Source: a virus. Taken from it: a DNA stretch of 64,000 nt. The translations under genes were made by a program, and so were the position numbers. Positions within the stretch are counted from its first letter, which is position 1, and each line of letters starts with the position of its first letter. Under the pieces are notes generated by a model that did not search any database, had not been told where the DNA came from, and saw only the letters and a program-made list of their open reading frames with translations. The stretch lies in IMG/VR virus record IMGVR_UViG_3300024999_000041, positions 64,001 to 128,000 of that record. One strand, given 5' to 3'. Below, piece after piece: positions 1 through 64,000 of the stretch.

Positions 1-134
1 TCATTGAGGGGAGAACCCTTACCAACCGTCAAATTTGTAAAAGAATTTATACTGGACACATCTGGATAAGGACAAGTTCCTAAGAGTTGACATCTTACTC
101 CATTGAAGTTACCACAACCATCACACTTATTCAT
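1..134 (-). CDS. Partial small Cys-rich protein (MNKCDGCGNFNGVRCQLLGTCP..., runs off the window edge)
   Basis: Manual translation from ATG at 134, open to position 1; directly follows the stop of 137..382. Confidence 0.55.
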   Translation of the reverse strand, partial: MNKCDGCGNFNGVRCQLLGTCPYPDVSSINSFTNLTVGKGSPLN

Positions 135-136
135 TA

Positions 137-382
137 TTAAATTCCTTTTTGTTTCTTCTCTAACTTCTTAAGTCTTCTCTCCGCTTTCCTCTTCTCGGTT
201 CTAAATCCTCTGGGGTCAGACTTCCTCCAACTCTCCATGAAAGCAAAAGTATCTTGGGACATAGTTTCTTCCCGATTATTCCCAGAGTATTTGTTCAACA
301 AAGTATCAAGAACTTGTTCTGTTGTATCTTTATTAATACTTTCCATATTTACTATTATAACCTCTTCCATTAGATTTGTCAA
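137..382 (-). CDS. Hypothetical protein (true start probably downstream of the listed one)
   Basis: ORF co-oriented with neighbours; basic C-terminus. Confidence 0.55.
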   Translation of the reverse strand: MTNLMEEVIIVNMESINKDTTEQVLDTLLNKYSGNNREETMSQDTFAFMESWRKSDPRGFRTEKRKAERRLKKLEKKQKGI

Positions 383-521
383 CTGCTGTGATAAACATTT
401 CTTTTAACTTAGGGTTATTTGTTTTTCTTATTAAAAGTTCTTTAAAACATACTTCTAATATATCTCTTCTACTTTGTTCAAAATTATTCATGTTAATTTC
501 CTTTAATTGTTTTAATAACAT
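333..521 (-). CDS. Hypothetical protein
   Basis: Short ORF fitting the tightly packed minus-strand operon. Confidence 0.45.
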   Translation of the reverse strand: MLLKQLKEINMNNFEQSRRDILEVCFKELLIRKTNNPKLKEMFITAVDKSNGRGYNSKYGKY

Positions 522-804
522 CGAGTCTCTGTTGATAAGCTTTAATCATAGTTTCAATCAATTCAATACCCGTATCTAAATTTTGTTCATCTAGGGTAAG
601 CTGTTTCAATTCATCGGTATCAGCTTTGTCTCTATACAATGTTTTAACTTTAATAGCTAAATCTTGTAACGAGTCCATCACGTCGTCATTACTCTTAGCA
701 GCTTTATTGTACAGGTTAATTTTATTCTTGGGAACTTTTCTATCCAGCAGGTATTTAATTACTGGGGCTAACAATACAATTATTTTTACTACATCTATTT
801 TCAT
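493..804 (-). CDS. Hypothetical protein with hydrophobic N-terminus and coiled-coil C-terminus
   Basis: AGGAGA RBS upstream; N-terminus VVKIIVLLAPVI. Confidence 0.6.
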   Translation of the reverse strand: MKIDVVKIIVLLAPVIKYLLDRKVPKNKINLYNKAAKSNDDVMDSLQDLAIKVKTLYRDKADTDELKQLTLDEQNLDTGIELIETMIKAYQQRLDVIKTIKGN

Positions 805-813
805 ACTATCTCC

Positions 814-1716
814 TTACCTATTTAATACCTTAGCTAAATCATCTAACTCATCATACCATTCATTGTTTATATAATTCTTGGTTAAGTTCTCTAAGTCTTT
901 AAGATTCTTATCTGAAACATTATCCATACTTGAGTTATCTTTAGAGAGTCTGACTTGAAATCTCCAGTAATCTTTTATAGGTAACATTTTTCTTAATATG
1001 TATTCTGTAGTATCTGATTGACCATCGGATACTAAATCAAATAGACCAGTAGCCCAATCCAACATATTATATTTCTTAATCTTATTTGGGTCTACGTATT
1101 CATATAAGGAACCAGTACCCAAAGATACTAATATTATCTCTTCATTAGGATACTTCTTCTGTGCTTCCGTATAAGCACACAGGGCTGGATTATTTGCAAA
1201 TACTCCCCCGTCAACACAGAGCATATCATTTAACACAAATGACTCAAAGAAGGTAGGAGCTGCTGAAGTGGCTCTCGCTATCTGAGATAATAAAACATTA
1301 GAATATCTCTTATCTTCTTTAGTGAAGAATACTGCTTGCTTAGAGAGGATATCGTAAGTTGTTACCAGTAATCCCTTATCGGGTCTGGTATCTCCTAGTT
1401 TAACTCCTTTAAAGATATCATTAAGAACTCCATCTATATCTGCTGAAGGATATTTTATAGCATCAAGTGGGTTAAGTTTTAACTTCCCTTTAAATATTTT
1501 ATGTATGGGTTCTTTGGTATAAAAATTATATATATCGTCCATACTCATACCCGTAGATAAAAGTAAAGATATAATGCCTCCTGTAGAAGTTCCAGCAAAG
1601 AAATCAAAACTTTGTTGTATGGGTTTATCTAAAAGATTGTTTTCCAGATATCTCAACAGAACTATTGGAATTAATCCTTTACATCCTCCCCCATCTATAG
1701 ATAATATTTTCTTCAT
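814..1716 (-). CDS. Patatin-like phospholipase
   Basis: LSIDGGGCKG glycine-rich loop, GTSTG catalytic Ser, ATSAAPTFF, DGGVFANNP catalytic Asp. Confidence 0.93.
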   Translation of the reverse strand: MKKILSIDGGGCKGLIPIVLLRYLENNLLDKPIQQSFDFFAGTSTGGIISLLLSTGMSMDDIYNFYTKEPIHKIFKGKLKLNPLDAIKYPSADIDGVLNDIFKGVKLGDTRPDKGLLVTTYDILSKQAVFFTKEDKRYSNVLLSQIARATSAAPTFFESFVLNDMLCVDGGVFANNPALCAYTEAQKKYPNEEIILVSLGTGSLYEYVDPNKIKKYNMLDWATGLFDLVSDGQSDTTEYILRKMLPIKDYWRFQVRLSKDNSSMDNVSDKNLKDLENLTKNYINNEWYDELDDLAKVLNR

Positions 1717-1726
1717 TATATAACTC

Positions 1727-2029
1727 CTAAGTTAATTTAATTACAGATAGTATATCTTTCCATACCACATTTAAAACTATATTTTCATTAGGAGGAGCAA
1801 TATATACATAGTCAAATTCCGCTTCTGTTTTAATAACATAGGTTCCTACAGTCTCCGAAAAATCTCCCAGTAATATTCTTCCATTACCTAATACATAATC
1901 AAACACTTCCTGTTTCATATCTAATAATGTTTGAGCATCCACAGGAACAACAGTTACAAAATTAGTTCCCGTAAATTCAAAAGTTTTATCAACATCATCA
2001 TGTATAGTTATACTAAAATTAAATATCAT
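1727..2029 (-). CDS. Hypothetical protein
   Basis: ORF within operon. Confidence 0.6.
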   Translation of the reverse strand: MIFNFSITIHDDVDKTFEFTGTNFVTVVPVDAQTLLDMKQEVFDYVLGNGRILLGDFSETVGTYVIKTEAEFDYVYIAPPNENIVLNVVWKDILSVIKLT

Positions 2030-2038
2030 ATTATTTTC

Positions 2039-2722
2039 CTATGCTGGTTTCTGTAATACAATCCAACCACTGCCGTCGGGATTTGCGAATAACTCACAAG
2101 CTCTTCCTCCAGATACAGAAAGTATATTAGAGTTATCTATAGTTTGTCCTGAAGTAGAATAGAAGTATACAGTTCTATTTCCTATATTCTTTATGTAATA
2201 AACTCTTTCTGGACAATTAAGTACATTAGGCAAATAAGCATTGATACTGTGGTCTGTGTCAAAAATCCATACAGTAGCTGAAGCATCCAAAGTTATATTA
2301 CTGGAACCAGTTACCTTATGTGATTTTATGGAACCAGTACCGTCCTGACCTATCACGGGTAAAGAATTCATTAGTTCATCTAATCTGGTAGGAGATTGAT
2401 TAAGGGAAGTTATGTACGTTTTCCAGTTCTCCCATTCGGTGGAAGTTATATCTACCATATCTGGATATCCTATCACTATATCATTAGCTCCGTCTACCCT
2501 CAACACTTTAAAATAGGGAGTTACTTTTAACTTAGCATCTATTTCCATAGATGTTTTATTAGCATTATATATATCCGTAAGGTCTGGAACAGTAGGCTCT
2601 GGGTCTTCTAAATTCCATGAATGGATATAAGTATTCCCAGCACTATCAACCTTAAGAATAACATCCTTCTTAAAATCTATCTTTCTCCCAAGTTTCTTTT
2701 CTATACTAGAAGCAAAATCCAT
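2039..2722 (-). CDS. Putative tail fibre-associated protein (XkdW-like N-terminus, beta-rich fibre-type C-terminus)
   Basis: N-terminal DSAGNTYIHSWNLEDPEPT resembles XkdW; C-terminal LP...RVYYIKN...SGQTID pattern common at fibre ends. Confidence 0.5.
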   Translation of the reverse strand: MDFASSIEKKLGRKIDFKKDVILKVDSAGNTYIHSWNLEDPEPTVPDLTDIYNANKTSMEIDAKLKVTPYFKVLRVDGANDIVIGYPDMVDITSTEWENWKTYITSLNQSPTRLDELMNSLPVIGQDGTGSIKSHKVTGSSNITLDASATVWIFDTDHSINAYLPNVLNCPERVYYIKNIGNRTVYFYSTSGQTIDNSNILSVSGGRACELFANPDGSGWIVLQKPA

Positions 2723-3348
2723 TATAAGCCTCTCCCTTCCACAGTTAATATCTCTAATCTATAATCTGTTAAGCTCAGAGTGCTAAGACTACTGTTATAA
2801 ACTTCCACTGCAAGAGTATCTCCCTTAGTTAATCTGGTTATAACATTACAGGAGGTTAATAAATCTTCCGTAGAGAGTAACCCCGCCATAGAGACATTAG
2901 TATCAAAATCTATTATGGCACCATTCTTTCTTACCGTTACTTCAAACTTATAATTACTAGAAACATTATTTAAAGTTCCCACAAAGTTCACAGCTACAAA
3001 TTGTACCTTCTTAGAAGTAAAAGTATTAGTTACAAACTCTACATCTTTATCTTCTACTTCAGTAAAATTGACAGAAGTGAATACCCTTGATTGAATACTC
3101 TGAGAAGTTCCTGTAGCATAAACATAAGAGTCTGGATAATTAGACCACAGGGTATGGTCGAGAGTATTCCATAGGTCAAGTAACTGTTGGTAGGTAGGCT
3201 TAGTGGGAGAAACTATATTCCATTCCTCTATACAAAATCCATCTGGGTCTGAGTCTCCATCCCAATCTTGACAGATTATAACTTCTGAATTATAATCTAC
3301 CTCCCTGCCAACATAAGCATCTACTGCTTCTCTATAATTAAAACTCAT
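2722..3348 (-). CDS. Putative fibre-associated protein (XkdW-like plus C1q/TNF-like domain)
   Basis: IEEWNIVSPTKPT; VNFTEVEDKD..F..NTFT...VRKNG...LTKGDTLAVEVY jelly-roll pattern. Confidence 0.5.
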   Translation of the reverse strand: MSFNYREAVDAYVGREVDYNSEVIICQDWDGDSDPDGFCIEEWNIVSPTKPTYQQLLDLWNTLDHTLWSNYPDSYVYATGTSQSIQSRVFTSVNFTEVEDKDVEFVTNTFTSKKVQFVAVNFVGTLNNVSSNYKFEVTVRKNGAIIDFDTNVSMAGLLSTEDLLTSCNVITRLTKGDTLAVEVYNSSLSTLSLTDYRLEILTVEGRGL

Positions 3349-3359
3349 TAATATATTTC

Positions 3360-4046
3360 CTACCTTAATTTAATAATACTAAGTATTTGATTTCCATCCA
3401 AGTTTCTATTGTTACTGCCATCAGTATGTCTAGCATAAATTTCTAAAGTATCATTTGCAACAACATCTATCGGAAAAGATATATTAACACATACTAATCC
3501 TCCAGTAGCTCCTCCTCCGCTATTTTCTAAAGCGTGTATATAAGTACTGCCATTCTTATAAATGTAAAGATACAACAATCTATCATTACCAAAACCAGTT
3601 CCAGAAAAGGAAGCAGATACTAATACCGTTTGGGTGGATAAGCTAGTGAAAGTACTGCTTGAAAATTCAGATAAAGTATCCGTTACTTCAGTTGGAAATA
3701 ATACTTTAGTGTATACTCCTCCTTGAATAGCTTGGGTAGACGTATTCTTTACAAGTACTTTAGATGCTGGAAGAGAATCTATACTAGACCAACTTGTATC
3801 AGTTCCGTCCGTTGTAAGAATCTTAGAAGTGTTCCCAGTTTGAGATGGTAGTAAATTGTTCAAAGAAGTATTTTTATTGGATACATCATTGAGATTATTA
3901 CCTCCAAGAAGTATCTTAGAAAAAACTCCTCCAAAGTTTTTCCCTTCCAAGGTTCCACTATTACTTTGAATAGTTACCTTGTTACTAGACTTACCTAATG
4001 AAAATATGCTTCTCAGAGTGCCTTCTATATTTAGAAAGTCGCTCAT
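3360..4046 (-). CDS. Putative short tail fibre/receptor-binding protein with C1q-like C-terminal domain
   Basis: NNLNDV and LPSQTGN...ILTTDGTDTSW fibre motifs; FPTEVTDT..F...IYKNG...ANDTLEIY. Confidence 0.55.
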   Translation of the reverse strand: MSDFLNIEGTLRSIFSLGKSSNKVTIQSNSGTLEGKNFGGVFSKILLGGNNLNDVSNKNTSLNNLLPSQTGNTSKILTTDGTDTSWSSIDSLPASKVLVKNTSTQAIQGGVYTKVLFPTEVTDTLSEFSSSTFTSLSTQTVLVSASFSGTGFGNDRLLYLYIYKNGSTYIHALENSGGGATGGLVCVNISFPIDVVANDTLEIYARHTDGSNNRNLDGNQILSIIKLR

Positions 4047-4101
4047 GTAATCTCCTTTTTATATATGTTTATATTAAATACTATTTTTACATACTAATAT
4101 T

Positions 4102-4130
4102 ATTTTATCACAAGTTAAGATGAATGTCAA
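4102..4130 (-). promoter_or_regulatory. sigma70/sigmaA-type promoter
   Basis: TTGACA-17 nt-TAAAAT with extended -10 TG. Confidence 0.75.
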
Positions 4131-4134
4131 TAGT

Positions 4135-4332
4135 CTAGTTGAAAATATCTGTATCTTCAATCATAGTGTCTATCTTACCACATGTATCAAGACCTTCTTC
4201 ATATACTACTGTATCTAACAGTCCCACAGTAAACCTAGAAGTATCTTTAAATAACAATTTATATCTTCCCGATAACTTTGAAGCTAGTTTATATAATCTT
4301 TTTAATTCTAATTCATATTTATCTTTAGACAT
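4135..4332 (-). CDS. Hypothetical protein
   Basis: ORF with AGGGGA RBS. Confidence 0.55.
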   Translation of the reverse strand: MSKDKYELELKRLYKLASKLSGRYKLLFKDTSRFTVGLLDTVVYEEGLDTCGKIDTMIEDTDIFN

Positions 4333-4347
4333 ATAATTCCCCTTTTA

Positions 4348-5403
4348 TCAGTCCAAATAACTCCATCTAAAACCCCCACATGTTTTCCTTTTCCCTTTAC
4401 ATACTTTAACTATGCTTGTGATATCTAAATTATAGAAAAGAGATGCTTCCGTAATATTATTAAAAACAACATTAGTATCTAAGTTAATAACCTTCTTGGA
4501 AGTTCTTCCCTTACTCTTCTCCCCTATTTTCCTTTTGTGCTCCTCTGAGAGCTTCTTTCCTATGTTAGCTTGTCTAGTTTTCTCTATAGATTCAGGAGAC
4601 ATCTTCTTTCCTAGGTTTCCTAATCTAATCTTTTCTTTATGCTCCTCAGATAACTTTCTACCAAGTGTATGAGTATTTCCTAAGTTAGCTTGTCTTATCT
4701 TTTCTTTATGTTCCTCAGATAACTTATTACCCAGAGCATATTTATTTCTCTTACTCTTCTCCCCTATTTTCCTTTTATGTTCTTCAGACAATACATGTCC
4801 CAAGGTATGAGTATTCCCTTTTAACTTCTCACTCATTTTCTTCTTAGTTTCTTCCGATAGTATTTTACCCAAATTAGCTTGTCTTAATTTTTCTTTAGTT
4901 TCTTCCGATAGTATTTTACCCAAATTAGCTTGTCTAGTTTTCTCTATAGATTCAGGAGACATCTTCTTTCCTAGGTTTCCTAATCTAATCTTTTCTATAA
5001 CATCTTGTGGAAGCTTCCTTCCCCTCAAAGCTATACTGTTTGCTCTGCCGATTCTTATTCTAGTTTCCTTAGATAATTTTATTCCCAGATTACTTCCTGC
5101 TGTAGGATTGAAATTATAACAATCTTCTCCAAAAAATAAATCTAACCAATGCTGTTCTCTTTCTAACAGTTTCTTTTTAACTTCTTCCAAGCTCTCTAAC
5201 TTTTCTACATACTCTATAATTTCCCATTTGAAGTTTTCTCCCCCATGTAAATTATACGCATATTGTAAATATCTATTAGTATGGTTATTTTTAGAGAGTA
5301 AGTAAAAATGCTGTCTCTTACGATTATCTAAATTTACTGAACTTCCGATATATACTTTATTATTCCCTCTATTAGTTATTTTATAGATACCTGCTTTTTT
5401 CAT
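4348..5403 (-). mobile_element. Free-standing GIY-YIG homing endonuclease with NUMOD3 repeats and C-terminal NUMOD1/HTH domain
   Basis: AGIYKI...VYIGSS...R..QH, EREQ.W.D, YN; many LSEE[HT]K.KI repeats; terminal I..VCKGKRKTCGGFRW. Confidence 0.92.
4500..5080 (-). repeat. NUMOD3 coding tandem repeats within the GIY-YIG gene
   Basis: EKIRLGNLGKKMSPESIEKTRQAN occurs twice with identical or near-identical DNA 360 bp apart, plus repeated LSEE units. Confidence 0.85.
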
Positions 5404-5433
5404 TATACTTGTTCCTCAATGTATTTATATATC

Positions 5434-5444
5434 TATAATATAAA
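5434..5444 (-). promoter_or_regulatory. Putative late promoter motif TTTATATTATA
   Basis: Exact copy of a motif recurring upstream of structural genes; ~30 nt upstream of the GIY-YIG start. Confidence 0.6.
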
Positions 5445-5455
5445 TACAAGCGTTA

Positions 5456-6151
5456 TTATATGTCAATTCCTTTTCTAATAGGCACAGTATTCAAAACAGC
5501 TCCGCAATTGGGACAGTAATTAGACCTGAACTCAAAACTTCTCTTACAAGTAGAACATGTCTTCTCGAAATAGTGCTTAACACAACGTAAGTCCGTCATA
5601 AGGTCTGCTATATCTTTAACTTTATCATACAGTGGTTCAGACCACATCCTCCCAGTTAGAACTATTTCTAGGTCTGGTCTTTCCTCCTTCATAGTTCTTA
5701 TGAACTCAAAGAAAGTTTTCTGAGATATCAATGATAGGTTTAGAGCTCCTAGTATCTCATCCAACACTAACATGTTGTAAGGTTCAAAGTATTCTTCTAT
5801 GTGGTCTTGTGCTATTATATTCTTCTTAGTCTTACCAGTGTTTATATCATCTACCATAGAGAGCCAAGCCTCTCTTACAAGTACTTTATCCTCTTCATCT
5901 TTATTATGTTCCAGTATTACTTTATAGGGAACAGTATCGTGAGATTGTATAATAGTTATATTATTCTTAAACATCCTGCAAGATTTAAGTTCTCCGTAAA
6001 CCCTATCCACTGAGGAGTCCCCCTTCATGAATTGAGTTATCAAAACATTCCAGTCCTGACCCATAGCTCTCATCACTAAACCAAATGCACTTGTAGTCTT
6101 TCCTTTACCACTCCCAGTGTACACTTGTATCAAACCTGATTTATTTATCAT
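5456..6151 (-). CDS. btuR: Cob(I)alamin adenosyltransferase (CobA/CobO/BtuR family) with zinc-ribbon insertion
   Basis: GLIQVYTGSGKGKTTSAFG, QFMKG...GE, LVLDEI, RP..EIVLTGR, ADL.T...VKHYF, terminal GID. Confidence 0.9.
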   Translation of the reverse strand: MINKSGLIQVYTGSGKGKTTSAFGLVMRAMGQDWNVLITQFMKGDSSVDRVYGELKSCRMFKNNITIIQSHDTVPYKVILEHNKDEEDKVLVREAWLSMVDDINTGKTKKNIIAQDHIEEYFEPYNMLVLDEILGALNLSLISQKTFFEFIRTMKEERPDLEIVLTGRMWSEPLYDKVKDIADLMTDLRCVKHYFEKTCSTCKRSFEFRSNYCPNCGAVLNTVPIRKGIDI

Positions 6152-6393
6152 TAATCTTTCGACTTCTTTCTTTTCTCTAAACTTTTTTGCATACTTTTAA
6201 TTCTAGGGTTAGCTTCAAACAACTCACAGAAATCCTGAGTTGGAATCTTTTCCCTAATAGGAATACAATATTCTCCCAACTGGAGTGCGGATATCAAAGG
6301 ACACTTAGCTAAGTGTTTACAGAATCTACACTTGTCTTCATCATCGAAGAATACTATGGGACCTCCATTACCCTCATCATAACTTAGGTACAT
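6151..6393 (-). CDS. Small Cys-rich hypothetical protein
   Basis: CRFCKH..KC...C...FCELFE; GGAGG RBS. Confidence 0.65.
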   Translation of the reverse strand: MYLSYDEGNGGPIVFFDDEDKCRFCKHLAKCPLISALQLGEYCIPIREKIPTQDFCELFEANPRIKSMQKSLEKRKKSKD

Positions 6394-6417
6394 AGAACCT
6401 CCTTTAATATTTATAGA

Positions 6418-6621
6418 TTAAATCTGCATTCCTTCATCCAAGTCTACCATGACTACTCCATGATATACAATCAGAGATTTAGGATTGTCCCCTAAGATAC
6501 CAGCGTAATCTTGTAATCTATCTGTACTAACTTTTCTTAATAACCATATATAAAAACATAAAGGCATACATAATAATATGAATGTCTTAAGCTTTAATAA
6601 AAAATTCTTTAACTTATTCAT
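6418..6621 (-). CDS. Hypothetical protein with N-terminal hydrophobic segment
   Basis: TFILLCMPLCFYIWLL. Confidence 0.5.
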   Translation of the reverse strand: MNKLKNFLLKLKTFILLCMPLCFYIWLLRKVSTDRLQDYAGILGDNPKSLIVYHGVVMVDLDEGMQI

Positions 6622-6931
6622 ACTTAGTTTTAATCTCCTCTATTAATTTCTCTAACTTAATTCTTGTCAGAGATTCTTTCTTTAATCTTTTAGCTATGCC
6701 TTCTATGTTCTTAATTATGTTTAAGAACAATAGCATATTATTGTTTATTGGTTTCTTATTACATAATACATCAAGGAAAGCATCAGTTAAATAATAATGT
6801 TTCTTTCCTCCCCTACTGATAAATATCTTATTGTAATCATCTAACTTTAACATATACCCATCTGGTAATATTATATGGGGTATCTCTCCTCGTCTCAAGG
6901 CTCTCAAATCCTTACGGTTTATCATCTTCAT
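6614..6931 (-). CDS. Hypothetical protein
   Basis: Overlapping operon ORF. Confidence 0.6.
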   Translation of the reverse strand: MKMINRKDLRALRRGEIPHIILPDGYMLKLDDYNKIFISRGGKKHYYLTDAFLDVLCNKKPINNNMLLFLNIIKNIEGIAKRLKKESLTRIKLEKLIEEIKTKYE

Positions 6932-7184
6932 CCTGCTCCAATTTTAGTCTAATAAGAATCAACGCTTCTTCTTCATCTATCTCTTCAAATGAATTAGCCT
7001 TCTTCCAATTGGATTTAAAATAACAGAGCCAGTCTATCTGATGCCTACAAAAGATATTCCTCTTGGGGATATAAAACAGGTGCTCCTCGTAATCTATCTC
7101 CCCTAACAGATTAACATCTTCATCCAGCAGGTATGATTTACCCACTTTAATTTCTTCTAGGATTTCTTCAGGATTTAAAACCAT
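6912..7184 (-). CDS. Hypothetical protein
   Basis: ORF with GGGAG RBS. Confidence 0.6.
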   Translation of the reverse strand: MVLNPEEILEEIKVGKSYLLDEDVNLLGEIDYEEHLFYIPKRNIFCRHQIDWLCYFKSNWKKANSFEEIDEEEALILIRLKLEQDEDDKP

Positions 7185-7217
7185 TCGTCTCTCCCACTTA
7201 ACAAGATATCTTAAAAC

Positions 7218-7550
7218 TTAATGTTCTTTATAAATCATTTCATAAAAGTCATCTATCTCTTTATCATAATCCGTTTCTTTGATTAGTTCTAAACATTTAT
7301 TGAATAGATTTACTTTATCTATTCTTATTGTTAAAAGGTGCATGAAGAAACCCAACTTCGATTCATCTGCTGAAAAGATTGTTTCCATCTTAAAGTTCTC
7401 TAGGTTACTGGGTTCTTTTCTGGTAACATGAACCGATGTTCTACTATGCCATCTTAACACTTCAAAGCTGATATTCAACTCCTCACAAAGTTCAATAGCA
7501 TAGTAGTATTCATATTCATCATCTAAACATAGAACTGTTTCTTTTATCAT
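7218..7550 (-). CDS. Hypothetical protein
   Basis: First ORF after a consensus sigma70 promoter. Confidence 0.65.
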   Translation of the reverse strand: MIKETVLCLDDEYEYYYAIELCEELNISFEVLRWHSRTSVHVTRKEPSNLENFKMETIFSADESKLGFFMHLLTIRIDKVNLFNKCLELIKETDYDKEIDDFYEMIYKEH

Positions 7551-7579
7551 AGTATCCCTTTAGACAACTTAGTACTCTG

Positions 7580-7608
7580 ATTATATCATCTATCGATATA
7601 AATGTCAA
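7580..7608 (-). promoter_or_regulatory. sigma70/sigmaA-type promoter
   Basis: Perfect TTGACA-17 nt-TATAAT with TG extension. Confidence 0.85.
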
Positions 7609-7617
7609 TATCCTTTT

Positions 7618-8499
7618 TTAGAATCGTAGTCCCAATTGTTCATGTACCAATTTTAAATATTCCATAGAAGCTTCAGGAGTTTCCAACTCTTGAAGAATCT
7701 TAAGGGTACTTATACTTTCAGAAGGATTCCTCTTCTTAAAATTAGATATCAAATTGTCTAAGTTAGATAAATCACAAATCTTATTAATAACTCTATCCAT
7801 ATTATTATATGCTTCAGGAACAAACACTTCCTTAGCAGGAGTTACCTTTAGCTGATTCAAGGATACAATACCCTTGTCAATAACAGCATAGGTTATAATA
7901 TCTCTAACTAGATTATATCCATCGGCAGTGTTCCTCATGAAGGAACCCATACGATAGACATTAGTAGTTTCAGTTACTATAGTTGAGTACGGAGAATGGT
8001 CGTGTCCTAAGAAGACATACTGATAACTCTTTAAGTTACCCATAGATAAACTTTCTTTAGGGGCTAAGTTATTATCTAAATAGAAATGTCCCAATAATAT
8101 ATTTGATTTTTTCTCGGGAAGTTTTAACTCTGGAACCACGGAAGCCACATCATAAGATACACCTTCTAATTCAAAAGATTCTAAATGTAAATCTATAACA
8201 TCGGAGTTCATTAGAGTTCCCATGTCTGTCTTATCTAAGTTAAGAGTTCTATAGGAAGCATCATGGTTCCCTAATATAGAGTGTAATCTTCCCTTATAAG
8301 GTTTTAATCTTTTAATTAATTTATTACAGTATTCTGTAGACACTGAAGAGCTATGAAATAAATCTCCAAGTATTATTACATACTTATATAATTTTAATAT
8401 GGATTCTAATTTATCTATACAAGTAGTAGGGTAGTCATCCATTCTACTTTTTGGTTTAGTGTCGGAGGCATGAAGGTCTCCTATTATAGCTGTCGCCAT
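7618..8499 (-). CDS. sbcD: SbcD/Mre11-like metallophosphoesterase nuclease (T4 gp47-like)
   Basis: GDLH, GDLF, GNHD, LGH, GHDH motifs; adjacent to SbcC pieces. Confidence 0.85.
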   Translation of the reverse strand: MATAIIGDLHASDTKPKSRMDDYPTTCIDKLESILKLYKYVIILGDLFHSSSVSTEYCNKLIKRLKPYKGRLHSILGNHDASYRTLNLDKTDMGTLMNSDVIDLHLESFELEGVSYDVASVVPELKLPEKKSNILLGHFYLDNNLAPKESLSMGNLKSYQYVFLGHDHSPYSTIVTETTNVYRMGSFMRNTADGYNLVRDIITYAVIDKGIVSLNQLKVTPAKEVFVPEAYNNMDRVINKICDLSNLDNLISNFKKRNPSESISTLKILQELETPEASMEYLKLVHEQLGLRF

Positions 8500-8837
8500 T
8501 ATTCCTCCATTAAATCTTTTACGCTGTTGGTTATCTCTGTTATGGTTGCTCTAAATAGATATCTTCTCTTTTTATTTACTTTGTTATAACTATGTAAATA
8601 ATTAAGTTCTATCCATAAAGAATCTAATAACTCTAAATTACTTGGATTAAATAAAAATTTATTACAGTATTCAACTATCTCTATTAACTGTTGCCTATCT
8701 GATAAACATAATTCTTCAAAGTAAGTTTCATTTAAACTGGATAACTTTTCTTTGATACAAATTATCTTGTGCCTGTAATCAAGCATTAGGAACCTCTTCA
8801 ACTCTCCCATCGCTAATCCTATAAATCTTATTAGCAT
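8499..8837 (-). CDS. Hypothetical protein
   Basis: ORF between SbcC C-half and SbcD; true start probably downstream. Confidence 0.5.
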   Translation of the reverse strand: MLIRFIGLAMGELKRFLMLDYRHKIICIKEKLSSLNETYFEELCLSDRQQLIEIVEYCNKFLFNPSNLELLDSLWIELNYLHSYNKVNKKRRYLFRATITEITNSVKDLMEE

Positions 8838-9402
8838 ACATCAGAAACCTAGGGTCGTGAGTTACTATCGATATTCTTAATCCTTTCTCTTGACAGATTC
8901 TACCTAGAAAAGTAAAAAAATTAGGAAGATACTCAGTAGAGATATAAGAATACTTTTCATCTACTTCTAAAAATTCTTTACCCTTATTCACTAATGCAAA
9001 GATATTAAGTATAGCGGAGATGACAGACCTAACCCCGTTGCCACATCCGTTCTTGAGAGATACTTCAAAATCATTATCTAAGTCTTTGAGTTTAAAAGAC
9101 AATCCTTTGGTTCCTCTTTTATCTTCTAGCTCTATTGCTATCTCATAACTCTTATCATAGAATATAAATCTAAGAGCGGAATTTATAAGCTCCTTCAAGA
9201 ATCCTATGCTTTTATCATATAGAATATCCTGACTCTTCTTGTAATAGATAGCAGATTCTCTAATTGTTTCTAAGTCCCTACTTTCTTCTTCTATCTCTTT
9301 TTTGGTTGAAAAGATATTACTTTCTATATTACTTACTCGAGATTTAAGAGACCCGTACCTTCTAACTCTATAATCGAGAGACAGTAAAATATTGTCATCC
9401 AT
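8779..9402 (-). CDS. sbcC: SbcC/Rad50 ABC ATPase, C-terminal half
   Basis: Coiled coil, signature-like GCGNG, Walker B FLEVDE, IVTH H-loop. Confidence 0.8.
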   Translation of the reverse strand: MDDNILLSLDYRVRRYGSLKSRVSNIESNIFSTKKEIEEESRDLETIRESAIYYKKSQDILYDKSIGFLKELINSALRFIFYDKSYEIAIELEDKRGTKGLSFKLKDLDNDFEVSLKNGCGNGVRSVISAILNIFALVNKGKEFLEVDEKYSYISTEYLPNFFTFLGRICQEKGLRISIVTHDPRFLMYANKIYRISDGRVEEVPNA

Positions 9403-9403
9403 A

Positions 9404-9670
9404 TTAAATATTATCCTCTATCTCTCTGAGTTGGGGTTCAGAAGAGTTCATGTAGTTCTGAACTTGGTCTAAGAAGGATTCTACTTCTGGTTTCCTACTA
9501 TCCCTAAGTGCTACCACTTTCTTCCAATCCTTCAAATCTTCAAAATTATATTTCTTTACTAAACTACTTGCTTCTTTAACTTTCATATTCTTTACAGCTT
9601 CTATTTTAGATTGTCTTAATTGAAAAGCTTCGTAGTTCTTTTTAATAGCTTCTGCTTCTCTGATATCCAT
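9404..9670 (-). CDS. Small coiled-coil protein between the SbcC halves
   Basis: Helical, charged; AAGGAG RBS; ATG directly follows the upstream TAG. Confidence 0.65.
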   Translation of the reverse strand: MDIREAEAIKKNYEAFQLRQSKIEAVKNMKVKEASSLVKKYNFEDLKDWKKVVALRDSRKPEVESFLDQVQNYMNSSEPQLREIEDNI

Positions 9671-10786
9671 CTATACTTTCTCCTTTATAGTTTGTCCACA
9701 TAACGGGCAGGTATCCATAGAATCTAACTGTTCCTTTAGTTCTACCAAGTTCTTTTTAACTTCTTTCTCTTCATCAGATATATCTTTAACTTCTTTTAGA
9801 ATACTAATTAAATTTTCACAATCCCTATCGAGTTCTTGATATTGTTTCACAATATTAAAATCAAACTTAGGGTCTTCTGGAATATCTATGGACAAAGATT
9901 TATTTAAATCTACCAGCTTGTTAGCATCTTTATCTAGCTCGGTATAACTATTAACAATATTGAAATCGAACTCTTTATGAAGTATTTCTTTATTCACTAT
10001 TGACATACAATCTTCTAAGACTTTAACATTTTTATCTAGCTCGGTATAACTATTAACAATATTGAAATCGAACTCTTTTCTTTCAATCTTAGATATGTCA
10101 GATATAATTCTAAGACATGATACAATACTATTACAATCATTGTCCAGTCCTTTGTATTCCTGAAGCATGAATTGTAACTTATCCCTCATAGTCAATAAGT
10201 CTTCCTCACTATAAGAGTTTATGAAAGAGTTTATCTTACTAAGTCTCTCCTCGTTTATAGCAAGTTTATTATTCATATCGGCTATCTTACGTTTAGCTTC
10301 TGACTCATCTTCCTTTATCTTCTTCATGACAGCCGTGGAATCATTCTCGTTCATAGCAAAAATATCTTCAAATAATTTATATACTTGAGAGTCTGTTCTA
10401 TCAAATGGGAATAAAGAAGACCATTCATCTTGTATATTTATTATACTTCCATCTTCATCAAGATAAAAATCATTATCTGGAACTAGCTCGAATAAATCTG
10501 TTCTTCCTACTTTCTGATGAACTATTCCATCTATCTCATATATAGATTCTTTGGGAGTTCTAGTCCACTTAACTTTCATTCTGTCCGTCTCTATCTCCAC
10601 TTCAGCTTTGTCTTTGCCATGTTTAATGAAAGATTTAGCCTCTGGAGGATTCTTTAGTAGAGAATAGATAGCTCTTATAGTTGATGTCTTACCAGAGTTA
10701 GAGGGTCCTATTATAGCTGTGATGCCTACAGGAAATTCTAATTCAGCTTCAGCGATAAGTTGAAAGTTCTTTATTTTTAATTTCAT
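9671..10786 (-). CDS. sbcC: SbcC/Rad50 ABC ATPase, N-terminal half ending in a zinc hook
   Basis: KIKNFQ, Walker A GPSNSGKTS, Q-loop, coiled coil, CPLCGQ. Confidence 0.85.
   Translation of the reverse strand: MKLKIKNFQLIAEAELEFPVGITAIIGPSNSGKTSTIRAIYSLLKNPPEAKSFIKHGKDKAEVEIETDRMKVKWTRTPKESIYEIDGIVHQKVGRTDLFELVPDNDFYLDEDGSIINIQDEWSSLFPFDRTDSQVYKLFEDIFAMNENDSTAVMKKIKEDESEAKRKIADMNNKLAINEERLSKINSFINSYSEEDLLTMRDKLQFMLQEYKGLDNDCNSIVSCLRIISDISKIERKEFDFNIVNSYTELDKNVKVLEDCMSIVNKEILHKEFDFNIVNSYTELDKDANKLVDLNKSLSIDIPEDPKFDFNIVKQYQELDRDCENLISILKEVKDISDEEKEVKKNLVELKEQLDSMDTCPLCGQTIKEKV
9929..10078 (-). repeat. 48-bp exact direct repeat (102-bp period) in the SbcC coiled coil
   Basis: 9929-9976 = 10031-10078 (KEFDFNIVNSYTELDK); a degenerate third copy KFDFNIVKQYQELD follows. 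Confidence 0.9.
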
Positions 10787-10836
10787 ATATCTTTCCTAAT
10801 TACTATAGCATAATTAATATTATATCATATCTTAAT

Positions 10837-10864
10837 AAAAAAAGCTAGAGGTTTTTCTCTAGCT
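10837..10864 (-). terminator. Rho-independent terminator
   Basis: AGCTAGAG/CTCTAGCT stem followed by a T-run on the minus strand. Confidence 0.65.
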
Positions 10865-10884
10865 CTTAAAAATTTTAATATGAT

Positions 10885-11109
10885 TTATTCTTTTGGTACC
10901 TTTATAAAAGGAGTTTCTTTAGCAACACCAAGTATATAGTCTTTTAATTCCTGTTCATCTATTCCGCCATTCAAAGCTTTCTCTATCATATAAGATACAA
11001 GTAGAGCATCCTCTTGGTTATATACTTCTGCTACTATCTCATCCACTCCGTCTTTAGTTACAACTAATTTGTAATTCTTCTTAAACTGTATTATTCTTAC
11101 TTTACTCAT
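10885..11109 (-). CDS. Hypothetical protein
   Basis: ORF coupled to recA. Confidence 0.6.
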   Translation of the reverse strand: MSKVRIIQFKKNYKLVVTKDGVDEIVAEVYNQEDALLVSYMIEKALNGGIDEQELKDYILGVAKETPFIKVPKE

Positions 11110-12223
11110 CTTCTTCTACTATATCCTCCTCTGTTTTCTCATGTACTAATGTGTAAGCTCCATCATTTTTTAAGAACTCATCTAGCTCTGCAAAGTTATC
11201 TTTAACCCATTTATATAAAGACTTCATACCACAGAGACTCCACTCTCCCCCCGCTGGGTTAGGAATGATTTCAGTTTTCCAATAAGCTCCCGCTGATTTA
11301 ATATATCCTTTACTTTTCAACAGGTCTACTAAGAAATAAATATTAGAAACACCCTTAGTAAATATCAAAGGAAATACTATTGGAATCTTAGAAAATCCTT
11401 TCCTGTTCTTATCTGCCTTAGCAGAGATATAGCATCCAACTGGTACGTCTTTCTCTCCTTCTAATGTTATCCTCTTCTCCATCATATCGGCTCCTCCAGT
11501 TCTACCACTGTCTTTCTTTAAAGATATGATAACGTCTGGTTGATAGTGTAGAGCCTTGCAACCTGCCGATTTAGTTTTCTTGTCGTAGGGACCTTTCGCT
11601 TCTATATTAGCTCTCTCTTGATTTACCAAGAAAGTTGTAATACCCGCTTTCCTTAACAGTACCCTAAACTTCTGTAAGAAGGATGTCATAGCCTTTGCCT
11701 GTCCACACATCATGGGGTCTATGACTGACCTAGTTAATACAGAGAGAGCTAACACATTAGTAATACTATCTATAATGACCACATCGTAAGCAGGAACATC
11801 TTGTTTAACTAATCCCTCTAATATCTTTTCTAAATGTCCTACGGTCTGTAACTCATCTACGAAATTAAATAACCCCTTATCTATATAAGGTAGCATTCCT
11901 TGGGATTCAATCATGTTAGCTAAACCAGCTTCCACGTCTATGAAGAGAACTTTCTTACCATACTGTTCCATCAATCTTCTAGCCATGTGTAGTACTAAAG
12001 TAGTCTTACCTAAACCTTCTGGAGAATATATCATAATCATATCTCCCTCTCGGATACCTCCAGATAACAATATATCCATGGGGATAATTCCAGTAGGAAC
12101 TACTTCGTCTTCTCTGGCTTCTGCATTAACATATTTCTTCAAGAAGTCATCAAAGGATAACTTCATATTTATTCCAGCTAAATCCGTGTCTTCTTTCTTC
12201 TTGGCTTGTTTCTTTGGTGCCAT
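11102..12223 (-). CDS. recA: RecA/UvsX-like recombinase (start revised to MAPKK at 12223)
   Basis: PTGIIPMDILLSGG, Walker A SPEGLGKTT, FIDVE, VIIDS, NQER, KN; GGGAGG RBS before 12223. Confidence 0.9.
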   Translation of the reverse strand: MAPKKQAKKKEDTDLAGINMKLSFDDFLKKYVNAEAREDEVVPTGIIPMDILLSGGIREGDMIMIYSPEGLGKTTLVLHMARRLMEQYGKKVLFIDVEAGLANMIESQGMLPYIDKGLFNFVDELQTVGHLEKILEGLVKQDVPAYDVVIIDSITNVLALSVLTRSVIDPMMCGQAKAMTSFLQKFRVLLRKAGITTFLVNQERANIEAKGPYDKKTKSAGCKALHYQPDVIISLKKDSGRTGGADMMEKRITLEGEKDVPVGCYISAKADKNRKGFSKIPIVFPLIFTKGVSNIYFLVDLLKSKGYIKSAGAYWKTEIIPNPAGGEWSLCGMKSLYKWVKDNFAELDEFLKNDGAYTLVHEKTEEDIVEEDE

Positions 12224-12242
12224 TTTATGTCCTCCCGTTGTT

Positions 12243-12794
12243 TTATGATACACTTGTCGCAAAATCTCGTGCCATACGTTTGGCATCCTCTAGGGTAGAT
12301 GCTACCCATTCTCCTCTTCCTTTTGTATAATGAGGACAACTATCTTCATTACATTCTATTCGGGTATCCCTACAAAGTAATCTACTTGTCCCATCATCTA
12401 TTCCGTAATCTTCTACTAAATCAGAGCAAGCTCCCCAGACACTTCCATACCTATAATCTTCAAAGTTATCTGGAATATAGTGAGCATCTCCTTTCTTACA
12501 AGTAGAACCTATTCCAAATCCAAAGATAGCTCTATGACTCCACCCATACCACTTCTGTTCTTTAGTAGAGAATCCTACACTACAAACTTTATTCTCTGGC
12601 TTAGATGTTTGGAACTCTGAGTCTATAGAGTACCTATCCATCTTGATAGCTAACTCTACAGCATCATCTATGTACTTACCATCTTTGTTGTAAGCCCAAA
12701 CCATTATGATATCCTTACAACCTTCTGCGGAACATCTAACTAATCGGATATCAAAGTTATCAAACTCTATTATTCTTATTAACTCTTCTTCCAT
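12243..12794 (-). CDS. Phage hypothetical protein
   Basis: ORF with a conserved-looking core CSVGFS..EQKWYGWSHRAIFGFGIG. Confidence 0.7.
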   Translation of the reverse strand: MEEELIRIIEFDNFDIRLVRCSAEGCKDIIMVWAYNKDGKYIDDAVELAIKMDRYSIDSEFQTSKPENKVCSVGFSTKEQKWYGWSHRAIFGFGIGSTCKKGDAHYIPDNFEDYRYGSVWGACSDLVEDYGIDDGTSRLLCRDTRIECNEDSCPHYTKGRGEWVASTLEDAKRMARDFATSVS

Positions 12795-13444
12795 ATATTA
12801 TCTCCTAATATATAGATTCCCTCTTCTTTGTTAAATTTTAGACATCCTCTATTTATTAAATCCTTCACACAATAATTTAAAGAGGCATGGGCTTTGTTAT
12901 GACAAGAAGCATTTCTACACAGGTACAAGTTATCTAGCTCATTATCACTATTGTCCATATTAATATGATGAACTACCTCCTCCATACTCAGGATTCTTCC
13001 TAAATCTTCTTCTATCACAAGACGGTGTTGTGCCACATAACCTTTTCTATTATTAATATGATTAGGAGAATACTGAAGAATACTTCCAGAGGTTTTATAT
13101 TTAAGACCCTTTACTTGCTTTCCCCTCATTAGTTCTTTTTTGCATTCTTTGCTACATACTGTAGCAATTTCTCTTTTTCCTAATATGTGAACTCTAAAAC
13201 ATTCCTTACCACAAAAAATGCAAGAAGATTTATAAAAATAGTTGTATCCTATATCTCCTTTTTTATTGATATGATATTTTTTGTACAAACCGTTATCACA
13301 AAGAATGTACTCTCCTAATACTTCAAGTCTCCTCTTCAAATTAAATTCATTGTAGCATTTACGAGAGCATGTTTTAGAATCAATGCTACTGGGTCTAACA
13401 TAATAATTCTTACCACAAACAATACAACTATTCCACAATTCCAA
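12779..13444 (-). mobile_element. HNH homing endonuclease with N-terminal zinc-finger repeats
   Basis: CxxCGK...CSRKC and CxxCGK...CSKEC; HRLV.E..LGR.L..EVVHHIN...DN..DNL. Confidence 0.85.
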
Positions 13445-13967
13445 ACTCCTTTGTATGTTTAAATAGATAATCTGCTAGTAGTAAAGATTCTGCTCTTCCG
13501 TCATGTTTCTTTAATTTAATACAATCTTTTGATTCTGGATACATCTCCCTAACTAAAGAGATAGACTTGCCTTTATCACTATCAAGATTATAGTATGTCT
13601 TCCATTTCCTAGGAGAGACTTTATGTAAATTGAAGTTTGAATTTTGAACGGAGGCTACCACTAGCCCATAATTATATCCGAAAGTAAATACTGATACTAC
13701 TCCCTGTCCTGGCATAGAAGCCACTTTTTCTATAAGTACTTCGGTTTTTTCTACTGCATAGACATTTATAATATCTCGTAACTTGACGGTATCCACTTCT
13801 CTGATGAATATCTCTTCCCTCTTCATTTTGGAGATATTCATTTTCTTCTTCCCAGTAGAAGTAGATTTTATAGGAATATCCACTACTAGTTCAACGACTC
13901 CATTCCTAATTACGGATATCCCTCCTTGGAAGCCTGGGTCTATACCAATAAAGAACTTGTCTTTCAT
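13428..13967 (-). CDS. ruvC: RuvC-like Holliday junction resolvase
   Basis: IGIDPG, LIEKV, F.FGYNYG, P.KWK, DGRAES. Confidence 0.82.
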   Translation of the reverse strand: MKDKFFIGIDPGFQGGISVIRNGVVELVVDIPIKSTSTGKKKMNISKMKREEIFIREVDTVKLRDIINVYAVEKTEVLIEKVASMPGQGVVSVFTFGYNYGLVVASVQNSNFNLHKVSPRKWKTYYNLDSDKGKSISLVREMYPESKDCIKLKKHDGRAESLLLADYLFKHTKEFGIVE

Positions 13968-13978
13968 AATGTTTCTCC

Positions 13979-14014
13979 TAGAGATAAGAGGTTAAAATTA
14001 ACCTCTTATCTCTA
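13979..14014. terminator. Long perfect inverted repeat (terminator or RNA-processing hairpin)
   Basis: TAGAGATAAGAGGTTAA-AA-TTAACCTCTTATCTCTA, 17-bp arms, downstream of the SSB gene. Confidence 0.65.
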
Positions 14015-14026
14015 TTCTTATAAATC

Positions 14027-14959
14027 CTACTCGGTATAAAAATCATCTACATCTTGAATAATCTCAGATAAGTCGAGACCTTCTAACTCAGTAGAGCTAG
14101 GGAGTTGTACCGTTTGAACAGGTGCCTGAGTAGGAACAACTTGTGCTGGCTGGGGTAAAGGTGCCAAGTTCACAACAGGTGCTATCTGTTGTGGAGGTAA
14201 TGATAATCCCACAACCCCAGCTACCGTTTGTTGTTGCTGTACTTGAGGTTGAGCCACTGGCTGAGGTAATGCTTCTACTTGAGGAGATGCTAATACTTCC
14301 TGAGATTTAGAAACATTTTGTAAGATAGCGTTTCTTAGTTTGTCCCCATTCAAATCTTTACCTAAAGAAGGTCTAATTAATTCCCTGTAACTGATTAAGA
14401 AGTTCTTAGCCTGTTCTACTAGCTGAGGATTCTTTGCAATATCAAATCCTCCCTTAACTTTAATCTTAGGAGAAACTCTTTTAAATCTACCTTCTCCTTC
14501 TGAAGTTCCTTTGATACGTAATATCTTAGAAGGGATAGTAGCAGGGTCTACTTCACTGTCTTCTAATTCATCCAACAATGCTTTATAATCTTTCTCCGTT
14601 AATTCTAATCTTACAAAAGATACAGGTAGTTGAAAATTGTTTTTGTCAACAGTAGTAAAAACCATTGCTGGTAATACATACTTACTAGATGGATAGGACT
14701 TTGTAGTTTCTTCACTTAGTACCCCTTGACTTATTAAGTCCTCTAGTACTTTACAACAATCTCCCTTGATGCGTATTCCGTCATCGTCTGTTGATGTGGT
14801 ACAATGAATAGAGCCAACTCCCTTTACAAAGTGTGTCTTTGGATTCAAAAAGAAATCCTCATCTACGCTAAGTATGTTTACAAATTTAATCTCATCGTCC
14901 ACCAAATCCATTTTCTTAATAATGTTAGATTGTTTTGGGGCTTCTCCGAATTTTACCAT
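14027..14959 (-). CDS. Putative single-stranded DNA-binding protein (gp32-like)
   Basis: THFV...IHC...CC core, Q/P-rich linker, acidic tail DVDDFYTE, position in the recombination cluster. Confidence 0.6.
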   Translation of the reverse strand: MVKFGEAPKQSNIIKKMDLVDDEIKFVNILSVDEDFFLNPKTHFVKGVGSIHCTTSTDDDGIRIKGDCCKVLEDLISQGVLSEETTKSYPSSKYVLPAMVFTTVDKNNFQLPVSFVRLELTEKDYKALLDELEDSEVDPATIPSKILRIKGTSEGEGRFKRVSPKIKVKGGFDIAKNPQLVEQAKNFLISYRELIRPSLGKDLNGDKLRNAILQNVSKSQEVLASPQVEALPQPVAQPQVQQQQTVAGVVGLSLPPQQIAPVVNLAPLPQPAQVVPTQAPVQTVQLPSSTELEGLDLSEIIQDVDDFYTE

Positions 14960-14964
14960 TCTGT

Positions 14965-15288
14965 TTAATCCTCCTCAGAATTTAATAACTCTACTATGCT
15001 CGGTAAAAATATATCGTTAAATATTTTATTACTGGCTTTATCTGTCATCCGTAATGTTTTGCTTTTAGGAATATAGTCATCACAAATATTTATTTCTATG
15101 TTCCCTTTGACTAATGAAGCACTTATCTTTTTATACTTAGATAAATATAACCTATCTGTATTTCTACAAACCTCCTTCATGTTCTTTAAAATTATATACA
15201 ATAGTAAGTGAACATCTCTCTTATTTAAATATATTCCTAACTCAGCTAGGTCATTGCATATACCTGTATATAAATCATCAGCTTTCAA
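14965..15288 (-). CDS. Hypothetical protein (weak HU-like N-terminus)
   Basis: ORF in operon. Confidence 0.5.
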   Translation of the reverse strand: MKADDLYTGICNDLAELGIYLNKRDVHLLLYIILKNMKEVCRNTDRLYLSKYKKISASLVKGNIEINICDDYIPKSKTLRMTDKASNKIFNDIFLPSIVELLNSEED

Positions 15289-15290
15289 GT

Positions 15291-15683
15291 CTAATACCTG
15301 CGTGTATCAGGATTTGCCATTTGTTTAATTTTTAACAAGTCCGCCAAGGTTCTAGCCCTTTGAGAAAAAGTATATACATGGTTCTTATATTCTTCTAACA
15401 TGGAATTAACTTCCTCATAAGCTTTCTTGGATTGAACTTGTTCTGATACAGTTCCTCCTTTTTTTACTTTATCCTTAATAAGACTGGACAAATTGTATAG
15501 AATGGAAACAATGTAACTAGCATTATATTGTAGCTCTAAGCTAACATTTATCCTACTTTCATACTCTGTTATAGACAAGTTTAAATTTTCTAAGTCGTCT
15601 CTGTTATCCGCTAACACAGTCTTGAATACATTTATACTATTTCCTAAGTCTGTCCTTAGCCTAGATATTCCTTCCCAACTCAT
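15291..15683 (-). CDS. Hypothetical helical protein (possibly a UvsY-like mediator)
   Basis: All-helical 130 aa protein near SSB/RecA; function inferred from context only. Confidence 0.5.
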   Translation of the reverse strand: MSWEGISRLRTDLGNSINVFKTVLADNRDDLENLNLSITEYESRINVSLELQYNASYIVSILYNLSSLIKDKVKKGGTVSEQVQSKKAYEEVNSMLEEYKNHVYTFSQRARTLADLLKIKQMANPDTRRY

Positions 15684-16120
15684 TCACAAATCTCCTTTAA
15701 AAATTTTACTCTACCTAAATCTTCCTCTCCCAAATTCTGGTAAGCAAGTATCAAGGAGTAATATCTGTTTTTTAATTCTTTACTTCTCGTTGAAGATATT
15801 ATAGATAATATAATTCCTATGTCCAACTTAGAAGTTATGAGTAAATTATTTAAATTAAGATTACTTATATTGTCCATTATAAATTCTTTTCCCAAATTAG
15901 GGTTAGTAGAGATACCGTCCCAAGTTAAATAGTCTTTAAAAGAATTTATAAACTTCTCTGGTAAATTAGGCAAATAAGATATATCTAACCAAGAATGTTC
16001 TCCAAATTTATGTTCTACTTCAAGTATAACATCTTCTTTGGATTGGATACCTAACATATAATTATTTATTAATGAATCGTACTTACTAGAAATATTTATC
16101 ATGTCCATAATAAAACCCAT
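15680..16120 (-). CDS. Hypothetical protein with Trp-containing helical repeats
   Basis: WLDISYLPNLPEKFI / WDGISTNPNLGKEFI repeats. Confidence 0.6.
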   Translation of the reverse strand: MGFIMDMINISSKYDSLINNYMLGIQSKEDVILEVEHKFGEHSWLDISYLPNLPEKFINSFKDYLTWDGISTNPNLGKEFIMDNISNLNLNNLLITSKLDIGIILSIISSTRSKELKNRYYSLILAYQNLGEEDLGRVKFLKEICE

Positions 16121-16131
16121 CCTTATAATAC

Positions 16132-16160
16132 ATTATATCATTAATGTAAATAAATGTCAA
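16132..16160 (-). promoter_or_regulatory. sigma70/sigmaA-type promoter
   Basis: Perfect TTGACA-17 nt-TATAAT with TG. Confidence 0.85.
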
Positions 16161-17420
16161 CTACAAAATCATGCTGTTTATAAATTCTCGAGTAATTATA
16201 CAATCGTCTGGCTTCTTATCAATCCTAAAGTTCCAATCCATAGCCCTGCAATGGGACATTCTATTATTTTTTGAGCTAAAATCCTGACCCTCACAAGCTA
16301 ATACCAATCCTAGGTATTCAGTATTCAATGTAGGATTACCTTGTTCATCTATTACTGTCATCTTTCTTCTCAAAGAATCAGTTATTCCAGAGATAGTTCC
16401 AATCCATTGTTCAGTTAAAGATTCATCTTCTTCCTCAACATAACAAGAAACTTTGATGCCTCCTATTAAATTCTGTACTGCTAGGGCTGAATTCTTTTTA
16501 GGAAGTATGGAACCTGAGATAAAACAATCTATATCTTCATTCTTACTTCCAGATAGTGTTCTCTTCATCTTAACTTGAACATGTCTCTTACGAGAAGTAG
16601 TAGCATAGTATTGCTCGTTAAGATTCTTTAGTACTATCCCTTCTCCCCCGTTAGCTACTATCCCATCAAAGAATTCTTGTTTATTTATTATAGTACTTTC
16701 TGGTAACTCAAAAGGAGTTATCCCTTCAATCTTTTTCATAAAGCTAGTTAATAGTTGTCTGCGTTGTCTGAGTGTTTTAGGTTTAAGGTCTTGGTTATCA
16801 AACTCCAACATATCAAACACACAAAACTTCAAAGGATTCCCATCCATCTGAATCTCTATAGCTCTTTCTGCATGGGAACCTAAGATAGAAACAGTGGCAT
16901 TCAACTCAGTAGCTGAGAATGTTCCGCCCCTTGAAGTAGTATCTAAAGTTTTATTAGATACTAAAACCTCAGCATCCAAGATAAAAGATTGTTTGAACAC
17001 CCCTCTATAACTCTGGGGGGTTCTAACTTTACCATCTTTAGTTATTAATAATATTTTTTCCGTATAACAATTAGGTAGAAAAGTTATATCTGATATATCC
17101 CTAGAGAAAAACTCAAATCCCCAGTCGGGGTGATAAGTTATTATAACACGGCATCCATCAATCTTAACCTCGCCCAACCAGTCCTCTGATGTCAAGAGGT
17201 GTTTTTGTTCCTCTGGTTTAAGTTCTTTAAAAGAAAAACATAGTTGTGGAGTATGTAATTCAAACAATCGTTTATACATCCCCCATGTTTGAACTTTAGG
17301 ATACTTATTATAGTAATCTATTCCCAATATTTTTTCAAGCTCTTTGTTGGTAGTCTTAGGATTAGATGGTATAGGAATACCTCGTACCTTGAAATGTTGT
17401 AATATTTCCTCCTTTTTCAT
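16161..17420 (-). CDS. lig: ATP-dependent DNA ligase
   Basis: Motif I EVKIDGCR, ILDAE, VFDML, GEGIVLK, KMKR, FRIDK. Confidence 0.92.
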   Translation of the reverse strand: MKKEEILQHFKVRGIPIPSNPKTTNKELEKILGIDYYNKYPKVQTWGMYKRLFELHTPQLCFSFKELKPEEQKHLLTSEDWLGEVKIDGCRVIITYHPDWGFEFFSRDISDITFLPNCYTEKILLITKDGKVRTPQSYRGVFKQSFILDAEVLVSNKTLDTTSRGGTFSATELNATVSILGSHAERAIEIQMDGNPLKFCVFDMLEFDNQDLKPKTLRQRRQLLTSFMKKIEGITPFELPESTIINKQEFFDGIVANGGEGIVLKNLNEQYYATTSRKRHVQVKMKRTLSGSKNEDIDCFISGSILPKKNSALAVQNLIGGIKVSCYVEEEDESLTEQWIGTISGITDSLRRKMTVIDEQGNPTLNTEYLGLVLACEGQDFSSKNNRMSHCRAMDWNFRIDKKPDDCIITREFINSMIL

Positions 17421-17431
17421 AATCCCCTCCG

Positions 17432-18241
17432 TTAATCTGGAGTACCCTCTTGAGAATCCTCTTCGGGATTTATTAACTTCTCAAGTTTTTTCTTAATACG
17501 TTTATCCCTTTGAAGTTCTTTTTTCTCTTCTAAGTCTCTTCTTGTCTGCTCTTCTAAAGCTAATCTAACTTCTTCAGCTAAAGCTTCTTGTTCTTTCTGC
17601 TTCTTACTTTTTCTTTTCTTTTTGGGTTTCTCTTCTTCCGTCTCATCATCTTCTAAATCTTTTAAAGAATCTGTCGTAACTGCATCTTCATCATTGGTCA
17701 TTATATATACATCTTCATTTACAGATACAACATACTTACTTGTTTTCTGAATAGCCTTAAGTATCTTCTCAGCAGGAGACAACTTCGTATCCTGTAATGA
17801 TTCTAAGATAGCTTGGGAGTGATATTCTCCAGAGCCTATACAAACAAAATTATCAGCAGGTTCTAATATAGATAAGTCTGTTTGAACTACAAATAACTTA
17901 TTCTCTATACCTACAATGAGTTCACTGCCTCCTCCCATAAGTTCTACACCATTCACATCTATGAGAAATTTCTCTTGTCTTAAACAATTAATAAGTGAAT
18001 CATAAAAAGAAGTATATACATACTCATATATATCTTGGTCAATAAATCTAGGAACTACAACTAACTTGTGAGTTAATATCTGTATCATCCTAAAACTTCC
18101 ACAAACTCCTATGATAAAATCTCCTACTTGAAAAACTTTTCTCGGATAATTTATCTTAGCTCCAGTAAAACTATTAGAACCAAAACTATCAGTTCCTAAG
18201 TATACATAATCCTCAGTCCGTATCCCTACTACACAAGTCAT
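17432..18241 (-). CDS. HslV/proteasome-beta-like Ntn hydrolase with charged C-terminal tail
   Basis: N-terminal MTCVVG nucleophile, GTDS, KVF, IGVCG, IGSG. Confidence 0.8.
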   Translation of the reverse strand: MTCVVGIRTEDYVYLGTDSFGSNSFTGAKINYPRKVFQVGDFIIGVCGSFRMIQILTHKLVVVPRFIDQDIYEYVYTSFYDSLINCLRQEKFLIDVNGVELMGGGSELIVGIENKLFVVQTDLSILEPADNFVCIGSGEYHSQAILESLQDTKLSPAEKILKAIQKTSKYVVSVNEDVYIMTNDEDAVTTDSLKDLEDDETEEEKPKKKRKSKKQKEQEALAEEVRLALEEQTRRDLEEKKELQRDKRIKKKLEKLINPEEDSQEGTPD

Positions 18242-18825
18242 GAAAAATCCCCCACTGAACTATTATAACCTACTATTTTATTGAAAACATCAAATAAATT
18301 TCTAATATTCTCTGTCTTCGACTCTATATCTTTCGAGTCGTAGTGTAATGAAAATGTTTTGCACAGAGTAGCAAATTTATAATCCCTATAAGATTCTCTA
18401 GTAGCATTCTCTATTAATGGAGCTATGTAAAGTAAGTCATACCCTCCAAACTTAATATAACTATATAGATTATACTCCGTATATAATTTTATAAAGTTAT
18501 TAAGAAATTCTAAATCGAATTTAATATTATGCCCCACGACAGTCAATTTATCTTTTCCTTTATTGGTAACTTCTTTAAGAGTAGATATGAACTTATAACA
18601 AGCTTCTTCTGGATTTCCATAACCTCTAAGAGTATCTATGTCTATTCCATTAAAATCTAAAGCTTCTTTAGCTATAGTGGAAGGAAGTCTACCTCGTCTG
18701 GGCTTAATATGAAATGTATTCTGGTCTACTATAGCATTATTGTGTTCTACTCTATAACATAATTTTATTATATCGTCATACTCTGAATTCAATCCAGTAG
18801 TAGCCGTGGATAAAAACAGATACAT
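18238..18825 (-). CDS. DnaQ/DEDD 3'-5' exonuclease-fold protein, probably inactive
   Basis: LSTATTGL in place of D-x-E-T-T-G-L; AL..NGI; VGHNIKFD..FL retained. Confidence 0.7.
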   Translation of the reverse strand: MYLFLSTATTGLNSEYDDIIKLCYRVEHNNAIVDQNTFHIKPRRGRLPSTIAKEALDFNGIDIDTLRGYGNPEEACYKFISTLKEVTNKGKDKLTVVGHNIKFDLEFLNNFIKLYTEYNLYSYIKFGGYDLLYIAPLIENATRESYRDYKFATLCKTFSLHYDSKDIESKTENIRNLFDVFNKIVGYNSSVGDFS

Positions 18826-18853
18826 CCCTTCTCCTTTATATCATTCTTAATCC

Positions 18854-18882
18854 ATTATATCACAATATTTAAGATATGTCAA
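18854..18882 (-). promoter_or_regulatory. sigma70/sigmaA-type promoter
   Basis: Perfect TTGACA-17 nt-TATAAT with TG. Confidence 0.85.
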
Positions 18883-18888
18883 TTTAAA

Positions 18889-20223
18889 TTATATAACAAC
18901 TTTAATAATAGTTTTATTATCACAAAGTTTATCGTGGCTCTTAGCATTGTACGCTTCTATCTCTTTAGTAACATCGTAACCAACTACGTCTCCGTAATTT
19001 TGTAAATCCACCTTAATTATATCCCTGTTCTTATTCTTATAGAAAATTCCTATATTCTGAGAAGCTCTTCCCGATAATTGTAATCCTCTATCGGAGTAAG
19101 CATTCTGACCACACATACTAGCCGACCTACTATAATTATCAGACACACAAGCTTCATGTAAATGTCCACTAAGCACATAGTCAATAAAAATTCCATCATA
19201 AGCATACTTCGCTACAGCCTTCTTGATTCCGTTAGCTAAATCAGATTTAAATTGATGCCCGTGAATTAACAAAACATTGTTACCTGCAACATCTATGACT
19301 TGTTCTAGTGGGTCTTCTAAATGAAAAGACACTGACGGAGAACCCATGAATCTAGCGTTAAGCATATTATATAACATCAAATCATAATTGTCAGAAGCTA
19401 TAATATCTGTCCATGCAATATCTTTAGCCATTCTAGTTTCATTACCCGTTACACCGCAAAAAGTAATTTTAAAATCTTTATTTAAGTCCAAGATAAATTG
19501 GGACAACAAACTTGTAGCAAGTAAACAAGCCTTCATTCTATTAGTAGCATTGTTTAATAACTTATCTAGGATATCGTCTTTGTTGAGTAAATCCCCCGTA
19601 GAACAGACAGCAACACTTTTAATACCGTTTAATTTAAAATAGCTAACTGCTCTATCTGCTAACAACTTTAATCTCTTAGAAGCTATATGAAAATCATATT
19701 TATTATTCTTTAAATTGATTAACTCGTTAAAATGTAAATCAGATAGTTGAATGATACCCATACAATCTGAGCTTACGTTAGTATGTTTAATTGTTTTCTC
19801 TGAAAGATTAATACTTTTCAATAACTGTATTAATTCTAAATTAGATTCCTCTAAAGCGTTAGTTAATCTATCTTCGTGTCTAAGCCCCTTACGTTCTATT
19901 CTATTAATATCTTGAAGCTTTTGAACCTTACGTCTTAATTGAATGTTAGCAATTAAAACATCCTCATCTACTTCTTTCTCTACATCCTCTTTTAATTCTT
20001 GTTGTTTCTGCTTAGACAAATCAGAAGGATATATATCTGACTTAGATAATTCTAATACTAATTTATCTCTATATTCCGAACTAAAGAACATATTAATATC
20101 ATTAGTTGTGTACTCATTAGATACTTCTCTTATTCTTTTTCTCCAGTAACTTCTTCCCCTGTATTTACCTTCTGAGATACACCCTTGATACAATAACTCA
20201 AAAAGCTTTTCAAATTTTTCCAT
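18889..20223 (-). CDS. Calcineurin-like metallophosphoesterase with N-terminal coiled coil
   Basis: SDLH, GDLL, GNE, HGH, GHLH motifs. Confidence 0.8.
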   Translation of the reverse strand: MEKFEKLFELLYQGCISEGKYRGRSYWRKRIREVSNEYTTNDINMFFSSEYRDKLVLELSKSDIYPSDLSKQKQQELKEDVEKEVDEDVLIANIQLRRKVQKLQDINRIERKGLRHEDRLTNALEESNLELIQLLKSINLSEKTIKHTNVSSDCMGIIQLSDLHFNELINLKNNKYDFHIASKRLKLLADRAVSYFKLNGIKSVAVCSTGDLLNKDDILDKLLNNATNRMKACLLATSLLSQFILDLNKDFKITFCGVTGNETRMAKDIAWTDIIASDNYDLMLYNMLNARFMGSPSVSFHLEDPLEQVIDVAGNNVLLIHGHQFKSDLANGIKKAVAKYAYDGIFIDYVLSGHLHEACVSDNYSRSASMCGQNAYSDRGLQLSGRASQNIGIFYKNKNRDIIKVDLQNYGDVVGYDVTKEIEAYNAKSHDKLCDNKTIIKVVI

Positions 20224-20267
20224 CGTCTTCCCTCTTCCGTTTTATCTATATATAATATAACTTAAGA

Positions 20268-22772
20268 TTAATTACAGCGTTTAGGAATCAGTCTTACTCT
20301 GCTGTCGTCTTCCCATTTGAAAGCAAATAGGTGTCCAAGACTGTCTCCCACCTCTATAGAACAATCTATAGGTATTGGGAAGTTAGGAGGATTGAATACC
20401 ATCAAATCTTCTATTACTTTAGCCCACTGAGTAAATCTTCTTTTGTTTATTCTATAATTACATTCATCATGTACGGATGAGACATAAGCTACCTCACTAG
20501 AGTACTTAGGATTAAGAAATATCTTATTAGCTAAGTTCACTAACAATTGCCTCATAATAGAACTTCCAGAACCTTGAATTTTATGAGAAGCTATTGTCCT
20601 AACTCCAAAGTTATAAGTTCCTCTATCATCGGAAGTTAAGTAGTGTTTAACTCTCCGAGGTCTTCCGAACATATCGGTTACTGTAAAGTTAGTTTCCTTC
20701 TCTGCCTTATTCAACTCTAGGTCTTTCCAAACTTTAAGAGTTATGTTAGCATTCCACCATTTATTATACAGCTCTTGAGATTCCTCTTCAGACATCATAA
20801 CTCCCATCTGTTCAGCTACCGCTTTCAAGACTGGAGGACTTCCTCCGTATAATAAACCAAAGTTAGCTACCTTAGCTGCTTTTCTTTTTTCTTTATCGTA
20901 ATTCTCTTCTCCGAATAATTTCTTAGCCATTTCAGTATGAACGTCCCTACCTTCTTTAAAAGGTTCTACGAAGTTAGGTTCCCCGCTAATAACACCAGCT
21001 AACTTAAGTTCTTGTGCTGAATAATCCACTGATAGGATTAACTCATCATCGTTCTTAACCCGTATAGCTTTTCTTACATTAAGGTCTGGGCTTAATCCCT
21101 CTACAAAATACTTATTAGGATTCTGAGATACATATTCCTTAACATCATCTGGCTTACCGATTAATTTAAACTCATACCCAAGAATGCCTTGGTAGTCATT
21201 ATCCAACTTGATAGCTTCGTATATAGCTGGTTTAGGCTTAGTTAAATTCTGTATATTTAAATTTATGAAATAATCATTGTCCTCGGCTTTAGACTTACCC
21301 CCCGTTCCAGAAGCTAACCTTCCAGAAGCAGTGTCGAATAATTTATAGTTAATCCTGCATATTCCTATGTTAGGGTTATCTGGAAGCGAATCACACTTAG
21401 ATAGTTTATCTATATAAGAATTTAATTGTTTCTCCAAAGAACTAAGCTCTATCAACTCTTTGACTATAGGATGCTGACCAGATACTTGCAATAAAGCATC
21501 CTTAGCAGTACTCATACAACCAGTCTCTGTTCTGACTCCCGTATCTATTCCCAAGGACATTAAGGCTGCTGGTAGCTCTTTAGTCCTAGAACGTATGTTA
21601 AAAGGGTATCCTACTGTTTGGAAGATACTCATCTCTAGTTCTTCTATTCTCTTTAATATAGTATCTTTGTACTCGTTCATAACAAGCTTATCTATGTACA
21701 AAGGATTCTCTACATAGTAATCAGCAAATGCCTTAACAAGCTTATTATCTAAGGATAATATTTTTTCGCAACCTTCCCTTTTCAAAGTTGGATAGAGAAC
21801 TTGAAATAGCCCAAAAGTATTTCCAGTATCACAAGAAGCATAAAAAGCACAAGCAGAAGGGTCTACGTCTTTTAATGTCTTGTTGGTACCTAATACTTCT
21901 TTAAATTTAGTAGCACGTCTTCCCAAGAAATGTTCCGTTGCTGGTTTTAATCCCATCATACCTTTAGCATTTGTATCTGAATTATAGGTCAATACCATAG
22001 TATCAAAAATATTTATCTTTGAAGTATCATAACCTTCCTTCTTAAGCATTGACATATCAAATGTGGCATTATGACATAAGGTTAATTTTGATTTACGTAA
22101 AGCATCATAAATTATATCTAAACAATTTTTAGGATTTAAATTCTTTTCACTTTCTTTATACTTCTTGATTTTAATTTTTTTCATAGAAGGTTCAAGAGTA
22201 TAAAAATTCTCTTTAAGAATTTTTAATGACTCTGGGAAATGTTCTTCTAAATCAAGAGGATAGATACAAGTAGCTTCTTCTATCTTCTCTTTAATTATTT
22301 CAAGATAGTCCTTATCGAGGGACTTAGCTTCCATTAAGGATTCTAAAAATATATTAGGATAGTCTATGACACTATCATCATCTGGAGAAAATCCCTCGAT
22401 ACTTTCATTAGCTTTAATTAATTTTTTAAGAATCTTATCTTGAGTAGGTTTCTTGAAATGAATTAATCCTGTATCTTCATATCTTTTTTCTTCTTTCCCT
22501 TCCTCATCCCACGAAAGGACATGTCGAATGGGAATATAATATCCCGACCAAGCATCAAAACTAAAAGAGAATCCTATCATTTCATTTCTCCTGTAGTCCA
22601 GTCCGTCCGTCTCACAGTCATAAGCCATTACTCTTCCAGTACAATCTCCTAACAAGTCTTTTAATTCTTGTTCTGACTCTATCAACTTATATTTAAATTT
22701 ATCTTCCCAATTAAAATCTAATGGTACTGGGTCAAAATAATGTCGGTAGTCTATTTTATTTGCTATGCTCAC
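20268..22772 (-). CDS. polA: DNA polymerase family A (3'-5' exonuclease plus polymerase)
   Basis: DCETDG, HNATFD, YASCD, TASGRLAS, NIQN, DYSAQEL, KVANFGLLYG (Phe at the Pol I 762 position), IQG, VHDE. Confidence 0.95.
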   Translation of the reverse strand: MSIANKIDYRHYFDPVPLDFNWEDKFKYKLIESEQELKDLLGDCTGRVMAYDCETDGLDYRRNEMIGFSFSFDAWSGYYIPIRHVLSWDEEGKEEKRYEDTGLIHFKKPTQDKILKKLIKANESIEGFSPDDDSVIDYPNIFLESLMEAKSLDKDYLEIIKEKIEEATCIYPLDLEEHFPESLKILKENFYTLEPSMKKIKIKKYKESEKNLNPKNCLDIIYDALRKSKLTLCHNATFDMSMLKKEGYDTSKINIFDTMVLTYNSDTNAKGMMGLKPATEHFLGRRATKFKEVLGTNKTLKDVDPSACAFYASCDTGNTFGLFQVLYPTLKREGCEKILSLDNKLVKAFADYYVENPLYIDKLVMNEYKDTILKRIEELEMSIFQTVGYPFNIRSRTKELPAALMSLGIDTGVRTETGCMSTAKDALLQVSGQHPIVKELIELSSLEKQLNSYIDKLSKCDSLPDNPNIGICRINYKLFDTASGRLASGTGGKSKAEDNDYFINLNIQNLTKPKPAIYEAIKLDNDYQGILGYEFKLIGKPDDVKEYVSQNPNKYFVEGLSPDLNVRKAIRVKNDDELILSVDYSAQELKLAGVISGEPNFVEPFKEGRDVHTEMAKKLFGEENYDKEKRKAAKVANFGLLYGGSPPVLKAVAEQMGVMMSEEESQELYNKWWNANITLKVWKDLELNKAEKETNFTVTDMFGRPRRVKHYLTSDDRGTYNFGVRTIASHKIQGSGSSIMRQLLVNLANKIFLNPKYSSEVAYVSSVHDECNYRINKRRFTQWAKVIEDLMVFNPPNFPIPIDCSIEVGDSLGHLFAFKWEDDSRVRLIPKRCN

Positions 22773-22784
22773 TATAAAATCTCC

Positions 22785-23228
22785 TCAATTAACTTCATCT
22801 AATCTGTAACCGTGATATAGATTGTCTAAAAAGACATCTATTCTTTCAAAGCTATCCACCCAAGTATTATTTACTTTTAATATTACTTCCTCATCCCTTA
22901 ATCCATTTTTTAACAATCCCAAGTCTTTTATAAGTTTACTGTAATCTTTTATTTCTTTATCGGAAAAATTATCTTTAAGATATTTAAATGGATTTATATT
23001 TAATTTTAATTTTAAATAATCATAAGAAGTAAAAAATCTATGTTCTCCCCAACAATGTAATCTAATTACTCCATCATCATCGAAATAAAATCTAGCAGAC
23101 TTAGACTTACTGTACCTAGGGTCTTCGTGGAAAGGACAAAAGACATTACCGTATCCAACATCAATCAAAGAATCAAAAGGAACTAATTTTTCTATAAGTA
23201 TTCTAACCTCTCTCTCATTTAGATTCAT
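22785..23228 (-). CDS. Stand-alone primase-type zinc-binding domain protein
   Basis: CPFHED...SA.FY...HCWG; lies between helicase and polymerase; no TOPRIM domain. Confidence 0.7.
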   Translation of the reverse strand: MNLNEREVRILIEKLVPFDSLIDVGYGNVFCPFHEDPRYSKSKSARFYFDDDGVIRLHCWGEHRFFTSYDYLKLKLNINPFKYLKDNFSDKEIKDYSKLIKDLGLLKNGLRDEEVILKVNNTWVDSFERIDVFLDNLYHGYRLDEVN

Positions 23229-24807
23229 CGTTGGGTTCCTTCATTAAATCATCTAATGTTATAATATCTTCTATATTTGGAAGAACCTCCTCTCCTATAA
23301 CAGTTACTCCTTCGGTATTGGCAATTTCTGAAGTAGGTACGTTATCATCCATCCCTATGTCTTCGATATCCCCCACAACAAAATCATCCGCAAGAGAATT
23401 GATATCTTGAGTTCCAGTAGATACACTATTGTTAAAGGATGGGGATAACACAGAACAGTTAGTAAAGTTACTCCCCTGAGTCCCAAACACAAAAAACTCT
23501 GGCATAATAGGAGAAGGAATAGGTTTATCTGGGGATTCAAAATCTCTGTTCTTTACTATGTGTATGTTTACTACCTTAGCATTCCTCATGGCGGTGGTAC
23601 AGTGAAAAATCATAGCAGTCATAGCAGTTCTCCCAAGAGCATTGGCTTCAGCGAAGTATGTAGAAGATGCTAGTTTAGTATTAGAAGAGGGTGTCCCACT
23701 CTTCTCTGCCTTCTCCACAATAGCTTCCAATTTATCTATAGCTTCTGTTTTCAACTGAGCTAATAGTACTATTATTAAATTATGCTTAACCGCTATCTCT
23801 TGTAAGGTATCAACATAATAATTTAAAGCTTGGTACTGGTCTAACTTTAATTTAGGAGGTATTTTGTTCTTAAACAGGTTTAAGTAGTCCACATAAACTA
23901 AGTCTAAACCCCCCATCTCGTCCCTCATCCTGAGTATAAAAGCTTCTATGTATTCCATAGAATACTCTTCTAAATCATTAACTCCTGCTATTCTTAAATC
24001 TCCTTTACAGGTTTGAAGAAAGTTATCTTTTACTTCTTTAAACTTCTCCTTGCTATCTTCTAATAGTAGAGTCTTTTTCAAGTCTACGGCTGGAATGGCT
24101 CCCTGTTTTCCGTACATTTCATAAGAGTGCCTTGATACGATATTGTATAAAACATTTCTAGGAACAACCTCTAAGGTTATGAATAATACTTTTTTACCCT
24201 CTCTATAAGAGGCGGTGTATGCTGTTGATATAGCAAATGTAGTTTTAAATGATTGAGGAGGAGCCCCAATTACATTCAGTGTCCCGTAATCCAAACCTTT
24301 TAAATAGTGGTCTACTTCAGGGATACCAATCATTACTCCCCTAGGCATAAGTTCTTGACGTTCGTATACATCAAATATATCTTCCATACCTAGAAGTTTA
24401 GGTTTAGTTACATCCACATCCTGTCTGAGTATATCTCTTACTTTGGATATATCATTCTTATCAATAGCATTTTTTACTTCACTAATTTGTTTATGTCTTA
24501 TTAATTCCTTCTTAAGTTTTATGAGAATATCTAAACTAAAAGGACAATCCTTTTTATGAACTAAAATATTATGCAAAGATATAATATAATTTATATCAGG
24601 GAATCTTTTATTATCTGTATAAAACTTTTTACAATCTTGAAGTACTTTAGAATATAATTTAATACCATCTGGACTAAACTCAAGTAATTCTATTAACTCA
24701 TCCATGGATGAGATATCAGTTATCTTATCTAAATGATTTAATACTATAATAATATAATCGCTTAGTTCTTCCGAATCCATTGGATTTACTAATTCGTTAT
24801 TAGCCAA
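23215..24807 (-). CDS. dnaB: DnaB-like replicative helicase
   Basis: GIPEVD..L.G, GAPPQSFKTT, FITLE, VYVDYL, LAQL, IVKNR. Confidence 0.88.
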   Translation of the reverse strand: MANNELVNPMDSEELSDYIIIVLNHLDKITDISSMDELIELLEFSPDGIKLYSKVLQDCKKFYTDNKRFPDINYIISLHNILVHKKDCPFSLDILIKLKKELIRHKQISEVKNAIDKNDISKVRDILRQDVDVTKPKLLGMEDIFDVYERQELMPRGVMIGIPEVDHYLKGLDYGTLNVIGAPPQSFKTTFAISTAYTASYREGKKVLFITLEVVPRNVLYNIVSRHSYEMYGKQGAIPAVDLKKTLLLEDSKEKFKEVKDNFLQTCKGDLRIAGVNDLEEYSMEYIEAFILRMRDEMGGLDLVYVDYLNLFKNKIPPKLKLDQYQALNYYVDTLQEIAVKHNLIIVLLAQLKTEAIDKLEAIVEKAEKSGTPSSNTKLASSTYFAEANALGRTAMTAMIFHCTTAMRNAKVVNIHIVKNRDFESPDKPIPSPIMPEFFVFGTQGSNFTNCSVLSPSFNNSVSTGTQDINSLADDFVVGDIEDIGMDDNVPTSEIANTEGVTVIGEEVLPNIEDIITLDDLMKEPNDESK

Positions 24808-24819
24808 AACTACTCCCCT

Positions 24820-25422
24820 TTAAAAATTTTCAGATGTCCCTATAGATTTAGTTTTAGTACTACTTAATACTTTAACAGTTTTATCTTGTAATAAATTAAC
24901 ATCTTTATATATTAAACTTCTATCTGAAGTCATATCAGAAATTTTAAGATGCTCTTTTAAATTTGGATTGGTAGTTAATATTAAATTAATATGTCTCTCA
25001 TTATCCCTAGCAGATATCACAGGAGATAAACATTGTACTATCTTATCAAAACTATATATATCCCTTGGAAAATATAACATTAAAATATCATTTTCTTTGG
25101 CATTATCATACTCATAATTTTTGGACATCATGTCATCCATTAGTTTTTTATAATGTCTAAAAGAAAATCCTTTAAAATTAGGATACCCTGTATTACCTAT
25201 ATAATAAATATTTTTATGTACGACAAAAGAAGCAACTTGCATTAGAGTATCCGTGCTATTGGACTTTATAAAATAGTTATTTCCTCTATGTATCAAACTA
25301 TCAAGAGTTTCAAACTTCTTGGGATTAGAAGTAACTTTTAAGAAATGCTTCATTAAAAACCCCATGCCCGATATATAAGCATTTCTATACTGTTCTTCCG
25401 TAATATTATTATCAAACGGCAT
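24820..25422 (-). CDS. Possible degenerate DnaC/IstB-like helicase loader
   Basis: DILML...VISARDNERHINLILTTN resembles the DnaC/IstB C-terminal motif; no Walker A/B; immediately upstream of dnaB. Confidence 0.4.
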   Translation of the reverse strand: MPFDNNITEEQYRNAYISGMGFLMKHFLKVTSNPKKFETLDSLIHRGNNYFIKSNSTDTLMQVASFVVHKNIYYIGNTGYPNFKGFSFRHYKKLMDDMMSKNYEYDNAKENDILMLYFPRDIYSFDKIVQCLSPVISARDNERHINLILTTNPNLKEHLKISDMTSDRSLIYKDVNLLQDKTVKVLSSTKTKSIGTSENF

Positions 25423-25450
25423 AGATAATATTCTCCTCCTCTTGAAATAT

Positions 25451-25479
25451 ATTATACCACAAATATATCTTTTTGTAAA
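25451..25479 (-). promoter_or_regulatory. sigma70/sigmaA-type promoter
   Basis: TTTACA-17 nt-TATAAT with TG. Confidence 0.75.
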
Positions 25480-25483
25480 GTGG

Positions 25484-26899
25484 TTACTTCTTTCTCTTGT
25501 AAATCCACAACATTTGTTCTTTAAGTTTTTTTATTAATCGAGCATTAAAAGAAGTCAATTCTGCTTTAGGAACTTCTTTGGCATTAAATACTTTTTCTGT
25601 TATTTCCCCATAAGAAGATATGAGTTCGTGTTTATATCTATCAACAGTTCCAGTTATCTTTCCTTCTACTTCTATATCTGTAAGTATAAAATGAATTTTA
25701 AAATTAGTATGTTGGCTAAATAATCTTTCTATTCTTCCCTTAGCCTGACTAAAAGCCCCAAACCCAAACGGAATATTATAAAAGAACATATTGTTTACAG
25801 ATTGAAGATTCAAACTTTGAGAACCCGCACTTGATATTAATAAAACTTTTTTAGCAGGGTCTGAGTTAAACCACTGTTTAATTTCTCTTCTTTCTTTAGT
25901 ATTAACTTTACCACTAATAACTCTATAGTCTATTCCTATCTTATCAAAAATAGAAGATAGAGTATCTATTGTTTCTCTGAAATGACAATAAGTTATAAGA
26001 CCCTCTCTAAGAATAGGTTTAATAGCCATGAGATACAGTTTAAGTTTATTCTCGTCCTTGTCCACCACTTGTTGTAAATCTATCAACCTAGTAGCATGTA
26101 TCTTAGTATCCTTCGTTTTAAATAATCCCTCAGAAGCTTCTATGTAAGAATCTATATCCTTTATCTTAATAGAATGTTCAATATACTGAGTATCTTGTTC
26201 GGGATAATATTGAAAACATACGGGAGCTATAAGCTCTCTCAAAAGTTCTAAATTTTTATATCCCGTTATTTCTGGGTACTGATGACCCGTTTGCCAATTC
26301 TTAATCATTTTAATTTCTACGAATGTATTAGTAAAAGCCGTTTTGTTTTTAAAAATACTTTTATCCAATATATGTACGATATGAAATAAGTCCATTAACG
26401 AGGTTGTTAAAGGAGTAGCAGTTAAGAAGACAAGGTATTTAAATCCCCTCCTTATTGCTATCATACTCCTAGTCAACATAGCTTTAGGAGTTTTAAGCTT
26501 ATGGGCTTCGTCCGCATAACAAGCCGTTCTAAATTTAGTTAGAAACTTAAAGAGTTTACTTAAATCTATTTTGTTAAAATTTTCATATTGAAGTAAAGCT
26601 ATCTTAGAACTACCCTTAAAAAAATCTTCTATGTCTATGTCTGTTATTAAAATATCGGGTCTATAGTTAGTCTTTCCGTTAAAATCGTCTTGAACTTCCA
26701 ACAATGCAGATTTAGTACATAGCACTAAAATCTTATCGCATAAATTATTATTTATTAAATCCATGGAAGACTTAATAATAATTACACTCTTGCCCGTTCC
26801 CGTCTTCATACTCATCAAAGAAGCAGGTCGAGATGTGGAAAAATCCACAGCCTGTACTTGATAGTCTTTTAAAACTATATCATCATTTAACTTTAACAA
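25484..26899 (-). CDS. Superfamily 2 (SNF2-like) helicase
   Basis: LKDYQ, TGTGKS, DEAH, LTATP, DLF, SLNLQ, QAKGRIER. Confidence 0.88.
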   Translation of the reverse strand: MLKLNDDIVLKDYQVQAVDFSTSRPASLMSMKTGTGKSVIIIKSSMDLINNNLCDKILVLCTKSALLEVQDDFNGKTNYRPDILITDIDIEDFFKGSSKIALLQYENFNKIDLSKLFKFLTKFRTACYADEAHKLKTPKAMLTRSMIAIRRGFKYLVFLTATPLTTSLMDLFHIVHILDKSIFKNKTAFTNTFVEIKMIKNWQTGHQYPEITGYKNLELLRELIAPVCFQYYPEQDTQYIEHSIKIKDIDSYIEASEGLFKTKDTKIHATRLIDLQQVVDKDENKLKLYLMAIKPILREGLITYCHFRETIDTLSSIFDKIGIDYRVISGKVNTKERREIKQWFNSDPAKKVLLISSAGSQSLNLQSVNNMFFYNIPFGFGAFSQAKGRIERLFSQHTNFKIHFILTDIEVEGKITGTVDRYKHELISSYGEITEKVFNAKEVPKAELTSFNARLIKKLKEQMLWIYKRKK

Positions 26900-26916
26900 T
26901 TTCTATCCCTTATATA

Positions 26917-27351
26917 TTAGTATCCATTCCCGCATTGAAACACATACAATCCAGAACTTCTAAAGCTTTGAACACATGAGCTACGGTCATCTATACAAAA
27001 TAATATTTCCCCGTACTTTTCAGGTATGTCCTTAATAAGTTTTACTTTTATATCACAATCTTCTTCAGTTGTATTATCGGGTTTAAGAATCAAGTCATCA
27101 TGATATATGCTATATTTATTTAACCATTCTTCTGTTTCTTCCCTACTCTTCTCACTTCTAGCAGAAAGAATAATTATGTTGTAGTCGCTTTTAAATCTCT
27201 CTATTATTTCAACTACTGGTTTACTAGGAACATCTGAGAAAGAAGCAGCTATATAAGCATCCCAATCTATGTCCCTTAGATAGTCCCTTTTTGAGTAATC
27301 GGCAATAGTTCCGTCAAAATCGAATACAATACATTTATTCTTCTTACTCAT
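26917..27351 (-). CDS. HAD-family polynucleotide 3'-phosphatase (T4 PseT C-terminal-like)
   Basis: FDFDGT, SAR, T..WL, D...K, IDDR. Confidence 0.85.
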   Translation of the reverse strand: MSKKNKCIVFDFDGTIADYSKRDYLRDIDWDAYIAASFSDVPSKPVVEIIERFKSDYNIIILSARSEKSREETEEWLNKYSIYHDDLILKPDNTTEEDCDIKVKLIKDIPEKYGEILFCIDDRSSCVQSFRSSGLYVFQCGNGY

Positions 27352-27901
27352 AGATTACTCCCCAATCCCCACATATTATACTCTCTACCTGTTTATGCAA
27401 ATCTTCTATAGAACCATCGTTCATTAGTATATAATCAAAGGAATAATCATCCAACTTACCTTCAGATATACTTTCTACTAAAGGTACTCTAGGATTAATA
27501 ACTCTTATGAGTTTAAATCCTTTTTCTCTTAAATGTTCTGCCTCGTTGAAAAGTCTTACATCCTCGCACACATATCTTAAGTTAGGGTCTAAATTCCCGA
27601 GGGCTATCTTAATCCACATATCGTCATTAATCATTCCTCTTCCCCACTTGCTACCCAAAGTAACAAGTAAGAATCTGGGGGTAACTCCTAGCTCTGGTAT
27701 GATAACCTCTTTTAAATTACCATAAAGCATATCATAAATTTTAATTTTATCGTAACCTAGTCCTTTTAATATTATTTCAATCATATCTTTCATGGGCTCT
27801 GCAAACGTAAGCATATTATATTTATATTCTTTTACAAAATATTTAGCCGTTTCTGATTTTCCCATCCTCATCGCAGAAGAATATATACCCACATTAAACA
27901 T
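27344..27901 (-). CDS. Deoxynucleoside monophosphate kinase (start revised to 27901)
   Basis: MGKS, FAEPMK, TPR..L..LG..WGR, EDVR..NEA, SEG.LD, NDGS. Confidence 0.85.
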   Translation of the reverse strand: MFNVGIYSSAMRMGKSETAKYFVKEYKYNMLTFAEPMKDMIEIILKGLGYDKIKIYDMLYGNLKEVIIPELGVTPRFLLVTLGSKWGRGMINDDMWIKIALGNLDPNLRYVCEDVRLFNEAEHLREKGFKLIRVINPRVPLVESISEGKLDDYSFDYILMNDGSIEDLHKQVESIICGDWGVIYE

Positions 27902-28808
27902 TAACACTAGCTCCCTTAAGTATGTCATAAAGAAAAACTTCAAATTGTCTTAGTTCATAATACGAGATTAAATCTCTGTTCGGGGTTCCCCTAAATAATT
28001 TATATTCTATTCTATTCTCTTTATCATTATATTTACGTAAGTCCATCAATTCCAAGTAGTTATCAACAACATCTATAACATCCAAATATTTTTTAGCTGT
28101 TGCTTCCCACTTTGTTCCCTCAAAAGAATTAACTGCTTCTAAGAACTTCTCGGGTGTAGTAGGATTCCATCTCTCAGCAAATAACTTCTTAAACTCTGTC
28201 TTAACAAAAGGAACGGGAGCTTTTAAATTATCTGACTTATCCCCATCCAAAATTCTAAAGGATAATAGGTTCTCAGTAGAAACTCCGAATTTACTAAAAA
28301 CTAAGTTATTATCTACAAATTTAAATCCTTTATCGTAATCGTTAGAAACTTTAAATATCTGAGATAATTGCCAAAAATCTTTATCTCCTGAATAAATTAT
28401 TATTTCTTCATTGCCTTTTTCTTTTAATTCAAAAGCTATGTTAGCTATAAGGTCATCAGCCTCACATTCCTCGTTCTTTGCAAAAGCTATATGGTTTAAG
28501 TTGGATAATATATTTACGATATGTGAAGTATCCATATATACTTTAGTTTTATCTTTGTCCCTATTAGCTTTATATTCTTCATTTATTTCTTTTTTAGAAC
28601 ATTTCCCATCCATCACAAAGATAACTTTATGCTCTGGATATTTTTTATATAGCCTCTCCACTAAAAAAGAAAAACCTTTTATACTTCCTACAAATATATT
28701 CTCTTCGTCTTTTTTAATGTAATGGTCCTTGAATCCAAAATGAAAACGATTTAAACACCACGAAAAATCTACTATAATAAATTTTCCCAAAATTCCTCCT
28801 CTTAACAT
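27894..28808 (-). CDS. 5'-3' exonuclease/flap endonuclease (T4 RNase H / Pol I N-terminal-like)
   Basis: VMDG, YKANR, EADD, SGDKDF.QL, GDKSDNL. Confidence 0.9.
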   Translation of the reverse strand: MLRGGILGKFIIVDFSWCLNRFHFGFKDHYIKKDEENIFVGSIKGFSFLVERLYKKYPEHKVIFVMDGKCSKKEINEEYKANRDKDKTKVYMDTSHIVNILSNLNHIAFAKNEECEADDLIANIAFELKEKGNEEIIIYSGDKDFWQLSQIFKVSNDYDKGFKFVDNNLVFSKFGVSTENLLSFRILDGDKSDNLKAPVPFVKTEFKKLFAERWNPTTPEKFLEAVNSFEGTKWEATAKKYLDVIDVVDNYLELMDLRKYNDKENRIEYKLFRGTPNRDLISYYELRQFEVFLYDILKGASVNV

Positions 28809-28811
28809 AAA

Positions 28812-29144
28812 TTATATTAAAGTCATAAGCACCTTTGCGTTATTGGGATTTATCTGATTGTATCCAATTATACCTAATATCAAAAGTTCCTTTGATACAC
28901 TTCCCGATACTAAATCAGTAAATAAATGAGACAGTACCCTCAAATCAAATTCAATGTCTGATTTATCTTTATCCTTAAACATTGGATTACCGTAAATAAT
29001 ATCTATTAGTCTATCGAATCTGTACTCGTTCAATTTAAAATATAGAGTACCACTTTTCTTATGAGGATATTCTCCCATAAAAATATCTTCTTCTTTTAAA
29101 TATTCTATATCTTCTGGCTCAAAAATAAAATCAGGTATAAACAT
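28812..29144 (-). CDS. Hypothetical protein
   Basis: First ORF after a sigma70 promoter. Confidence 0.6.
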   Translation of the reverse strand: MFIPDFIFEPEDIEYLKEEDIFMGEYPHKKSGTLYFKLNEYRFDRLIDIIYGNPMFKDKDKSDIEFDLRVLSHLFTDLVSGSVSKELLILGIIGYNQINPNNAKVLMTLI

Positions 29145-29173
29145 ACTAATTCCTATTATTACTATTTAATACC

Positions 29174-29202
29174 ATTTTACCACATGAAATTATAAATGTC
29201 AA
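29174..29202 (-). promoter_or_regulatory. sigma70/sigmaA-type promoter opening the replication module
   Basis: TTGACA-17 nt-TAAAAT with TG. Confidence 0.8.
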
Positions 29203-29211
29203 TACCAAAGT

Positions 29212-29240
29212 AAAAAAAGAGCCGTAATTTCTTACAGCTC
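29212..29240 (-). terminator. Rho-independent terminator ending the structural/lysis transcript
   Basis: GAGCTGTAA-GAAA-TTACGGCTC followed by a T-run. Confidence 0.8.
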
Positions 29241-29268
29241 ATAAAAGGGTTGTCGGAGGTGGATTCTA

Positions 29269-29757
29269 TTAAATTTTATTTACATTAGTGTATATGGGTT
29301 TACCTGCTTTATTAAAAACAGCTTTCATCTTTTGTCTTCTTGGAGTACCATTACATCTTCCTATATGAATCCAAGGGTTAGACGGGTTCTCGAATATAAC
29401 TTGGTCTACTATATCCATCAATGGTTTTCCGTTAGATTGTTTAATGTTCCCCAAAACTATATCATTAAATAGTTGTTGTAAAGATACTCCTATGACATGA
29501 AAATCCGTAGCATTACCGCCCATGTGCTTAGAAGGTGGTTTTACACTTCCCCCCACCTTCTTATTAACTGCGGGACTTCTATACCCAGAAGTTATTATAA
29601 GAGGCTTATTGTAGTAAGCTCTTATAATATCCAAATAATCATTACATAAAATTATAGCATTATTTTTAATAGTACCTGTTGGAAGTGAATTATCTACTCC
29701 CCTAACCTGAGTTACAGTAAACTCCCTCTCGGATATGTATTTACTTAACATATTCAT
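29269..29757 (-). CDS. Peptidase M15A-family endolysin
   Basis: TSGYRS..VN..VGG...SKH..G.A.DF, DQVIFE...WIHI Zn ligands. Confidence 0.85.
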   Translation of the reverse strand: MNMLSKYISEREFTVTQVRGVDNSLPTGTIKNNAIILCNDYLDIIRAYYNKPLIITSGYRSPAVNKKVGGSVKPPSKHMGGNATDFHVIGVSLQQLFNDIVLGNIKQSNGKPLMDIVDQVIFENPSNPWIHIGRCNGTPRRQKMKAVFNKAGKPIYTNVNKI

Positions 29758-29772
29758 ATTACACCTCTCTTA

Positions 29773-30846
29773 TTAATGTCCAATTGCAAACCAATAGAAA
29801 CCATCAGGATTCCCAGAACCGCCTCCCGAAGGATGTTGAGCAAATAGAGTAGCTCCCGTGGTAGACAAAGATACTATTTGTAGTATCATATCTGAAGTAA
29901 TATCAGCTATACTATTGCTCAGAGTTCCAGTGATATTTAAGCATGCTGTAGGAAATGCTTGGGGGAAAGTTATTGGATAGGAACCTTCTGAAATAGTGGC
30001 AGAGTTAAATCCCCATTGCATTATTAAGCCATTAGGTAAAGTACAATATCCATCAGTTGTAAGAGAACTTGGGAATTGACTTATATTAACTACCTGATTT
30101 CCAGTAGTTCCGTCTGAAGCACTAAATAATTGAGTAGAGGAGCCAGCTATTCCAGCATAGGTTCCGTCTGCATATCCCTTAGTCATTGCATCTTGAGGAT
30201 TAGAAGGATTATTGAGATTTATTATGTTGTTGTTATTAAGATTTAAACTTCCCGCCATGGCTACTGACCCATCAGTGAGAATAACGGGTTCAGCTAACAT
30301 GTTGGTAGGAAGAAGACCTTGAACTTCTTCTCCTCCAGTTAGCATTACTTTAGTGGGATTGAATCCTAAAGCATTATGTTTGTGTATCTGAAGGTCGTCC
30401 TGAGTTACATAAACCGTAGAAGCACTCAAATTTATTGTTACTTCGGGTAAATTTACTATTTCTATTAATAACTTCTCCCTAAAATCATATACGGCTCCTT
30501 CGCTCGGTACATTTTTATACACCTCTGGGTGAGCTGCTACACAGAATAGTTCATTGTTATCTGTAAATATTCCTACTTCTCTTATATAGAATCCTCCAAC
30601 ACTAGCAGGAACTATAGTTAAAATTTCTAACCATATAGCTACATTGCTATTAATATATAATGAAGTTATATTTTGTCTATATACTTCATTAACTAAATTT
30701 TGTTGGGATTGACTAGGATTTACATTAAATCCTCCTCCGTCGCCCCAAGCAAAGTATTTTAAATTGATAGGAGTTCCGTGAGCCAAACTTTCTAAAACTA
30801 AGGTTTGTCCTACAGTAGTAAGTATTGGATTATAAATAGTAACCAT
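29773..30846 (-). CDS. Tail fibre protein (P2 gpH/DUF3751-like N-terminus; gp53-like C-terminal domain)
   Basis: ILTTVG..GDGGG..VGGFYIREVGIF; C-terminal LPNGLIMQWG..FPQAFP.AC..WFAIGH. Confidence 0.85.
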   Translation of the reverse strand: MVTIYNPILTTVGQTLVLESLAHGTPINLKYFAWGDGGGFNVNPSQSQQNLVNEVYRQNITSLYINSNVAIWLEILTIVPASVGGFYIREVGIFTDNNELFCVAAHPEVYKNVPSEGAVYDFREKLLIEIVNLPEVTINLSASTVYVTQDDLQIHKHNALGFNPTKVMLTGGEEVQGLLPTNMLAEPVILTDGSVAMAGSLNLNNNNIINLNNPSNPQDAMTKGYADGTYAGIAGSSTQLFSASDGTTGNQVVNISQFPSSLTTDGYCTLPNGLIMQWGFNSATISEGSYPITFPQAFPTACLNITGTLSNSIADITSDMILQIVSLSTTGATLFAQHPSGGGSGNPDGFYWFAIGH

Positions 30847-30903
30847 AATTTGTATCCTCTATATGTAAATAACTTTTATAATATATATATAAAAACCGTC
30901 CGC

Positions 30904-31611
30904 TCACCAATTCCATTTGGATGTATCCCAATCTGAAATATCCCAAATCATAAAATCTATTCCGAAATACCATTTTTTCTCATCCCAGTTAAACACGTCC
31001 CATATAAGGTATTCGGTGTCTGGATAAGCTGTATACATTAACGTACCCTGACTCGCAATTCCTATATAGTATGTAGACTTGTCTAAAGCGAATTCTAAGG
31101 TAAGTTTATTTATAATAGGATAAATATAATTCCTAGCAAAATTTACTATCTTATCTACAACTTCAAAACCTCTAACTTTAGTAGGGCTAAAAGATACTAA
31201 ATCCAAAGAAATGGTATGAGGCTCTCCTACTGGAGTTTGTTCATACCAATCAGATAATTCAAAATCTATATCTAAAAGTTTTAAAGCAAACTCAAAACCT
31301 TTTCTGCTCCCCTTATTGATATGTATAAAATTTATAAAAGATAAAAATGTCCTTACTGACTCTTCCTCTAAGTAAAGAGTATCTATTATATACCCGTAAC
31401 CAAATTCATTAATCAGAGAATACACATCCTCCAAAGGAATATCTTTTAAACTTCTATATTTACTCTTAACAGAGTAAAATCTTTGAGCTAATTTATCAGA
31501 GTATGGATAATCAACACTAAGAAGCCAATCTACAGAGTCTGCAAATTGTTGCATAGTTTCTTCTTCTCTTCTATTTTCGGGTATCCATTTTCTTATTGAA
31601 TGATTAAACAT
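30904..31611 (-). CDS. Baseplate wedge protein (P2 gpI/T4 gp7-like) with Trp-Asp-rich tail
   Basis: IHINKGS..G...AL...WYE...GEPHT; lies between the gp6-like and fibre genes. Confidence 0.65.
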   Translation of the reverse strand: MFNHSIRKWIPENRREEETMQQFADSVDWLLSVDYPYSDKLAQRFYSVKSKYRSLKDIPLEDVYSLINEFGYGYIIDTLYLEEESVRTFLSFINFIHINKGSRKGFEFALKLLDIDFELSDWYEQTPVGEPHTISLDLVSFSPTKVRGFEVVDKIVNFARNYIYPIINKLTLEFALDKSTYYIGIASQGTLMYTAYPDTEYLIWDVFNWDEKKWYFGIDFMIWDISDWDTSKWNW

Positions 31612-31645
31612 GTCTTTATAAAATCCACCCTCCCGAATTCCTACC

Positions 31646-31656
31646 TATAATATAAA
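31646..31656 (-). promoter_or_regulatory. Putative late promoter TTTATATTATA
   Basis: Exact motif copy upstream of 31611. Confidence 0.6.
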
Positions 31657-31657
31657 T

Positions 31658-31686
31658 AAAAAACCGTTGATTGATGGTTCAACGGT
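31658..31686 (-). terminator. Rho-independent terminator
   Basis: ACCGTTGA/TCAACGGT stem plus T-run. Confidence 0.6.
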
Positions 31687-31722
31687 CAAAACCTTTATAC
31701 ATCTCTTACCTTTGGTAAGAGA

Positions 31723-33834
31723 CTATACTATGGCTACATTGGTTTTAATTTTTATATATTCATTCCAATTATATTGGAATAAGATATTATCACTATCATA
31801 GTACTTCCAAAGGATACCTCCATCCTTAGTAAGAGTATCTTCCATAACTAAATCTCCTCCCACATTACTAGTAGGAATAGGATTAGATACTTGTACTACG
31901 GTGTTACCACTAGATATTGTAGCTGAAATAACATTATAATATCCATCATTTCCGTTAGAACTCTGAACCCTCACTACGTCATTAGGTAGAAAATGAGATG
32001 TCTTATCTCCAGAAACAGTAAAAGTATACGGACTAGAATTATTAACAGCTATTATAGAGTACCTATCTGTGGTTTTAAATAAGGGTAAAGAACTATTGGA
32101 AGAATCTAAAAACCCTACGCACTCATAAGAGAAATTACCAGACAACACCGAATCCCCTATTTGATAGTGATGATTAGCTTGCCAGTTTGGGTCTCCCTCT
32201 ACCTTGGTCTTACATACCCATATTATGTCGTTGTCCTCGGTAAAATCACCTAGTGTGGTAGTAAATGTAGGAATAGAAGAACCAGAATACTTAACAATAT
32301 CTACAAGCTCAAACATAACATCTATAGATAAAGCATTTATTAAAGTACCTTGAACTAAATCGCCCAATTTATAATATCTGCTAGGGTACCATGTAGGAAC
32401 TAGCTTACCGTATCTTTGTATACATTTCCATGTCATTCCATTATCTATAATTAAATCTCCATCAACATAAGACCAAGCGGGTTCTGTAGCTCCCGATTGT
32501 TGTATAAAATCAGAAGCCATATATATTTTTCCGTTATCTGGGGAGAGAGTTATGAAATCTCCCAATCTGTATTTAGTACTATTGTCTCTAACTGTGGTAT
32601 TAACAGTTACTCTGGTTCTTTTTATATAAGAAAAATTATCCATATCGTGTTCTAATTGTTCTAAATCAAATTCAGTACTTAGAGATTTCTCATAAGCAGA
32701 CATTAAAGAAGCTACATCACTTTCTACATCAGTTATGGCTATTACATTATTAAGATACTTTCTTAAGTTAAAATTCAATTCTAATTTAAAATGTCTGGGG
32801 TCTGATATTCTAGGCATAGGAACTCCCATAGCCCTTCTTATATCCAAAGAACTAAGAACACTAGACTTCTCATCATCTGTCATAATAGTATAGTCATTCT
32901 TAATATAAGTCAAATTTACTATAGCTGGAGAAAAATCAGTACTATTAGTATCTGCAAAGTTATATCCTAAATTTCTAAATTCTTTCAAATAGTCATTTCT
33001 AGCTCTTATAAGTACTTGTGTTTCGTGATACAAAGGAGCATTTACCCTTATACTATCGTTACTCTCTGGAGCTATATATGGAAAAGTACTAGTTACTGAA
33101 GTTACGGAACCAAAGTCAAATTTAATATCTGATAGAGAATAAGATACGGTAGCTAACTCTATGTACTGAAGCGTTAATGTATCTGAGGGAGAATATAAAT
33201 AGCTACCCTCTTGTATGTATGAAACATCTACAGCTCCTAGAGGATTAGACAAAGCTACATACATATCGTTAAATAAGTCTTTAAGATTGCTACTGAGAGG
33301 AACTATTGTTCCATTCAATAGTATCCTTATGTAATCACTCACATTTTCAGATATAAATCTAAAAACTTTCAATTTGTCTGTGTCTACTATCAAATCTTCT
33401 GTTTTTAAATTACCTATATATACTTTGATAGTGGAAGCTACGTTTTTATTTAATTGTGTTTTATCTACTGTTATGATTTCTAAGTTTTGTATAGTTCCCA
33501 CTTGAGTGTATTCTGGAATAAATCCAGTAGTATTAGGTATTATATTTAATTCTATTATCTCATTCTTACCCCTGATTACAGAATATCCTAAGTTCTGAGA
33601 TATTCCTACCAAAGAAGTTCTATTTTGTGCATAAGTAATATAGTTCTCTCGTCTAGCTATGGTAACTAGATAAGATATAAATGAAGCAAAAGCTGATAAC
33701 AGTCTTATTAACAACCTACCTGTAGAAGATTCGTAAAAATCTTTCCACTTCTGAGATTGGGCTTGACTATTATAGTACTCAGTCAAACTATCAAATATCT
33801 GAGAAAACGATAATGAATCTAATTTAATAACCAT
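31723..33834 (-). CDS. Baseplate wedge subunit (T4 gp6-like) with C-terminal accessory domains
   Basis: LSFSQI..L..Y..WKDFYESS.G..LI..L; ENYITYA..R.S...NLGY; ES.DSIR.NAP...DY. Confidence 0.82.
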   Translation of the reverse strand: MVIKLDSLSFSQIFDSLTEYYNSQAQSQKWKDFYESSTGRLLIRLLSAFASFISYLVTIARRENYITYAQNRTSLVGISQNLGYSVIRGKNEIIELNIIPNTTGFIPEYTQVGTIQNLEIITVDKTQLNKNVASTIKVYIGNLKTEDLIVDTDKLKVFRFISENVSDYIRILLNGTIVPLSSNLKDLFNDMYVALSNPLGAVDVSYIQEGSYLYSPSDTLTLQYIELATVSYSLSDIKFDFGSVTSVTSTFPYIAPESNDSIRVNAPLYHETQVLIRARNDYLKEFRNLGYNFADTNSTDFSPAIVNLTYIKNDYTIMTDDEKSSVLSSLDIRRAMGVPMPRISDPRHFKLELNFNLRKYLNNVIAITDVESDVASLMSAYEKSLSTEFDLEQLEHDMDNFSYIKRTRVTVNTTVRDNSTKYRLGDFITLSPDNGKIYMASDFIQQSGATEPAWSYVDGDLIIDNGMTWKCIQRYGKLVPTWYPSRYYKLGDLVQGTLINALSIDVMFELVDIVKYSGSSIPTFTTTLGDFTEDNDIIWVCKTKVEGDPNWQANHHYQIGDSVLSGNFSYECVGFLDSSNSSLPLFKTTDRYSIIAVNNSSPYTFTVSGDKTSHFLPNDVVRVQSSNGNDGYYNVISATISSGNTVVQVSNPIPTSNVGGDLVMEDTLTKDGGILWKYYDSDNILFQYNWNEYIKIKTNVAIV

Positions 33835-33843
33835 TTTATATAT

Positions 33844-34206
33844 CTAACCCCTAACTGTTTCTACAACTGAAAATTTTTCAGTAAATCCTTTTATCTTGAA
33901 ATAGATAAAAGCTTTATAAGCATTATTATCTATGTCTGTAACAACCCTAGACATATTCATATCTAACAATACTCTATCATCCCAAAAAGTTATATTATTT
34001 ACTATATCCTGAAAAAGTATTATAGCATTTGTATCATCTATAACATCAAAAAGATAATCATCCCTCTCAAATCCAAAATCTGGAAGATACAGTACTTCCG
34101 TCTTTCTGGTTTTTATTATACTACTAATACTCTGAATTACAGAATCTAAATCTATAACTTCAGGTCTTTTGTAGGAATCATTAGCATTTATATCAGAATA
34201 CAACAT
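33844..34206 (-). CDS. Baseplate protein, T4 gp25/GpW-like
   Basis: YSDIN...SV.QSI..I..T.K.E....PDFG...LF...WD.R. Confidence 0.85.
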   Translation of the reverse strand: MLYSDINANDSYKRPEVIDLDSVIQSISSIIKTRKTEVLYLPDFGFERDDYLFDVIDDTNAIILFQDIVNNITFWDDRVLLDMNMSRVVTDIDNNAYKAFIYFKIKGFTEKFSVVETVRG

Positions 34207-34234
34207 TTATTTTCTCTTTCGTTAAACTTCTACA

Positions 34235-34245
34235 TATAATATAAA
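34235..34245 (-). promoter_or_regulatory. Putative late promoter TTTATATTATA
   Basis: Exact motif copy. Confidence 0.6.
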
Positions 34246-34246
34246 T

Positions 34247-34963
34247 CTATAGAGGGGGAGAAGTTGTACCGCCTTGAGGGTCGATGTGTATATGACTTTT
34301 TCCAGATTTACCACTAGAAATATTATCATTGGCTGTAACAGTTCCAACAACATTAACAGCTCCTCCTATGTTGACATCTCCCGATATATTAGTAGTGGTA
34401 GCTGTTATATTATATACAGTAGTTATTAAATCGGTGGTTCCATCAGGATTCATCCTCAAAACATTACCAGAGACTTGAAAAATATCTATCGTAGTATCTT
34501 GATGAATTTTAACATAGTTACCCGAAGGATGTAAAAATTCCCAAGTTTGTTTTTGTTTGTTGATTCTAAAGGTGGTTCCAGTAGGGTCAACAAACCCATA
34601 AGAATGAGGGTAGTCCTCATCAAAGGCAGTAGTTCTAGTTTCTAAAGAAGTAACCCCTCCTTTATAATATCCGAAATAGGGGTCTGAGGTAGGATATTCA
34701 ACAGTTACTTTAGTTCCTATATCTGGTACTGAAAACATTCCAGAGTTAGTACTATTGCCTAAAAATGAAGAGGGTACCTGATTTATCCAAGGTAAGTCGT
34801 CGTCTGGAATATACTCAGACGTTCCTACAAATCCGTGATACTGAGGAACTCTAACTCTAACTCTACCTAATTTTAAAGGGTCATTATTGTCTGTTATAGT
34901 TCCCTCAAACGAAGATGTCTTTCTATTTTTATCTTTAAGCCATATAAGAGGTTTAGCTAACAT
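34247..34963 (-). CDS. Baseplate central spike (gp5/VgrG OB-fold, gpV-like)
   Basis: DNNDPLKLGRVRVRVP..LPW..VP.IG..V.V; beta-helix; HIH metal-binding apex, TTSPP. Confidence 0.88.
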   Translation of the reverse strand: MLAKPLIWLKDKNRKTSSFEGTITDNNDPLKLGRVRVRVPQYHGFVGTSEYIPDDDLPWINQVPSSFLGNSTNSGMFSVPDIGTKVTVEYPTSDPYFGYYKGGVTSLETRTTAFDEDYPHSYGFVDPTGTTFRINKQKQTWEFLHPSGNYVKIHQDTTIDIFQVSGNVLRMNPDGTTDLITTVYNITATTTNISGDVNIGGAVNVVGTVTANDNISSGKSGKSHIHIDPQGGTTSPPL

Positions 34964-34964
34964 A

Positions 34965-37019
34965 CTAAATTATCTCCAGTGTTATTTTGTTTGAAAATTT
35001 TACATTACTACGATATATTATATAATCGTAATATTTGTTATTTATTTTTATACTCTTATAATTAACCTTAAAACTTTTCTTATCCACGATATCTTCGTCT
35101 GGAAGATAAACTTTATAGTCTTCCCCATCAACCCTAACAGTTCCTACTTCCATATAAGATGGATAGGCTATGTACACATATCCTTTAGGAACGAATATTT
35201 TATGTATATATCTTCTTATGCTTTCATCACTGTACAGTTGTTTTAATTCATCTTCATTGATATTAATATCATTATAGGAGCCCCAATATCTTCTGAATAC
35301 TGCTGAATCCTGTTGATTTATTATAGCTCCGTCTTTAAGATATGCTAATGTTTCTAATAAAAGATTATTCAAACTAGCATTTCCTGTCTCTACAGTATCT
35401 GTTAATTTATCCTGTACATACCACCCGAAGGTACTAGCAGTATATTCGGTTGCTTTCAAGGAGGTAGCTCCCATATTAGGTATAACTAAATAACCCATAT
35501 CTATGAAACTATCGTAAGTTCCTGAAGTTAGTTCTAATATGATAGAATTATCCTCTGAAAGATATACCGTCTCTCCTCTAGTCGATAAATAATCAAAGGT
35601 AGTCTTAAGTATATCAAATATTAAACTATCCGATAAAGAGCTTAAAACATGTTCTAACTTAATCCAAATTCCATTATCATCAAATCCAAATAAAGTGGAG
35701 GTTAAACTTTCTAACTCCTGAGCAAGTATTCTTATATTAGGTAAATTTAATTTTAGTCCTTTTAAGGATAATAAGTCTTTTATTTGATTCATTACATCAT
35801 TTATTTTAGATATAGCTTGTGTATAATCATTATTCTCTTGTACCTCCAAAGACACGCTATTCACCTCCCTAGTATAATCAATTAATTCATTAAAAGACTC
35901 TCTAGTAAGAACTAGATGAGTTTGAAAATTTTTATTTTCTCCTATAGTTCTAACAACTTTAGATATTAGATATTTCCCAGAATATAATCCCTCTGTTATA
36001 TTAATATTACTATCGGTACCCTCTAGGTACTCTACCATATCTAAAACATGTAAATCCTCTATATATTTACCAATAAAGGATACGGTTAATCTAGCAGTCG
36101 ACAAGTTAATCAAACTTGATATATTATGTAGATAGTTATTCCAATATCCAGAAAAAACATTATCGTTAGAAAGAAAATCATAACCATCTTTTCTTTCTAC
36201 ATTAAAAGAATCTAAATCAGAGGTCATGGCTATAATAGGGGATTGGGTAAACTTTACCTCTTGATAACCTCCCTTAATCATATCATAAACCCTGTTTATT
36301 CTATTTTGAACCATACTATTAACTGCCCCAGCATCGTTAGTTATTTCTGGAGTACCATTTATCCGTATATCATTTGAGTTAATTGCAGGTCTGTTACTTA
36401 ACCTATACTTGGGTTTACTTTTCACTTGAGTATCAGAATTAAATAATCTGAATGCTCCGTTCTTAGTAATAGCTACCAAAGGAATAGCCTTATTAGATAA
36501 TCCCATCCTATACCAAATATCGGTTATAAATTCCCTATAACTTTTTCTACAGCATAACCATTTTTGTAATCCTGAATCTTCCCCATCTATATTTGTTTCA
36601 AAAGTGAAAAACCTAGATACTACTTGTTTTATGGCTCCAAATCCAGATACTTCAGTATTTGAGTCAGAAGTAACAGATTCTGTATGGCTTCCCTTCATAT
36701 ATCCTAAAGCATCGTAGAATCCAGATATCTCTATATAAAATCTATTCTGTCCGTAATTCTGTAAATCTTTTTTAAATATTCTTAGGGGTATCGAGACTTT
36801 ATCCTCGTCAGAACTTCCTATAGTTATTCTTATAACATTATTTTCTATTAAATAACTTCTTAGTTCTGGAATAGAAAAACGGAACTTCAAGTCAAAACTA
36901 GGAAGAGTGTTACCTGCTTCCTCTATTAAAGTAAATTCTACAAGGTCTCTGGATTCTATAAAATCCTTATAGTTACCTACTTGCATATCAAAAATATATT
37001 GTCCTTGAATTTCTATCAT
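34965..37019 (-). CDS. Baseplate hub (gp27/GpD-like) with long C-terminal extension
   Basis: Position before the spike; YSGKYLISKV...T.L.L.RES hub terminus near aa 375. Confidence 0.65.
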   Translation of the reverse strand: MIEIQGQYIFDMQVGNYKDFIESRDLVEFTLIEEAGNTLPSFDLKFRFSIPELRSYLIENNVIRITIGSSDEDKVSIPLRIFKKDLQNYGQNRFYIEISGFYDALGYMKGSHTESVTSDSNTEVSGFGAIKQVVSRFFTFETNIDGEDSGLQKWLCCRKSYREFITDIWYRMGLSNKAIPLVAITKNGAFRLFNSDTQVKSKPKYRLSNRPAINSNDIRINGTPEITNDAGAVNSMVQNRINRVYDMIKGGYQEVKFTQSPIIAMTSDLDSFNVERKDGYDFLSNDNVFSGYWNNYLHNISSLINLSTARLTVSFIGKYIEDLHVLDMVEYLEGTDSNINITEGLYSGKYLISKVVRTIGENKNFQTHLVLTRESFNELIDYTREVNSVSLEVQENNDYTQAISKINDVMNQIKDLLSLKGLKLNLPNIRILAQELESLTSTLFGFDDNGIWIKLEHVLSSLSDSLIFDILKTTFDYLSTRGETVYLSEDNSIILELTSGTYDSFIDMGYLVIPNMGATSLKATEYTASTFGWYVQDKLTDTVETGNASLNNLLLETLAYLKDGAIINQQDSAVFRRYWGSYNDININEDELKQLYSDESIRRYIHKIFVPKGYVYIAYPSYMEVGTVRVDGEDYKVYLPDEDIVDKKSFKVNYKSIKINNKYYDYIIYRSNVKFSNKITLEII

Positions 37020-37026
37020 GATTATC

Positions 37027-37359
37027 CTATTGAAGACTTTTTAAACTATAGTATAAAGATTCTAAGTCAGATACACTAAAATAGTTTAACAATCTCCCCG
37101 TTTTTAATTCTGATAAATCTATTATATTATTATACAACATTATTAAATGAGTATATATTACAGTATCATATATTCTATACGATATTAAGTCTGGTCTTTC
37201 CTCTTCTACGGTTATAGTAAAAACTCCTTTTACTGGAAGATTTTTAAAATTTTCTAAAAAATAAGAATCCAATACGTCAAAATTATCATCTTTCCAAGGA
37301 AGAAGTTTTCCTAAATCATATCTCTCCTTACTTATATATTCTGGGTTGACAAAAAACAT
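37027..37359 (-). CDS. Baseplate wedge protein, gp53/LysM-like
   Basis: ERPDLISYRIY.....LI..YNNI.D..EL..G. Confidence 0.8.
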   Translation of the reverse strand: MFFVNPEYISKERYDLGKLLPWKDDNFDVLDSYFLENFKNLPVKGVFTITVEEERPDLISYRIYDTVIYTHLIMLYNNIIDLSELKTGRLLNYFSVSDLESLYYSLKSLQ

Positions 37360-38042
37360 TATTGTATCTCCATATTTGGTGTTTGTAAAAACATAGACTG
37401 CATTTCATCATAGTAGGGAAGTCTGGTAGGACTTAAAGTAACTGTAAGTTTAGTCCAATATGGCTGACCATCAGGAGTAAGGGTAGTGGAGTATTCTGGT
37501 CTAAAACCTTTAATTAAAAGATTCATAGCTCTAAACCATTGACCTATAGTCAATATCACTGTTCCTTTTAATGGTTTCCTATTAATACCTATATTATTAC
37601 CATATTGTGCTAAGTTGACTGGTTGGTACCCCCAATGATATTTAACAGCTACAGGAACTCCTAATACTGGAGAATTCTCTGGATAAATAGCTTGGTATAG
37701 TTTATTAACTATCTCTGTTGGTTTAATAGTACTGTTAGTTGCTATGATATAAAAGCTAAGATTGAATACAGGTATATTGGCTCCAGTCCACTGCTGAGTA
37801 GTGTCTAGGTGATTCAATATTTGAATGTCGCTTCCTAGCCTAGCTAACCATTGATTAGCTTTAGTAGAATATTCTCTTCCGAATAACTGGTCAGACCAGT
37901 TAGCTTCGTTTTGAAAATCAAAAGGTCCCTCAAGATACCCCAAAATAACATTACCTTGGTCTGGTTCTCCTCCAGTTTGTTTTGGTAGTATTAATTTTAC
38001 CTTTAGTCTATCATCATTTATAACTCTATCGAAAATATTCAT
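37359..38042 (-). CDS. Baseplate tail-tube cap/initiator (gp48-like)
   Basis: LTIG.WF...LLIK...YS....DG.P....TVTL; position after the tape measure gene. Confidence 0.6.
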   Translation of the reverse strand: MNIFDRVINDDRLKVKLILPKQTGGEPDQGNVILGYLEGPFDFQNEANWSDQLFGREYSTKANQWLARLGSDIQILNHLDTTQQWTGANIPVFNLSFYIIATNSTIKPTEIVNKLYQAIYPENSPVLGVPVAVKYHWGYQPVNLAQYGNNIGINRKPLKGTVILTIGQWFRAMNLLIKGFRPEYSTTLTPDGQPYWTKLTVTLSPTRLPYYDEMQSMFLQTPNMEIQ

Positions 38043-40207
38043 TATGCTATATCCCCATAATCTATATGATGATTAAGTAATTCGTTGTCTGATTTTAATT
38101 TTCTAGTTGATTTATCTTTAGCTGGCTGAGGAATAGGTATCATCTGAGCTTTATTATCCGCTATATTTCCTACTGTCTGAGATATGGATTTTTGTTCTGG
38201 CATAGTAGCTACTTCGTTACCTATGTTTGAAAACTCGGCAGGATTTTTCACCCATTTATTTTGACCCCCTACATCGTAAGTTAATACGTCAGATGCGTTT
38301 AAGCTCTTCATCTCTCCTGTAGTTTTATTGGAGGCTAAAACTTTATAATTACCATCTTTATCCTGAGTTATGTTCTTAATATTGTATTTATTTTTAAAGT
38401 TATCGTAGTTAGTTGTATCTACTGCCTGTCCTTTATTAGATAATGCTAATTTTGTAGTATCCACGTTACTGGCATCCATCATAAATTTTTGTCTTTGCTC
38501 CCAAATAGACGGACTAGCAGAGGATAATTTATCCCCCAATGAACTAACAGTACTTTTATTCTTTTGATAGGCTGGAATTACCTTTGTGGGGTCTATAGCT
38601 TTTCCAGAAGTATCCCTTACTTTATAATGTAGAACAGATTGACCCTTTCCTACTCCCACAACTCTACCAGTAGTCCCAGTCTCTCCTACAACCCCTCCAG
38701 TAGGTACTATGTCTCCGAGTTTAACATTCTGTTTACTTAAGTGAGAAAAAGATTCAGTAGTTCCTTTGGGATTTTTAACAAAGACATAGTTACCTGAAAG
38801 TTTATCGCTTCCTATTTTTGTAACTTTCCCGCCCCCCAAAGATGATTTAACTGGACTTCCATAAGGCTGTGCTAAATCTAGGGCACCATGTATTCCATAG
38901 TCTCTAGGCGAACTAAAAGTATCTGTTATTTTTCCTTTAGTGGGTAATAGCCCTTTTAACCCCTTAAGAATTCCAGCACCCACTCCAGTATACTCACTTT
39001 GTACTTGAGCTGGGGTTTTGCCCTGTCTTTTAGCCATGGCATCTATTCCCTTACCAGCAGTATTAGTAGCATTACTTAGAGCTATTCCTCCTCCCACCAC
39101 TAGAGCTCCTCCCGCTAAATAAGGAAGTAATGGAGCCAATGCTCCAGCAGCAGCGGTTAATTTAGGTAAATCTGTAGCTGGATTAAAATTCTTTACCATA
39201 TCCCCAACACCTTTACCCATCATTTCAGCAGAGGAGAAAACAGCGGGACTAGCTCCTCTTAACATTGGATTTTCAGCCATGCCTAAAGCAGCGGTTTTCC
39301 CTGTCATTACTACTGCAAAATCTGCTAAATCAGCAGTAGTCTTTTTAAGCTCTCTAGCTAAATGTGATACTGCTCCCCCTTCATCTTTGCCTTTTCCTCC
39401 CTTGCCTCCAGTTTCCCCCTGTTCTTCCAGATAACCTTCTATCTTATCATTACTTCTTTGATTATCGGTTAATAGTCTAACTACCTCTTCTAAAGATACG
39501 TTAGCTTCTTTCAAATCAGTATCTAATTTCTTATAAGGGGCAAAGGTAGCAGTTTTAAATTCCTTCTCGTTTTCTGCATAATATTCTAAATTTTTATCTA
39601 GCTCCATTAAAATATTTACAATCTTCTCATCATTAACTTTACCCGTCTTTAAAGTACTATCTAACAATCCTTTGAGTTCTTTGCTCAAAGCTAAATCCTC
39701 ATCAGAATAATCTCTGAGAAAACTAAACAGGTCTAATTTAAAATCATTACTAATCTTCTCATCTTTAACCATCTTCTTAAAATTAGTCAAGATATCTTTT
39801 ATAGGCACTCCTATCTGTTCTTGACTATCCGACAAAGCATCTTTCATAGTCTGTACAAATTTAGCTAGTTCTTTTTTCTCTTCTAACTGTAATCTCTGTC
39901 CAGATACATATCTATCCATAGTTTTTTTAAAGTTACCGTCTATCTTAGTCATGAGGTCTATTAACTTTAAAAATCCCTTATCGTCATTAAGACTCTCTTC
40001 TCTTCCCTTTTTACTAGAAACTTTATCTTTATTGTAAGAATTCTCCAATAATTTATAATAGAGAACCATTTGTTTTATAAGTTTGTCTAATTTATCATTA
40101 GTGGCTTTCTCCCTTTGTTCCATGCCAGAAAACATCTTCGACATTGAAGATGTTAAATCCAAAAATGGATTATTCTTTATTGGTTCTTTTGGTTCGTTTA
40201 AAGCCAT
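38042..40207 (-). CDS. Tape measure-like protein with M23 peptidase domain (start revised to 40207)
   Basis: Helical N-terminus, Ala/Gly-rich hydrophobic segment, HGALD..GNYV...SHL...V..G...GTTG...LHY...IDP. Confidence 0.75.
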   Translation of the reverse strand: MALNEPKEPIKNNPFLDLTSSMSKMFSGMEQREKATNDKLDKLIKQMVLYYKLLENSYNKDKVSSKKGREESLNDDKGFLKLIDLMTKIDGNFKKTMDRYVSGQRLQLEEKKELAKFVQTMKDALSDSQEQIGVPIKDILTNFKKMVKDEKISNDFKLDLFSFLRDYSDEDLALSKELKGLLDSTLKTGKVNDEKIVNILMELDKNLEYYAENEKEFKTATFAPYKKLDTDLKEANVSLEEVVRLLTDNQRSNDKIEGYLEEQGETGGKGGKGKDEGGAVSHLARELKKTTADLADFAVVMTGKTAALGMAENPMLRGASPAVFSSAEMMGKGVGDMVKNFNPATDLPKLTAAAGALAPLLPYLAGGALVVGGGIALSNATNTAGKGIDAMAKRQGKTPAQVQSEYTGVGAGILKGLKGLLPTKGKITDTFSSPRDYGIHGALDLAQPYGSPVKSSLGGGKVTKIGSDKLSGNYVFVKNPKGTTESFSHLSKQNVKLGDIVPTGGVVGETGTTGRVVGVGKGQSVLHYKVRDTSGKAIDPTKVIPAYQKNKSTVSSLGDKLSSASPSIWEQRQKFMMDASNVDTTKLALSNKGQAVDTTNYDNFKNKYNIKNITQDKDGNYKVLASNKTTGEMKSLNASDVLTYDVGGQNKWVKNPAEFSNIGNEVATMPEQKSISQTVGNIADNKAQMIPIPQPAKDKSTRKLKSDNELLNHHIDYGDIA

Positions 40208-40212
40208 GATTC

Positions 40213-40338
40213 CTATTTCTTTTTCTCTTTTATTAAGGATTCCCACATATATAATATTTCTGAATAAGGTATATCCATAATATTTACAATATCTGCTACT
40301 TCATTTCTAGCCAAATGATATTTCATTTCTAATATCAT
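40213..40338 (-). CDS. Unlisted 41-aa ORF, gp51/gpT-like chaperone partner (or +1 frameshift extension of the upstream gene)
   Basis: Manual translation MILEMKYHLARNEVADIVNIMDIPYSEILYMWESLIKEKKK; fills the gap before the tape measure gene. Confidence 0.55.
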   Translation of the reverse strand: MILEMKYHLARNEVADIVNIMDIPYSEILYMWESLIKEKKK

Positions 40339-41032
40339 ATTCCTGTCCACGAAAGGGTCTGGTTATTTCTGCCTCCGCATAATTCGCAGGATTAACAAGA
40401 TATTCAAAATGACAATCAGAACATTTGAATGGTATCTTAGATAATCCATGATAAAGTAATTTATTGATATATTCTACTTTTTCTACATCATCTCCTACTA
40501 GGCTATATATTAAGTTATAGGCTTCTCCCGAAGGTAAGTTATCCACGTGTTTAGCAAAAACATATATGACATCTCTTATTTTATCTAACTTTAATATCTC
40601 CAAGTAATCCCTAATAGTTAAAAATTTAAAAGAAACTTCTGTTTCTTTAATTCTAATTCTTATAGGCATCTTAGGAATCTCAGTATCCTCAAAATCCATA
40701 TCTTTTAATTCTAGGGTTCTCGAGTTTTTTAAATCACAGTTAGGACAGAAAGCTTGCATTTGAAACAAAGGAGTTCCAAGACTTGCTATCTTTCTTAACC
40801 ATCCAATATAAACAACATCATAGAAAGTTAATTCATATTTATCCATTCCAGTAGCCCTTACACCCTGTAAAAGATATTCATATAATTGTACAGCATCCAT
40901 ATTAGAGTTATTTATCTTTTGTAAATCTCCCAATGTATAAGGATTATAATAAATCCTAGTAGCTTCTGGGTAAGATAGTTTTTTAGAAGGTAGATTCTTA
41001 ATCTCCACTTCTGGTAAAAATTTGTTTTCCAT
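40307..41032 (-). CDS. Baseplate hub/tail assembly chaperone (T4 gp26-like)
   Basis: LPS...Y, LT..D......RK.ASLG, CPNC and CSDC zinc pairs; precedes the tape measure gene. Confidence 0.75.
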   Translation of the reverse strand: MENKFLPEVEIKNLPSKKLSYPEATRIYYNPYTLGDLQKINNSNMDAVQLYEYLLQGVRATGMDKYELTFYDVVYIGWLRKIASLGTPLFQMQAFCPNCDLKNSRTLELKDMDFEDTEIPKMPIRIRIKETEVSFKFLTIRDYLEILKLDKIRDVIYVFAKHVDNLPSGEAYNLIYSLVGDDVEKVEYINKLLYHGLSKIPFKCSDCHFEYLVNPANYAEAEITRPFRGQEYDIRNEISFG

Positions 41033-41048
41033 CCAACAACCTCTCCTG

Positions 41049-41717
41049 TTATCCTAAATAATCAATTACTAAAAAATTAACTGTTAATTCTCTAGCAGAG
41101 GAATCCCGAGAGGACATTTCTACTTTAACATCCCCCCTAGGAATTACTTTATATTTAGTTTCTAATACGATATTTCTCTCAAAATTTAATTTATACACAG
41201 ATAAATCTCGATAGGAATCTTCTAAATAGTTACAAGTAACTCCATCATGCACCTCTAAAAACCAAGCACGTAATGATTTTTCTATTATACATTCTTCTGT
41301 ATCATATATTGTCATACTTATTTCTGGTATACCTTTTTGAGAAGGTATCCTGAAATTATTATAGTTTGGTAATGCTATATCTTGGGTAACTATCTCTGGT
41401 AAGTTTTCTGTAACGGTACTAGCGGGAATGATGTAATTATCCAAAGGACTATTTATACCCCCCTGAAGTCTTACCATGAATAGATATTTAGCTCCCCAAG
41501 TAATATCGAAAACGGTGGATAAATCGTCCCTCGAAGAATTATTAACAACTCCAGAAGAAAGAAGTCTTTGAATATCGCCTACCTTATCTGACAATGCTCC
41601 TAGAGAGGATATCTTACCTAAGCTATCCTTAGCATTTTGAATTCCTTCTTTAGCTACAGAATCCGCTGTCTGAGATATCGCTCCAGTTAATAATTTAGGA
41701 GTGTATTTATCAACCAT
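41049..41717 (-). CDS. Tail tube-like baseplate protein (gp54-like)
   Basis: Tube-fold pattern: IPA..V...P.......P......IS.T.YD......L..W...Y...L.V..L. Confidence 0.6.
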   Translation of the reverse strand: MVDKYTPKLLTGAISQTADSVAKEGIQNAKDSLGKISSLGALSDKVGDIQRLLSSGVVNNSSRDDLSTVFDITWGAKYLFMVRLQGGINSPLDNYIIPASTVTENLPEIVTQDIALPNYNNFRIPSQKGIPEISMTIYDTEECIIEKSLRAWFLEVHDGVTCNYLEDSYRDLSVYKLNFERNIVLETKYKVIPRGDVKVEMSSRDSSARELTVNFLVIDYLG

Positions 41718-41742
41718 AATTAAATCCTACCTCATTCCTATT

Positions 41743-41753
41743 TATAATATAAA
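41743..41753 (-). promoter_or_regulatory. Putative late promoter TTTATATTATA
   Basis: Exact motif copy. Confidence 0.6.
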
Positions 41754-41778
41754 TTATCTTGAGGTAGTATTTTTAAAT

Positions 41779-42153
41779 TTAAACTCGGTAGATAGCTAAG
41801 ATACGTTCTATTGATGGGTCGCTTTTAGCTAAAGCACTCGCTTCATTAACACAAGTAGCGTAAACAAATTTCTTAGATTGAGCAAAACCTTTAATAGTAC
41901 AGTCTATTCTATATTGATAATAGTTACTCCCATAAATATTATTGCTAACAGTTTCTTCTTTCGTTTCCTTGGAACAAGAAATTGCTGGAGGAGTATTAAA
42001 CATAACCCAAACTACAAAAGCTATGAAAGCTACTACTAAAATAACAACTGGATTAATCATCATAGCTATTAAAGAACCCATAACTAGGATACCTATCAAG
42101 ATATTAGAAACAAAATTGTCTTCCTTGGTTTGGTATCTTTCTATATCTAACAT
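41779..42153 (-). CDS. Membrane protein (two TM segments), moron-like
   Basis: Hydrophobic aa ~14-53; own sigma70 promoter inside the tail operon. Confidence 0.7.
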   Translation of the reverse strand: MLDIERYQTKEDNFVSNILIGILVMGSLIAMMINPVVILVVAFIAFVVWVMFNTPPAISCSKETKEETVSNNIYGSNYYQYRIDCTIKGFAQSKKFVYATCVNEASALAKSDPSIERILAIYRV

Positions 42154-42185
42154 AATTCAGTCCTCTATCTTAACCTTATATAATT

Positions 42186-42214
42186 AGTATAATATAAAAG
42201 AGGGTTGTTGTCAA
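42186..42214 (-). promoter_or_regulatory. sigma70-type promoter overlapping a TTTATATTATA motif and a terminator
   Basis: TTGACA-17 nt-TATACT; TTTATATTATA at 42188-42198. Confidence 0.65.
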
Positions 42215-42222
42215 CCCTCTTT
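42197..42222 (-). terminator. Terminator after the tail tube gene
   Basis: AAAGAGGGTTG-4 nt-CAACCCTCTTT. Confidence 0.75.
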
Positions 42223-42249
42223 AAGCGTATTATGAACTTTTGTAACGTA

Positions 42250-42786
42250 TTATACCTTTTGTCCATCTGCCAAGAAATAATCGAATCTCAAAGTTATTTC
42301 TGGGTTTATTGTAGCATTAGAATCTCCCGCAGGGCTTCCTATGGTATGAGACTGCATCCAGCAATTTTTAAGAGTATACTCTTAAAAATTGCCATTTTCA
42401 CTGGCTAGAGGTCTTAATACTATAGTAGGACAAATATACTCAGGTTTTCTTTTTTGGGTACCTGCCCCTGGTTTCCAAAGTAACTCTCCCCAGTCTCTGA
42501 TAAATCTTTCAATGATACCATTATCACTTTCAACAAATGTTAAAGTGATGGGGTCATACGTCCTTAATCCTGCTTGGTATACTTTGTGTCCATGAATACC
42601 AACCTCTATTTCTTCATTAGAAAATTTAGGGTATTCTGAAGAAAGAGCACGAGCGTTCAAAGAATCGCTGTTGTAATTTCCAGCATTAGCTATAGCCGAT
42701 GGAAGGGTAGGTATAATAACTTCCCATCTATACAGAACAGCAAAATCCTGATTGTTGATGATTTGAATTATGTCTGGTCTAGTCAT
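42250..42786 (-). CDS. Tail tube protein (T4 gp19-like), interrupted by an in-frame TAA at 42382-42384
   Basis: RWEV..P, P...EEIEV...G......G..TY..ITLTF.E; the frame continues after TAA with EYTLKNCW...ITLRFDYF to a stop at 42250. Confidence 0.85.
42361..42392. repeat. Perfect 32-bp palindrome spanning the premature stop
   Basis: GCAATTTTTAAGAGTA|TACTCTTAAAAATTGC. Confidence 0.95.
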
Positions 42787-42806
42787 CTAAAAGACTCCTA
42801 TCTATA

Positions 42807-44864
42807 TTATCCTAGTAAGTTCTGAGCTAAATTTAAGTCAAATCCAGTTCTTGTGATAACCACTGACAGTGTAATAAATTCTGCTGTTTTAGTTGGTTGC
42901 ACAAATAACCAGACGTTCATTATGTTATTGTCTATATCGGCTGGAGTATTGTTTGTTTCATCACAAACAACTTTATAATCATAGACACCTTTTCTGGATT
43001 TTATGTTATCCATATAAGATTCCATACCTGTTCTTATTAATAATCTTGTGAAGTCGTCATTAAATTCAAACAGATAATCTTCTAAGAAAGCTGCTAAAGC
43101 TGGTTCTATGGTTATTAAAAGTAATCTCACGTTCAATCTATCTAGTGCTGAAGGTCTAGCAGATAATGTTTTTTGACCCCAGATAGCTATCCCTTTTCCC
43201 ACAGAAAATTTAATAGGGTTAATTCCTGAATCATAGAGTAAATCCAATTCCCCTTCAGTAAATCTTCTTTTGGTGTCAAGTACATTAATCATACCTCTTT
43301 TGAAACCTGCTGGAGCGAACCATATTTCGTAATTTGAAGAGGTATCTGATATAGCTGCTGCTGCGTATCCGTCAGGTGCCACGAATATATCTCTATCATT
43401 AAACCTGTCTCTAATTTTAACGTGGGGTGAGTATAGAGCAGAGTATGAAGAATTCAGGTTAAGAGTGGTTTTTCTATAAGTAACTATGTCCGTCATATAG
43501 TTACTTGAATCTTCAGTATAATATGGAGTAGACAATATACCAACACAGTCTTTTCTGCTTTGGCACAAACTATCTATAGCTTGTTGATATGCTACGGTAG
43601 CCCATCCTCCGTCCATTATTACTGTTAAAGGTATCTCTGCTTTGTTATTCAATGTATTAAGAGCACTAATCATATTAGTATCAGTTACTGATAATCCGTC
43701 TAATGCTCCAGTTAATGTCAAGAAGGTAGTTTGTTCTTTTATAGTCTCAGTACTGACAAGAGAAGTATTATCTATTGCCCTAATATAACTAGAACCTAAT
43801 AGAACATCTTCTATGTAGATGTTTTTACCATATCCATCTTTAGCATTTACATCTCTCGAACATGTAAATACCTCTAAAGTTTCTCCAGTAGATTGTTTAT
43901 ACACTTGAATCTGAAACGCATCTGGTTCTTTTACAACGTCTGGACTATTAGCATAAGTAAATAATTTTATCTCAATATCATTAGCCCAAGAACCTTGATT
44001 AGCTCCTGTTATAAGGAATAAGTCATCTGATTGAAATTCATAAGTTTGTGGATTTACTAAACTGTTTCTAAAAATGGTACCGTCTACTACGTTACTAGCT
44101 AATGTTTCGGATACTACAACTTCTGTATCTCCTGCTACTAAAGTAGCACTTACTACTGTATAAACTCCATCATTTCCCGTAGAGCCTTGAACTCCTATTT
44201 TATCTCCAACATGACAAAAAGATGTTAAATCTGTAGCCATTGTGAATTTTTTGTTAGGTTGGTCTACTGCTGTAATAGCTCCTATCTCAACATCAGTTAA
44301 TTGGATGTTGGTATTAATAGTAGATACCTCTTTGTATATGCTACCGTCTGCTGTAGCATCGGGAACAACTTCGGATACTACAACTTCTGTATCTCCTGCT
44401 ACTAAAGTAGCACTTACTACTGTATAAACTCCGTCATTTCCAGTAGAGCCTTGAACATTTATAGAAGTAACTCCTGTAAAGGAAGCTGTTAAATCTCCAG
44501 TTAATGTGAATTTTTTGTTAGGTTGGTCTACTGCTGTGATAGCTCCTATTAGAGTATTAACTAATATAGGAGTTTTTCTCACAACTAAACCACCGTATGT
44601 GGAACCATTATCGGCTCTTACAACCCATAATCTATTAGCTTTTGATAAATAGGCTAAGGCAGAATAAAAAGCCATATTATATCCCACTTCTACTCTTTGA
44701 TTAGGAGTAAAATAGTTTAATAAGTCTGTATCCGAAGTTACAAATATAGGCTTATTAATATCACCTTTTGGTGCTGGGATAGCTATAGCTGCATAAGTTC
44801 CTAAGGAACTTGGAACTCTTGTAGAGATATCAATCTCTTTTACATTTATGCGAGGTGCTGTCAT
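42807..44864 (-). CDS. Tail sheath protein (T4 gp18-like)
   Basis: PRINVKEID, VVR, GSWANDI, WFAPAG..RG, GINPI, IWGQKT, LDRLNVRLL, FEFND, VVCDETNNTP, PTKTAEFI. Confidence 0.95.
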   Translation of the reverse strand: MTAPRINVKEIDISTRVPSSLGTYAAIAIPAPKGDINKPIFVTSDTDLLNYFTPNQRVEVGYNMAFYSALAYLSKANRLWVVRADNGSTYGGLVVRKTPILVNTLIGAITAVDQPNKKFTLTGDLTASFTGVTSINVQGSTGNDGVYTVVSATLVAGDTEVVVSEVVPDATADGSIYKEVSTINTNIQLTDVEIGAITAVDQPNKKFTMATDLTSFCHVGDKIGVQGSTGNDGVYTVVSATLVAGDTEVVVSETLASNVVDGTIFRNSLVNPQTYEFQSDDLFLITGANQGSWANDIEIKLFTYANSPDVVKEPDAFQIQVYKQSTGETLEVFTCSRDVNAKDGYGKNIYIEDVLLGSSYIRAIDNTSLVSTETIKEQTTFLTLTGALDGLSVTDTNMISALNTLNNKAEIPLTVIMDGGWATVAYQQAIDSLCQSRKDCVGILSTPYYTEDSSNYMTDIVTYRKTTLNLNSSYSALYSPHVKIRDRFNDRDIFVAPDGYAAAAISDTSSNYEIWFAPAGFKRGMINVLDTKRRFTEGELDLLYDSGINPIKFSVGKGIAIWGQKTLSARPSALDRLNVRLLLITIEPALAAFLEDYLFEFNDDFTRLLIRTGMESYMDNIKSRKGVYDYKVVCDETNNTPADIDNNIMNVWLFVQPTKTAEFITLSVVITRTGFDLNLAQNLLG
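44080..44549 (-). repeat. Tandem duplicated 88-aa (264-bp) domain within the sheath
   Basis: IGAITAVDQPNKKFT...QGSTGNDGVYTVVSATLVAGDTEVVVSE twice, with long identical DNA stretches. Confidence 0.9.
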
Positions 44865-44885
44865 TATTAATTCTCCCGTATCAAA

Positions 44886-45047
44886 TTATATTAATTTTTG
44901 TATTTTTAACAGAGGATTAAGTGCTCCTTCTATATCGGAGATTTTCTCAACAAAGAAACTTTCCCTAGGAGATACTACTTTAGATTCTCCTTTAAGAACT
45001 ATATTTATAGGGTAATCTGCTCTGGAAACGATTTTTGCTTCAAACAT
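44886..45047 (-). CDS. Small virion-associated hypothetical protein (start revised to MFEAK)
   Basis: AGGAG RBS before ATG 45047; the late motif lies just upstream. Confidence 0.55.
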   Translation of the reverse strand: MFEAKIVSRADYPINIVLKGESKVVSPRESFFVEKISDIEGALNPLLKIQKLI

Positions 45048-45083
45048 TTTATTATAACTCCTAATTAATACTTCAATCCTATT

Positions 45084-45094
45084 TATAATATAAA
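45084..45094 (-). promoter_or_regulatory. Putative late promoter TTTATATTATA (sheath/tube operon)
   Basis: Exact motif copy. Confidence 0.6.
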
Positions 45095-45097
45095 CTA

Positions 45098-46030
45098 TCA
45101 ACCATCTATATTTATTTCCTCGTATGGTTGGTTCATAATTAAATTTCCCATATCTGGAACATTTTTTATCTTTAAAGATATATGTTTTATTAGCTTAGAA
45201 CTTGCAATTCCAGAAGGACCCCCTGAAGCATTTTCTTTTTTTATGACGGGATACTCTAAATTAAACGAATTAACTAAAAAGCATATTTCCCCTCTTGATT
45301 GGTCGTTATAGTTTTCAAATTGGTTAGATTCAATATCTTTTAAAAATATTGTAGCTGGAACTTCCATTATCGTATTTTGTTTAATCATGATTCCATCAGC
45401 TATAGCAGAATTTATAGATTCTTGAACTATTATTTCTGTGGTTCCCGCTACTATGATTGAACTTACTACGGTATAAGAACCGTTATTACCAGTAGAGTTT
45501 ATAAGTAACAGAGAGTTTAGAGGTTCTAAAGTAAATTCTGCATTCAAAGTAAATTTTTTAAGTCCTTGGTCTACTCCAATTACAGTATCCAAATCCAAAT
45601 AATCTGTTGGAACTTGATAAGTAGTCTGATAATGTTTGGTTCTGTCGTAAGCCATTAAAAAATATTCTTCAAACTCCATTAAATAGGTAGGGTCGTTAGA
45701 TACCCAACAAATATTAGTTTGAGCTTGCACATTCTTAACAGTATATAAATCTGCCGATAATGCTCCTACGTTTCTATGAGATGCTTTAAATTGTCTTGGT
45801 TGTGTGGGAACAGCATTTAAAACTCCTCTATTATACATAGCAAAAATAAAAGGTTCCCCCCTATCCTCATAAACAAATTGAGATAATCTTTTGTATACCT
45901 TGTCTTCAAAGCTAAAATTAATATTATAAAAATAATGCTTGTTCCCTATATCTGGAAACTCTAAAAAATTAAAGCCAGAATTAACTTTCATATCTATAAA
46001 GAATCTTTGTACTGCAAACTGATAAAACAT
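45098..46030 (-). CDS. Putative tail terminator/sheath stabiliser (gp15-like position) with inserted domain
   Basis: Synteny before the sheath gene; contains a copy of the sheath repeat domain. Confidence 0.5.
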   Translation of the reverse strand: MFYQFAVQRFFIDMKVNSGFNFLEFPDIGNKHYFYNINFSFEDKVYKRLSQFVYEDRGEPFIFAMYNRGVLNAVPTQPRQFKASHRNVGALSADLYTVKNVQAQTNICWVSNDPTYLMEFEEYFLMAYDRTKHYQTTYQVPTDYLDLDTVIGVDQGLKKFTLNAEFTLEPLNSLLLINSTGNNGSYTVVSSIIVAGTTEIIVQESINSAIADGIMIKQNTIMEVPATIFLKDIESNQFENYNDQSRGEICFLVNSFNLEYPVIKKENASGGPSGIASSKLIKHISLKIKNVPDMGNLIMNQPYEEINIDG

Positions 46031-46040
46031 ATTCTTTCCT

Positions 46041-46502
46041 TTAAGTAAGTGGACGTAAGTATTGTTTAATCATAATAGTGCTGTGGTCTCCAGTAACAAC
46101 TCCATTAGCATCTGTAGCTAAGGCACCAGTAACCACTTTATCTATTTCTGTTTGGAAAGACATCTTAGCCCCTCCTAAGAAAGCATCTATCCTAGCTCTT
46201 GGGGGTATCCTTTTCTGTTCATGAGTTATTATGTAAGGTCTTTCGTCTCCAAAGAAGCTTTCAAACTGAGTTAAATTTCCTCTCATAGCATCTGGTTTTA
46301 TAAAATTAACTATAAGGATTTTTCTATTCGTTTCATCTGGAATAGCCTTATATCTTACTTTTCCAAAATCATCAAACATATCATCCAACTTATCTGGTAA
46401 GTATACACTACAAGGGAGTCCAAACAAATCTTCGTATATGTCTAAAATATCTGGTGTTAAATCCGTAAAAATCTGCAATAAATCTGTAAGAATTGACGAC
46501 AT
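46041..46502 (-). CDS. Putative head closure/neck protein (gp14-like position)
   Basis: D.Y..LFG.PC.VY.P N-terminus; synteny. Confidence 0.45.
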   Translation of the reverse strand: MSSILTDLLQIFTDLTPDILDIYEDLFGLPCSVYLPDKLDDMFDDFGKVRYKAIPDETNRKILIVNFIKPDAMRGNLTQFESFFGDERPYIITHEQKRIPPRARIDAFLGGAKMSFQTEIDKVVTGALATDANGVVTGDHSTIMIKQYLRPLT

Positions 46503-46524
46503 CTAATAATCCTCTCAATCTAAA

Positions 46525-46585
46525 TATAATATAAAACAAAAATGGGACAGACCTCTCGGTTGTCCCTTAGTAATTATAATATAAA
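46525..46585 (-). promoter_or_regulatory. Two TTTATATTATA motifs (46525-46535, 46575-46585) flanking a terminator hairpin (46538-46566)
   Basis: Exact motif copies; GGGACA..ACC/GGT.TGTCCC hairpin with T-run. Confidence 0.6.
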
Positions 46586-46586
46586 A

Positions 46587-47165
46587 TTATCTTTCGTTTA
46601 TGAGATTATCTAAATGTTTACTAAAATAGAAGAGAACTTCTCTTTTATCAGACTCTGTAGCGTGGTGGTATTTCTGTATCTCTTTCCATACCTCTTCTTT
46701 GCTCAAATCCTTCCATCTATTTTTTATGTTGTTCTCTATCCGTTCTATAGTTCCAGTATAACCTGTTTTATGATTTCCTCCTCCAAAGTCTCCTACCCCT
46801 TCATGTTTCTTTTTCTTTTTAGTCGATTTCATTTTCTTAGAGGCACCAGCACCCGATAAGTTATAATTCTGACCTCTGGCATCTACTACGCTCAAAGGAA
46901 GTTTAGGAAGTGCTCCTAAGTCAGCTACCGTTCCGTCCTCTTGTATTTTTGCTCTTCCTACATTTATAGCTTGTATTAAATGTTCTTTTACCTGTTTAGC
47001 TCTTTCTACTACATCGTCGGATGCTCCGTAGGACATTCCTTCGTCTTTTATTATGCTGTCTAAGGTCTCGAGAGAATTGTGTATATCGTCAAGAGTACTT
47101 TGTAGAGTATCTTCATATATATCATAGTTTTCGTTTATTACTTTTTTTATTCTCTTGAAAGACAT
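46587..47165 (-). CDS. Putative internal head protein (start revised to MSFKRIKKVINE)
   Basis: Shared N-terminal targeting-like motif. Confidence 0.55.
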   Translation of the reverse strand: MSFKRIKKVINENYDIYEDTLQSTLDDIHNSLETLDSIIKDEGMSYGASDDVVERAKQVKEHLIQAINVGRAKIQEDGTVADLGALPKLPLSVVDARGQNYNLSGAGASKKMKSTKKKKKHEGVGDFGGGNHKTGYTGTIERIENNIKNRWKDLSKEEVWKEIQKYHHATESDKREVLFYFSKHLDNLINER

Positions 47166-47170
47166 TTTTA

Positions 47171-47404
47171 TTACCATCCATCTTCTTCGTTATCGTAATC
47201 ATCGTAACTGTCTTCTTCTGACTGTTCAAAATGGATACATCCAAAGTTCATACCAACCATGTGGTTTCCTTCTTCTACATACACTCCAGCACCATCTATG
47301 TTTAGTTCATTATGTTCATTGACATCTTCGCTAGTACATTCACCCATCAGTCTGGAAGATTCATTCTCTTTATAAAATTTACACTCGTGGCAATACCCAG
47401 TCAT
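47171..47404 (-). CDS. Small Cys-rich acidic protein
   Basis: CHECKFY..GEC...FGCIHFE. Confidence 0.6.
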   Translation of the reverse strand: MTGYCHECKFYKENESSRLMGECTSEDVNEHNELNIDGAGVYVEEGNHMVGMNFGCIHFEQSEEDSYDDYDNEEDGW

Positions 47405-48549
47405 TATTCTTCCTCGTCTCCAGATAATTCTTTGTGTAGTTGTACATAGTGGTCATAGTTATCTAAATCTGCTTTAGACACTGAGCCAACACCCATACGT
47501 CTTCCTTCTTTTTGAGCTTGCATAGCTTTAACCTTAGCTATAAATTTAGCTTTCTCTATCTGTTCTGGAGTTCCTGCTCCGACAGCACCTCCAGTTCCAC
47601 CCTGAACATCTATCGCATGGAGTTTAGGAATGTTATTTTTTATATTATCCATAAAGCCTTCACTTTTTTCTGGACGGAATTTAACTTTAAGTTTATCCAT
47701 GAGAGCATCAGCTTTATTACCAATCTCTGGGTCTTCCGATTTATGCCAAACTTTAATATTGTTTAAAGCTCTTATTACCTTGGCATACCCTTTTTTATCT
47801 ACTAAGTCAACATAATGTTTAAAAGGAACTTGCCAGAAGTTTTTATCCTCTGGTATCTCTAATAAATCACTATGTTTAACTTTAATCTTGACTTTGGCTT
47901 TTTCGTCGAGTTTTAGAGAATCAATCAATTGATTAATTCGTCCGAAATTTTTACTCTCCATCTTATTTTCCCCATTATCTTTATTATCAATTCTATCCAT
48001 TTTATCTTTAGGAGATTCTTCTTCTCCCCCTTTATCTTCCGTAGATAATTGATTCCATTTTTTATTTACATATTCATCGTCAAAAAAAGGTATTACAAAC
48101 TTCACTCCCTTATAAGAAGAATAATTTTCTTCTGCTTTGTCTCTAAAAACAAAAGTTCTTCTTACTTGAGTACTGTTATAATTTCCATCATCGTCTACTT
48201 CCATATAATGAAATATCATATTGTCATCAACACCATTTCCATATATAAAAGAAAGTTGTCCGAATTCCTTAGCTAACTCTTCTAATTCATCTAAAGATAA
48301 TCCAGTAACTAAATAAGAATTTTCCAAAACTCCTTCAAAATTTCCTTGAAGGGGAAATACCCTCGTATTGGGATGAGTTTTAAATTTCTTTAAAAGAGTA
48401 TAATTTCTTTTATTATTAACAGAGTCGGGTAATCTTTTACCCATACTATTTTCAGCAGTAATAATACCAATACTTAAATTCTTTCCAGACTTTCCTCTTA
48501 GTACTTTTTCCACATCTGAAAAAATAGTTCTTTGCTCTGAGGTTAGCAT
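47404..48549 (-). CDS. SAM lyase (T3 SAMase/DUF3293)-like domain fused to a putative internal head protein
   Basis: GIITAEN...VNNKRN..L...GNFEG..ENSYLV...LAKEFGQ.SFI matches the SAMase motif order with conserved E and Q; second module starts at internal ATG 47961. Confidence 0.6.
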   Translation of the reverse strand: MLTSEQRTIFSDVEKVLRGKSGKNLSIGIITAENSMGKRLPDSVNNKRNYTLLKKFKTHPNTRVFPLQGNFEGVLENSYLVTGLSLDELEELAKEFGQLSFIYGNGVDDNMIFHYMEVDDDGNYNSTQVRRTFVFRDKAEENYSSYKGVKFVIPFFDDEYVNKKWNQLSTEDKGGEEESPKDKMDRIDNKDNGENKMESKNFGRINQLIDSLKLDEKAKVKIKVKHSDLLEIPEDKNFWQVPFKHYVDLVDKKGYAKVIRALNNIKVWHKSEDPEIGNKADALMDKLKVKFRPEKSEGFMDNIKNNIPKLHAIDVQGGTGGAVGAGTPEQIEKAKFIAKVKAMQAQKEGRRMGVGSVSKADLDNYDHYVQLHKELSGDEEE

Positions 48550-48578
48550 TTTTAATCTCCGAATTTAGTTTTCCTAAA

Positions 48579-48589
48579 TATAATATAAA
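48579..48589 (-). promoter_or_regulatory. Putative late promoter TTTATATTATA
   Basis: Exact motif copy ~30 nt upstream of 48549. Confidence 0.6.
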
Positions 48590-48591
48590 TA

Positions 48592-48810
48592 TTACAACCT
48601 TGTTTTTCTAAACTCAAACTTTTTATCGTTTATTAATCCATATAATATAATAGACTCTTTATCACAATCACAAGAAGTTTCCTTACTTCCTAGTTCCAAA
48701 GTATTAGATACTAGTTTAATATTTCCACAAGAATGACATTCTAAGATAGAATAAGTATTCATGGTTAAACTCCTAATTCGTTCCATACTTGTAATATAGT
48801 GCCATAACAA
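48592..48810 (-). CDS. Small Cys-rich protein
   Basis: CHSC...CDC; true start probably MNTYS. Confidence 0.5.
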   Translation of the reverse strand: MLWHYITSMERIRSLTMNTYSILECHSCGNIKLVSNTLELGSKETSCDCDKESIILYGLINDKKFEFRKTRL

Positions 48811-48974
48811 GAATATTCTTTTCCTATCTTATTTCCATCCTTAGTCAAATTCATCACATCTACTAAAATAGAAAAAGGTAACTGTTTTATCTGAACTTTA
48901 TAAGAAAGTTGTTTTAACAATTTAACTTTATCTTTTTTATTTAAACTTATTGACCCGTCTTTCAATATTCTCAT
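48765..48974 (-). CDS. Hypothetical protein
   Basis: AAGGAG RBS. Confidence 0.55.
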   Translation of the reverse strand: MRILKDGSISLNKKDKVKLLKQLSYKVQIKQLPFSILVDVMNLTKDGNKIGKEYSCYGTILQVWNELGV

Positions 48975-49008
48975 AGTATCTCCTTTAACAATATAATTTT
49001 ATAATAAC

Positions 49009-49037
49009 AAAAAGAAGACTATATTTCAAGTCTTCTT
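49009..49037 (-). terminator. Rho-independent terminator
   Basis: AAGAAGACT/AGTCTTCTT stem plus T-run. Confidence 0.6.
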
Positions 49038-49068
49038 CTATAAGTTTGTTACAATACTTATTATTGAT

Positions 49069-49278
49069 TTATTCTTCTTCCCCCCTAAACGTGGGACAAA
49101 CCTCCCAAGACATATCTTCAACACCACAGGTAATTTTAGTTTTACTACAAGTTCCATTAACTTGTTTTTGAGGACAAGTTAATATAGTTCCCAAACTAAA
49201 ACCGCAGGAACCACAGGTGTCCTCTTTTATATCTATCTCACCGCAACTGGGACAGAAAGCTCTCGTATCTTCTGACAT
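49069..49278 (-). CDS. Zinc-ribbon protein (8 Cys)
   Basis: CPSCG..CGSCG..CP..C..C..CP; GGGGAGG RBS. Confidence 0.7.
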   Translation of the reverse strand: MSEDTRAFCPSCGEIDIKEDTCGSCGFSLGTILTCPQKQVNGTCSKTKITCGVEDMSWEVCPTFRGEEE

Positions 49279-49304
49279 GTTATCCTCCCCTTAAACTTTA
49301 TATA

Positions 49305-49949
49305 CTATAAAGATAATCCATTATTCTGTAACATGGCTGCAAACTGAGCTAGGTGCTTACAAAGACCTTGATATTTTCTAACATCTGGATTTCTGGGGGC
49401 ATGAGTTTTTGTTTTCCTGACATAAGGTTTAAATCTTCCTCCAAATTGAATACCAGCAAGCATATTAGACCAAGACCATGTGAAGTAATAATCGCTACAG
49501 GAGCAACGCACCAATACAGATTGTCTTTTCATATCAAACTTCTTTATCCAATAAAACTTATTTTGATACTGTATCCTAAAATGTGTATTGGGGTCATAGG
49601 TAGGATTAACATTAGTATTAACTATAGGTTTTCTTACAGGTATCTGAGGTTTCTCTGAATCTATTATAGTAGGTTCTTGAGTTTCTTCTTCTGCCTGTAC
49701 TGTTTCCGCTACCTCTTCTATTATTTCACAATTCATAAATAATATATTGGATAAGTGAACTGAGTTTTCAGTCAATCCCCAGAAAGAAGCGGATATAAGA
49801 ACCGTCTTAGTTCCTAAAAAAGGAACTATCTGGTTTATTTGTCTCTTAGGAGATTGAGAATAATTTCTTCTCCAAACCGCTGGTTGCCCTTTAGCATTGG
49901 GTATTTGTGTAGCCTTTATCCATATTTGTTCTAGCGTTAATCTAGCCAT
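49305..49949 (-). CDS. SWIM-type zinc finger protein
   Basis: VRCSCSDY...RNP...GLCKHL. Confidence 0.75.
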   Translation of the reverse strand: MARLTLEQIWIKATQIPNAKGQPAVWRRNYSQSPKRQINQIVPFLGTKTVLISASFWGLTENSVHLSNILFMNCEIIEEVAETVQAEEETQEPTIIDSEKPQIPVRKPIVNTNVNPTYDPNTHFRIQYQNKFYWIKKFDMKRQSVLVRCSCSDYYFTWSWSNMLAGIQFGGRFKPYVRKTKTHAPRNPDVRKYQGLCKHLAQFAAMLQNNGLSL

Positions 49950-49978
49950 TTAATTTTCCCCGACAACTTATTACTAAT

Positions 49979-50007
49979 ATTATATCATAAATTAATTAAA
50001 ATATCAA
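49979..50007 (-). promoter_or_regulatory. sigma70/sigmaA-type promoter
   Basis: TTGATA-17 nt-TATAAT with TG. Confidence 0.75.
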
Positions 50008-50306
50008 TAGTCTTCCCTATTGCGTATTAAGTTTATTATATCTACATTATTATTCAGTAAGTCTTTTTTATCTATTGATATAGAATTAATCTTATCTCCT
50101 CCCTTAAATACATCCAATAAAAATTTATTAGGATATTCTTTAACAGTCTTTATGTCGTAACCTTTTTCTCTAGCTAATTTAATTACATTATCCAATTCAT
50201 AGTTAGGTGTGGGTTTGGAATAAGTATCCAATATACCCACTTCTTCTGGACTTAAAACTCCTTCTACTAATTTTAATATCCTTTTCATCATGATTTTAAT
50301 TCCCAT
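50004..50306 (-). CDS. Putative internal head protein (true start likely MKRILKLVE)
   Basis: Shared N-terminal motif. Confidence 0.55.
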   Translation of the reverse strand: MGIKIMMKRILKLVEGVLSPEEVGILDTYSKPTPNYELDNVIKLAREKGYDIKTVKEYPNKFLLDVFKGGDKINSISIDKKDLLNNNVDIINLIRNREDY

Positions 50307-50869
50307 AATTCATTTAAATATTCTACTACAAAACTAGCCTCATCTTCCGTATCCATGTTTTCCAACCATGCTACGGGTATTGGAAATACTCTGGGATTTC
50401 TTTTAGTATCTAATATAGGTTTTCTATTAGACAATATAAATAACTGAGCTAAATAAAAACTAGGGCTTCTAAGTTTACCCGTAACTTGAACTAAGTACCC
50501 TTTTTTATTAAAGGCTGGTAATAGTAACTTATTCACCTTATCCACTACTTCATAAGTAATAGGTAATTTAGGTAATTCTCTATAATATAATTTATTACCA
50601 TAGTACCAATTTCTTATTTCATTTCTATCTTTTTCATGTATCTTTTCTATAAAAGTTTTAGAGATAGTTTTTCCTATCATATCTGAAAAAGCGTTTACTA
50701 GAGGCAGGGGGACTGCTCTTAAAAATCCAGTAGCTAATCCTCCCAAAACATCAGCTAATTCGTTTCCTACCGTGGATAAAACACTTTTTCCTACTCCCTT
50801 CAATAAGGACAAAGCAGGATTTTCTTCATTTATTTTATTACTCAATTCTATTATTTTATTAAACTTCAT
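50288..50869 (-). CDS. Putative internal head protein (start revised to MKFNKIIELSNKINE)
   Basis: Shared N-terminal motif; amphipathic Gly-rich helix. Confidence 0.55.
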   Translation of the reverse strand: MKFNKIIELSNKINEENPALSLLKGVGKSVLSTVGNELADVLGGLATGFLRAVPLPLVNAFSDMIGKTISKTFIEKIHEKDRNEIRNWYYGNKLYYRELPKLPITYEVVDKVNKLLLPAFNKKGYLVQVTGKLRSPSFYLAQLFILSNRKPILDTKRNPRVFPIPVAWLENMDTEDEASFVVEYLNELWELKS

Positions 50870-52940
50870 TATTACTAACCTTATTTTCATTAATAAGTTT
50901 ATTAAAAATATCAAACAGGGGAACTTTCTTGTCCCCCAACTCAAAAACTCTAGTCCTGAAGTACTCTCCTAGAGTCATTTCTTTCTGACCATCATTTATT
51001 ATAGTATCCTCGTTAAACATCCTCTCAAGTAATCTTCTGAATTGTTCTATCTGAGGCTCATTAAAAGATACTCTATCTTGGAGATACTTATCATAATGGT
51101 ATTTATCATCACTAGACGTTTTTATGCCATTCAAAGTTTCAGTGAATAATTGATTACTGTAAGGTTTCTCCTCTGTAGCAAAGTGAATTCTTGTAAATAA
51201 TAAATAAAGTAGGAACAAGGTAGACTTATCGCTAGTGGGTGTAAAAGAAAATCCATAATGTATACATAACTCAATAATAGATTTTAACTGTGTCTCAAAC
51301 CACTGTACTAATTTATTAATACTAGCTTCACTTCTAGCCACTTCTTCTTTACTTAAATAAGATTGTTGATTTTCTGGTTTGAAATCTGGATTATCTGGGG
51401 AAGTATCCCAATCACTAGCTATCTGTCTAGCTATTTCCTCAAAAGTAGTATCTTTAGAAAAAGTGATAGTTAGAAATTTCTTTTCGGCATATATCATAAT
51501 CTTAGGTCTGTGATAATCTGACCATTTGTTTTCCTTATGTGTTTTTTCTCCCCAAGATTTATTTTTATAATAATCGTCATCTACATCAAATTTTATCGCT
51601 ATTCTCCTGCCTTTATTAGTCCAGTACACACTATAGCCGTTTTGATTAGTTCTTAAAGCTTCTTGAGATAACAATTTATCCCCATCTATCATAGCAAGTA
51701 TCATAGATGCTAATTTTCTGGATAACCTTTCTTCGTCTTGAGAAGACATACTGCCAGCTATATAGTCCTCTTTTCCTCCCCTTAACTCATAGATATCTAC
51801 AATTTTAAAAGAATCTCTAGTTAAAAATATGGTTTGTTGAGGTTCCCTAGGATTAATAACAGCACCTTTTTGATTCTTAGCATTATCTATTATACAATCA
51901 AAACCTGCTTTCAGAAATAAACCTGTCTGCTCTTTTCCAGAACGCATCTCCAATTTTACTTTCTCATCACTACTCCAAAAAGGTTTCTTTCCCGATAATT
52001 CATTTACATTTTTTATCTGAACTACGGACATAAAAGCTTTTCTCATAGCATTAGACCCTGTATATCCAAAATACTTCTTAGCTCTTTTCAAAAGGTCTTC
52101 GATTTGAGAAGGCTTAAACCCCATGTTATTTAAAATTATCTCTATTTGCCTATCAGTCATCTCTGTTATATACAGGGGATTCTTAGAATTATCTTGAATA
52201 ACCCTAAGATATTTAGCGTTTCTTCCATACCATATATCAGCAGGGTAATCTATAACATACTTTAAAGGATACCCATATATGCCTACGGGGTCTGTGTGGT
52301 TAGGATTGTCGTAGGGATTCTTATCTATAGTGTTATCATTAAAATTTGAAAAATTAACATATACTCCATAATCGTCTTTCTTCTTAGTATAGTCTTTTCT
52401 GAATTTAATAAAATCTTTGGGATATAAATCAGTCCAAGATATTTCATTAATAATATCTTTTATATCTTTTAAAGATTTATTTTCATTTTTAGGAAAGCTA
52501 TTGAATAAATTTATGGTAGATAAATCCAAAACAACTACTTCCATTATATGACTATCTTCATCCTTAGTTATAACAGAAGTATAACCTTCTCTCATAATTC
52601 TTTTAGCTAATATTTTCCCATTAGTAGTCTTGTACTTACCATGAAGATAATCTTTCCAAAACTTACCATCAGTATAGAATCCTAATTCTAACGGGTTAGC
52701 TTTAGAGTTAAATTTAGCATATATAGTAGCAGTTTTACCTAAACCTTTCCATGACAAGGTTTCTTCGTCGTAGGGTTCATTGGTAACAGAAAAACTAATA
52801 CCGTATAAATCTTTCTTATAGTCCATACCCCAAACTTTGGAAGTTTCTCCAAACTTATTTAAATTAAAGCCACTTCCTAATATGTTAATCTTTGCTTCCT
52901 TGGTAGTGTTATGTGCTAATATCAATTTAGAATAATTCAT
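50859..52940 (-). CDS. Multidomain protein with two ADP-ribosyltransferase-like domains
   Basis: Domain 1 AHNT..GF..GISFS..GYTSV..EVVVLD; domain 2 PVGIYGYP..GFDCIID..EP.Q.IF. Confidence 0.55.
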   Translation of the reverse strand: MNYSKLILAHNTTKEAKINILGSGFNLNKFGETSKVWGMDYKKDLYGISFSVTNEPYDEETLSWKGLGKTATIYAKFNSKANPLELGFYTDGKFWKDYLHGKYKTTNGKILAKRIMREGYTSVITKDEDSHIMEVVVLDLSTINLFNSFPKNENKSLKDIKDIINEISWTDLYPKDFIKFRKDYTKKKDDYGVYVNFSNFNDNTIDKNPYDNPNHTDPVGIYGYPLKYVIDYPADIWYGRNAKYLRVIQDNSKNPLYITEMTDRQIEIILNNMGFKPSQIEDLLKRAKKYFGYTGSNAMRKAFMSVVQIKNVNELSGKKPFWSSDEKVKLEMRSGKEQTGLFLKAGFDCIIDNAKNQKGAVINPREPQQTIFLTRDSFKIVDIYELRGGKEDYIAGSMSSQDEERLSRKLASMILAMIDGDKLLSQEALRTNQNGYSVYWTNKGRRIAIKFDVDDDYYKNKSWGEKTHKENKWSDYHRPKIMIYAEKKFLTITFSKDTTFEEIARQIASDWDTSPDNPDFKPENQQSYLSKEEVARSEASINKLVQWFETQLKSIIELCIHYGFSFTPTSDKSTLFLLYLLFTRIHFATEEKPYSNQLFTETLNGIKTSSDDKYHYDKYLQDRVSFNEPQIEQFRRLLERMFNEDTIINDGQKEMTLGEYFRTRVFELGDKKVPLFDIFNKLINENKVSNNEV

Positions 52941-53557
52941 TATTCTATAACCTCATAGGTTACATTGTTATCATTTAGATATTTTATAAAAGCATCATAA
53001 AATTGATTAGCTATTAAAATATTGGGAGAATCTAGTTCTCCATTCTCTATATTCAAATTAAGCTCATCTCTTAAGTCTCTTCTTTCAGACCTAAGCATGC
53101 CCCCTACTCTCATCTCTTGTAGAAATTTATCTCTATATATTATAATCTTTGTTACATAATCTAAAAAATTAGGTATTTCTATACCCTCTATAGCATAAAT
53201 ACCTTTACCTACTACTCTTTCCTCTGCTTCTACACGTTCTGGGTTACTTTTATCTGCATAGTTATAGTAATTAAAAGGTTCTATTTTATACTTATTAGAT
53301 AATTTATCCCCATCCACTATAAAAACTATAGCTGTACCAGATATACTTCCCCTAGGTACTTTGTTAAAATTTTTATCCCTAGTAAAAGATATGTACCCAT
53401 AACCACCATAACCGCTATCTGGTTGTCTCCTACTAGATTTAAGAGAATTCTCTTTAAGAATATGTATAAATTTATCAGCATTAGTAAAATGATAAAGAGT
53501 TCCTACCTGTTTACCTTCTAACATCTCTATCAAATTTTTAATCTTTTTAATGGACAT
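52940..53557 (-). CDS. ADP-ribosyltransferase-fold protein, putative internal head protein
   Basis: LYHFT..IL..N.L, YISFTR, EAEERV; shared N-terminal motif. Confidence 0.6.
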   Translation of the reverse strand: MSIKKIKNLIEMLEGKQVGTLYHFTNADKFIHILKENSLKSSRRQPDSGYGGYGYISFTRDKNFNKVPRGSISGTAIVFIVDGDKLSNKYKIEPFNYYNYADKSNPERVEAEERVVGKGIYAIEGIEIPNFLDYVTKIIIYRDKFLQEMRVGGMLRSERRDLRDELNLNIENGELDSPNILIANQFYDAFIKYLNDNNVTYEVIE

Positions 53558-53564
53558 AATACAC

Positions 53565-53996
53565 CTAATATACTAACTTACTCATAGGAACCCCGTGAAC
53601 TAACTTTTGTCTTAGTAAGTTATCATGAAAGTCTTTATCCAGAACATTCATTATTTTGCTACTCTCCACTTCTGGATATACTCTCTCTGGTGTTTTAACC
53701 TTAAAAAATTCAATATAATCAGGATTATAGTAAACACCCTTTACTTTATAGTTCTTCTTTAATTGATTAGCTACTTCATCATGTTCTGCATCATCAAAAG
53801 CCCATACGTAAAAGTCTCCGTTAAGAGCTATAAAAAATCTAACAGGAGTTTTACCTCCTCTAGTCATTTTTAATATCTCCCCTTTACTGGGATTAACAAA
53901 AACATCTATGAGGGCATCTTTTTTCCAACTGGTTTTTACAGAACCCGCCCACTCTTCTTTAACATTATTACATAGTTTTAATATTTTGTCAAACAT
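53565..53996 (-). CDS. Putative internal head protein
   Basis: MFDKILKLCNNVKE motif. Confidence 0.55.
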   Translation of the reverse strand: MFDKILKLCNNVKEEWAGSVKTSWKKDALIDVFVNPSKGEILKMTRGGKTPVRFFIALNGDFYVWAFDDAEHDEVANQLKKNYKVKGVYYNPDYIEFFKVKTPERVYPEVESSKIMNVLDKDFHDNLLRQKLVHGVPMSKLVY

Positions 53997-54002
53997 GTCG
54001 AA

Positions 54003-54875
54003 TCAATACCCGAACTCGTACCACTTATCATTGTTATTAAGCATCGTTTGTAACTGGTCTTCTAATACTCTAGCACGGTCTAGCATGGTATCCGCTTGCA
54101 GAGAGAAAGGAAGTCCCGCAGAAGGGTCTAATGTTGCTTGATATTTCAAGCTACCGAATGACCTTAGTACAGCTACAGTGAAAGCTAACATAAAGGGTCT
54201 ATTACTTATATCAAAGTCTCTTATAGCTTTTCTTTTATTGTACATAGTAACAGTTATATTACCCGCACTTGTATCAGTAAGGGTCATATTTACTTTCAAA
54301 GTACTCAAATCTATAGTTCCAGAGCCTAAAGTACCTCCTAGTGTAACAATATTACCTACACGTGATACTTCCGTAGCTATATGTTTAACATTAAGAACAT
54401 CCGTTTTAGATATTTCTAAGCTACCTTGTTTATAATTACATCTTAAAAAGAAATCTATAACAGATTCCCCGTCAATGGTATATGTGGGAGTATCACTTAT
54501 CTGAAAATTACCTATTACATACTCTCTAAGATATACTACGTTAAAAGTAGATGAAAAAATAGACTTTAATATCCTAGTATGAGGGTCAAACCACCACAAA
54601 TTACGTGCTATGGGAGCACTATTTCTGTCAAGATTTGGGTATAGTGGATATTTTAAAGCTAAAACAGATAAAGCATTAGGAATGCTAACACCATTTTGAT
54701 TTACATTCACATTTAAAATATCTCTAACAGGTCTCTTGTTCTGCAATTGTTTAGCAGTGTATACAAATAGTTGTTCTAAATTATCATCATCAAGTCTTAA
54801 AGCTTGTAAAGGTATAAGAAGTTGACCTTCACTTATCTTAACTTGCTTTATAGCTTCTTCAAAAGTCAAAACCAT
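54003..54875 (-). CDS. Putative neck/head-tail adaptor (gp13-like position) with inserted beta domain
   Basis: Helical N- and C-termini, lies downstream of the capsid gene; GSGTIDL insert. Confidence 0.5.
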   Translation of the reverse strand: MVLTFEEAIKQVKISEGQLLIPLQALRLDDDNLEQLFVYTAKQLQNKRPVRDILNVNVNQNGVSIPNALSVLALKYPLYPNLDRNSAPIARNLWWFDPHTRILKSIFSSTFNVVYLREYVIGNFQISDTPTYTIDGESVIDFFLRCNYKQGSLEISKTDVLNVKHIATEVSRVGNIVTLGGTLGSGTIDLSTLKVNMTLTDTSAGNITVTMYNKRKAIRDFDISNRPFMLAFTVAVLRSFGSLKYQATLDPSAGLPFSLQADTMLDRARVLEDQLQTMLNNNDKWYEFGY

Positions 54876-54935
54876 ATAAATACTCCAAAGATAGTTTTAT
54901 CCTACTTAAAATATAAACTATCTTTGTTAAAAATA

Positions 54936-55682
54936 TTATGATTTAGGAGTATTCTTCTTAGAACCTTTCTTCTTAGCAGGTAATGTATTTTCCGACTCTT
55001 TTATTTCTAGGTTAGGGTCTATCGTAACATCTCCTACTAACTCTTCATCTTCTGGATAATTATTATCTGATAATTCGTCTGCATCTAATACAGAAGCATC
55101 GTCGTGATTAAAATCTTTTAATTTATCTAATAGCTCTATATTCTTTTTACTAAATGCTATTTCTTCTTTAATCCCTTTAACTATGGCTAAGTTAGGTTCA
55201 CTATCTTCAAAATTAAATGTAGTCTTCAAGTAAGTTTCTATTTCTTCTTCAGATAAGGGCATCAGTTCAGATTTTATATCCTCAGAGGAATCAGTTTTCA
55301 AAGAAACATATAGTTCGTTTAAATCCTCATTTACATTTTTATTTATATTAATAGCCACATCTCCAGTTACTCTCCTATTAATAGGAATTAACTTTCCCTC
55401 GTCAGTAACTTGGTTGAATAAAGATTCTTCTGGTTCCTCGTCGTACAATCCCATCTCTTGGGAAAGCCTTGAAAGTTTACTCAATCCATCTTCTTCTATA
55501 ATTTCTTCTAAAATTATATCGCCTTTAAATATTCTTATAGTCTCAGTAAGATGATTTATATAATAGTTATCTAATAATTCCTCTTCACCGTCTGGAGGAA
55601 TATTAAATACTTGTTTCATTCCATTAACACTCACACCGATAACCCTATTAGATTTATTTATTAATTTATATCTTTTATCCAT
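54936..55682 (-). CDS. Acidic hypothetical protein
   Basis: ORF with AAGGAG RBS and two sigma70 promoters. Confidence 0.65.
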   Translation of the reverse strand: MDKRYKLINKSNRVIGVSVNGMKQVFNIPPDGEEELLDNYYINHLTETIRIFKGDIILEEIIEEDGLSKLSRLSQEMGLYDEEPEESLFNQVTDEGKLIPINRRVTGDVAININKNVNEDLNELYVSLKTDSSEDIKSELMPLSEEEIETYLKTTFNFEDSEPNLAIVKGIKEEIAFSKKNIELLDKLKDFNHDDASVLDADELSDNNYPEDEELVGDVTIDPNLEIKESENTLPAKKKGSKKNTPKS

Positions 55683-55711
55683 TAAAAAACTCCTTATCGA
55701 ACTACTAATAT

Positions 55712-55796
55712 ATTATAACATACCTAATTTAAAAAGTCAACATTAGGATATCTTAGATTATGCCTATAGTATACCATGATTATTATATAATGTCAA
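55712..55796 (-). promoter_or_regulatory. Tandem sigma70/sigmaA promoters
   Basis: TTGACT-17-TATAAT (55712-55740) and TTGACA-17-TATACT (55768-55796), both with TG. Confidence 0.75.
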
Positions 55797-55802
55797 TATA
55801 GA

Positions 55803-55832
55803 AATAGAGATGGTTTTTAAACCATCTCTATT
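55803..55832 (-). terminator. Terminator after the major capsid gene
   Basis: 14-bp perfect inverted repeat AATAGAGATGGTTT/AAACCATCTCTATT. Confidence 0.75.
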
Positions 55833-55858
55833 ATTGATTCTATGTTTATTACAGAGTC

Positions 55859-57271
55859 TTATACTAAGTTCTGCACGTCAATCTTAGTAATAAACCTGTT
55901 CACGATGACCTTCATGGCTGACCAAACCAATGCGTACCCTTGGGTTTTTAACACATTGTTTAATACTGGTAAACTTCCGTTTACAACTAAAGGCATATAT
56001 GGACAGTAAACAGCAGGAGCATCGAAGTTGCCTGTACCTTTGTAGATACAATATACAGCACTGTCGTCTATTACGTCTATCGCTCTGATTACTGGAATAT
56101 TTTTGTTGTACATACCATAAAGTGTAGGTCCTGAAGAAGCAAATCCAGTTCTTTCAAATAAGGTTCCTAATTGGTCAAACAAGGCTGCTGCTTTAACACC
56201 ACAGATAATAGCTGTTACTTCACCACGACCTGCGTTTTGAGCAATGTGGGAAGAAGCTTCAGCGATTCTGTTTCTGAAAGCAAGTTTGTGTTCGACTTCG
56301 GAGGTTCCTGCTGGAGCTGCTGAATCCCATACGATAGGAGTACCGAAAGAAGCATTAGCTATTCTGCTAATAAGAGTGTTTCCCAATTCAGCGTTTATTT
56401 CCATTGTAAGGTCGTTAATCATTTCTGTTTCAGCATCCTTACCAAAGGTTTGTTTTAATTCAAACGCTTTCAAGCTACCCATTTCACTTCTTAATGCGAA
56501 CACTTCGGCTCTAACATCAGCGGAATCGAAACTTGATTGAATCGTAGGAAGGTTTCCGTTTTCTTCGTATTCTGTACCAAACTCAGCTCTAGCAACTTCT
56601 ACACCAGTAATAGGGGTGATGAAGTCGATAGTTACTAAACCTGTAGCATAGTTAATAGTACCTGTACCTAATGCTCCACCAACTGGAACAATGTTTCCAT
56701 TACCATCATCTATTAAGGTTTGGGTTGTCGTGGAAAGACTGATTGTTAATTGTCTTTCTCTAACAGGTGCTGGAGTTAAGTTGAAAGTATAACTTTGTTG
56801 AGCAGCTATCAATGTTCCTAAGTTCTGATAAACTTTCTCACCAGCGAAACCTACTGCTTGTACTTGAGGTTTAGCAATAGCATTTCTAAGGATGTCATTT
56901 TCACTAACATTTCCTCTAGTTGTTCTAGCTTTGATTTGTTTGAAATAAACAATACCTTGTTGACCTTTAATAGGTTGAACTGAAGCTAGTAAAGGAAGAA
57001 TGGAAGCTGCGTAGTTAGCTGTGATAACATCATAAGCGTATTTAGGTAATTGACCTAAATCTTTTAATGTACCAAATGTTTCACTTACCATTTTTTTAGT
57101 GTTTTCAAACTGTCTAAATTGTTTTCCTAAGATTACATAATCCATAGGGGAAATAGCTCTTACTCTTGCAAGTGGTGATTCTTCCAAGGATTCCATGTAA
57201 GGCTTGTAGGTAGGGTTCTTTAAGAAGTATTCCGCACCTCTTAATACTTTTTCATTCTGAGTCATCTTCAT
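55859..57271 (-). CDS. Major capsid protein (T4 gp23-like)
   Basis: SVQPI.G..G.VYF, V.A....LR, EIN.E, YKG...FDAP.VYCPYMPL. Confidence 0.92.
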   Translation of the reverse strand: MKMTQNEKVLRGAEYFLKNPTYKPYMESLEESPLARVRAISPMDYVILGKQFRQFENTKKMVSETFGTLKDLGQLPKYAYDVITANYAASILPLLASVQPIKGQQGIVYFKQIKARTTRGNVSENDILRNAIAKPQVQAVGFAGEKVYQNLGTLIAAQQSYTFNLTPAPVRERQLTISLSTTTQTLIDDGNGNIVPVGGALGTGTINYATGLVTIDFITPITGVEVARAEFGTEYEENGNLPTIQSSFDSADVRAEVFALRSEMGSLKAFELKQTFGKDAETEMINDLTMEINAELGNTLISRIANASFGTPIVWDSAAPAGTSEVEHKLAFRNRIAEASSHIAQNAGRGEVTAIICGVKAAALFDQLGTLFERTGFASSGPTLYGMYNKNIPVIRAIDVIDDSAVYCIYKGTGNFDAPAVYCPYMPLVVNGSLPVLNNVLKTQGYALVWSAMKVIVNRFITKIDVQNLV

Positions 57272-57338
57272 AATTTTAAATCACTCCTGTGGTCTGACGT
57301 TACTTATATCTTACAAACTATCTAACAATACATCTATA

Positions 57339-57349
57339 TATAATATAAA
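57339..57349 (-). promoter_or_regulatory. Putative late promoter TTTATATTATA (capsid gene)
   Basis: Exact motif copy. Confidence 0.65.
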
Positions 57350-57352
57350 GAA

Positions 57353-58789
57353 CTATTTTGATTTTTCATTTTTGTACTGTCTGAACAAATTATAGACAGG
57401 TGGTTTATCCTCTTTCAAAGACTGTTGCTGTTTTTTATCAACAACTTTTTTCTCTTCCATTCTAACTTCTTCTTTAACAATTTTTTTGTTTTTAAGGTTA
57501 AGTGATTGAAGAATACCAACTGTTTGAACTTCTCCCAATGTTTCTAACATGCTTCTTACGTTTTCTATAGGAGCATTGTATTCTCTCGAAATAGAAAGAA
57601 CTAAATTTTCATTTTGTTTTTCTTTTTCTTCATTTACTAAATGTTCCGCTCTTGAAATTATTTCTTTAACTTCACTAAGAGGAATACCTAAATTAACAGT
57701 TTCTTCAAGAACATATTCAATAACAGGTATAGCTTCTACGATAGAATCTAACTCACCAAGTTCTGACCACTTTTCATTGTCTTCTGTTAATTTTTTAACT
57801 TTTCTTTCAATCTGTTCAGGTCTTCCTAATTTAGCATAAGCTTCGAGTAATGAACCAGACTTCTCTAAATCTTCTTTAAGAGTGGTAATATCTTCTATTT
57901 CACACTCTTTCAAATGATTCTCAATAACTGCTAATTTTTCTGAAATCTGATTTTTTTCTGTTTCTACTTCTTCTGCTTTAGCTAATTTTTCTGTAAGACT
58001 AGCTATCTCAGCATTTTTCTTAATAACTTCTTCATCTAATTGTTTTGCTTTAGCTTCAGAAATAGCTTTCTCTTCCCTAAGTTTCATAACTTCTTCGTTA
58101 AGAGAATTCTTTTCTGTTCTTAAGTCTTCATAAATTTTTTGGGTAAATTCCATCTCTAGTCTCCTCATGTCTTCTTTTATCTTTTTGATATTTTCTTTAA
58201 TCAAAGGATTAGTTTCTGTAAAACCTGGATTCAATACGAAGTCAAAAGTTTCCAAATAATAACTATTTTCGTCAACTATTGGCATACCTTCGTGAGTCTC
58301 GTTGGATTTATAGTCCCCAGATGCTCTGGAAGATACTTTTATTCTCGAACCTGCTTTCATAACAACATAAAGGTTTCTTCCAGCAGGAGTACCTAGAATA
58401 TATGCCTCGCCCATACCCATCTTAGTTTCTTCGTCAATCCATAATTTAGTAACAATATGAGAAACTTTGCCATCCGTTATATCTGATTCAGTTATACCTC
58501 TATCTTCATGACCTATACAACCAAACATAACTTTATCGTCCAGTCTTCTTCTTAAATCTGGATGACCTATAATAGTTTCCCAAAATACTTTAGGATAATA
58601 TCTTTCATTTCTTGAAACACCGTCTGGAACAAAGAAAACACCTTGAACAACTGCCAAGATATTTCTACCGTCTGCAACAGATTTATTAGAAGATTCATTT
58701 AAATAATCTTCTTTTAATTCCCATTTATTATCGGGTATGTCCCAAAGCTCATATTGAAAATTTTTACTCATTACTTTCATACTCTCCAA
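57353..58789 (-). CDS. Prohead protease (gp21-like) fused to a coiled-coil scaffold (gp22-like)
   Basis: SRNERYYP, GH, VSHIV, LGTPAGR, VSSRASG, TFDFVLNPG, then ~270 aa Glu-rich coil. Confidence 0.88.
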   Translation of the reverse strand: MESMKVMSKNFQYELWDIPDNKWELKEDYLNESSNKSVADGRNILAVVQGVFFVPDGVSRNERYYPKVFWETIIGHPDLRRRLDDKVMFGCIGHEDRGITESDITDGKVSHIVTKLWIDEETKMGMGEAYILGTPAGRNLYVVMKAGSRIKVSSRASGDYKSNETHEGMPIVDENSYYLETFDFVLNPGFTETNPLIKENIKKIKEDMRRLEMEFTQKIYEDLRTEKNSLNEEVMKLREEKAISEAKAKQLDEEVIKKNAEIASLTEKLAKAEEVETEKNQISEKLAVIENHLKECEIEDITTLKEDLEKSGSLLEAYAKLGRPEQIERKVKKLTEDNEKWSELGELDSIVEAIPVIEYVLEETVNLGIPLSEVKEIISRAEHLVNEEKEKQNENLVLSISREYNAPIENVRSMLETLGEVQTVGILQSLNLKNKKIVKEEVRMEEKKVVDKKQQQSLKEDKPPVYNLFRQYKNEKSK

Positions 58790-59186
58790 AATTTATTGTT
58801 TTTGAATAGATGACTTGATTAGTTGTTTCCGTTTTTTTCCAAGATGCTAAATTAAATAAATTTTTAATTTGTTTATTGTGAGGCTCGAATTGTTGAAGAG
58901 CATGTACCAAATCTGAAAAACTTTCATTATTCTTAATTGATTTTAATACATATTCTTCTATTTCTGTATCCTCGTCCATAGCTCTTTTGTCTATTGTTAT
59001 CTTTACTTTTATAGTTTTATTCTGATTTTCTGATGTTATATCCCAGATAAGAGGTGCTGTGGTAGAATTTAAATCGTATTTAAAGTGTCTTAAACTTAAG
59101 GAAACTAGAGGACTTTCTATATTTACATCTCTGGGTATCCCTACTTTTTCAGTCAACTCTAATACTTTTTGTAATTTACCTTTCAC
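58764..59186 (-). CDS. Hypothetical head-cluster protein
   Basis: MKGKLQKVLELTE variant of the shared motif. Confidence 0.6.
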   Translation of the reverse strand: MKGKLQKVLELTEKVGIPRDVNIESPLVSLSLRHFKYDLNSTTAPLIWDITSENQNKTIKVKITIDKRAMDEDTEIEEYVLKSIKNNESFSDLVHALQQFEPHNKQIKNLFNLASWKKTETTNQVIYSKTINFGEYESNE

Positions 59187-59508
59187 CGTCTACTTTCCTT
59201 CTTCTTATTAATAGTGAATGTTTTTTGGCTAATTTTGCTTGGGGGGTTCTCGATTTCAACCTAGCTTTTATTAAAGTAGCTTTATTGTGTAAATCGTCTA
59301 CCTCTTCCACATCCCCCAACTTATTTCTAATGTTCTTAACTCTTCCGTGTTCAACTTTTTTAGTGAAAAGTTCCTCCTTTAACTCGTCCTCCTCGTCTTC
59401 AGAGTTGGTCTCTTCACCATCATGGCGACGTGGTGATTCTGTTATCTCCACAGCAGACCCACCACCTTCGCAAATTATTCTAACTAGTTCATTAATTCTT
59501 TTAAACAT
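59176..59508 (-). CDS. Prohead core protein (gp68-like)
   Basis: Basic C-terminus KARLKS...AKLAKKHSL.IRRR; position between portal and protease. Confidence 0.6.
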   Translation of the reverse strand: MFKRINELVRIICEGGGSAVEITESPRRHDGEETNSEDEEDELKEELFTKKVEHGRVKNIRNKLGDVEEVDDLHNKATLIKARLKSRTPQAKLAKKHSLLIRRRKVDGER

Positions 59509-59510
59509 TA

Positions 59511-60149
59511 TTAATCCAATAAATCAAACATGTCGAATTCATCAGCTACTATAGACTCGTTAGTAAAATAAGTACTTCTACTTGATTCAAACAACTCATT
59601 TTTAAATTCGTTATATTCTTCATCTTCGTCGCTTAAGGATTCATTTGGCTCTTCTTCATCTTCTTCTGAACTTTCTTCGCCTTCTTCATCCTCTTCGCCA
59701 TACATATCATCTTCGTTGTCGAAACCTTCACCGTCATCTTCGTAATCTTCTTCGCTTTCTTCCTCTTCGCCCTCATCTACATCGTCTATAAATTGTTGAA
59801 GAGTGAAAGCGAAGAAGATTATATCTATCATAATTCTAGTAAACATTATTAAAGCATGCTGAACTTCTTCTGGAGATGATTCAAAAGCATTTGTTAATTT
59901 AGATAAAGCATGAACATTATCCTCATCTCCATCTCCGTCAACATCTTCTCCATTTTCGTCATCTTCTTCGTGGTCTGAATGTTCTTCATCATCCAAACTT
60001 TGACTATCCAAAGATTCTTCATCGTCTTCTTCTGGTTCTGCTATAGCTCTAACAGATAAATCTTCCAACTCGTCGTCTTTTTCATATTTAAAACTAGGAG
60101 TTAGTTCTCTAAGACTTTCTAAAAGTGATTTTTTCTTATCCATCTTCAA
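59511..60149 (-). CDS. Highly acidic prohead core-like protein (gp67-like position)
   Basis: D/E low-complexity tracts; follows the portal gene. Confidence 0.55.
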   Translation of the reverse strand: MKMDKKKSLLESLRELTPSFKYEKDDELEDLSVRAIAEPEEDDEESLDSQSLDDEEHSDHEEDDENGEDVDGDGDEDNVHALSKLTNAFESSPEEVQHALIMFTRIMIDIIFFAFTLQQFIDDVDEGEEEESEEDYEDDGEGFDNEDDMYGEEDEEGEESSEEDEEEPNESLSDEDEEYNEFKNELFESSRSTYFTNESIVADEFDMFDLLD

Positions 60150-60195
60150 TTCTCCAAACTTATATAATATACATATTATGTATTAAGCCTCTAAT

Positions 60196-60206
60196 TATAA
60201 TATAAA
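60196..60206 (-). promoter_or_regulatory. Putative late promoter TTTATATTATA
   Basis: Exact motif copy; variant at 60163. Confidence 0.6.
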
Positions 60207-60228
60207 TTAGACTTAATTAATTATAAAA

Positions 60229-61953
60229 TTAAAACGTATCAGCTACATTAACACTACCACCACTAGGGGTTTCTGGAGGTGTTGGAGCCTCTGCTGTTAT
60301 AGTTGGAGTTTCTCCTGTAGGAGTACTAGAAGTACTAGGAGCTCCTTGAGGAGATTGAGTAGATAATTGAGGACCTTGGAAAGAAGTATTTCCTCTGCTA
60401 GGAGTTCCAGAAGGAGTCATAAGTTCTCCCCCCCTATCGGGTAATGATACCCTACCCTTACCATCAGCATATAATTTTAAAACTTTTTGCATTTTAGGGA
60501 AAGCAGCGGTATACATTTTAAAGAATTCAAGTAACTCTTTACTGTCTACTTCTAAAGCTATCTGGTCAGATGAAGAAATCTCGTTTAATAAAGCTACAAA
60601 ATCTTTAAGTGTAGTCATTACTGCTACTATTACTTCCATATCGTCCATTAAATCCACATTAGTAACAGATTTAAATTTTACTTTTATATCATTTTTCTCA
60701 ACATAATACCCCTTATGGAATAAATGTTTCCACATTATATCTTTGATACCATTACCGTAACATGTTTGAATATTTACTAGCTTGGTAGAGTAAGCAGAAT
60801 AAACTTTTAGCATATCTGTCTTACCTAATAATTGGTCTCCGTATGCTAAATAAAAAGAAGGAACTCCCATAGCCAAAGCTATGTTTTTCCTTACATCGTT
60901 TATTCTATTATTTAAATCAGAACTATCAAAATTAAACTGTATTTGTTCTATACCACCCTTACCGTCTGAGAATCTTGGGATAACTTTAAACCTAGAAGCT
61001 GTCTGTAGAATATCTCCTACGTTAAGATTTTCCATATTTAAGGCTTCAGTGTTCATACTGTTAAGTATGTTCTCGTATCTGTCTATAGCTTCTGAAGTAT
61101 TAGTATTATCCATATCTGCGTTCATGTCTACAGATACTATAATGGGGGCTAATACCCTTTTCAACTCTGAGGCTAGGGCAGTAGTCTCTAATACACTTAA
61201 TTTTTTAACTGAAGATAATACGGGATATATTACCGATGTTCCAACTCTTACAGACTCTGGAACATCTATAATATCTGTATCTGTTTCTACTTTTACTCTC
61301 AGTCTGTTGTTATTTAAACAGAAGTGTACTATCTCGTCCTTATCTATAAGCTCAAACTTAGAAGCCTTTCTGTTAAATCTGAAAAATGAATCAATATCTC
61401 TTCCCTTATAAATAGCCAAGTAATCGTCTAAATCACAATTATCTGTAATTTCTACTACTCCAACACCTTTTACTATCTTAGTCTTAAGGAAGTATTCTCC
61501 CATTAGCATAAAGTCTGGAAGAATATCCGAAGAGAGACCAGCTAAATCATGCTGGTCTACAAACCCGTCCATTATTTTTTGTATATCTTCATCTGTTTTA
61601 TATCTTTTTTCTCTATTAGGAGAATATTCTATGGATATAAATTTATCATCAGATACACTACTGAAAGCATCGTTATATAAAGAAGTCAATAAAGTTTGTA
61701 CAAGTTCATTATCTCGTACAGTCATTAAATTTTTTATTAAATCTTCCCTAGACTTGAAACTAGCCCCCATCTGTTTCATTATCTGACCGATAACATTACT
61801 TCTGGAATAGTCCCCATAAGAGTCCACGGGTAAATTATATCTGTTAGTTAAATCAAACGTCTTAGTACTGTCGGGTTTTAAATCATAATGTCCCGTTAGT
61901 CCTCTAAATATGTTCATTGCTTGACTTAATTCAAAACCGCCACCAAAAGGCAT
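60229..61953 (-). CDS. Portal protein (T4 gp20-like)
   Basis: Follows the terminase; GE.F, IVHF, GTSV.YP, L..LE, IPR..DG.GG, AMGVP..YL; P/T/S-rich tail. Confidence 0.82.
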   Translation of the reverse strand: MPFGGGFELSQAMNIFRGLTGHYDLKPDSTKTFDLTNRYNLPVDSYGDYSRSNVIGQIMKQMGASFKSREDLIKNLMTVRDNELVQTLLTSLYNDAFSSVSDDKFISIEYSPNREKRYKTDEDIQKIMDGFVDQHDLAGLSSDILPDFMLMGEYFLKTKIVKGVGVVEITDNCDLDDYLAIYKGRDIDSFFRFNRKASKFELIDKDEIVHFCLNNNRLRVKVETDTDIIDVPESVRVGTSVIYPVLSSVKKLSVLETTALASELKRVLAPIIVSVDMNADMDNTNTSEAIDRYENILNSMNTEALNMENLNVGDILQTASRFKVIPRFSDGKGGIEQIQFNFDSSDLNNRINDVRKNIALAMGVPSFYLAYGDQLLGKTDMLKVYSAYSTKLVNIQTCYGNGIKDIMWKHLFHKGYYVEKNDIKVKFKSVTNVDLMDDMEVIVAVMTTLKDFVALLNEISSSDQIALEVDSKELLEFFKMYTAAFPKMQKVLKLYADGKGRVSLPDRGGELMTPSGTPSRGNTSFQGPQLSTQSPQGAPSTSSTPTGETPTITAEAPTPPETPSGGSVNVADTF

Positions 61954-61978
61954 ATAAAAACCTCCGAATAAATCTACT

Positions 61979-61989
61979 TATAATATAAA
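61979..61989 (-). promoter_or_regulatory. Putative late promoter TTTATATTATA (portal)
   Basis: Exact motif copy ~25 nt upstream of the start. Confidence 0.6.
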
Positions 61990-63885
61990 TTATTTAAAGT
62001 TCCATGTTTTATTTATCTGTTCTTTTTGTTGTTGTGTCCTAGCCTGTCTCATTAACTGAGATAAACCAAGTCCTAAATCTGGAGTCAGTCCATCTTTATT
62101 AGACAGGTCTACGTAAACCTGATTTCTGTTCATATAATCTTTAGAATTGATACATTTCCAGATACCCCCACACACAGAGTCAGCAATATCTTTGCTGTTA
62201 TTTGATATATGGTCTATCTTCTTTTCTAAATCTCTTAGCCCTAACAGTTCTGTTATTAGTAGTTCGTTTTTAACCCCTATTAGTTTATTAGTATACATTA
62301 ATTCTCTTAAAGTGTAATAAGGTTCCTTAGTTCTATCCACAGATAAATATTCTGTTTCTACATTACTTGTTCTAAGTAACTGACGAGTAACATCTCCTTG
62401 AAACATGTCAGTAGTTATAACTTTAATAGGGTATCCCATTTTTATCAATAAAAATAAAAAATCTATGACTTTAATTATATTTATTTCTTCCCCTTTTTTG
62501 GCTTCTATCCCTATAGCAAAATCTACATAGAACATTCTTTCTCTTTTTTTAGTTACAGGAATACTAGGATTCTCTATAGTAGGTCTTATTTCAAATTCCT
62601 CTAGTGTGCTATATACTGAAGATAGTCCAAATCTATCTTTCTTAGTAGCTATATCTAAATGAACAAACCTGTAACTATCCTGATGAAGAGGTTTTTTAAA
62701 ATAATCTAAACTATGAACATAATTCTCTAACTTATCGTTTGGGTCATTAAAACTCATGCTAATAATATCATTTTTGAATCTGTTTGGATTAACAAATAAG
62801 TTCCTAACGAGTTGTTTAGATTTAAACAAAGATATATCTGCATGAACCCTACGTCCAGCTACATCCCTTATACTCCCTATTAATCTAGTACCACTAAAAT
62901 CTTCATAATAAGTATAAGGAACATCTATTGTATTTTCTTCCATCTCTGGAGAAATTATTTCTTCATCATCAACTAATCGGGGGTCTCTTTTAGAATCCCC
63001 TAAGAAAACCCTAAAAGTATCTTTTGTAAAAGTACCCTTAACTTGCCAAGCTGACAAGTTATCCCTAAAATTTCCGAATGGGTTAGTCTGTATTTCTTCA
63101 ATAGCAGTATTTAAATAGTCTTGTTCGTCTATGGGGGAACTTACTAACCATAAAATACCAGGCATAAAATCGCTAAATTTATCAAACCTAGATTTTCTTC
63201 TCGTCTTGAACAGGTTATGAATATCTTGAGCTTTTTTTATAGACTCCTTCCCTAAGTAATAAGAAACTTCGTCCATTAAACACCCGAAATTCATCTTACC
63301 TAATAAATGGTTAATATTTGAACCAATATTAACTAGGATGATATCGTTAATTATAACACCCTCGTCTGAAGCAGTGGTTCTAGCTTTTGGAGTTGCTTTT
63401 CTCTCTATAAAATAGGGAGAAGTATTAACCATCCCCAAAAACTTAGAGAAAGCAACAGAACTTCCCTGAGCTTTATCTGGTGTCATTATTGTAAAAGCAA
63501 AAGGGTCTAAGCGTTTTGTCTGTAAATAATAGGTATAGGGGTCTTTTAAACACATCAATTTGTACATTTCATATACCATAGAGGCTATTGCTATAGTCGT
63601 CTTACCTACTCCTATTGCAGTTGAGAGAATAAATTCGTTATACATGTTAATACAAGGGTGCGGATGTACTTCTTGAAGTAGTTCTAACCAGTAATCGTAT
63701 ATCTCGTCCCCTAAAGAATTTCCTAAATAATAAGGGTCTTTTATAAAAGTAACTATATCTACAGGTTTCTCCGTATAAGAATCTTCTTCAGCATAATAAA
63801 TAGCCTCCCCTTTATCCCAAATGGAAAGGTCTTTGTAATTGGTAAAAACATCTTCAGTATAATTAATCCTCTGAAGGTAAGTCAT
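61990..63885 (-). CDS. terL: Terminase large subunit
   Basis: PVDIVTFI.D.YYLG, Walker A AIGVGKTT, LMDE, VSSP, HLDIA..KD, TTD.FQ, SVDRT, IDH...SKD.AD. Confidence 0.9.
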   Translation of the reverse strand: MTYLQRINYTEDVFTNYKDLSIWDKGEAIYYAEEDSYTEKPVDIVTFIKDPYYLGNSLGDEIYDYWLELLQEVHPHPCINMYNEFILSTAIGVGKTTIAIASMVYEMYKLMCLKDPYTYYLQTKRLDPFAFTIMTPDKAQGSSVAFSKFLGMVNTSPYFIERKATPKARTTASDEGVIINDIILVNIGSNINHLLGKMNFGCLMDEVSYYLGKESIKKAQDIHNLFKTRRKSRFDKFSDFMPGILWLVSSPIDEQDYLNTAIEEIQTNPFGNFRDNLSAWQVKGTFTKDTFRVFLGDSKRDPRLVDDEEIISPEMEENTIDVPYTYYEDFSGTRLIGSIRDVAGRRVHADISLFKSKQLVRNLFVNPNRFKNDIISMSFNDPNDKLENYVHSLDYFKKPLHQDSYRFVHLDIATKKDRFGLSSVYSTLEEFEIRPTIENPSIPVTKKRERMFYVDFAIGIEAKKGEEINIIKVIDFLFLLIKMGYPIKVITTDMFQGDVTRQLLRTSNVETEYLSVDRTKEPYYTLRELMYTNKLIGVKNELLITELLGLRDLEKKIDHISNNSKDIADSVCGGIWKCINSKDYMNRNQVYVDLSNKDGLTPDLGLGLSQLMRQARTQQQKEQINKTWNFK

Positions 63886-64000
63886 TATTTTCTCTAGCCC
63901 TTCGTTTCATTTCATTAACAAATTCTCTTATTCGGGCATCCTGTGGAAGATTTCCTCCTTTAGCAGGAGGACTATCTTGAAAATAAGCTCTTATTATCTC
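63863..64000 (-). CDS. 3' end of an upstream gene (possibly terminase small subunit)
   Basis: Open frame EIIRAYFQDSPPAKGG...LPSED* overlapping the terL start. Confidence 0.45.
   Translation of the reverse strand, partial: EIIRAYFQDSPPAKGGNLPQDARIREFVNEMKRRARENNDLPSED

Follow-up and report, generated by a model that had tools for sequence, protein, structure and literature searches.

SAM lyases are the textbook 'first early' anti-restriction proteins. The T3 enzyme gp0.3 (PDB 8BB1 and 7OCK; Pfam family PF23780) is a free-standing protein of 152 aa and the first early protein made from the injected DNA. Svi3-3 (PDB 6ZM9 and 6ZNB; PMC7877911) is trimeric, oligomers whose active sites lie at subunit interfaces being typical of lyases of this type, and the structure-guided alignment of Guo et al. 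showed that only its Gly56, Glu69 and Gln104, all three of which contact the ligand, are strictly conserved among active SAM lyases, with the ribose and amino group of SAM being bound (PMC7877911). The superfamily also includes SAM-AMP-specific enzymes, which do not cleave SAM and have only the Glu and Gln in common (PMC12255297). One SAM lyase has already been linked to the virion: gp6 of the cyanophage S-CREM2 was detected by mass spectrometry in purified virions, leading the authors to suggest that it is encapsidated (PMC10665884). For phage T4, the route by which proteins enter the prohead is well described, in that a 10-residue leader, MKTYQEFIAE, loads IPII, IPIII or any fused foreign protein and is then clipped (PMC8442874, PMC9958956).

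Here we describe a phage gene in which a SAM-lyase-like domain is fused to a protein carrying a tag that resembles head-loading leaders. The gene lies in the structural region of a T4-like myovirus, within the 64,000-nt stretch of DNA analysed (hereafter, the window), which also contains a terminase-like gene, a 574-aa gene in the portal position and a capsid protein that shares ~36% identity with its counterparts in T4-like phages of Rhizobium and cyanobacteria. The same sequence turns up in several studies, in metagenomes of groundwater, aquifers and sediment. The phage is uncultured and known here from sequence alone; among cultured phages, the locus had no match by blastn and the protein none by tblastn, and a PHROGs search with the protein returned no family. 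The features referred to below are as follows.

48574..48589, minus strand: structural-gene (late-type) promoter motif TTTATATTATATTTAG, 40 nt upstream of the start codon
48557..48560, minus strand: Shine-Dalgarno GGAG for the full-length gene, read from the sequence, CGGAGATTAAAAATG
47404..48549, minus strand: whole CDS, one ORF of 381 aa plus stop (P0001)
48049..48528, minus strand: SAM-lyase-fold domain, aa 8-167 (Pfam DUF3293 core, aa 30-98)
48256..48345, minus strand: predicted substrate-binding residues Gly69 (48343-48345), Phe71 (48337-48339), Glu76 (48322-48324) and Gln98 (48256-48258)
47962..48048, minus strand: acidic variable linker, aa 168-196, pI 4.5, the junction of both modules
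47962..47973, minus strand: SD-like GGGGAAAATAAG ahead of the internal ATG, suggestive
47902..47961, minus strand: internal Met197 and tag-like helix, aa 197-216, ending Leu-Asp-Glu216
47671..47901, minus strand: small basic domain, aa 217-293, 9 kDa, pI 9.7
47407..47670, minus strand: clade-specific C-terminal tail, aa 294-381
57356..58789, minus strand: prohead protease of the T4 gp21 family (Pfam Peptidase_S77, E 1.2e-7, above cut-off)
55862-57271: major capsid protein
42810-44864: tail sheath

Analysis of the N-terminal module revealed a match to Pfam DUF3293 (PF11697) over aa 30-98, with an E-value of 3.4e-9 (37.6 bits versus a cut-off of 25), while the S-AdoMet_lyase model PF23780 scored 12.2 bits (E 0.18), below its gathering threshold of 28. 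The Pfam DUF3293 model carries no function and covers 73 residues of a domain of ~150, and our literature search found no paper naming DUF3293. An exhaustive phmmer search with aa 1-175 returned 334 representatives and placed the homologous region at ~aa 8-167, about double what the Pfam model covers. Hundreds of relatives carry the domain as a stand-alone protein of 130-260 aa, and it is also part of other fusions. DUF3293 was matched by all 65 family members examined and PF23780 by 17 of these as well (E ≤ 0.001), and in several multidomain members the PF23780 cut-off was exceeded on the same stretch as DUF3293, linking the two families.

Structural comparison pointed the same way. Folded with 65 diverse relatives, the domain gave a model with a mean pLDDT of 97, for which the six best Foldseek matches in the PDB were all SAM lyases (T3 8bb1_E and 7ock; Svi3-3 6zm9 and 6znb), the best being T3 8bb1_E (E 7.9e-5, TM 0.56/0.65). 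The PII-like beta-alpha-beta-beta-alpha-beta core was matched better by the solved SAM lyases than by other PII/ferredoxin folds, and the domain shares with T3 a C-terminal beta extension that Svi3-3 lacks. Sequence identity to the solved lyases is 13-16% (13-15% for T3), sequence-profile searches of the PDB with alignments A1 and A2 gave no match even at E 10, and BLASTP of the whole protein against S-CREM2 gp6 found no similarity. Profile-profile comparison by hhalign aligned the 65-member family with the T3-family alignment (E 0.012 over 83 columns) and with S-CREM2 gp6 (E 5e-5), the invariant residues of the family coinciding in both alignments. Against the single T3 sequence, the alignment was weak and partly misregistered (E 0.2), so that the T3 comparison is interpretable only when the T3-family profile is used in its place.

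The first-pass annotation, made from the sequence of this locus, had proposed a SAM-lyase-like domain from the order of four motifs. That order was reproduced in the alignment of the 65 members with the T3 SAMase family, ITAEN pairing with VSAFR, VNNKRN with VNMSRH, GNF..ENS with GCY..EEK and EFGQ with EWEQ, and again in the alignment with S-CREM2 gp6, and the proposal is now upheld by the fold, with its structural match to the T3 and Svi3-3 enzymes, by the conserved ligand-binding residues and by the family members that match both Pfam models. We conclude that the N-terminal domain is almost certainly homologous to SAM lyases and that it is most likely a T3-type SAM lyase domain, belonging to the DUF3293 branch of the superfamily, with cleavage predicted.

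The conserved residues of the family fall where the ligand is bound in the solved enzymes. Asn45, Gly69 and Glu76 are invariant and Gln98 is present in 64 of the 65 members; by hhalign these four pair with T3 Asn27, Gly55, Glu68 and Gln94, and Phe71 pairs with T3 Y57, a correspondence derived from sequence profiles and the order of secondary-structure elements, not from residue-level superposition. G69, E76 and Q98 also pair with the same motifs of S-CREM2 gp6. T3 G55, Y57, E68 and Q94 in turn correspond to Svi3-3 Gly56, Tyr58, Glu69 and Gln104 (PMC7877911), and an E68Q/Q94A mutant of T3 SAMase is catalytically dead (bioRxiv 10.1101/2023.02.27.530186). SAM would most likely be bound via Gly69, Glu76, Gln98 and the aromatic residue at position 71, and the domain probably cleaves it.

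Downstream of this domain, the protein follows an architecture found in 17 two-module relatives from ENA, JGI and Logan assemblies, comprising one 381-aa protein that is 99% identical and 16 others. The common order is the N-terminal domain, an acidic variable linker and a conserved segment, aa 197-293. The linker, aa 168-196, is the sole poorly aligned stretch of alignment A1 and is the site of extra domains in three relatives (P0008, P0016 and P0017). The basic domain, aa 217-293, is kept in all 17 relatives, and the last 88 residues (aa 294-381) are restricted to the window protein, P0002 and P0003, with P0014 and P0017 having a different C-terminal tail. An AlphaFold2 model of the whole protein was of middling quality (pLDDT 63) and did not resolve the linker, tag or tail. 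The C-terminal part, including the basic domain, had no match in Pfam, PHROGs, the Atlas or the window's own proteins, where it has no paralogue, and a structure search of the Atlas gave TM values of 0.38 or less. The C-terminal domain is thus an orphan, with no detectable relatives outside this clade.

A search for short stand-alone versions of the C-terminal part yielded a single protein, P0217, of 99 aa, which contains the basic domain and starts at the position of Met197, exactly at the tag. Its gene, on contig L002, has a stop codon, the same promoter motif and its own RBS upstream, and the two genes after it are homologous to the next two in the window; the possibility that P0217 is a contig-end fragment was rejected, as it is a real separate gene. 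Because the C-terminal part stands alone in L002 and the N-terminal domain stands alone in hundreds of relatives, the protein is a true fusion of separable modules, as first suspected, with both parts also found as separate genes in relatives. The linker insertions and the Met retained at the head of the conserved segment look like scars of that gene fusion.

Transcription of the fusion gene may be tied to that of the structural genes. At 48579-48589, the gene strand carries the core motif TTTATATTATA, and the extended promoter consensus TTTATATTATAnnTAG is present 40 nt upstream of the gene. An exact TTTATATTATA occurs at 12 places in the window, each of them intergenic, on the gene strand and 33-83 nt before a start; 11 of the 12 are in the structural half, and allowing one mismatch gives 37 copies versus 16.8 expected. 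The motif precedes the capsid gene (57271), the portal-like gene (61953) and neck and tail genes; in relatives it is conserved as well, preceding the orthologues in contigs L003 and L004 and the stand-alone gene in L002. Relatives likewise have the gene three to four genes upstream of their sheath gene. We infer that the promoter is late, as had been proposed, from the genes that it serves; in contrast, T3 gp0.3 is the first early protein and is free-standing, whereas the window domain is fused to a linker, tag, basic domain and tail under a structural-gene promoter.

The segment that begins at Met197 was recognized by comparison with its neighbours. When a PSSM was trained on the N-terminal leaders of seven neighbouring head-cluster ORFs, with the fusion gene left out, FGRINQLI (aa 202) was the best non-training match among 20,015 positions in window proteins, agreeing with the earlier observation of an internal segment that resembles a targeting tag. 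A looser version of the leader pattern showed ~tenfold enrichment at the N-termini of proteins encoded in the 46.6-59.5 kb cluster. All seven leaders and the internal tag end in [ILVM]-x-Glu, the internal one in Leu-Asp-Glu216. The T4 gp21 protease family cuts [LIV]-x-Glu-type sites, and the prohead protease encoded at 57356-58789 belongs to this family, also matching the head maturation protease family phrog_207 (E 3e-23). At least one [ILVM]-x-Glu site is conserved in every relative, and the tag residues I205, L212 and E216 are conserved in relatives. The [LIV]-x-E motif alone does not predict cleavage, since it is short and also occurs within the folded N-terminal domain, e.g. at Leu86-Asp87-Glu88.

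In several respects, the C-terminal part resembles the T4 internal proteins IPII, IPIII and Alt, having a short leader-like segment that ends in [LIV]-x-Glu and a gp21-family protease encoded nearby; like the T4 proteins, the putative cargo is small, basic (pI 9.7) and would be expressed late. The tag differs from the T4 CTS in its core, F-(K/G)-R-I-x-x-L-(V/I), and in where it sits, namely at residues 197-216, with a 20-kDa enzyme domain ahead of it. It lies within the 381-aa product and would be N-terminal in a product started at Met197, as it is in P0217. To our knowledge, the T4 CTS has been described only as an N-terminal leader, and we know of no test of an internal one.

Examination of the wider DUF3293 family suggested that head-loading leaders are common in it. 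Among the 59 members of the 65-sequence alignment with enough upstream sequence, 36 have, behind a leader 4-31 residues long, [LIVMF]-x-E exactly three residues before the conserved aromatic residue that opens the domain. Contig L006 encodes a DUF3293 protein, P0097, that begins MKTYKEFINE, the adjoining PF23780 protein (E 1.4e-12) begins MKTYKNFINE, and two further neighbours share the leader, which agrees with the T4 CTS at eight of ten positions. The LNE conserved in relatives where the domain begins could also be a helix cap and not a cleavage site, and the gene contexts of two members, P0024 and P0040, contained no recognisable head genes. All members of the fused clade are without an N-terminal leader; in one of them, P0023, the apparent [LIVMF]-x-E match is the initiator Met. 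The simplest reading of these sequences is that DUF3293-family lyases are commonly head-loaded via an N-terminal leader and that the fused clade has lost its own leader and now relies on that of its fused partner. In cultured Flavobacterium Elemovirus phages, a DUF3293 region lies inside a protein of ~3,700 aa that the depositors annotated as structural; these phages are not covered in PMC7077304, and the survey of polyvalent proteins (PMC5512222) does not mention SAMase.

The closest parallel to such delivery is S-CREM2, which, like the window phage, is a T4-like myovirus. Its gp6 (OR473000; 414 aa) matches PF23780 over aa 37-170 (E 2.3e-19) and resembles the window protein in having an N-terminal SAM-lyase domain, a length of ~400 aa, a long non-homologous C-terminal extension and a leader ending Leu-Glu-Glu that is common to another virion protein: MKDFDSFLEE of gp6 recurs on the virion protein gp14 and on gp13. 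Unlike the window protein, gp6 belongs to the PF23780 branch, carries its leader at the N-terminus and is encoded in an early/auxiliary setting, not in a head-neck module. By analogy, gp6 and the family members led by CTS-like sequences lend indirect support to the idea that the fusion protein is packaged.

Taken together, these findings suggest the following mechanism, to which we assign a probability of about 0.5. The two-module protein would be made late, from the structural-gene promoter. Its first module (aa ~8-167) would cleave SAM to methylthioadenosine and homoserine lactone, and the second, following the acidic linker, would consist of a 20-residue leader, Met197-Glu216, and the 9-kDa basic domain. 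The leader would dock the protein into the assembling prohead core, where the gp21-type protease would cut after Leu-Asp-Glu216; a 25-kDa lyase fragment and the basic fragment would then remain inside the capsid until injected, together with the DNA, into the next host cell. Loss of SAM would precede all phage gene expression and weaken defences that depend on it, for instance type I/III restriction and BREX. On the present sequence evidence, we give even odds that the full-length protein is packaged by means of the internal tag and then cleaved at Glu216. A broader proposition, that a head-loading tag works inside a polypeptide, so that a leaderless SAM lyase is carried in, cut free and injected, and that DUF3293 as a whole comprises virion-delivered SAM lyases of large tailed phages, is more tentative and falls somewhat short of an even chance.

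The main rival explanation is that the full-length protein stays in the cytoplasm as an unpackaged SAM lyase, lowering SAM late in infection, for example to keep progeny DNA free of host methylation or to stop SAM-dependent host functions, while only the tagged basic protein, made from the internal ATG, enters the head. Such an internal start had been proposed in the first-pass annotation, and its sequence elements are indeed present: the in-frame ATG at 47961-47959 encodes Met197 and is directly preceded by GGGGAAAATAAG, which is nearly identical to the GGGGAAAATTAA found before the ATG at 49949. This ribosome binding site is only suggestive, because SD-like words precede ~10% of internal ATGs in the window (versus 70% of gene starts) and are to be expected in a purine-rich linker. 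Conservation of the start is divided, a Met within ~8 residues upstream of the tag being kept in 9 of 15 fused relatives but absent from the other 6. The existence of the C-terminal part as an independent gene in L002 and the N-terminal position of the known T4 CTS (PMC9958956) also favour the unpackaged lyase, and separate synthesis of the C-terminal part from Met197 is possible. Nevertheless, 17 relatives hold both parts in one frame, and relatives of the N-terminal domain usually bear head-loading-type leaders of their own, making a non-packaged role for the fused clade less parsimonious. We therefore consider an unpackaged lyase unlikely, though it deserves more weight than the explanations that follow.

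Less probable still is that the domain belongs to the superfamily without being a SAM lyase, either cleaving a related sulfonium compound, such as the type III CRISPR signal SAM-AMP, or mainly binding a host protein, as T3 SAMase binds MetK. There are precedents for both. SAM-AMP-specific enzymes occur within the superfamily, and the SAM-AMP lyases, including the candidate AcrIIIB4 (PDB 9GAD), resemble the window domain in their PII-like superfamily membership and catalytic Glu and Gln, with one phage example also fused to a second domain (PMC12255297); a catalytically dead T3 SAMase still inhibits BREX via MetK binding (bioRxiv 10.1101/2023.02.27.530186). In addition, the window protein departs from the pairing of a Tyr with an acid after the Gln that is seen in SAM lyases. 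Svi3-3 Tyr58 is replaced by Phe71 and Svi3-3 Glu105, T3 Asp95, by Leu99, so activity may be lower or the substrate different. Among the 65 family members, 35 have Tyr and 28 have Phe at position 71, and the Gln is followed by Glu in 29 and by Asp in 7. Tyr58 of Svi3-3 packs on the gamma carbon/sulfonium of the ligand, but Y58F lowers activity only fivefold and E105Q only threefold (PMC7877911). Phe71 and Leu99 therefore do not exclude activity, and we regard Leu99 as a mild point against full activity in a domain for which SAM cleavage remains the prediction.

A third explanation, which we rate as quite improbable, is that the protein is a structural or scaffolding component of the head or neck in which a lyase-like domain represents a PII/ferredoxin-like fold reused for assembly. 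The location of the gene between head and neck/tail genes, its structural-gene promoter and the lack of a recognisable function for the C-terminal domain would fit this role. Finally, the chance that the fusion is an assembly or sequencing artefact, the error that might have undone the original proposal, is negligible, since contigs that span the joint (47855-48169 and wider) come from three independent studies and show no indel and at most one difference, which is synonymous, 24 of the 27 within-ORF differences among the listed population variants fall on third codon positions, and the 17 relatives have both modules in a single frame.

Virion association of a SAM lyase is already known from one published proteomic precedent, S-CREM2, in 2023 (PMC10665884). 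What appears to be new here is the architecture, in which an enzyme lies upstream of an internal tag that it seems to have borrowed from a fused head-cluster protein, its own leader having been lost. If the proposed packaging is correct, a pre-made lyase in the virion would remove the delay of synthesis after DNA entry that applies to an enzyme made in the infected cell. The locus also ties DUF3293, a family without an assigned function, to the T3 SAM lyase fold and its ligand-binding residues, a link that is useful in itself, and the T4-style leaders borne by most DUF3293 members would offer a mechanism for the virion-associated SAM hydrolase of S-CREM2. In sum, this gene may provide a natural test of whether a capsid-targeting tag works from within a polypeptide, a point relevant to the use of T4-type heads for protein delivery.

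Leaders resembling the T4 capsid-targeting sequence (CTS), MKTYQEFIAE, were found at the head of other SAM-lyase-type genes and of several genes around them. One set, close to that sequence, lies on a 6-kb metagenomic contig (L006), where a whole gene run carries them.

L006 161-5742: run of genes, all beginning with a leader of the form MKTY(K/R)...

Among its members are P0097, a DUF3293 protein, and next to it a PF23780 SAM lyase of 279 aa; the arrangement resembles a T4-style internal-protein locus in which the lyase is present as two paralogues. In cyanophage S-CREM2 (OR473000), gp6, gp13 and gp14 all start with a common leader, MK(D/R)(F/L)xxFL(E/T)E, also similar to the T4 CTS; gp6, a SAM hydrolase, and gp14, a kinase, were both detected in virions, and the leader is not discussed in the published S-CREM2 paper.

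The window also holds the following genes and promoter-motif copies.

52943-53557, minus strand: 205-aa protein with leader MSIKKIKNLIEMLE and a weak match to Tox-ART-HYD1
47171-47404, minus strand: 77-aa Cys-rich protein (CxxC ... GCIHF), downstream of the lyase gene
46525-46585, minus strand: two exact promoter-motif copies, 50 nt apart, upstream of a 153-aa gene
5434-5444, minus strand: the sole exact motif copy outside the structural half of the window, ahead of the gene for a 351-aa protein

The 205-aa protein is reminiscent of Alt, the packaged ADP-ribosyltransferase of T4, by a match (aa 21-71, E 0.0016) that is below threshold. The Cys-rich gene has one base in common with the stop of the lyase gene, and its place after a stand-alone C-part gene is conserved in a second contig (L002, 420-659). 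Between the two adjacent motif copies, a GC-rich hairpin (GGGACA...TGTCCC) is present together with a T-run, apparently a terminator placed between tandem promoters. By eye, the N-terminus of the 351-aa protein resembles those of GIY-YIG homing endonucleases.

The homologue search with the N-domain also returned three proteins of 679-952 aa (P0074, P0112 and P0144) with two lyase-like domain copies each, one scoring as DUF3293 and the other as PF23780; they may represent pseudo-oligomeric versions of an enzyme with between-subunit active sites. In another relative, P0016, an extra domain of some 60 aa is inserted in the linker (columns about 200-305 of the alignment of two-module relatives). 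The sequence GNRPMES, with which the tag begins, is repeated at its flanks, which suggests module exchange through recombination at the tag sequence.

T3 gene 0.3, the SAM lyase (NC_003298, 901-1359), is named 'SAM-dependent methyltransferase' in the T3 reference record, which is a misannotation; the same record gives an in-frame internal initiation at 982.

Finally, a DUF3293-like stretch, 38% identical to aa 35-120 of the family member P0024, occurs in 68 cultured Elemovirus records, within a protein of about 3,700 aa that is annotated as structural; one of these records is the following.

Flavobacterium phage elemoF (NC_055853) 2044-12246: example of this arrangement

The Elemovirus phages could offer a tractable system for a test of virion delivery.
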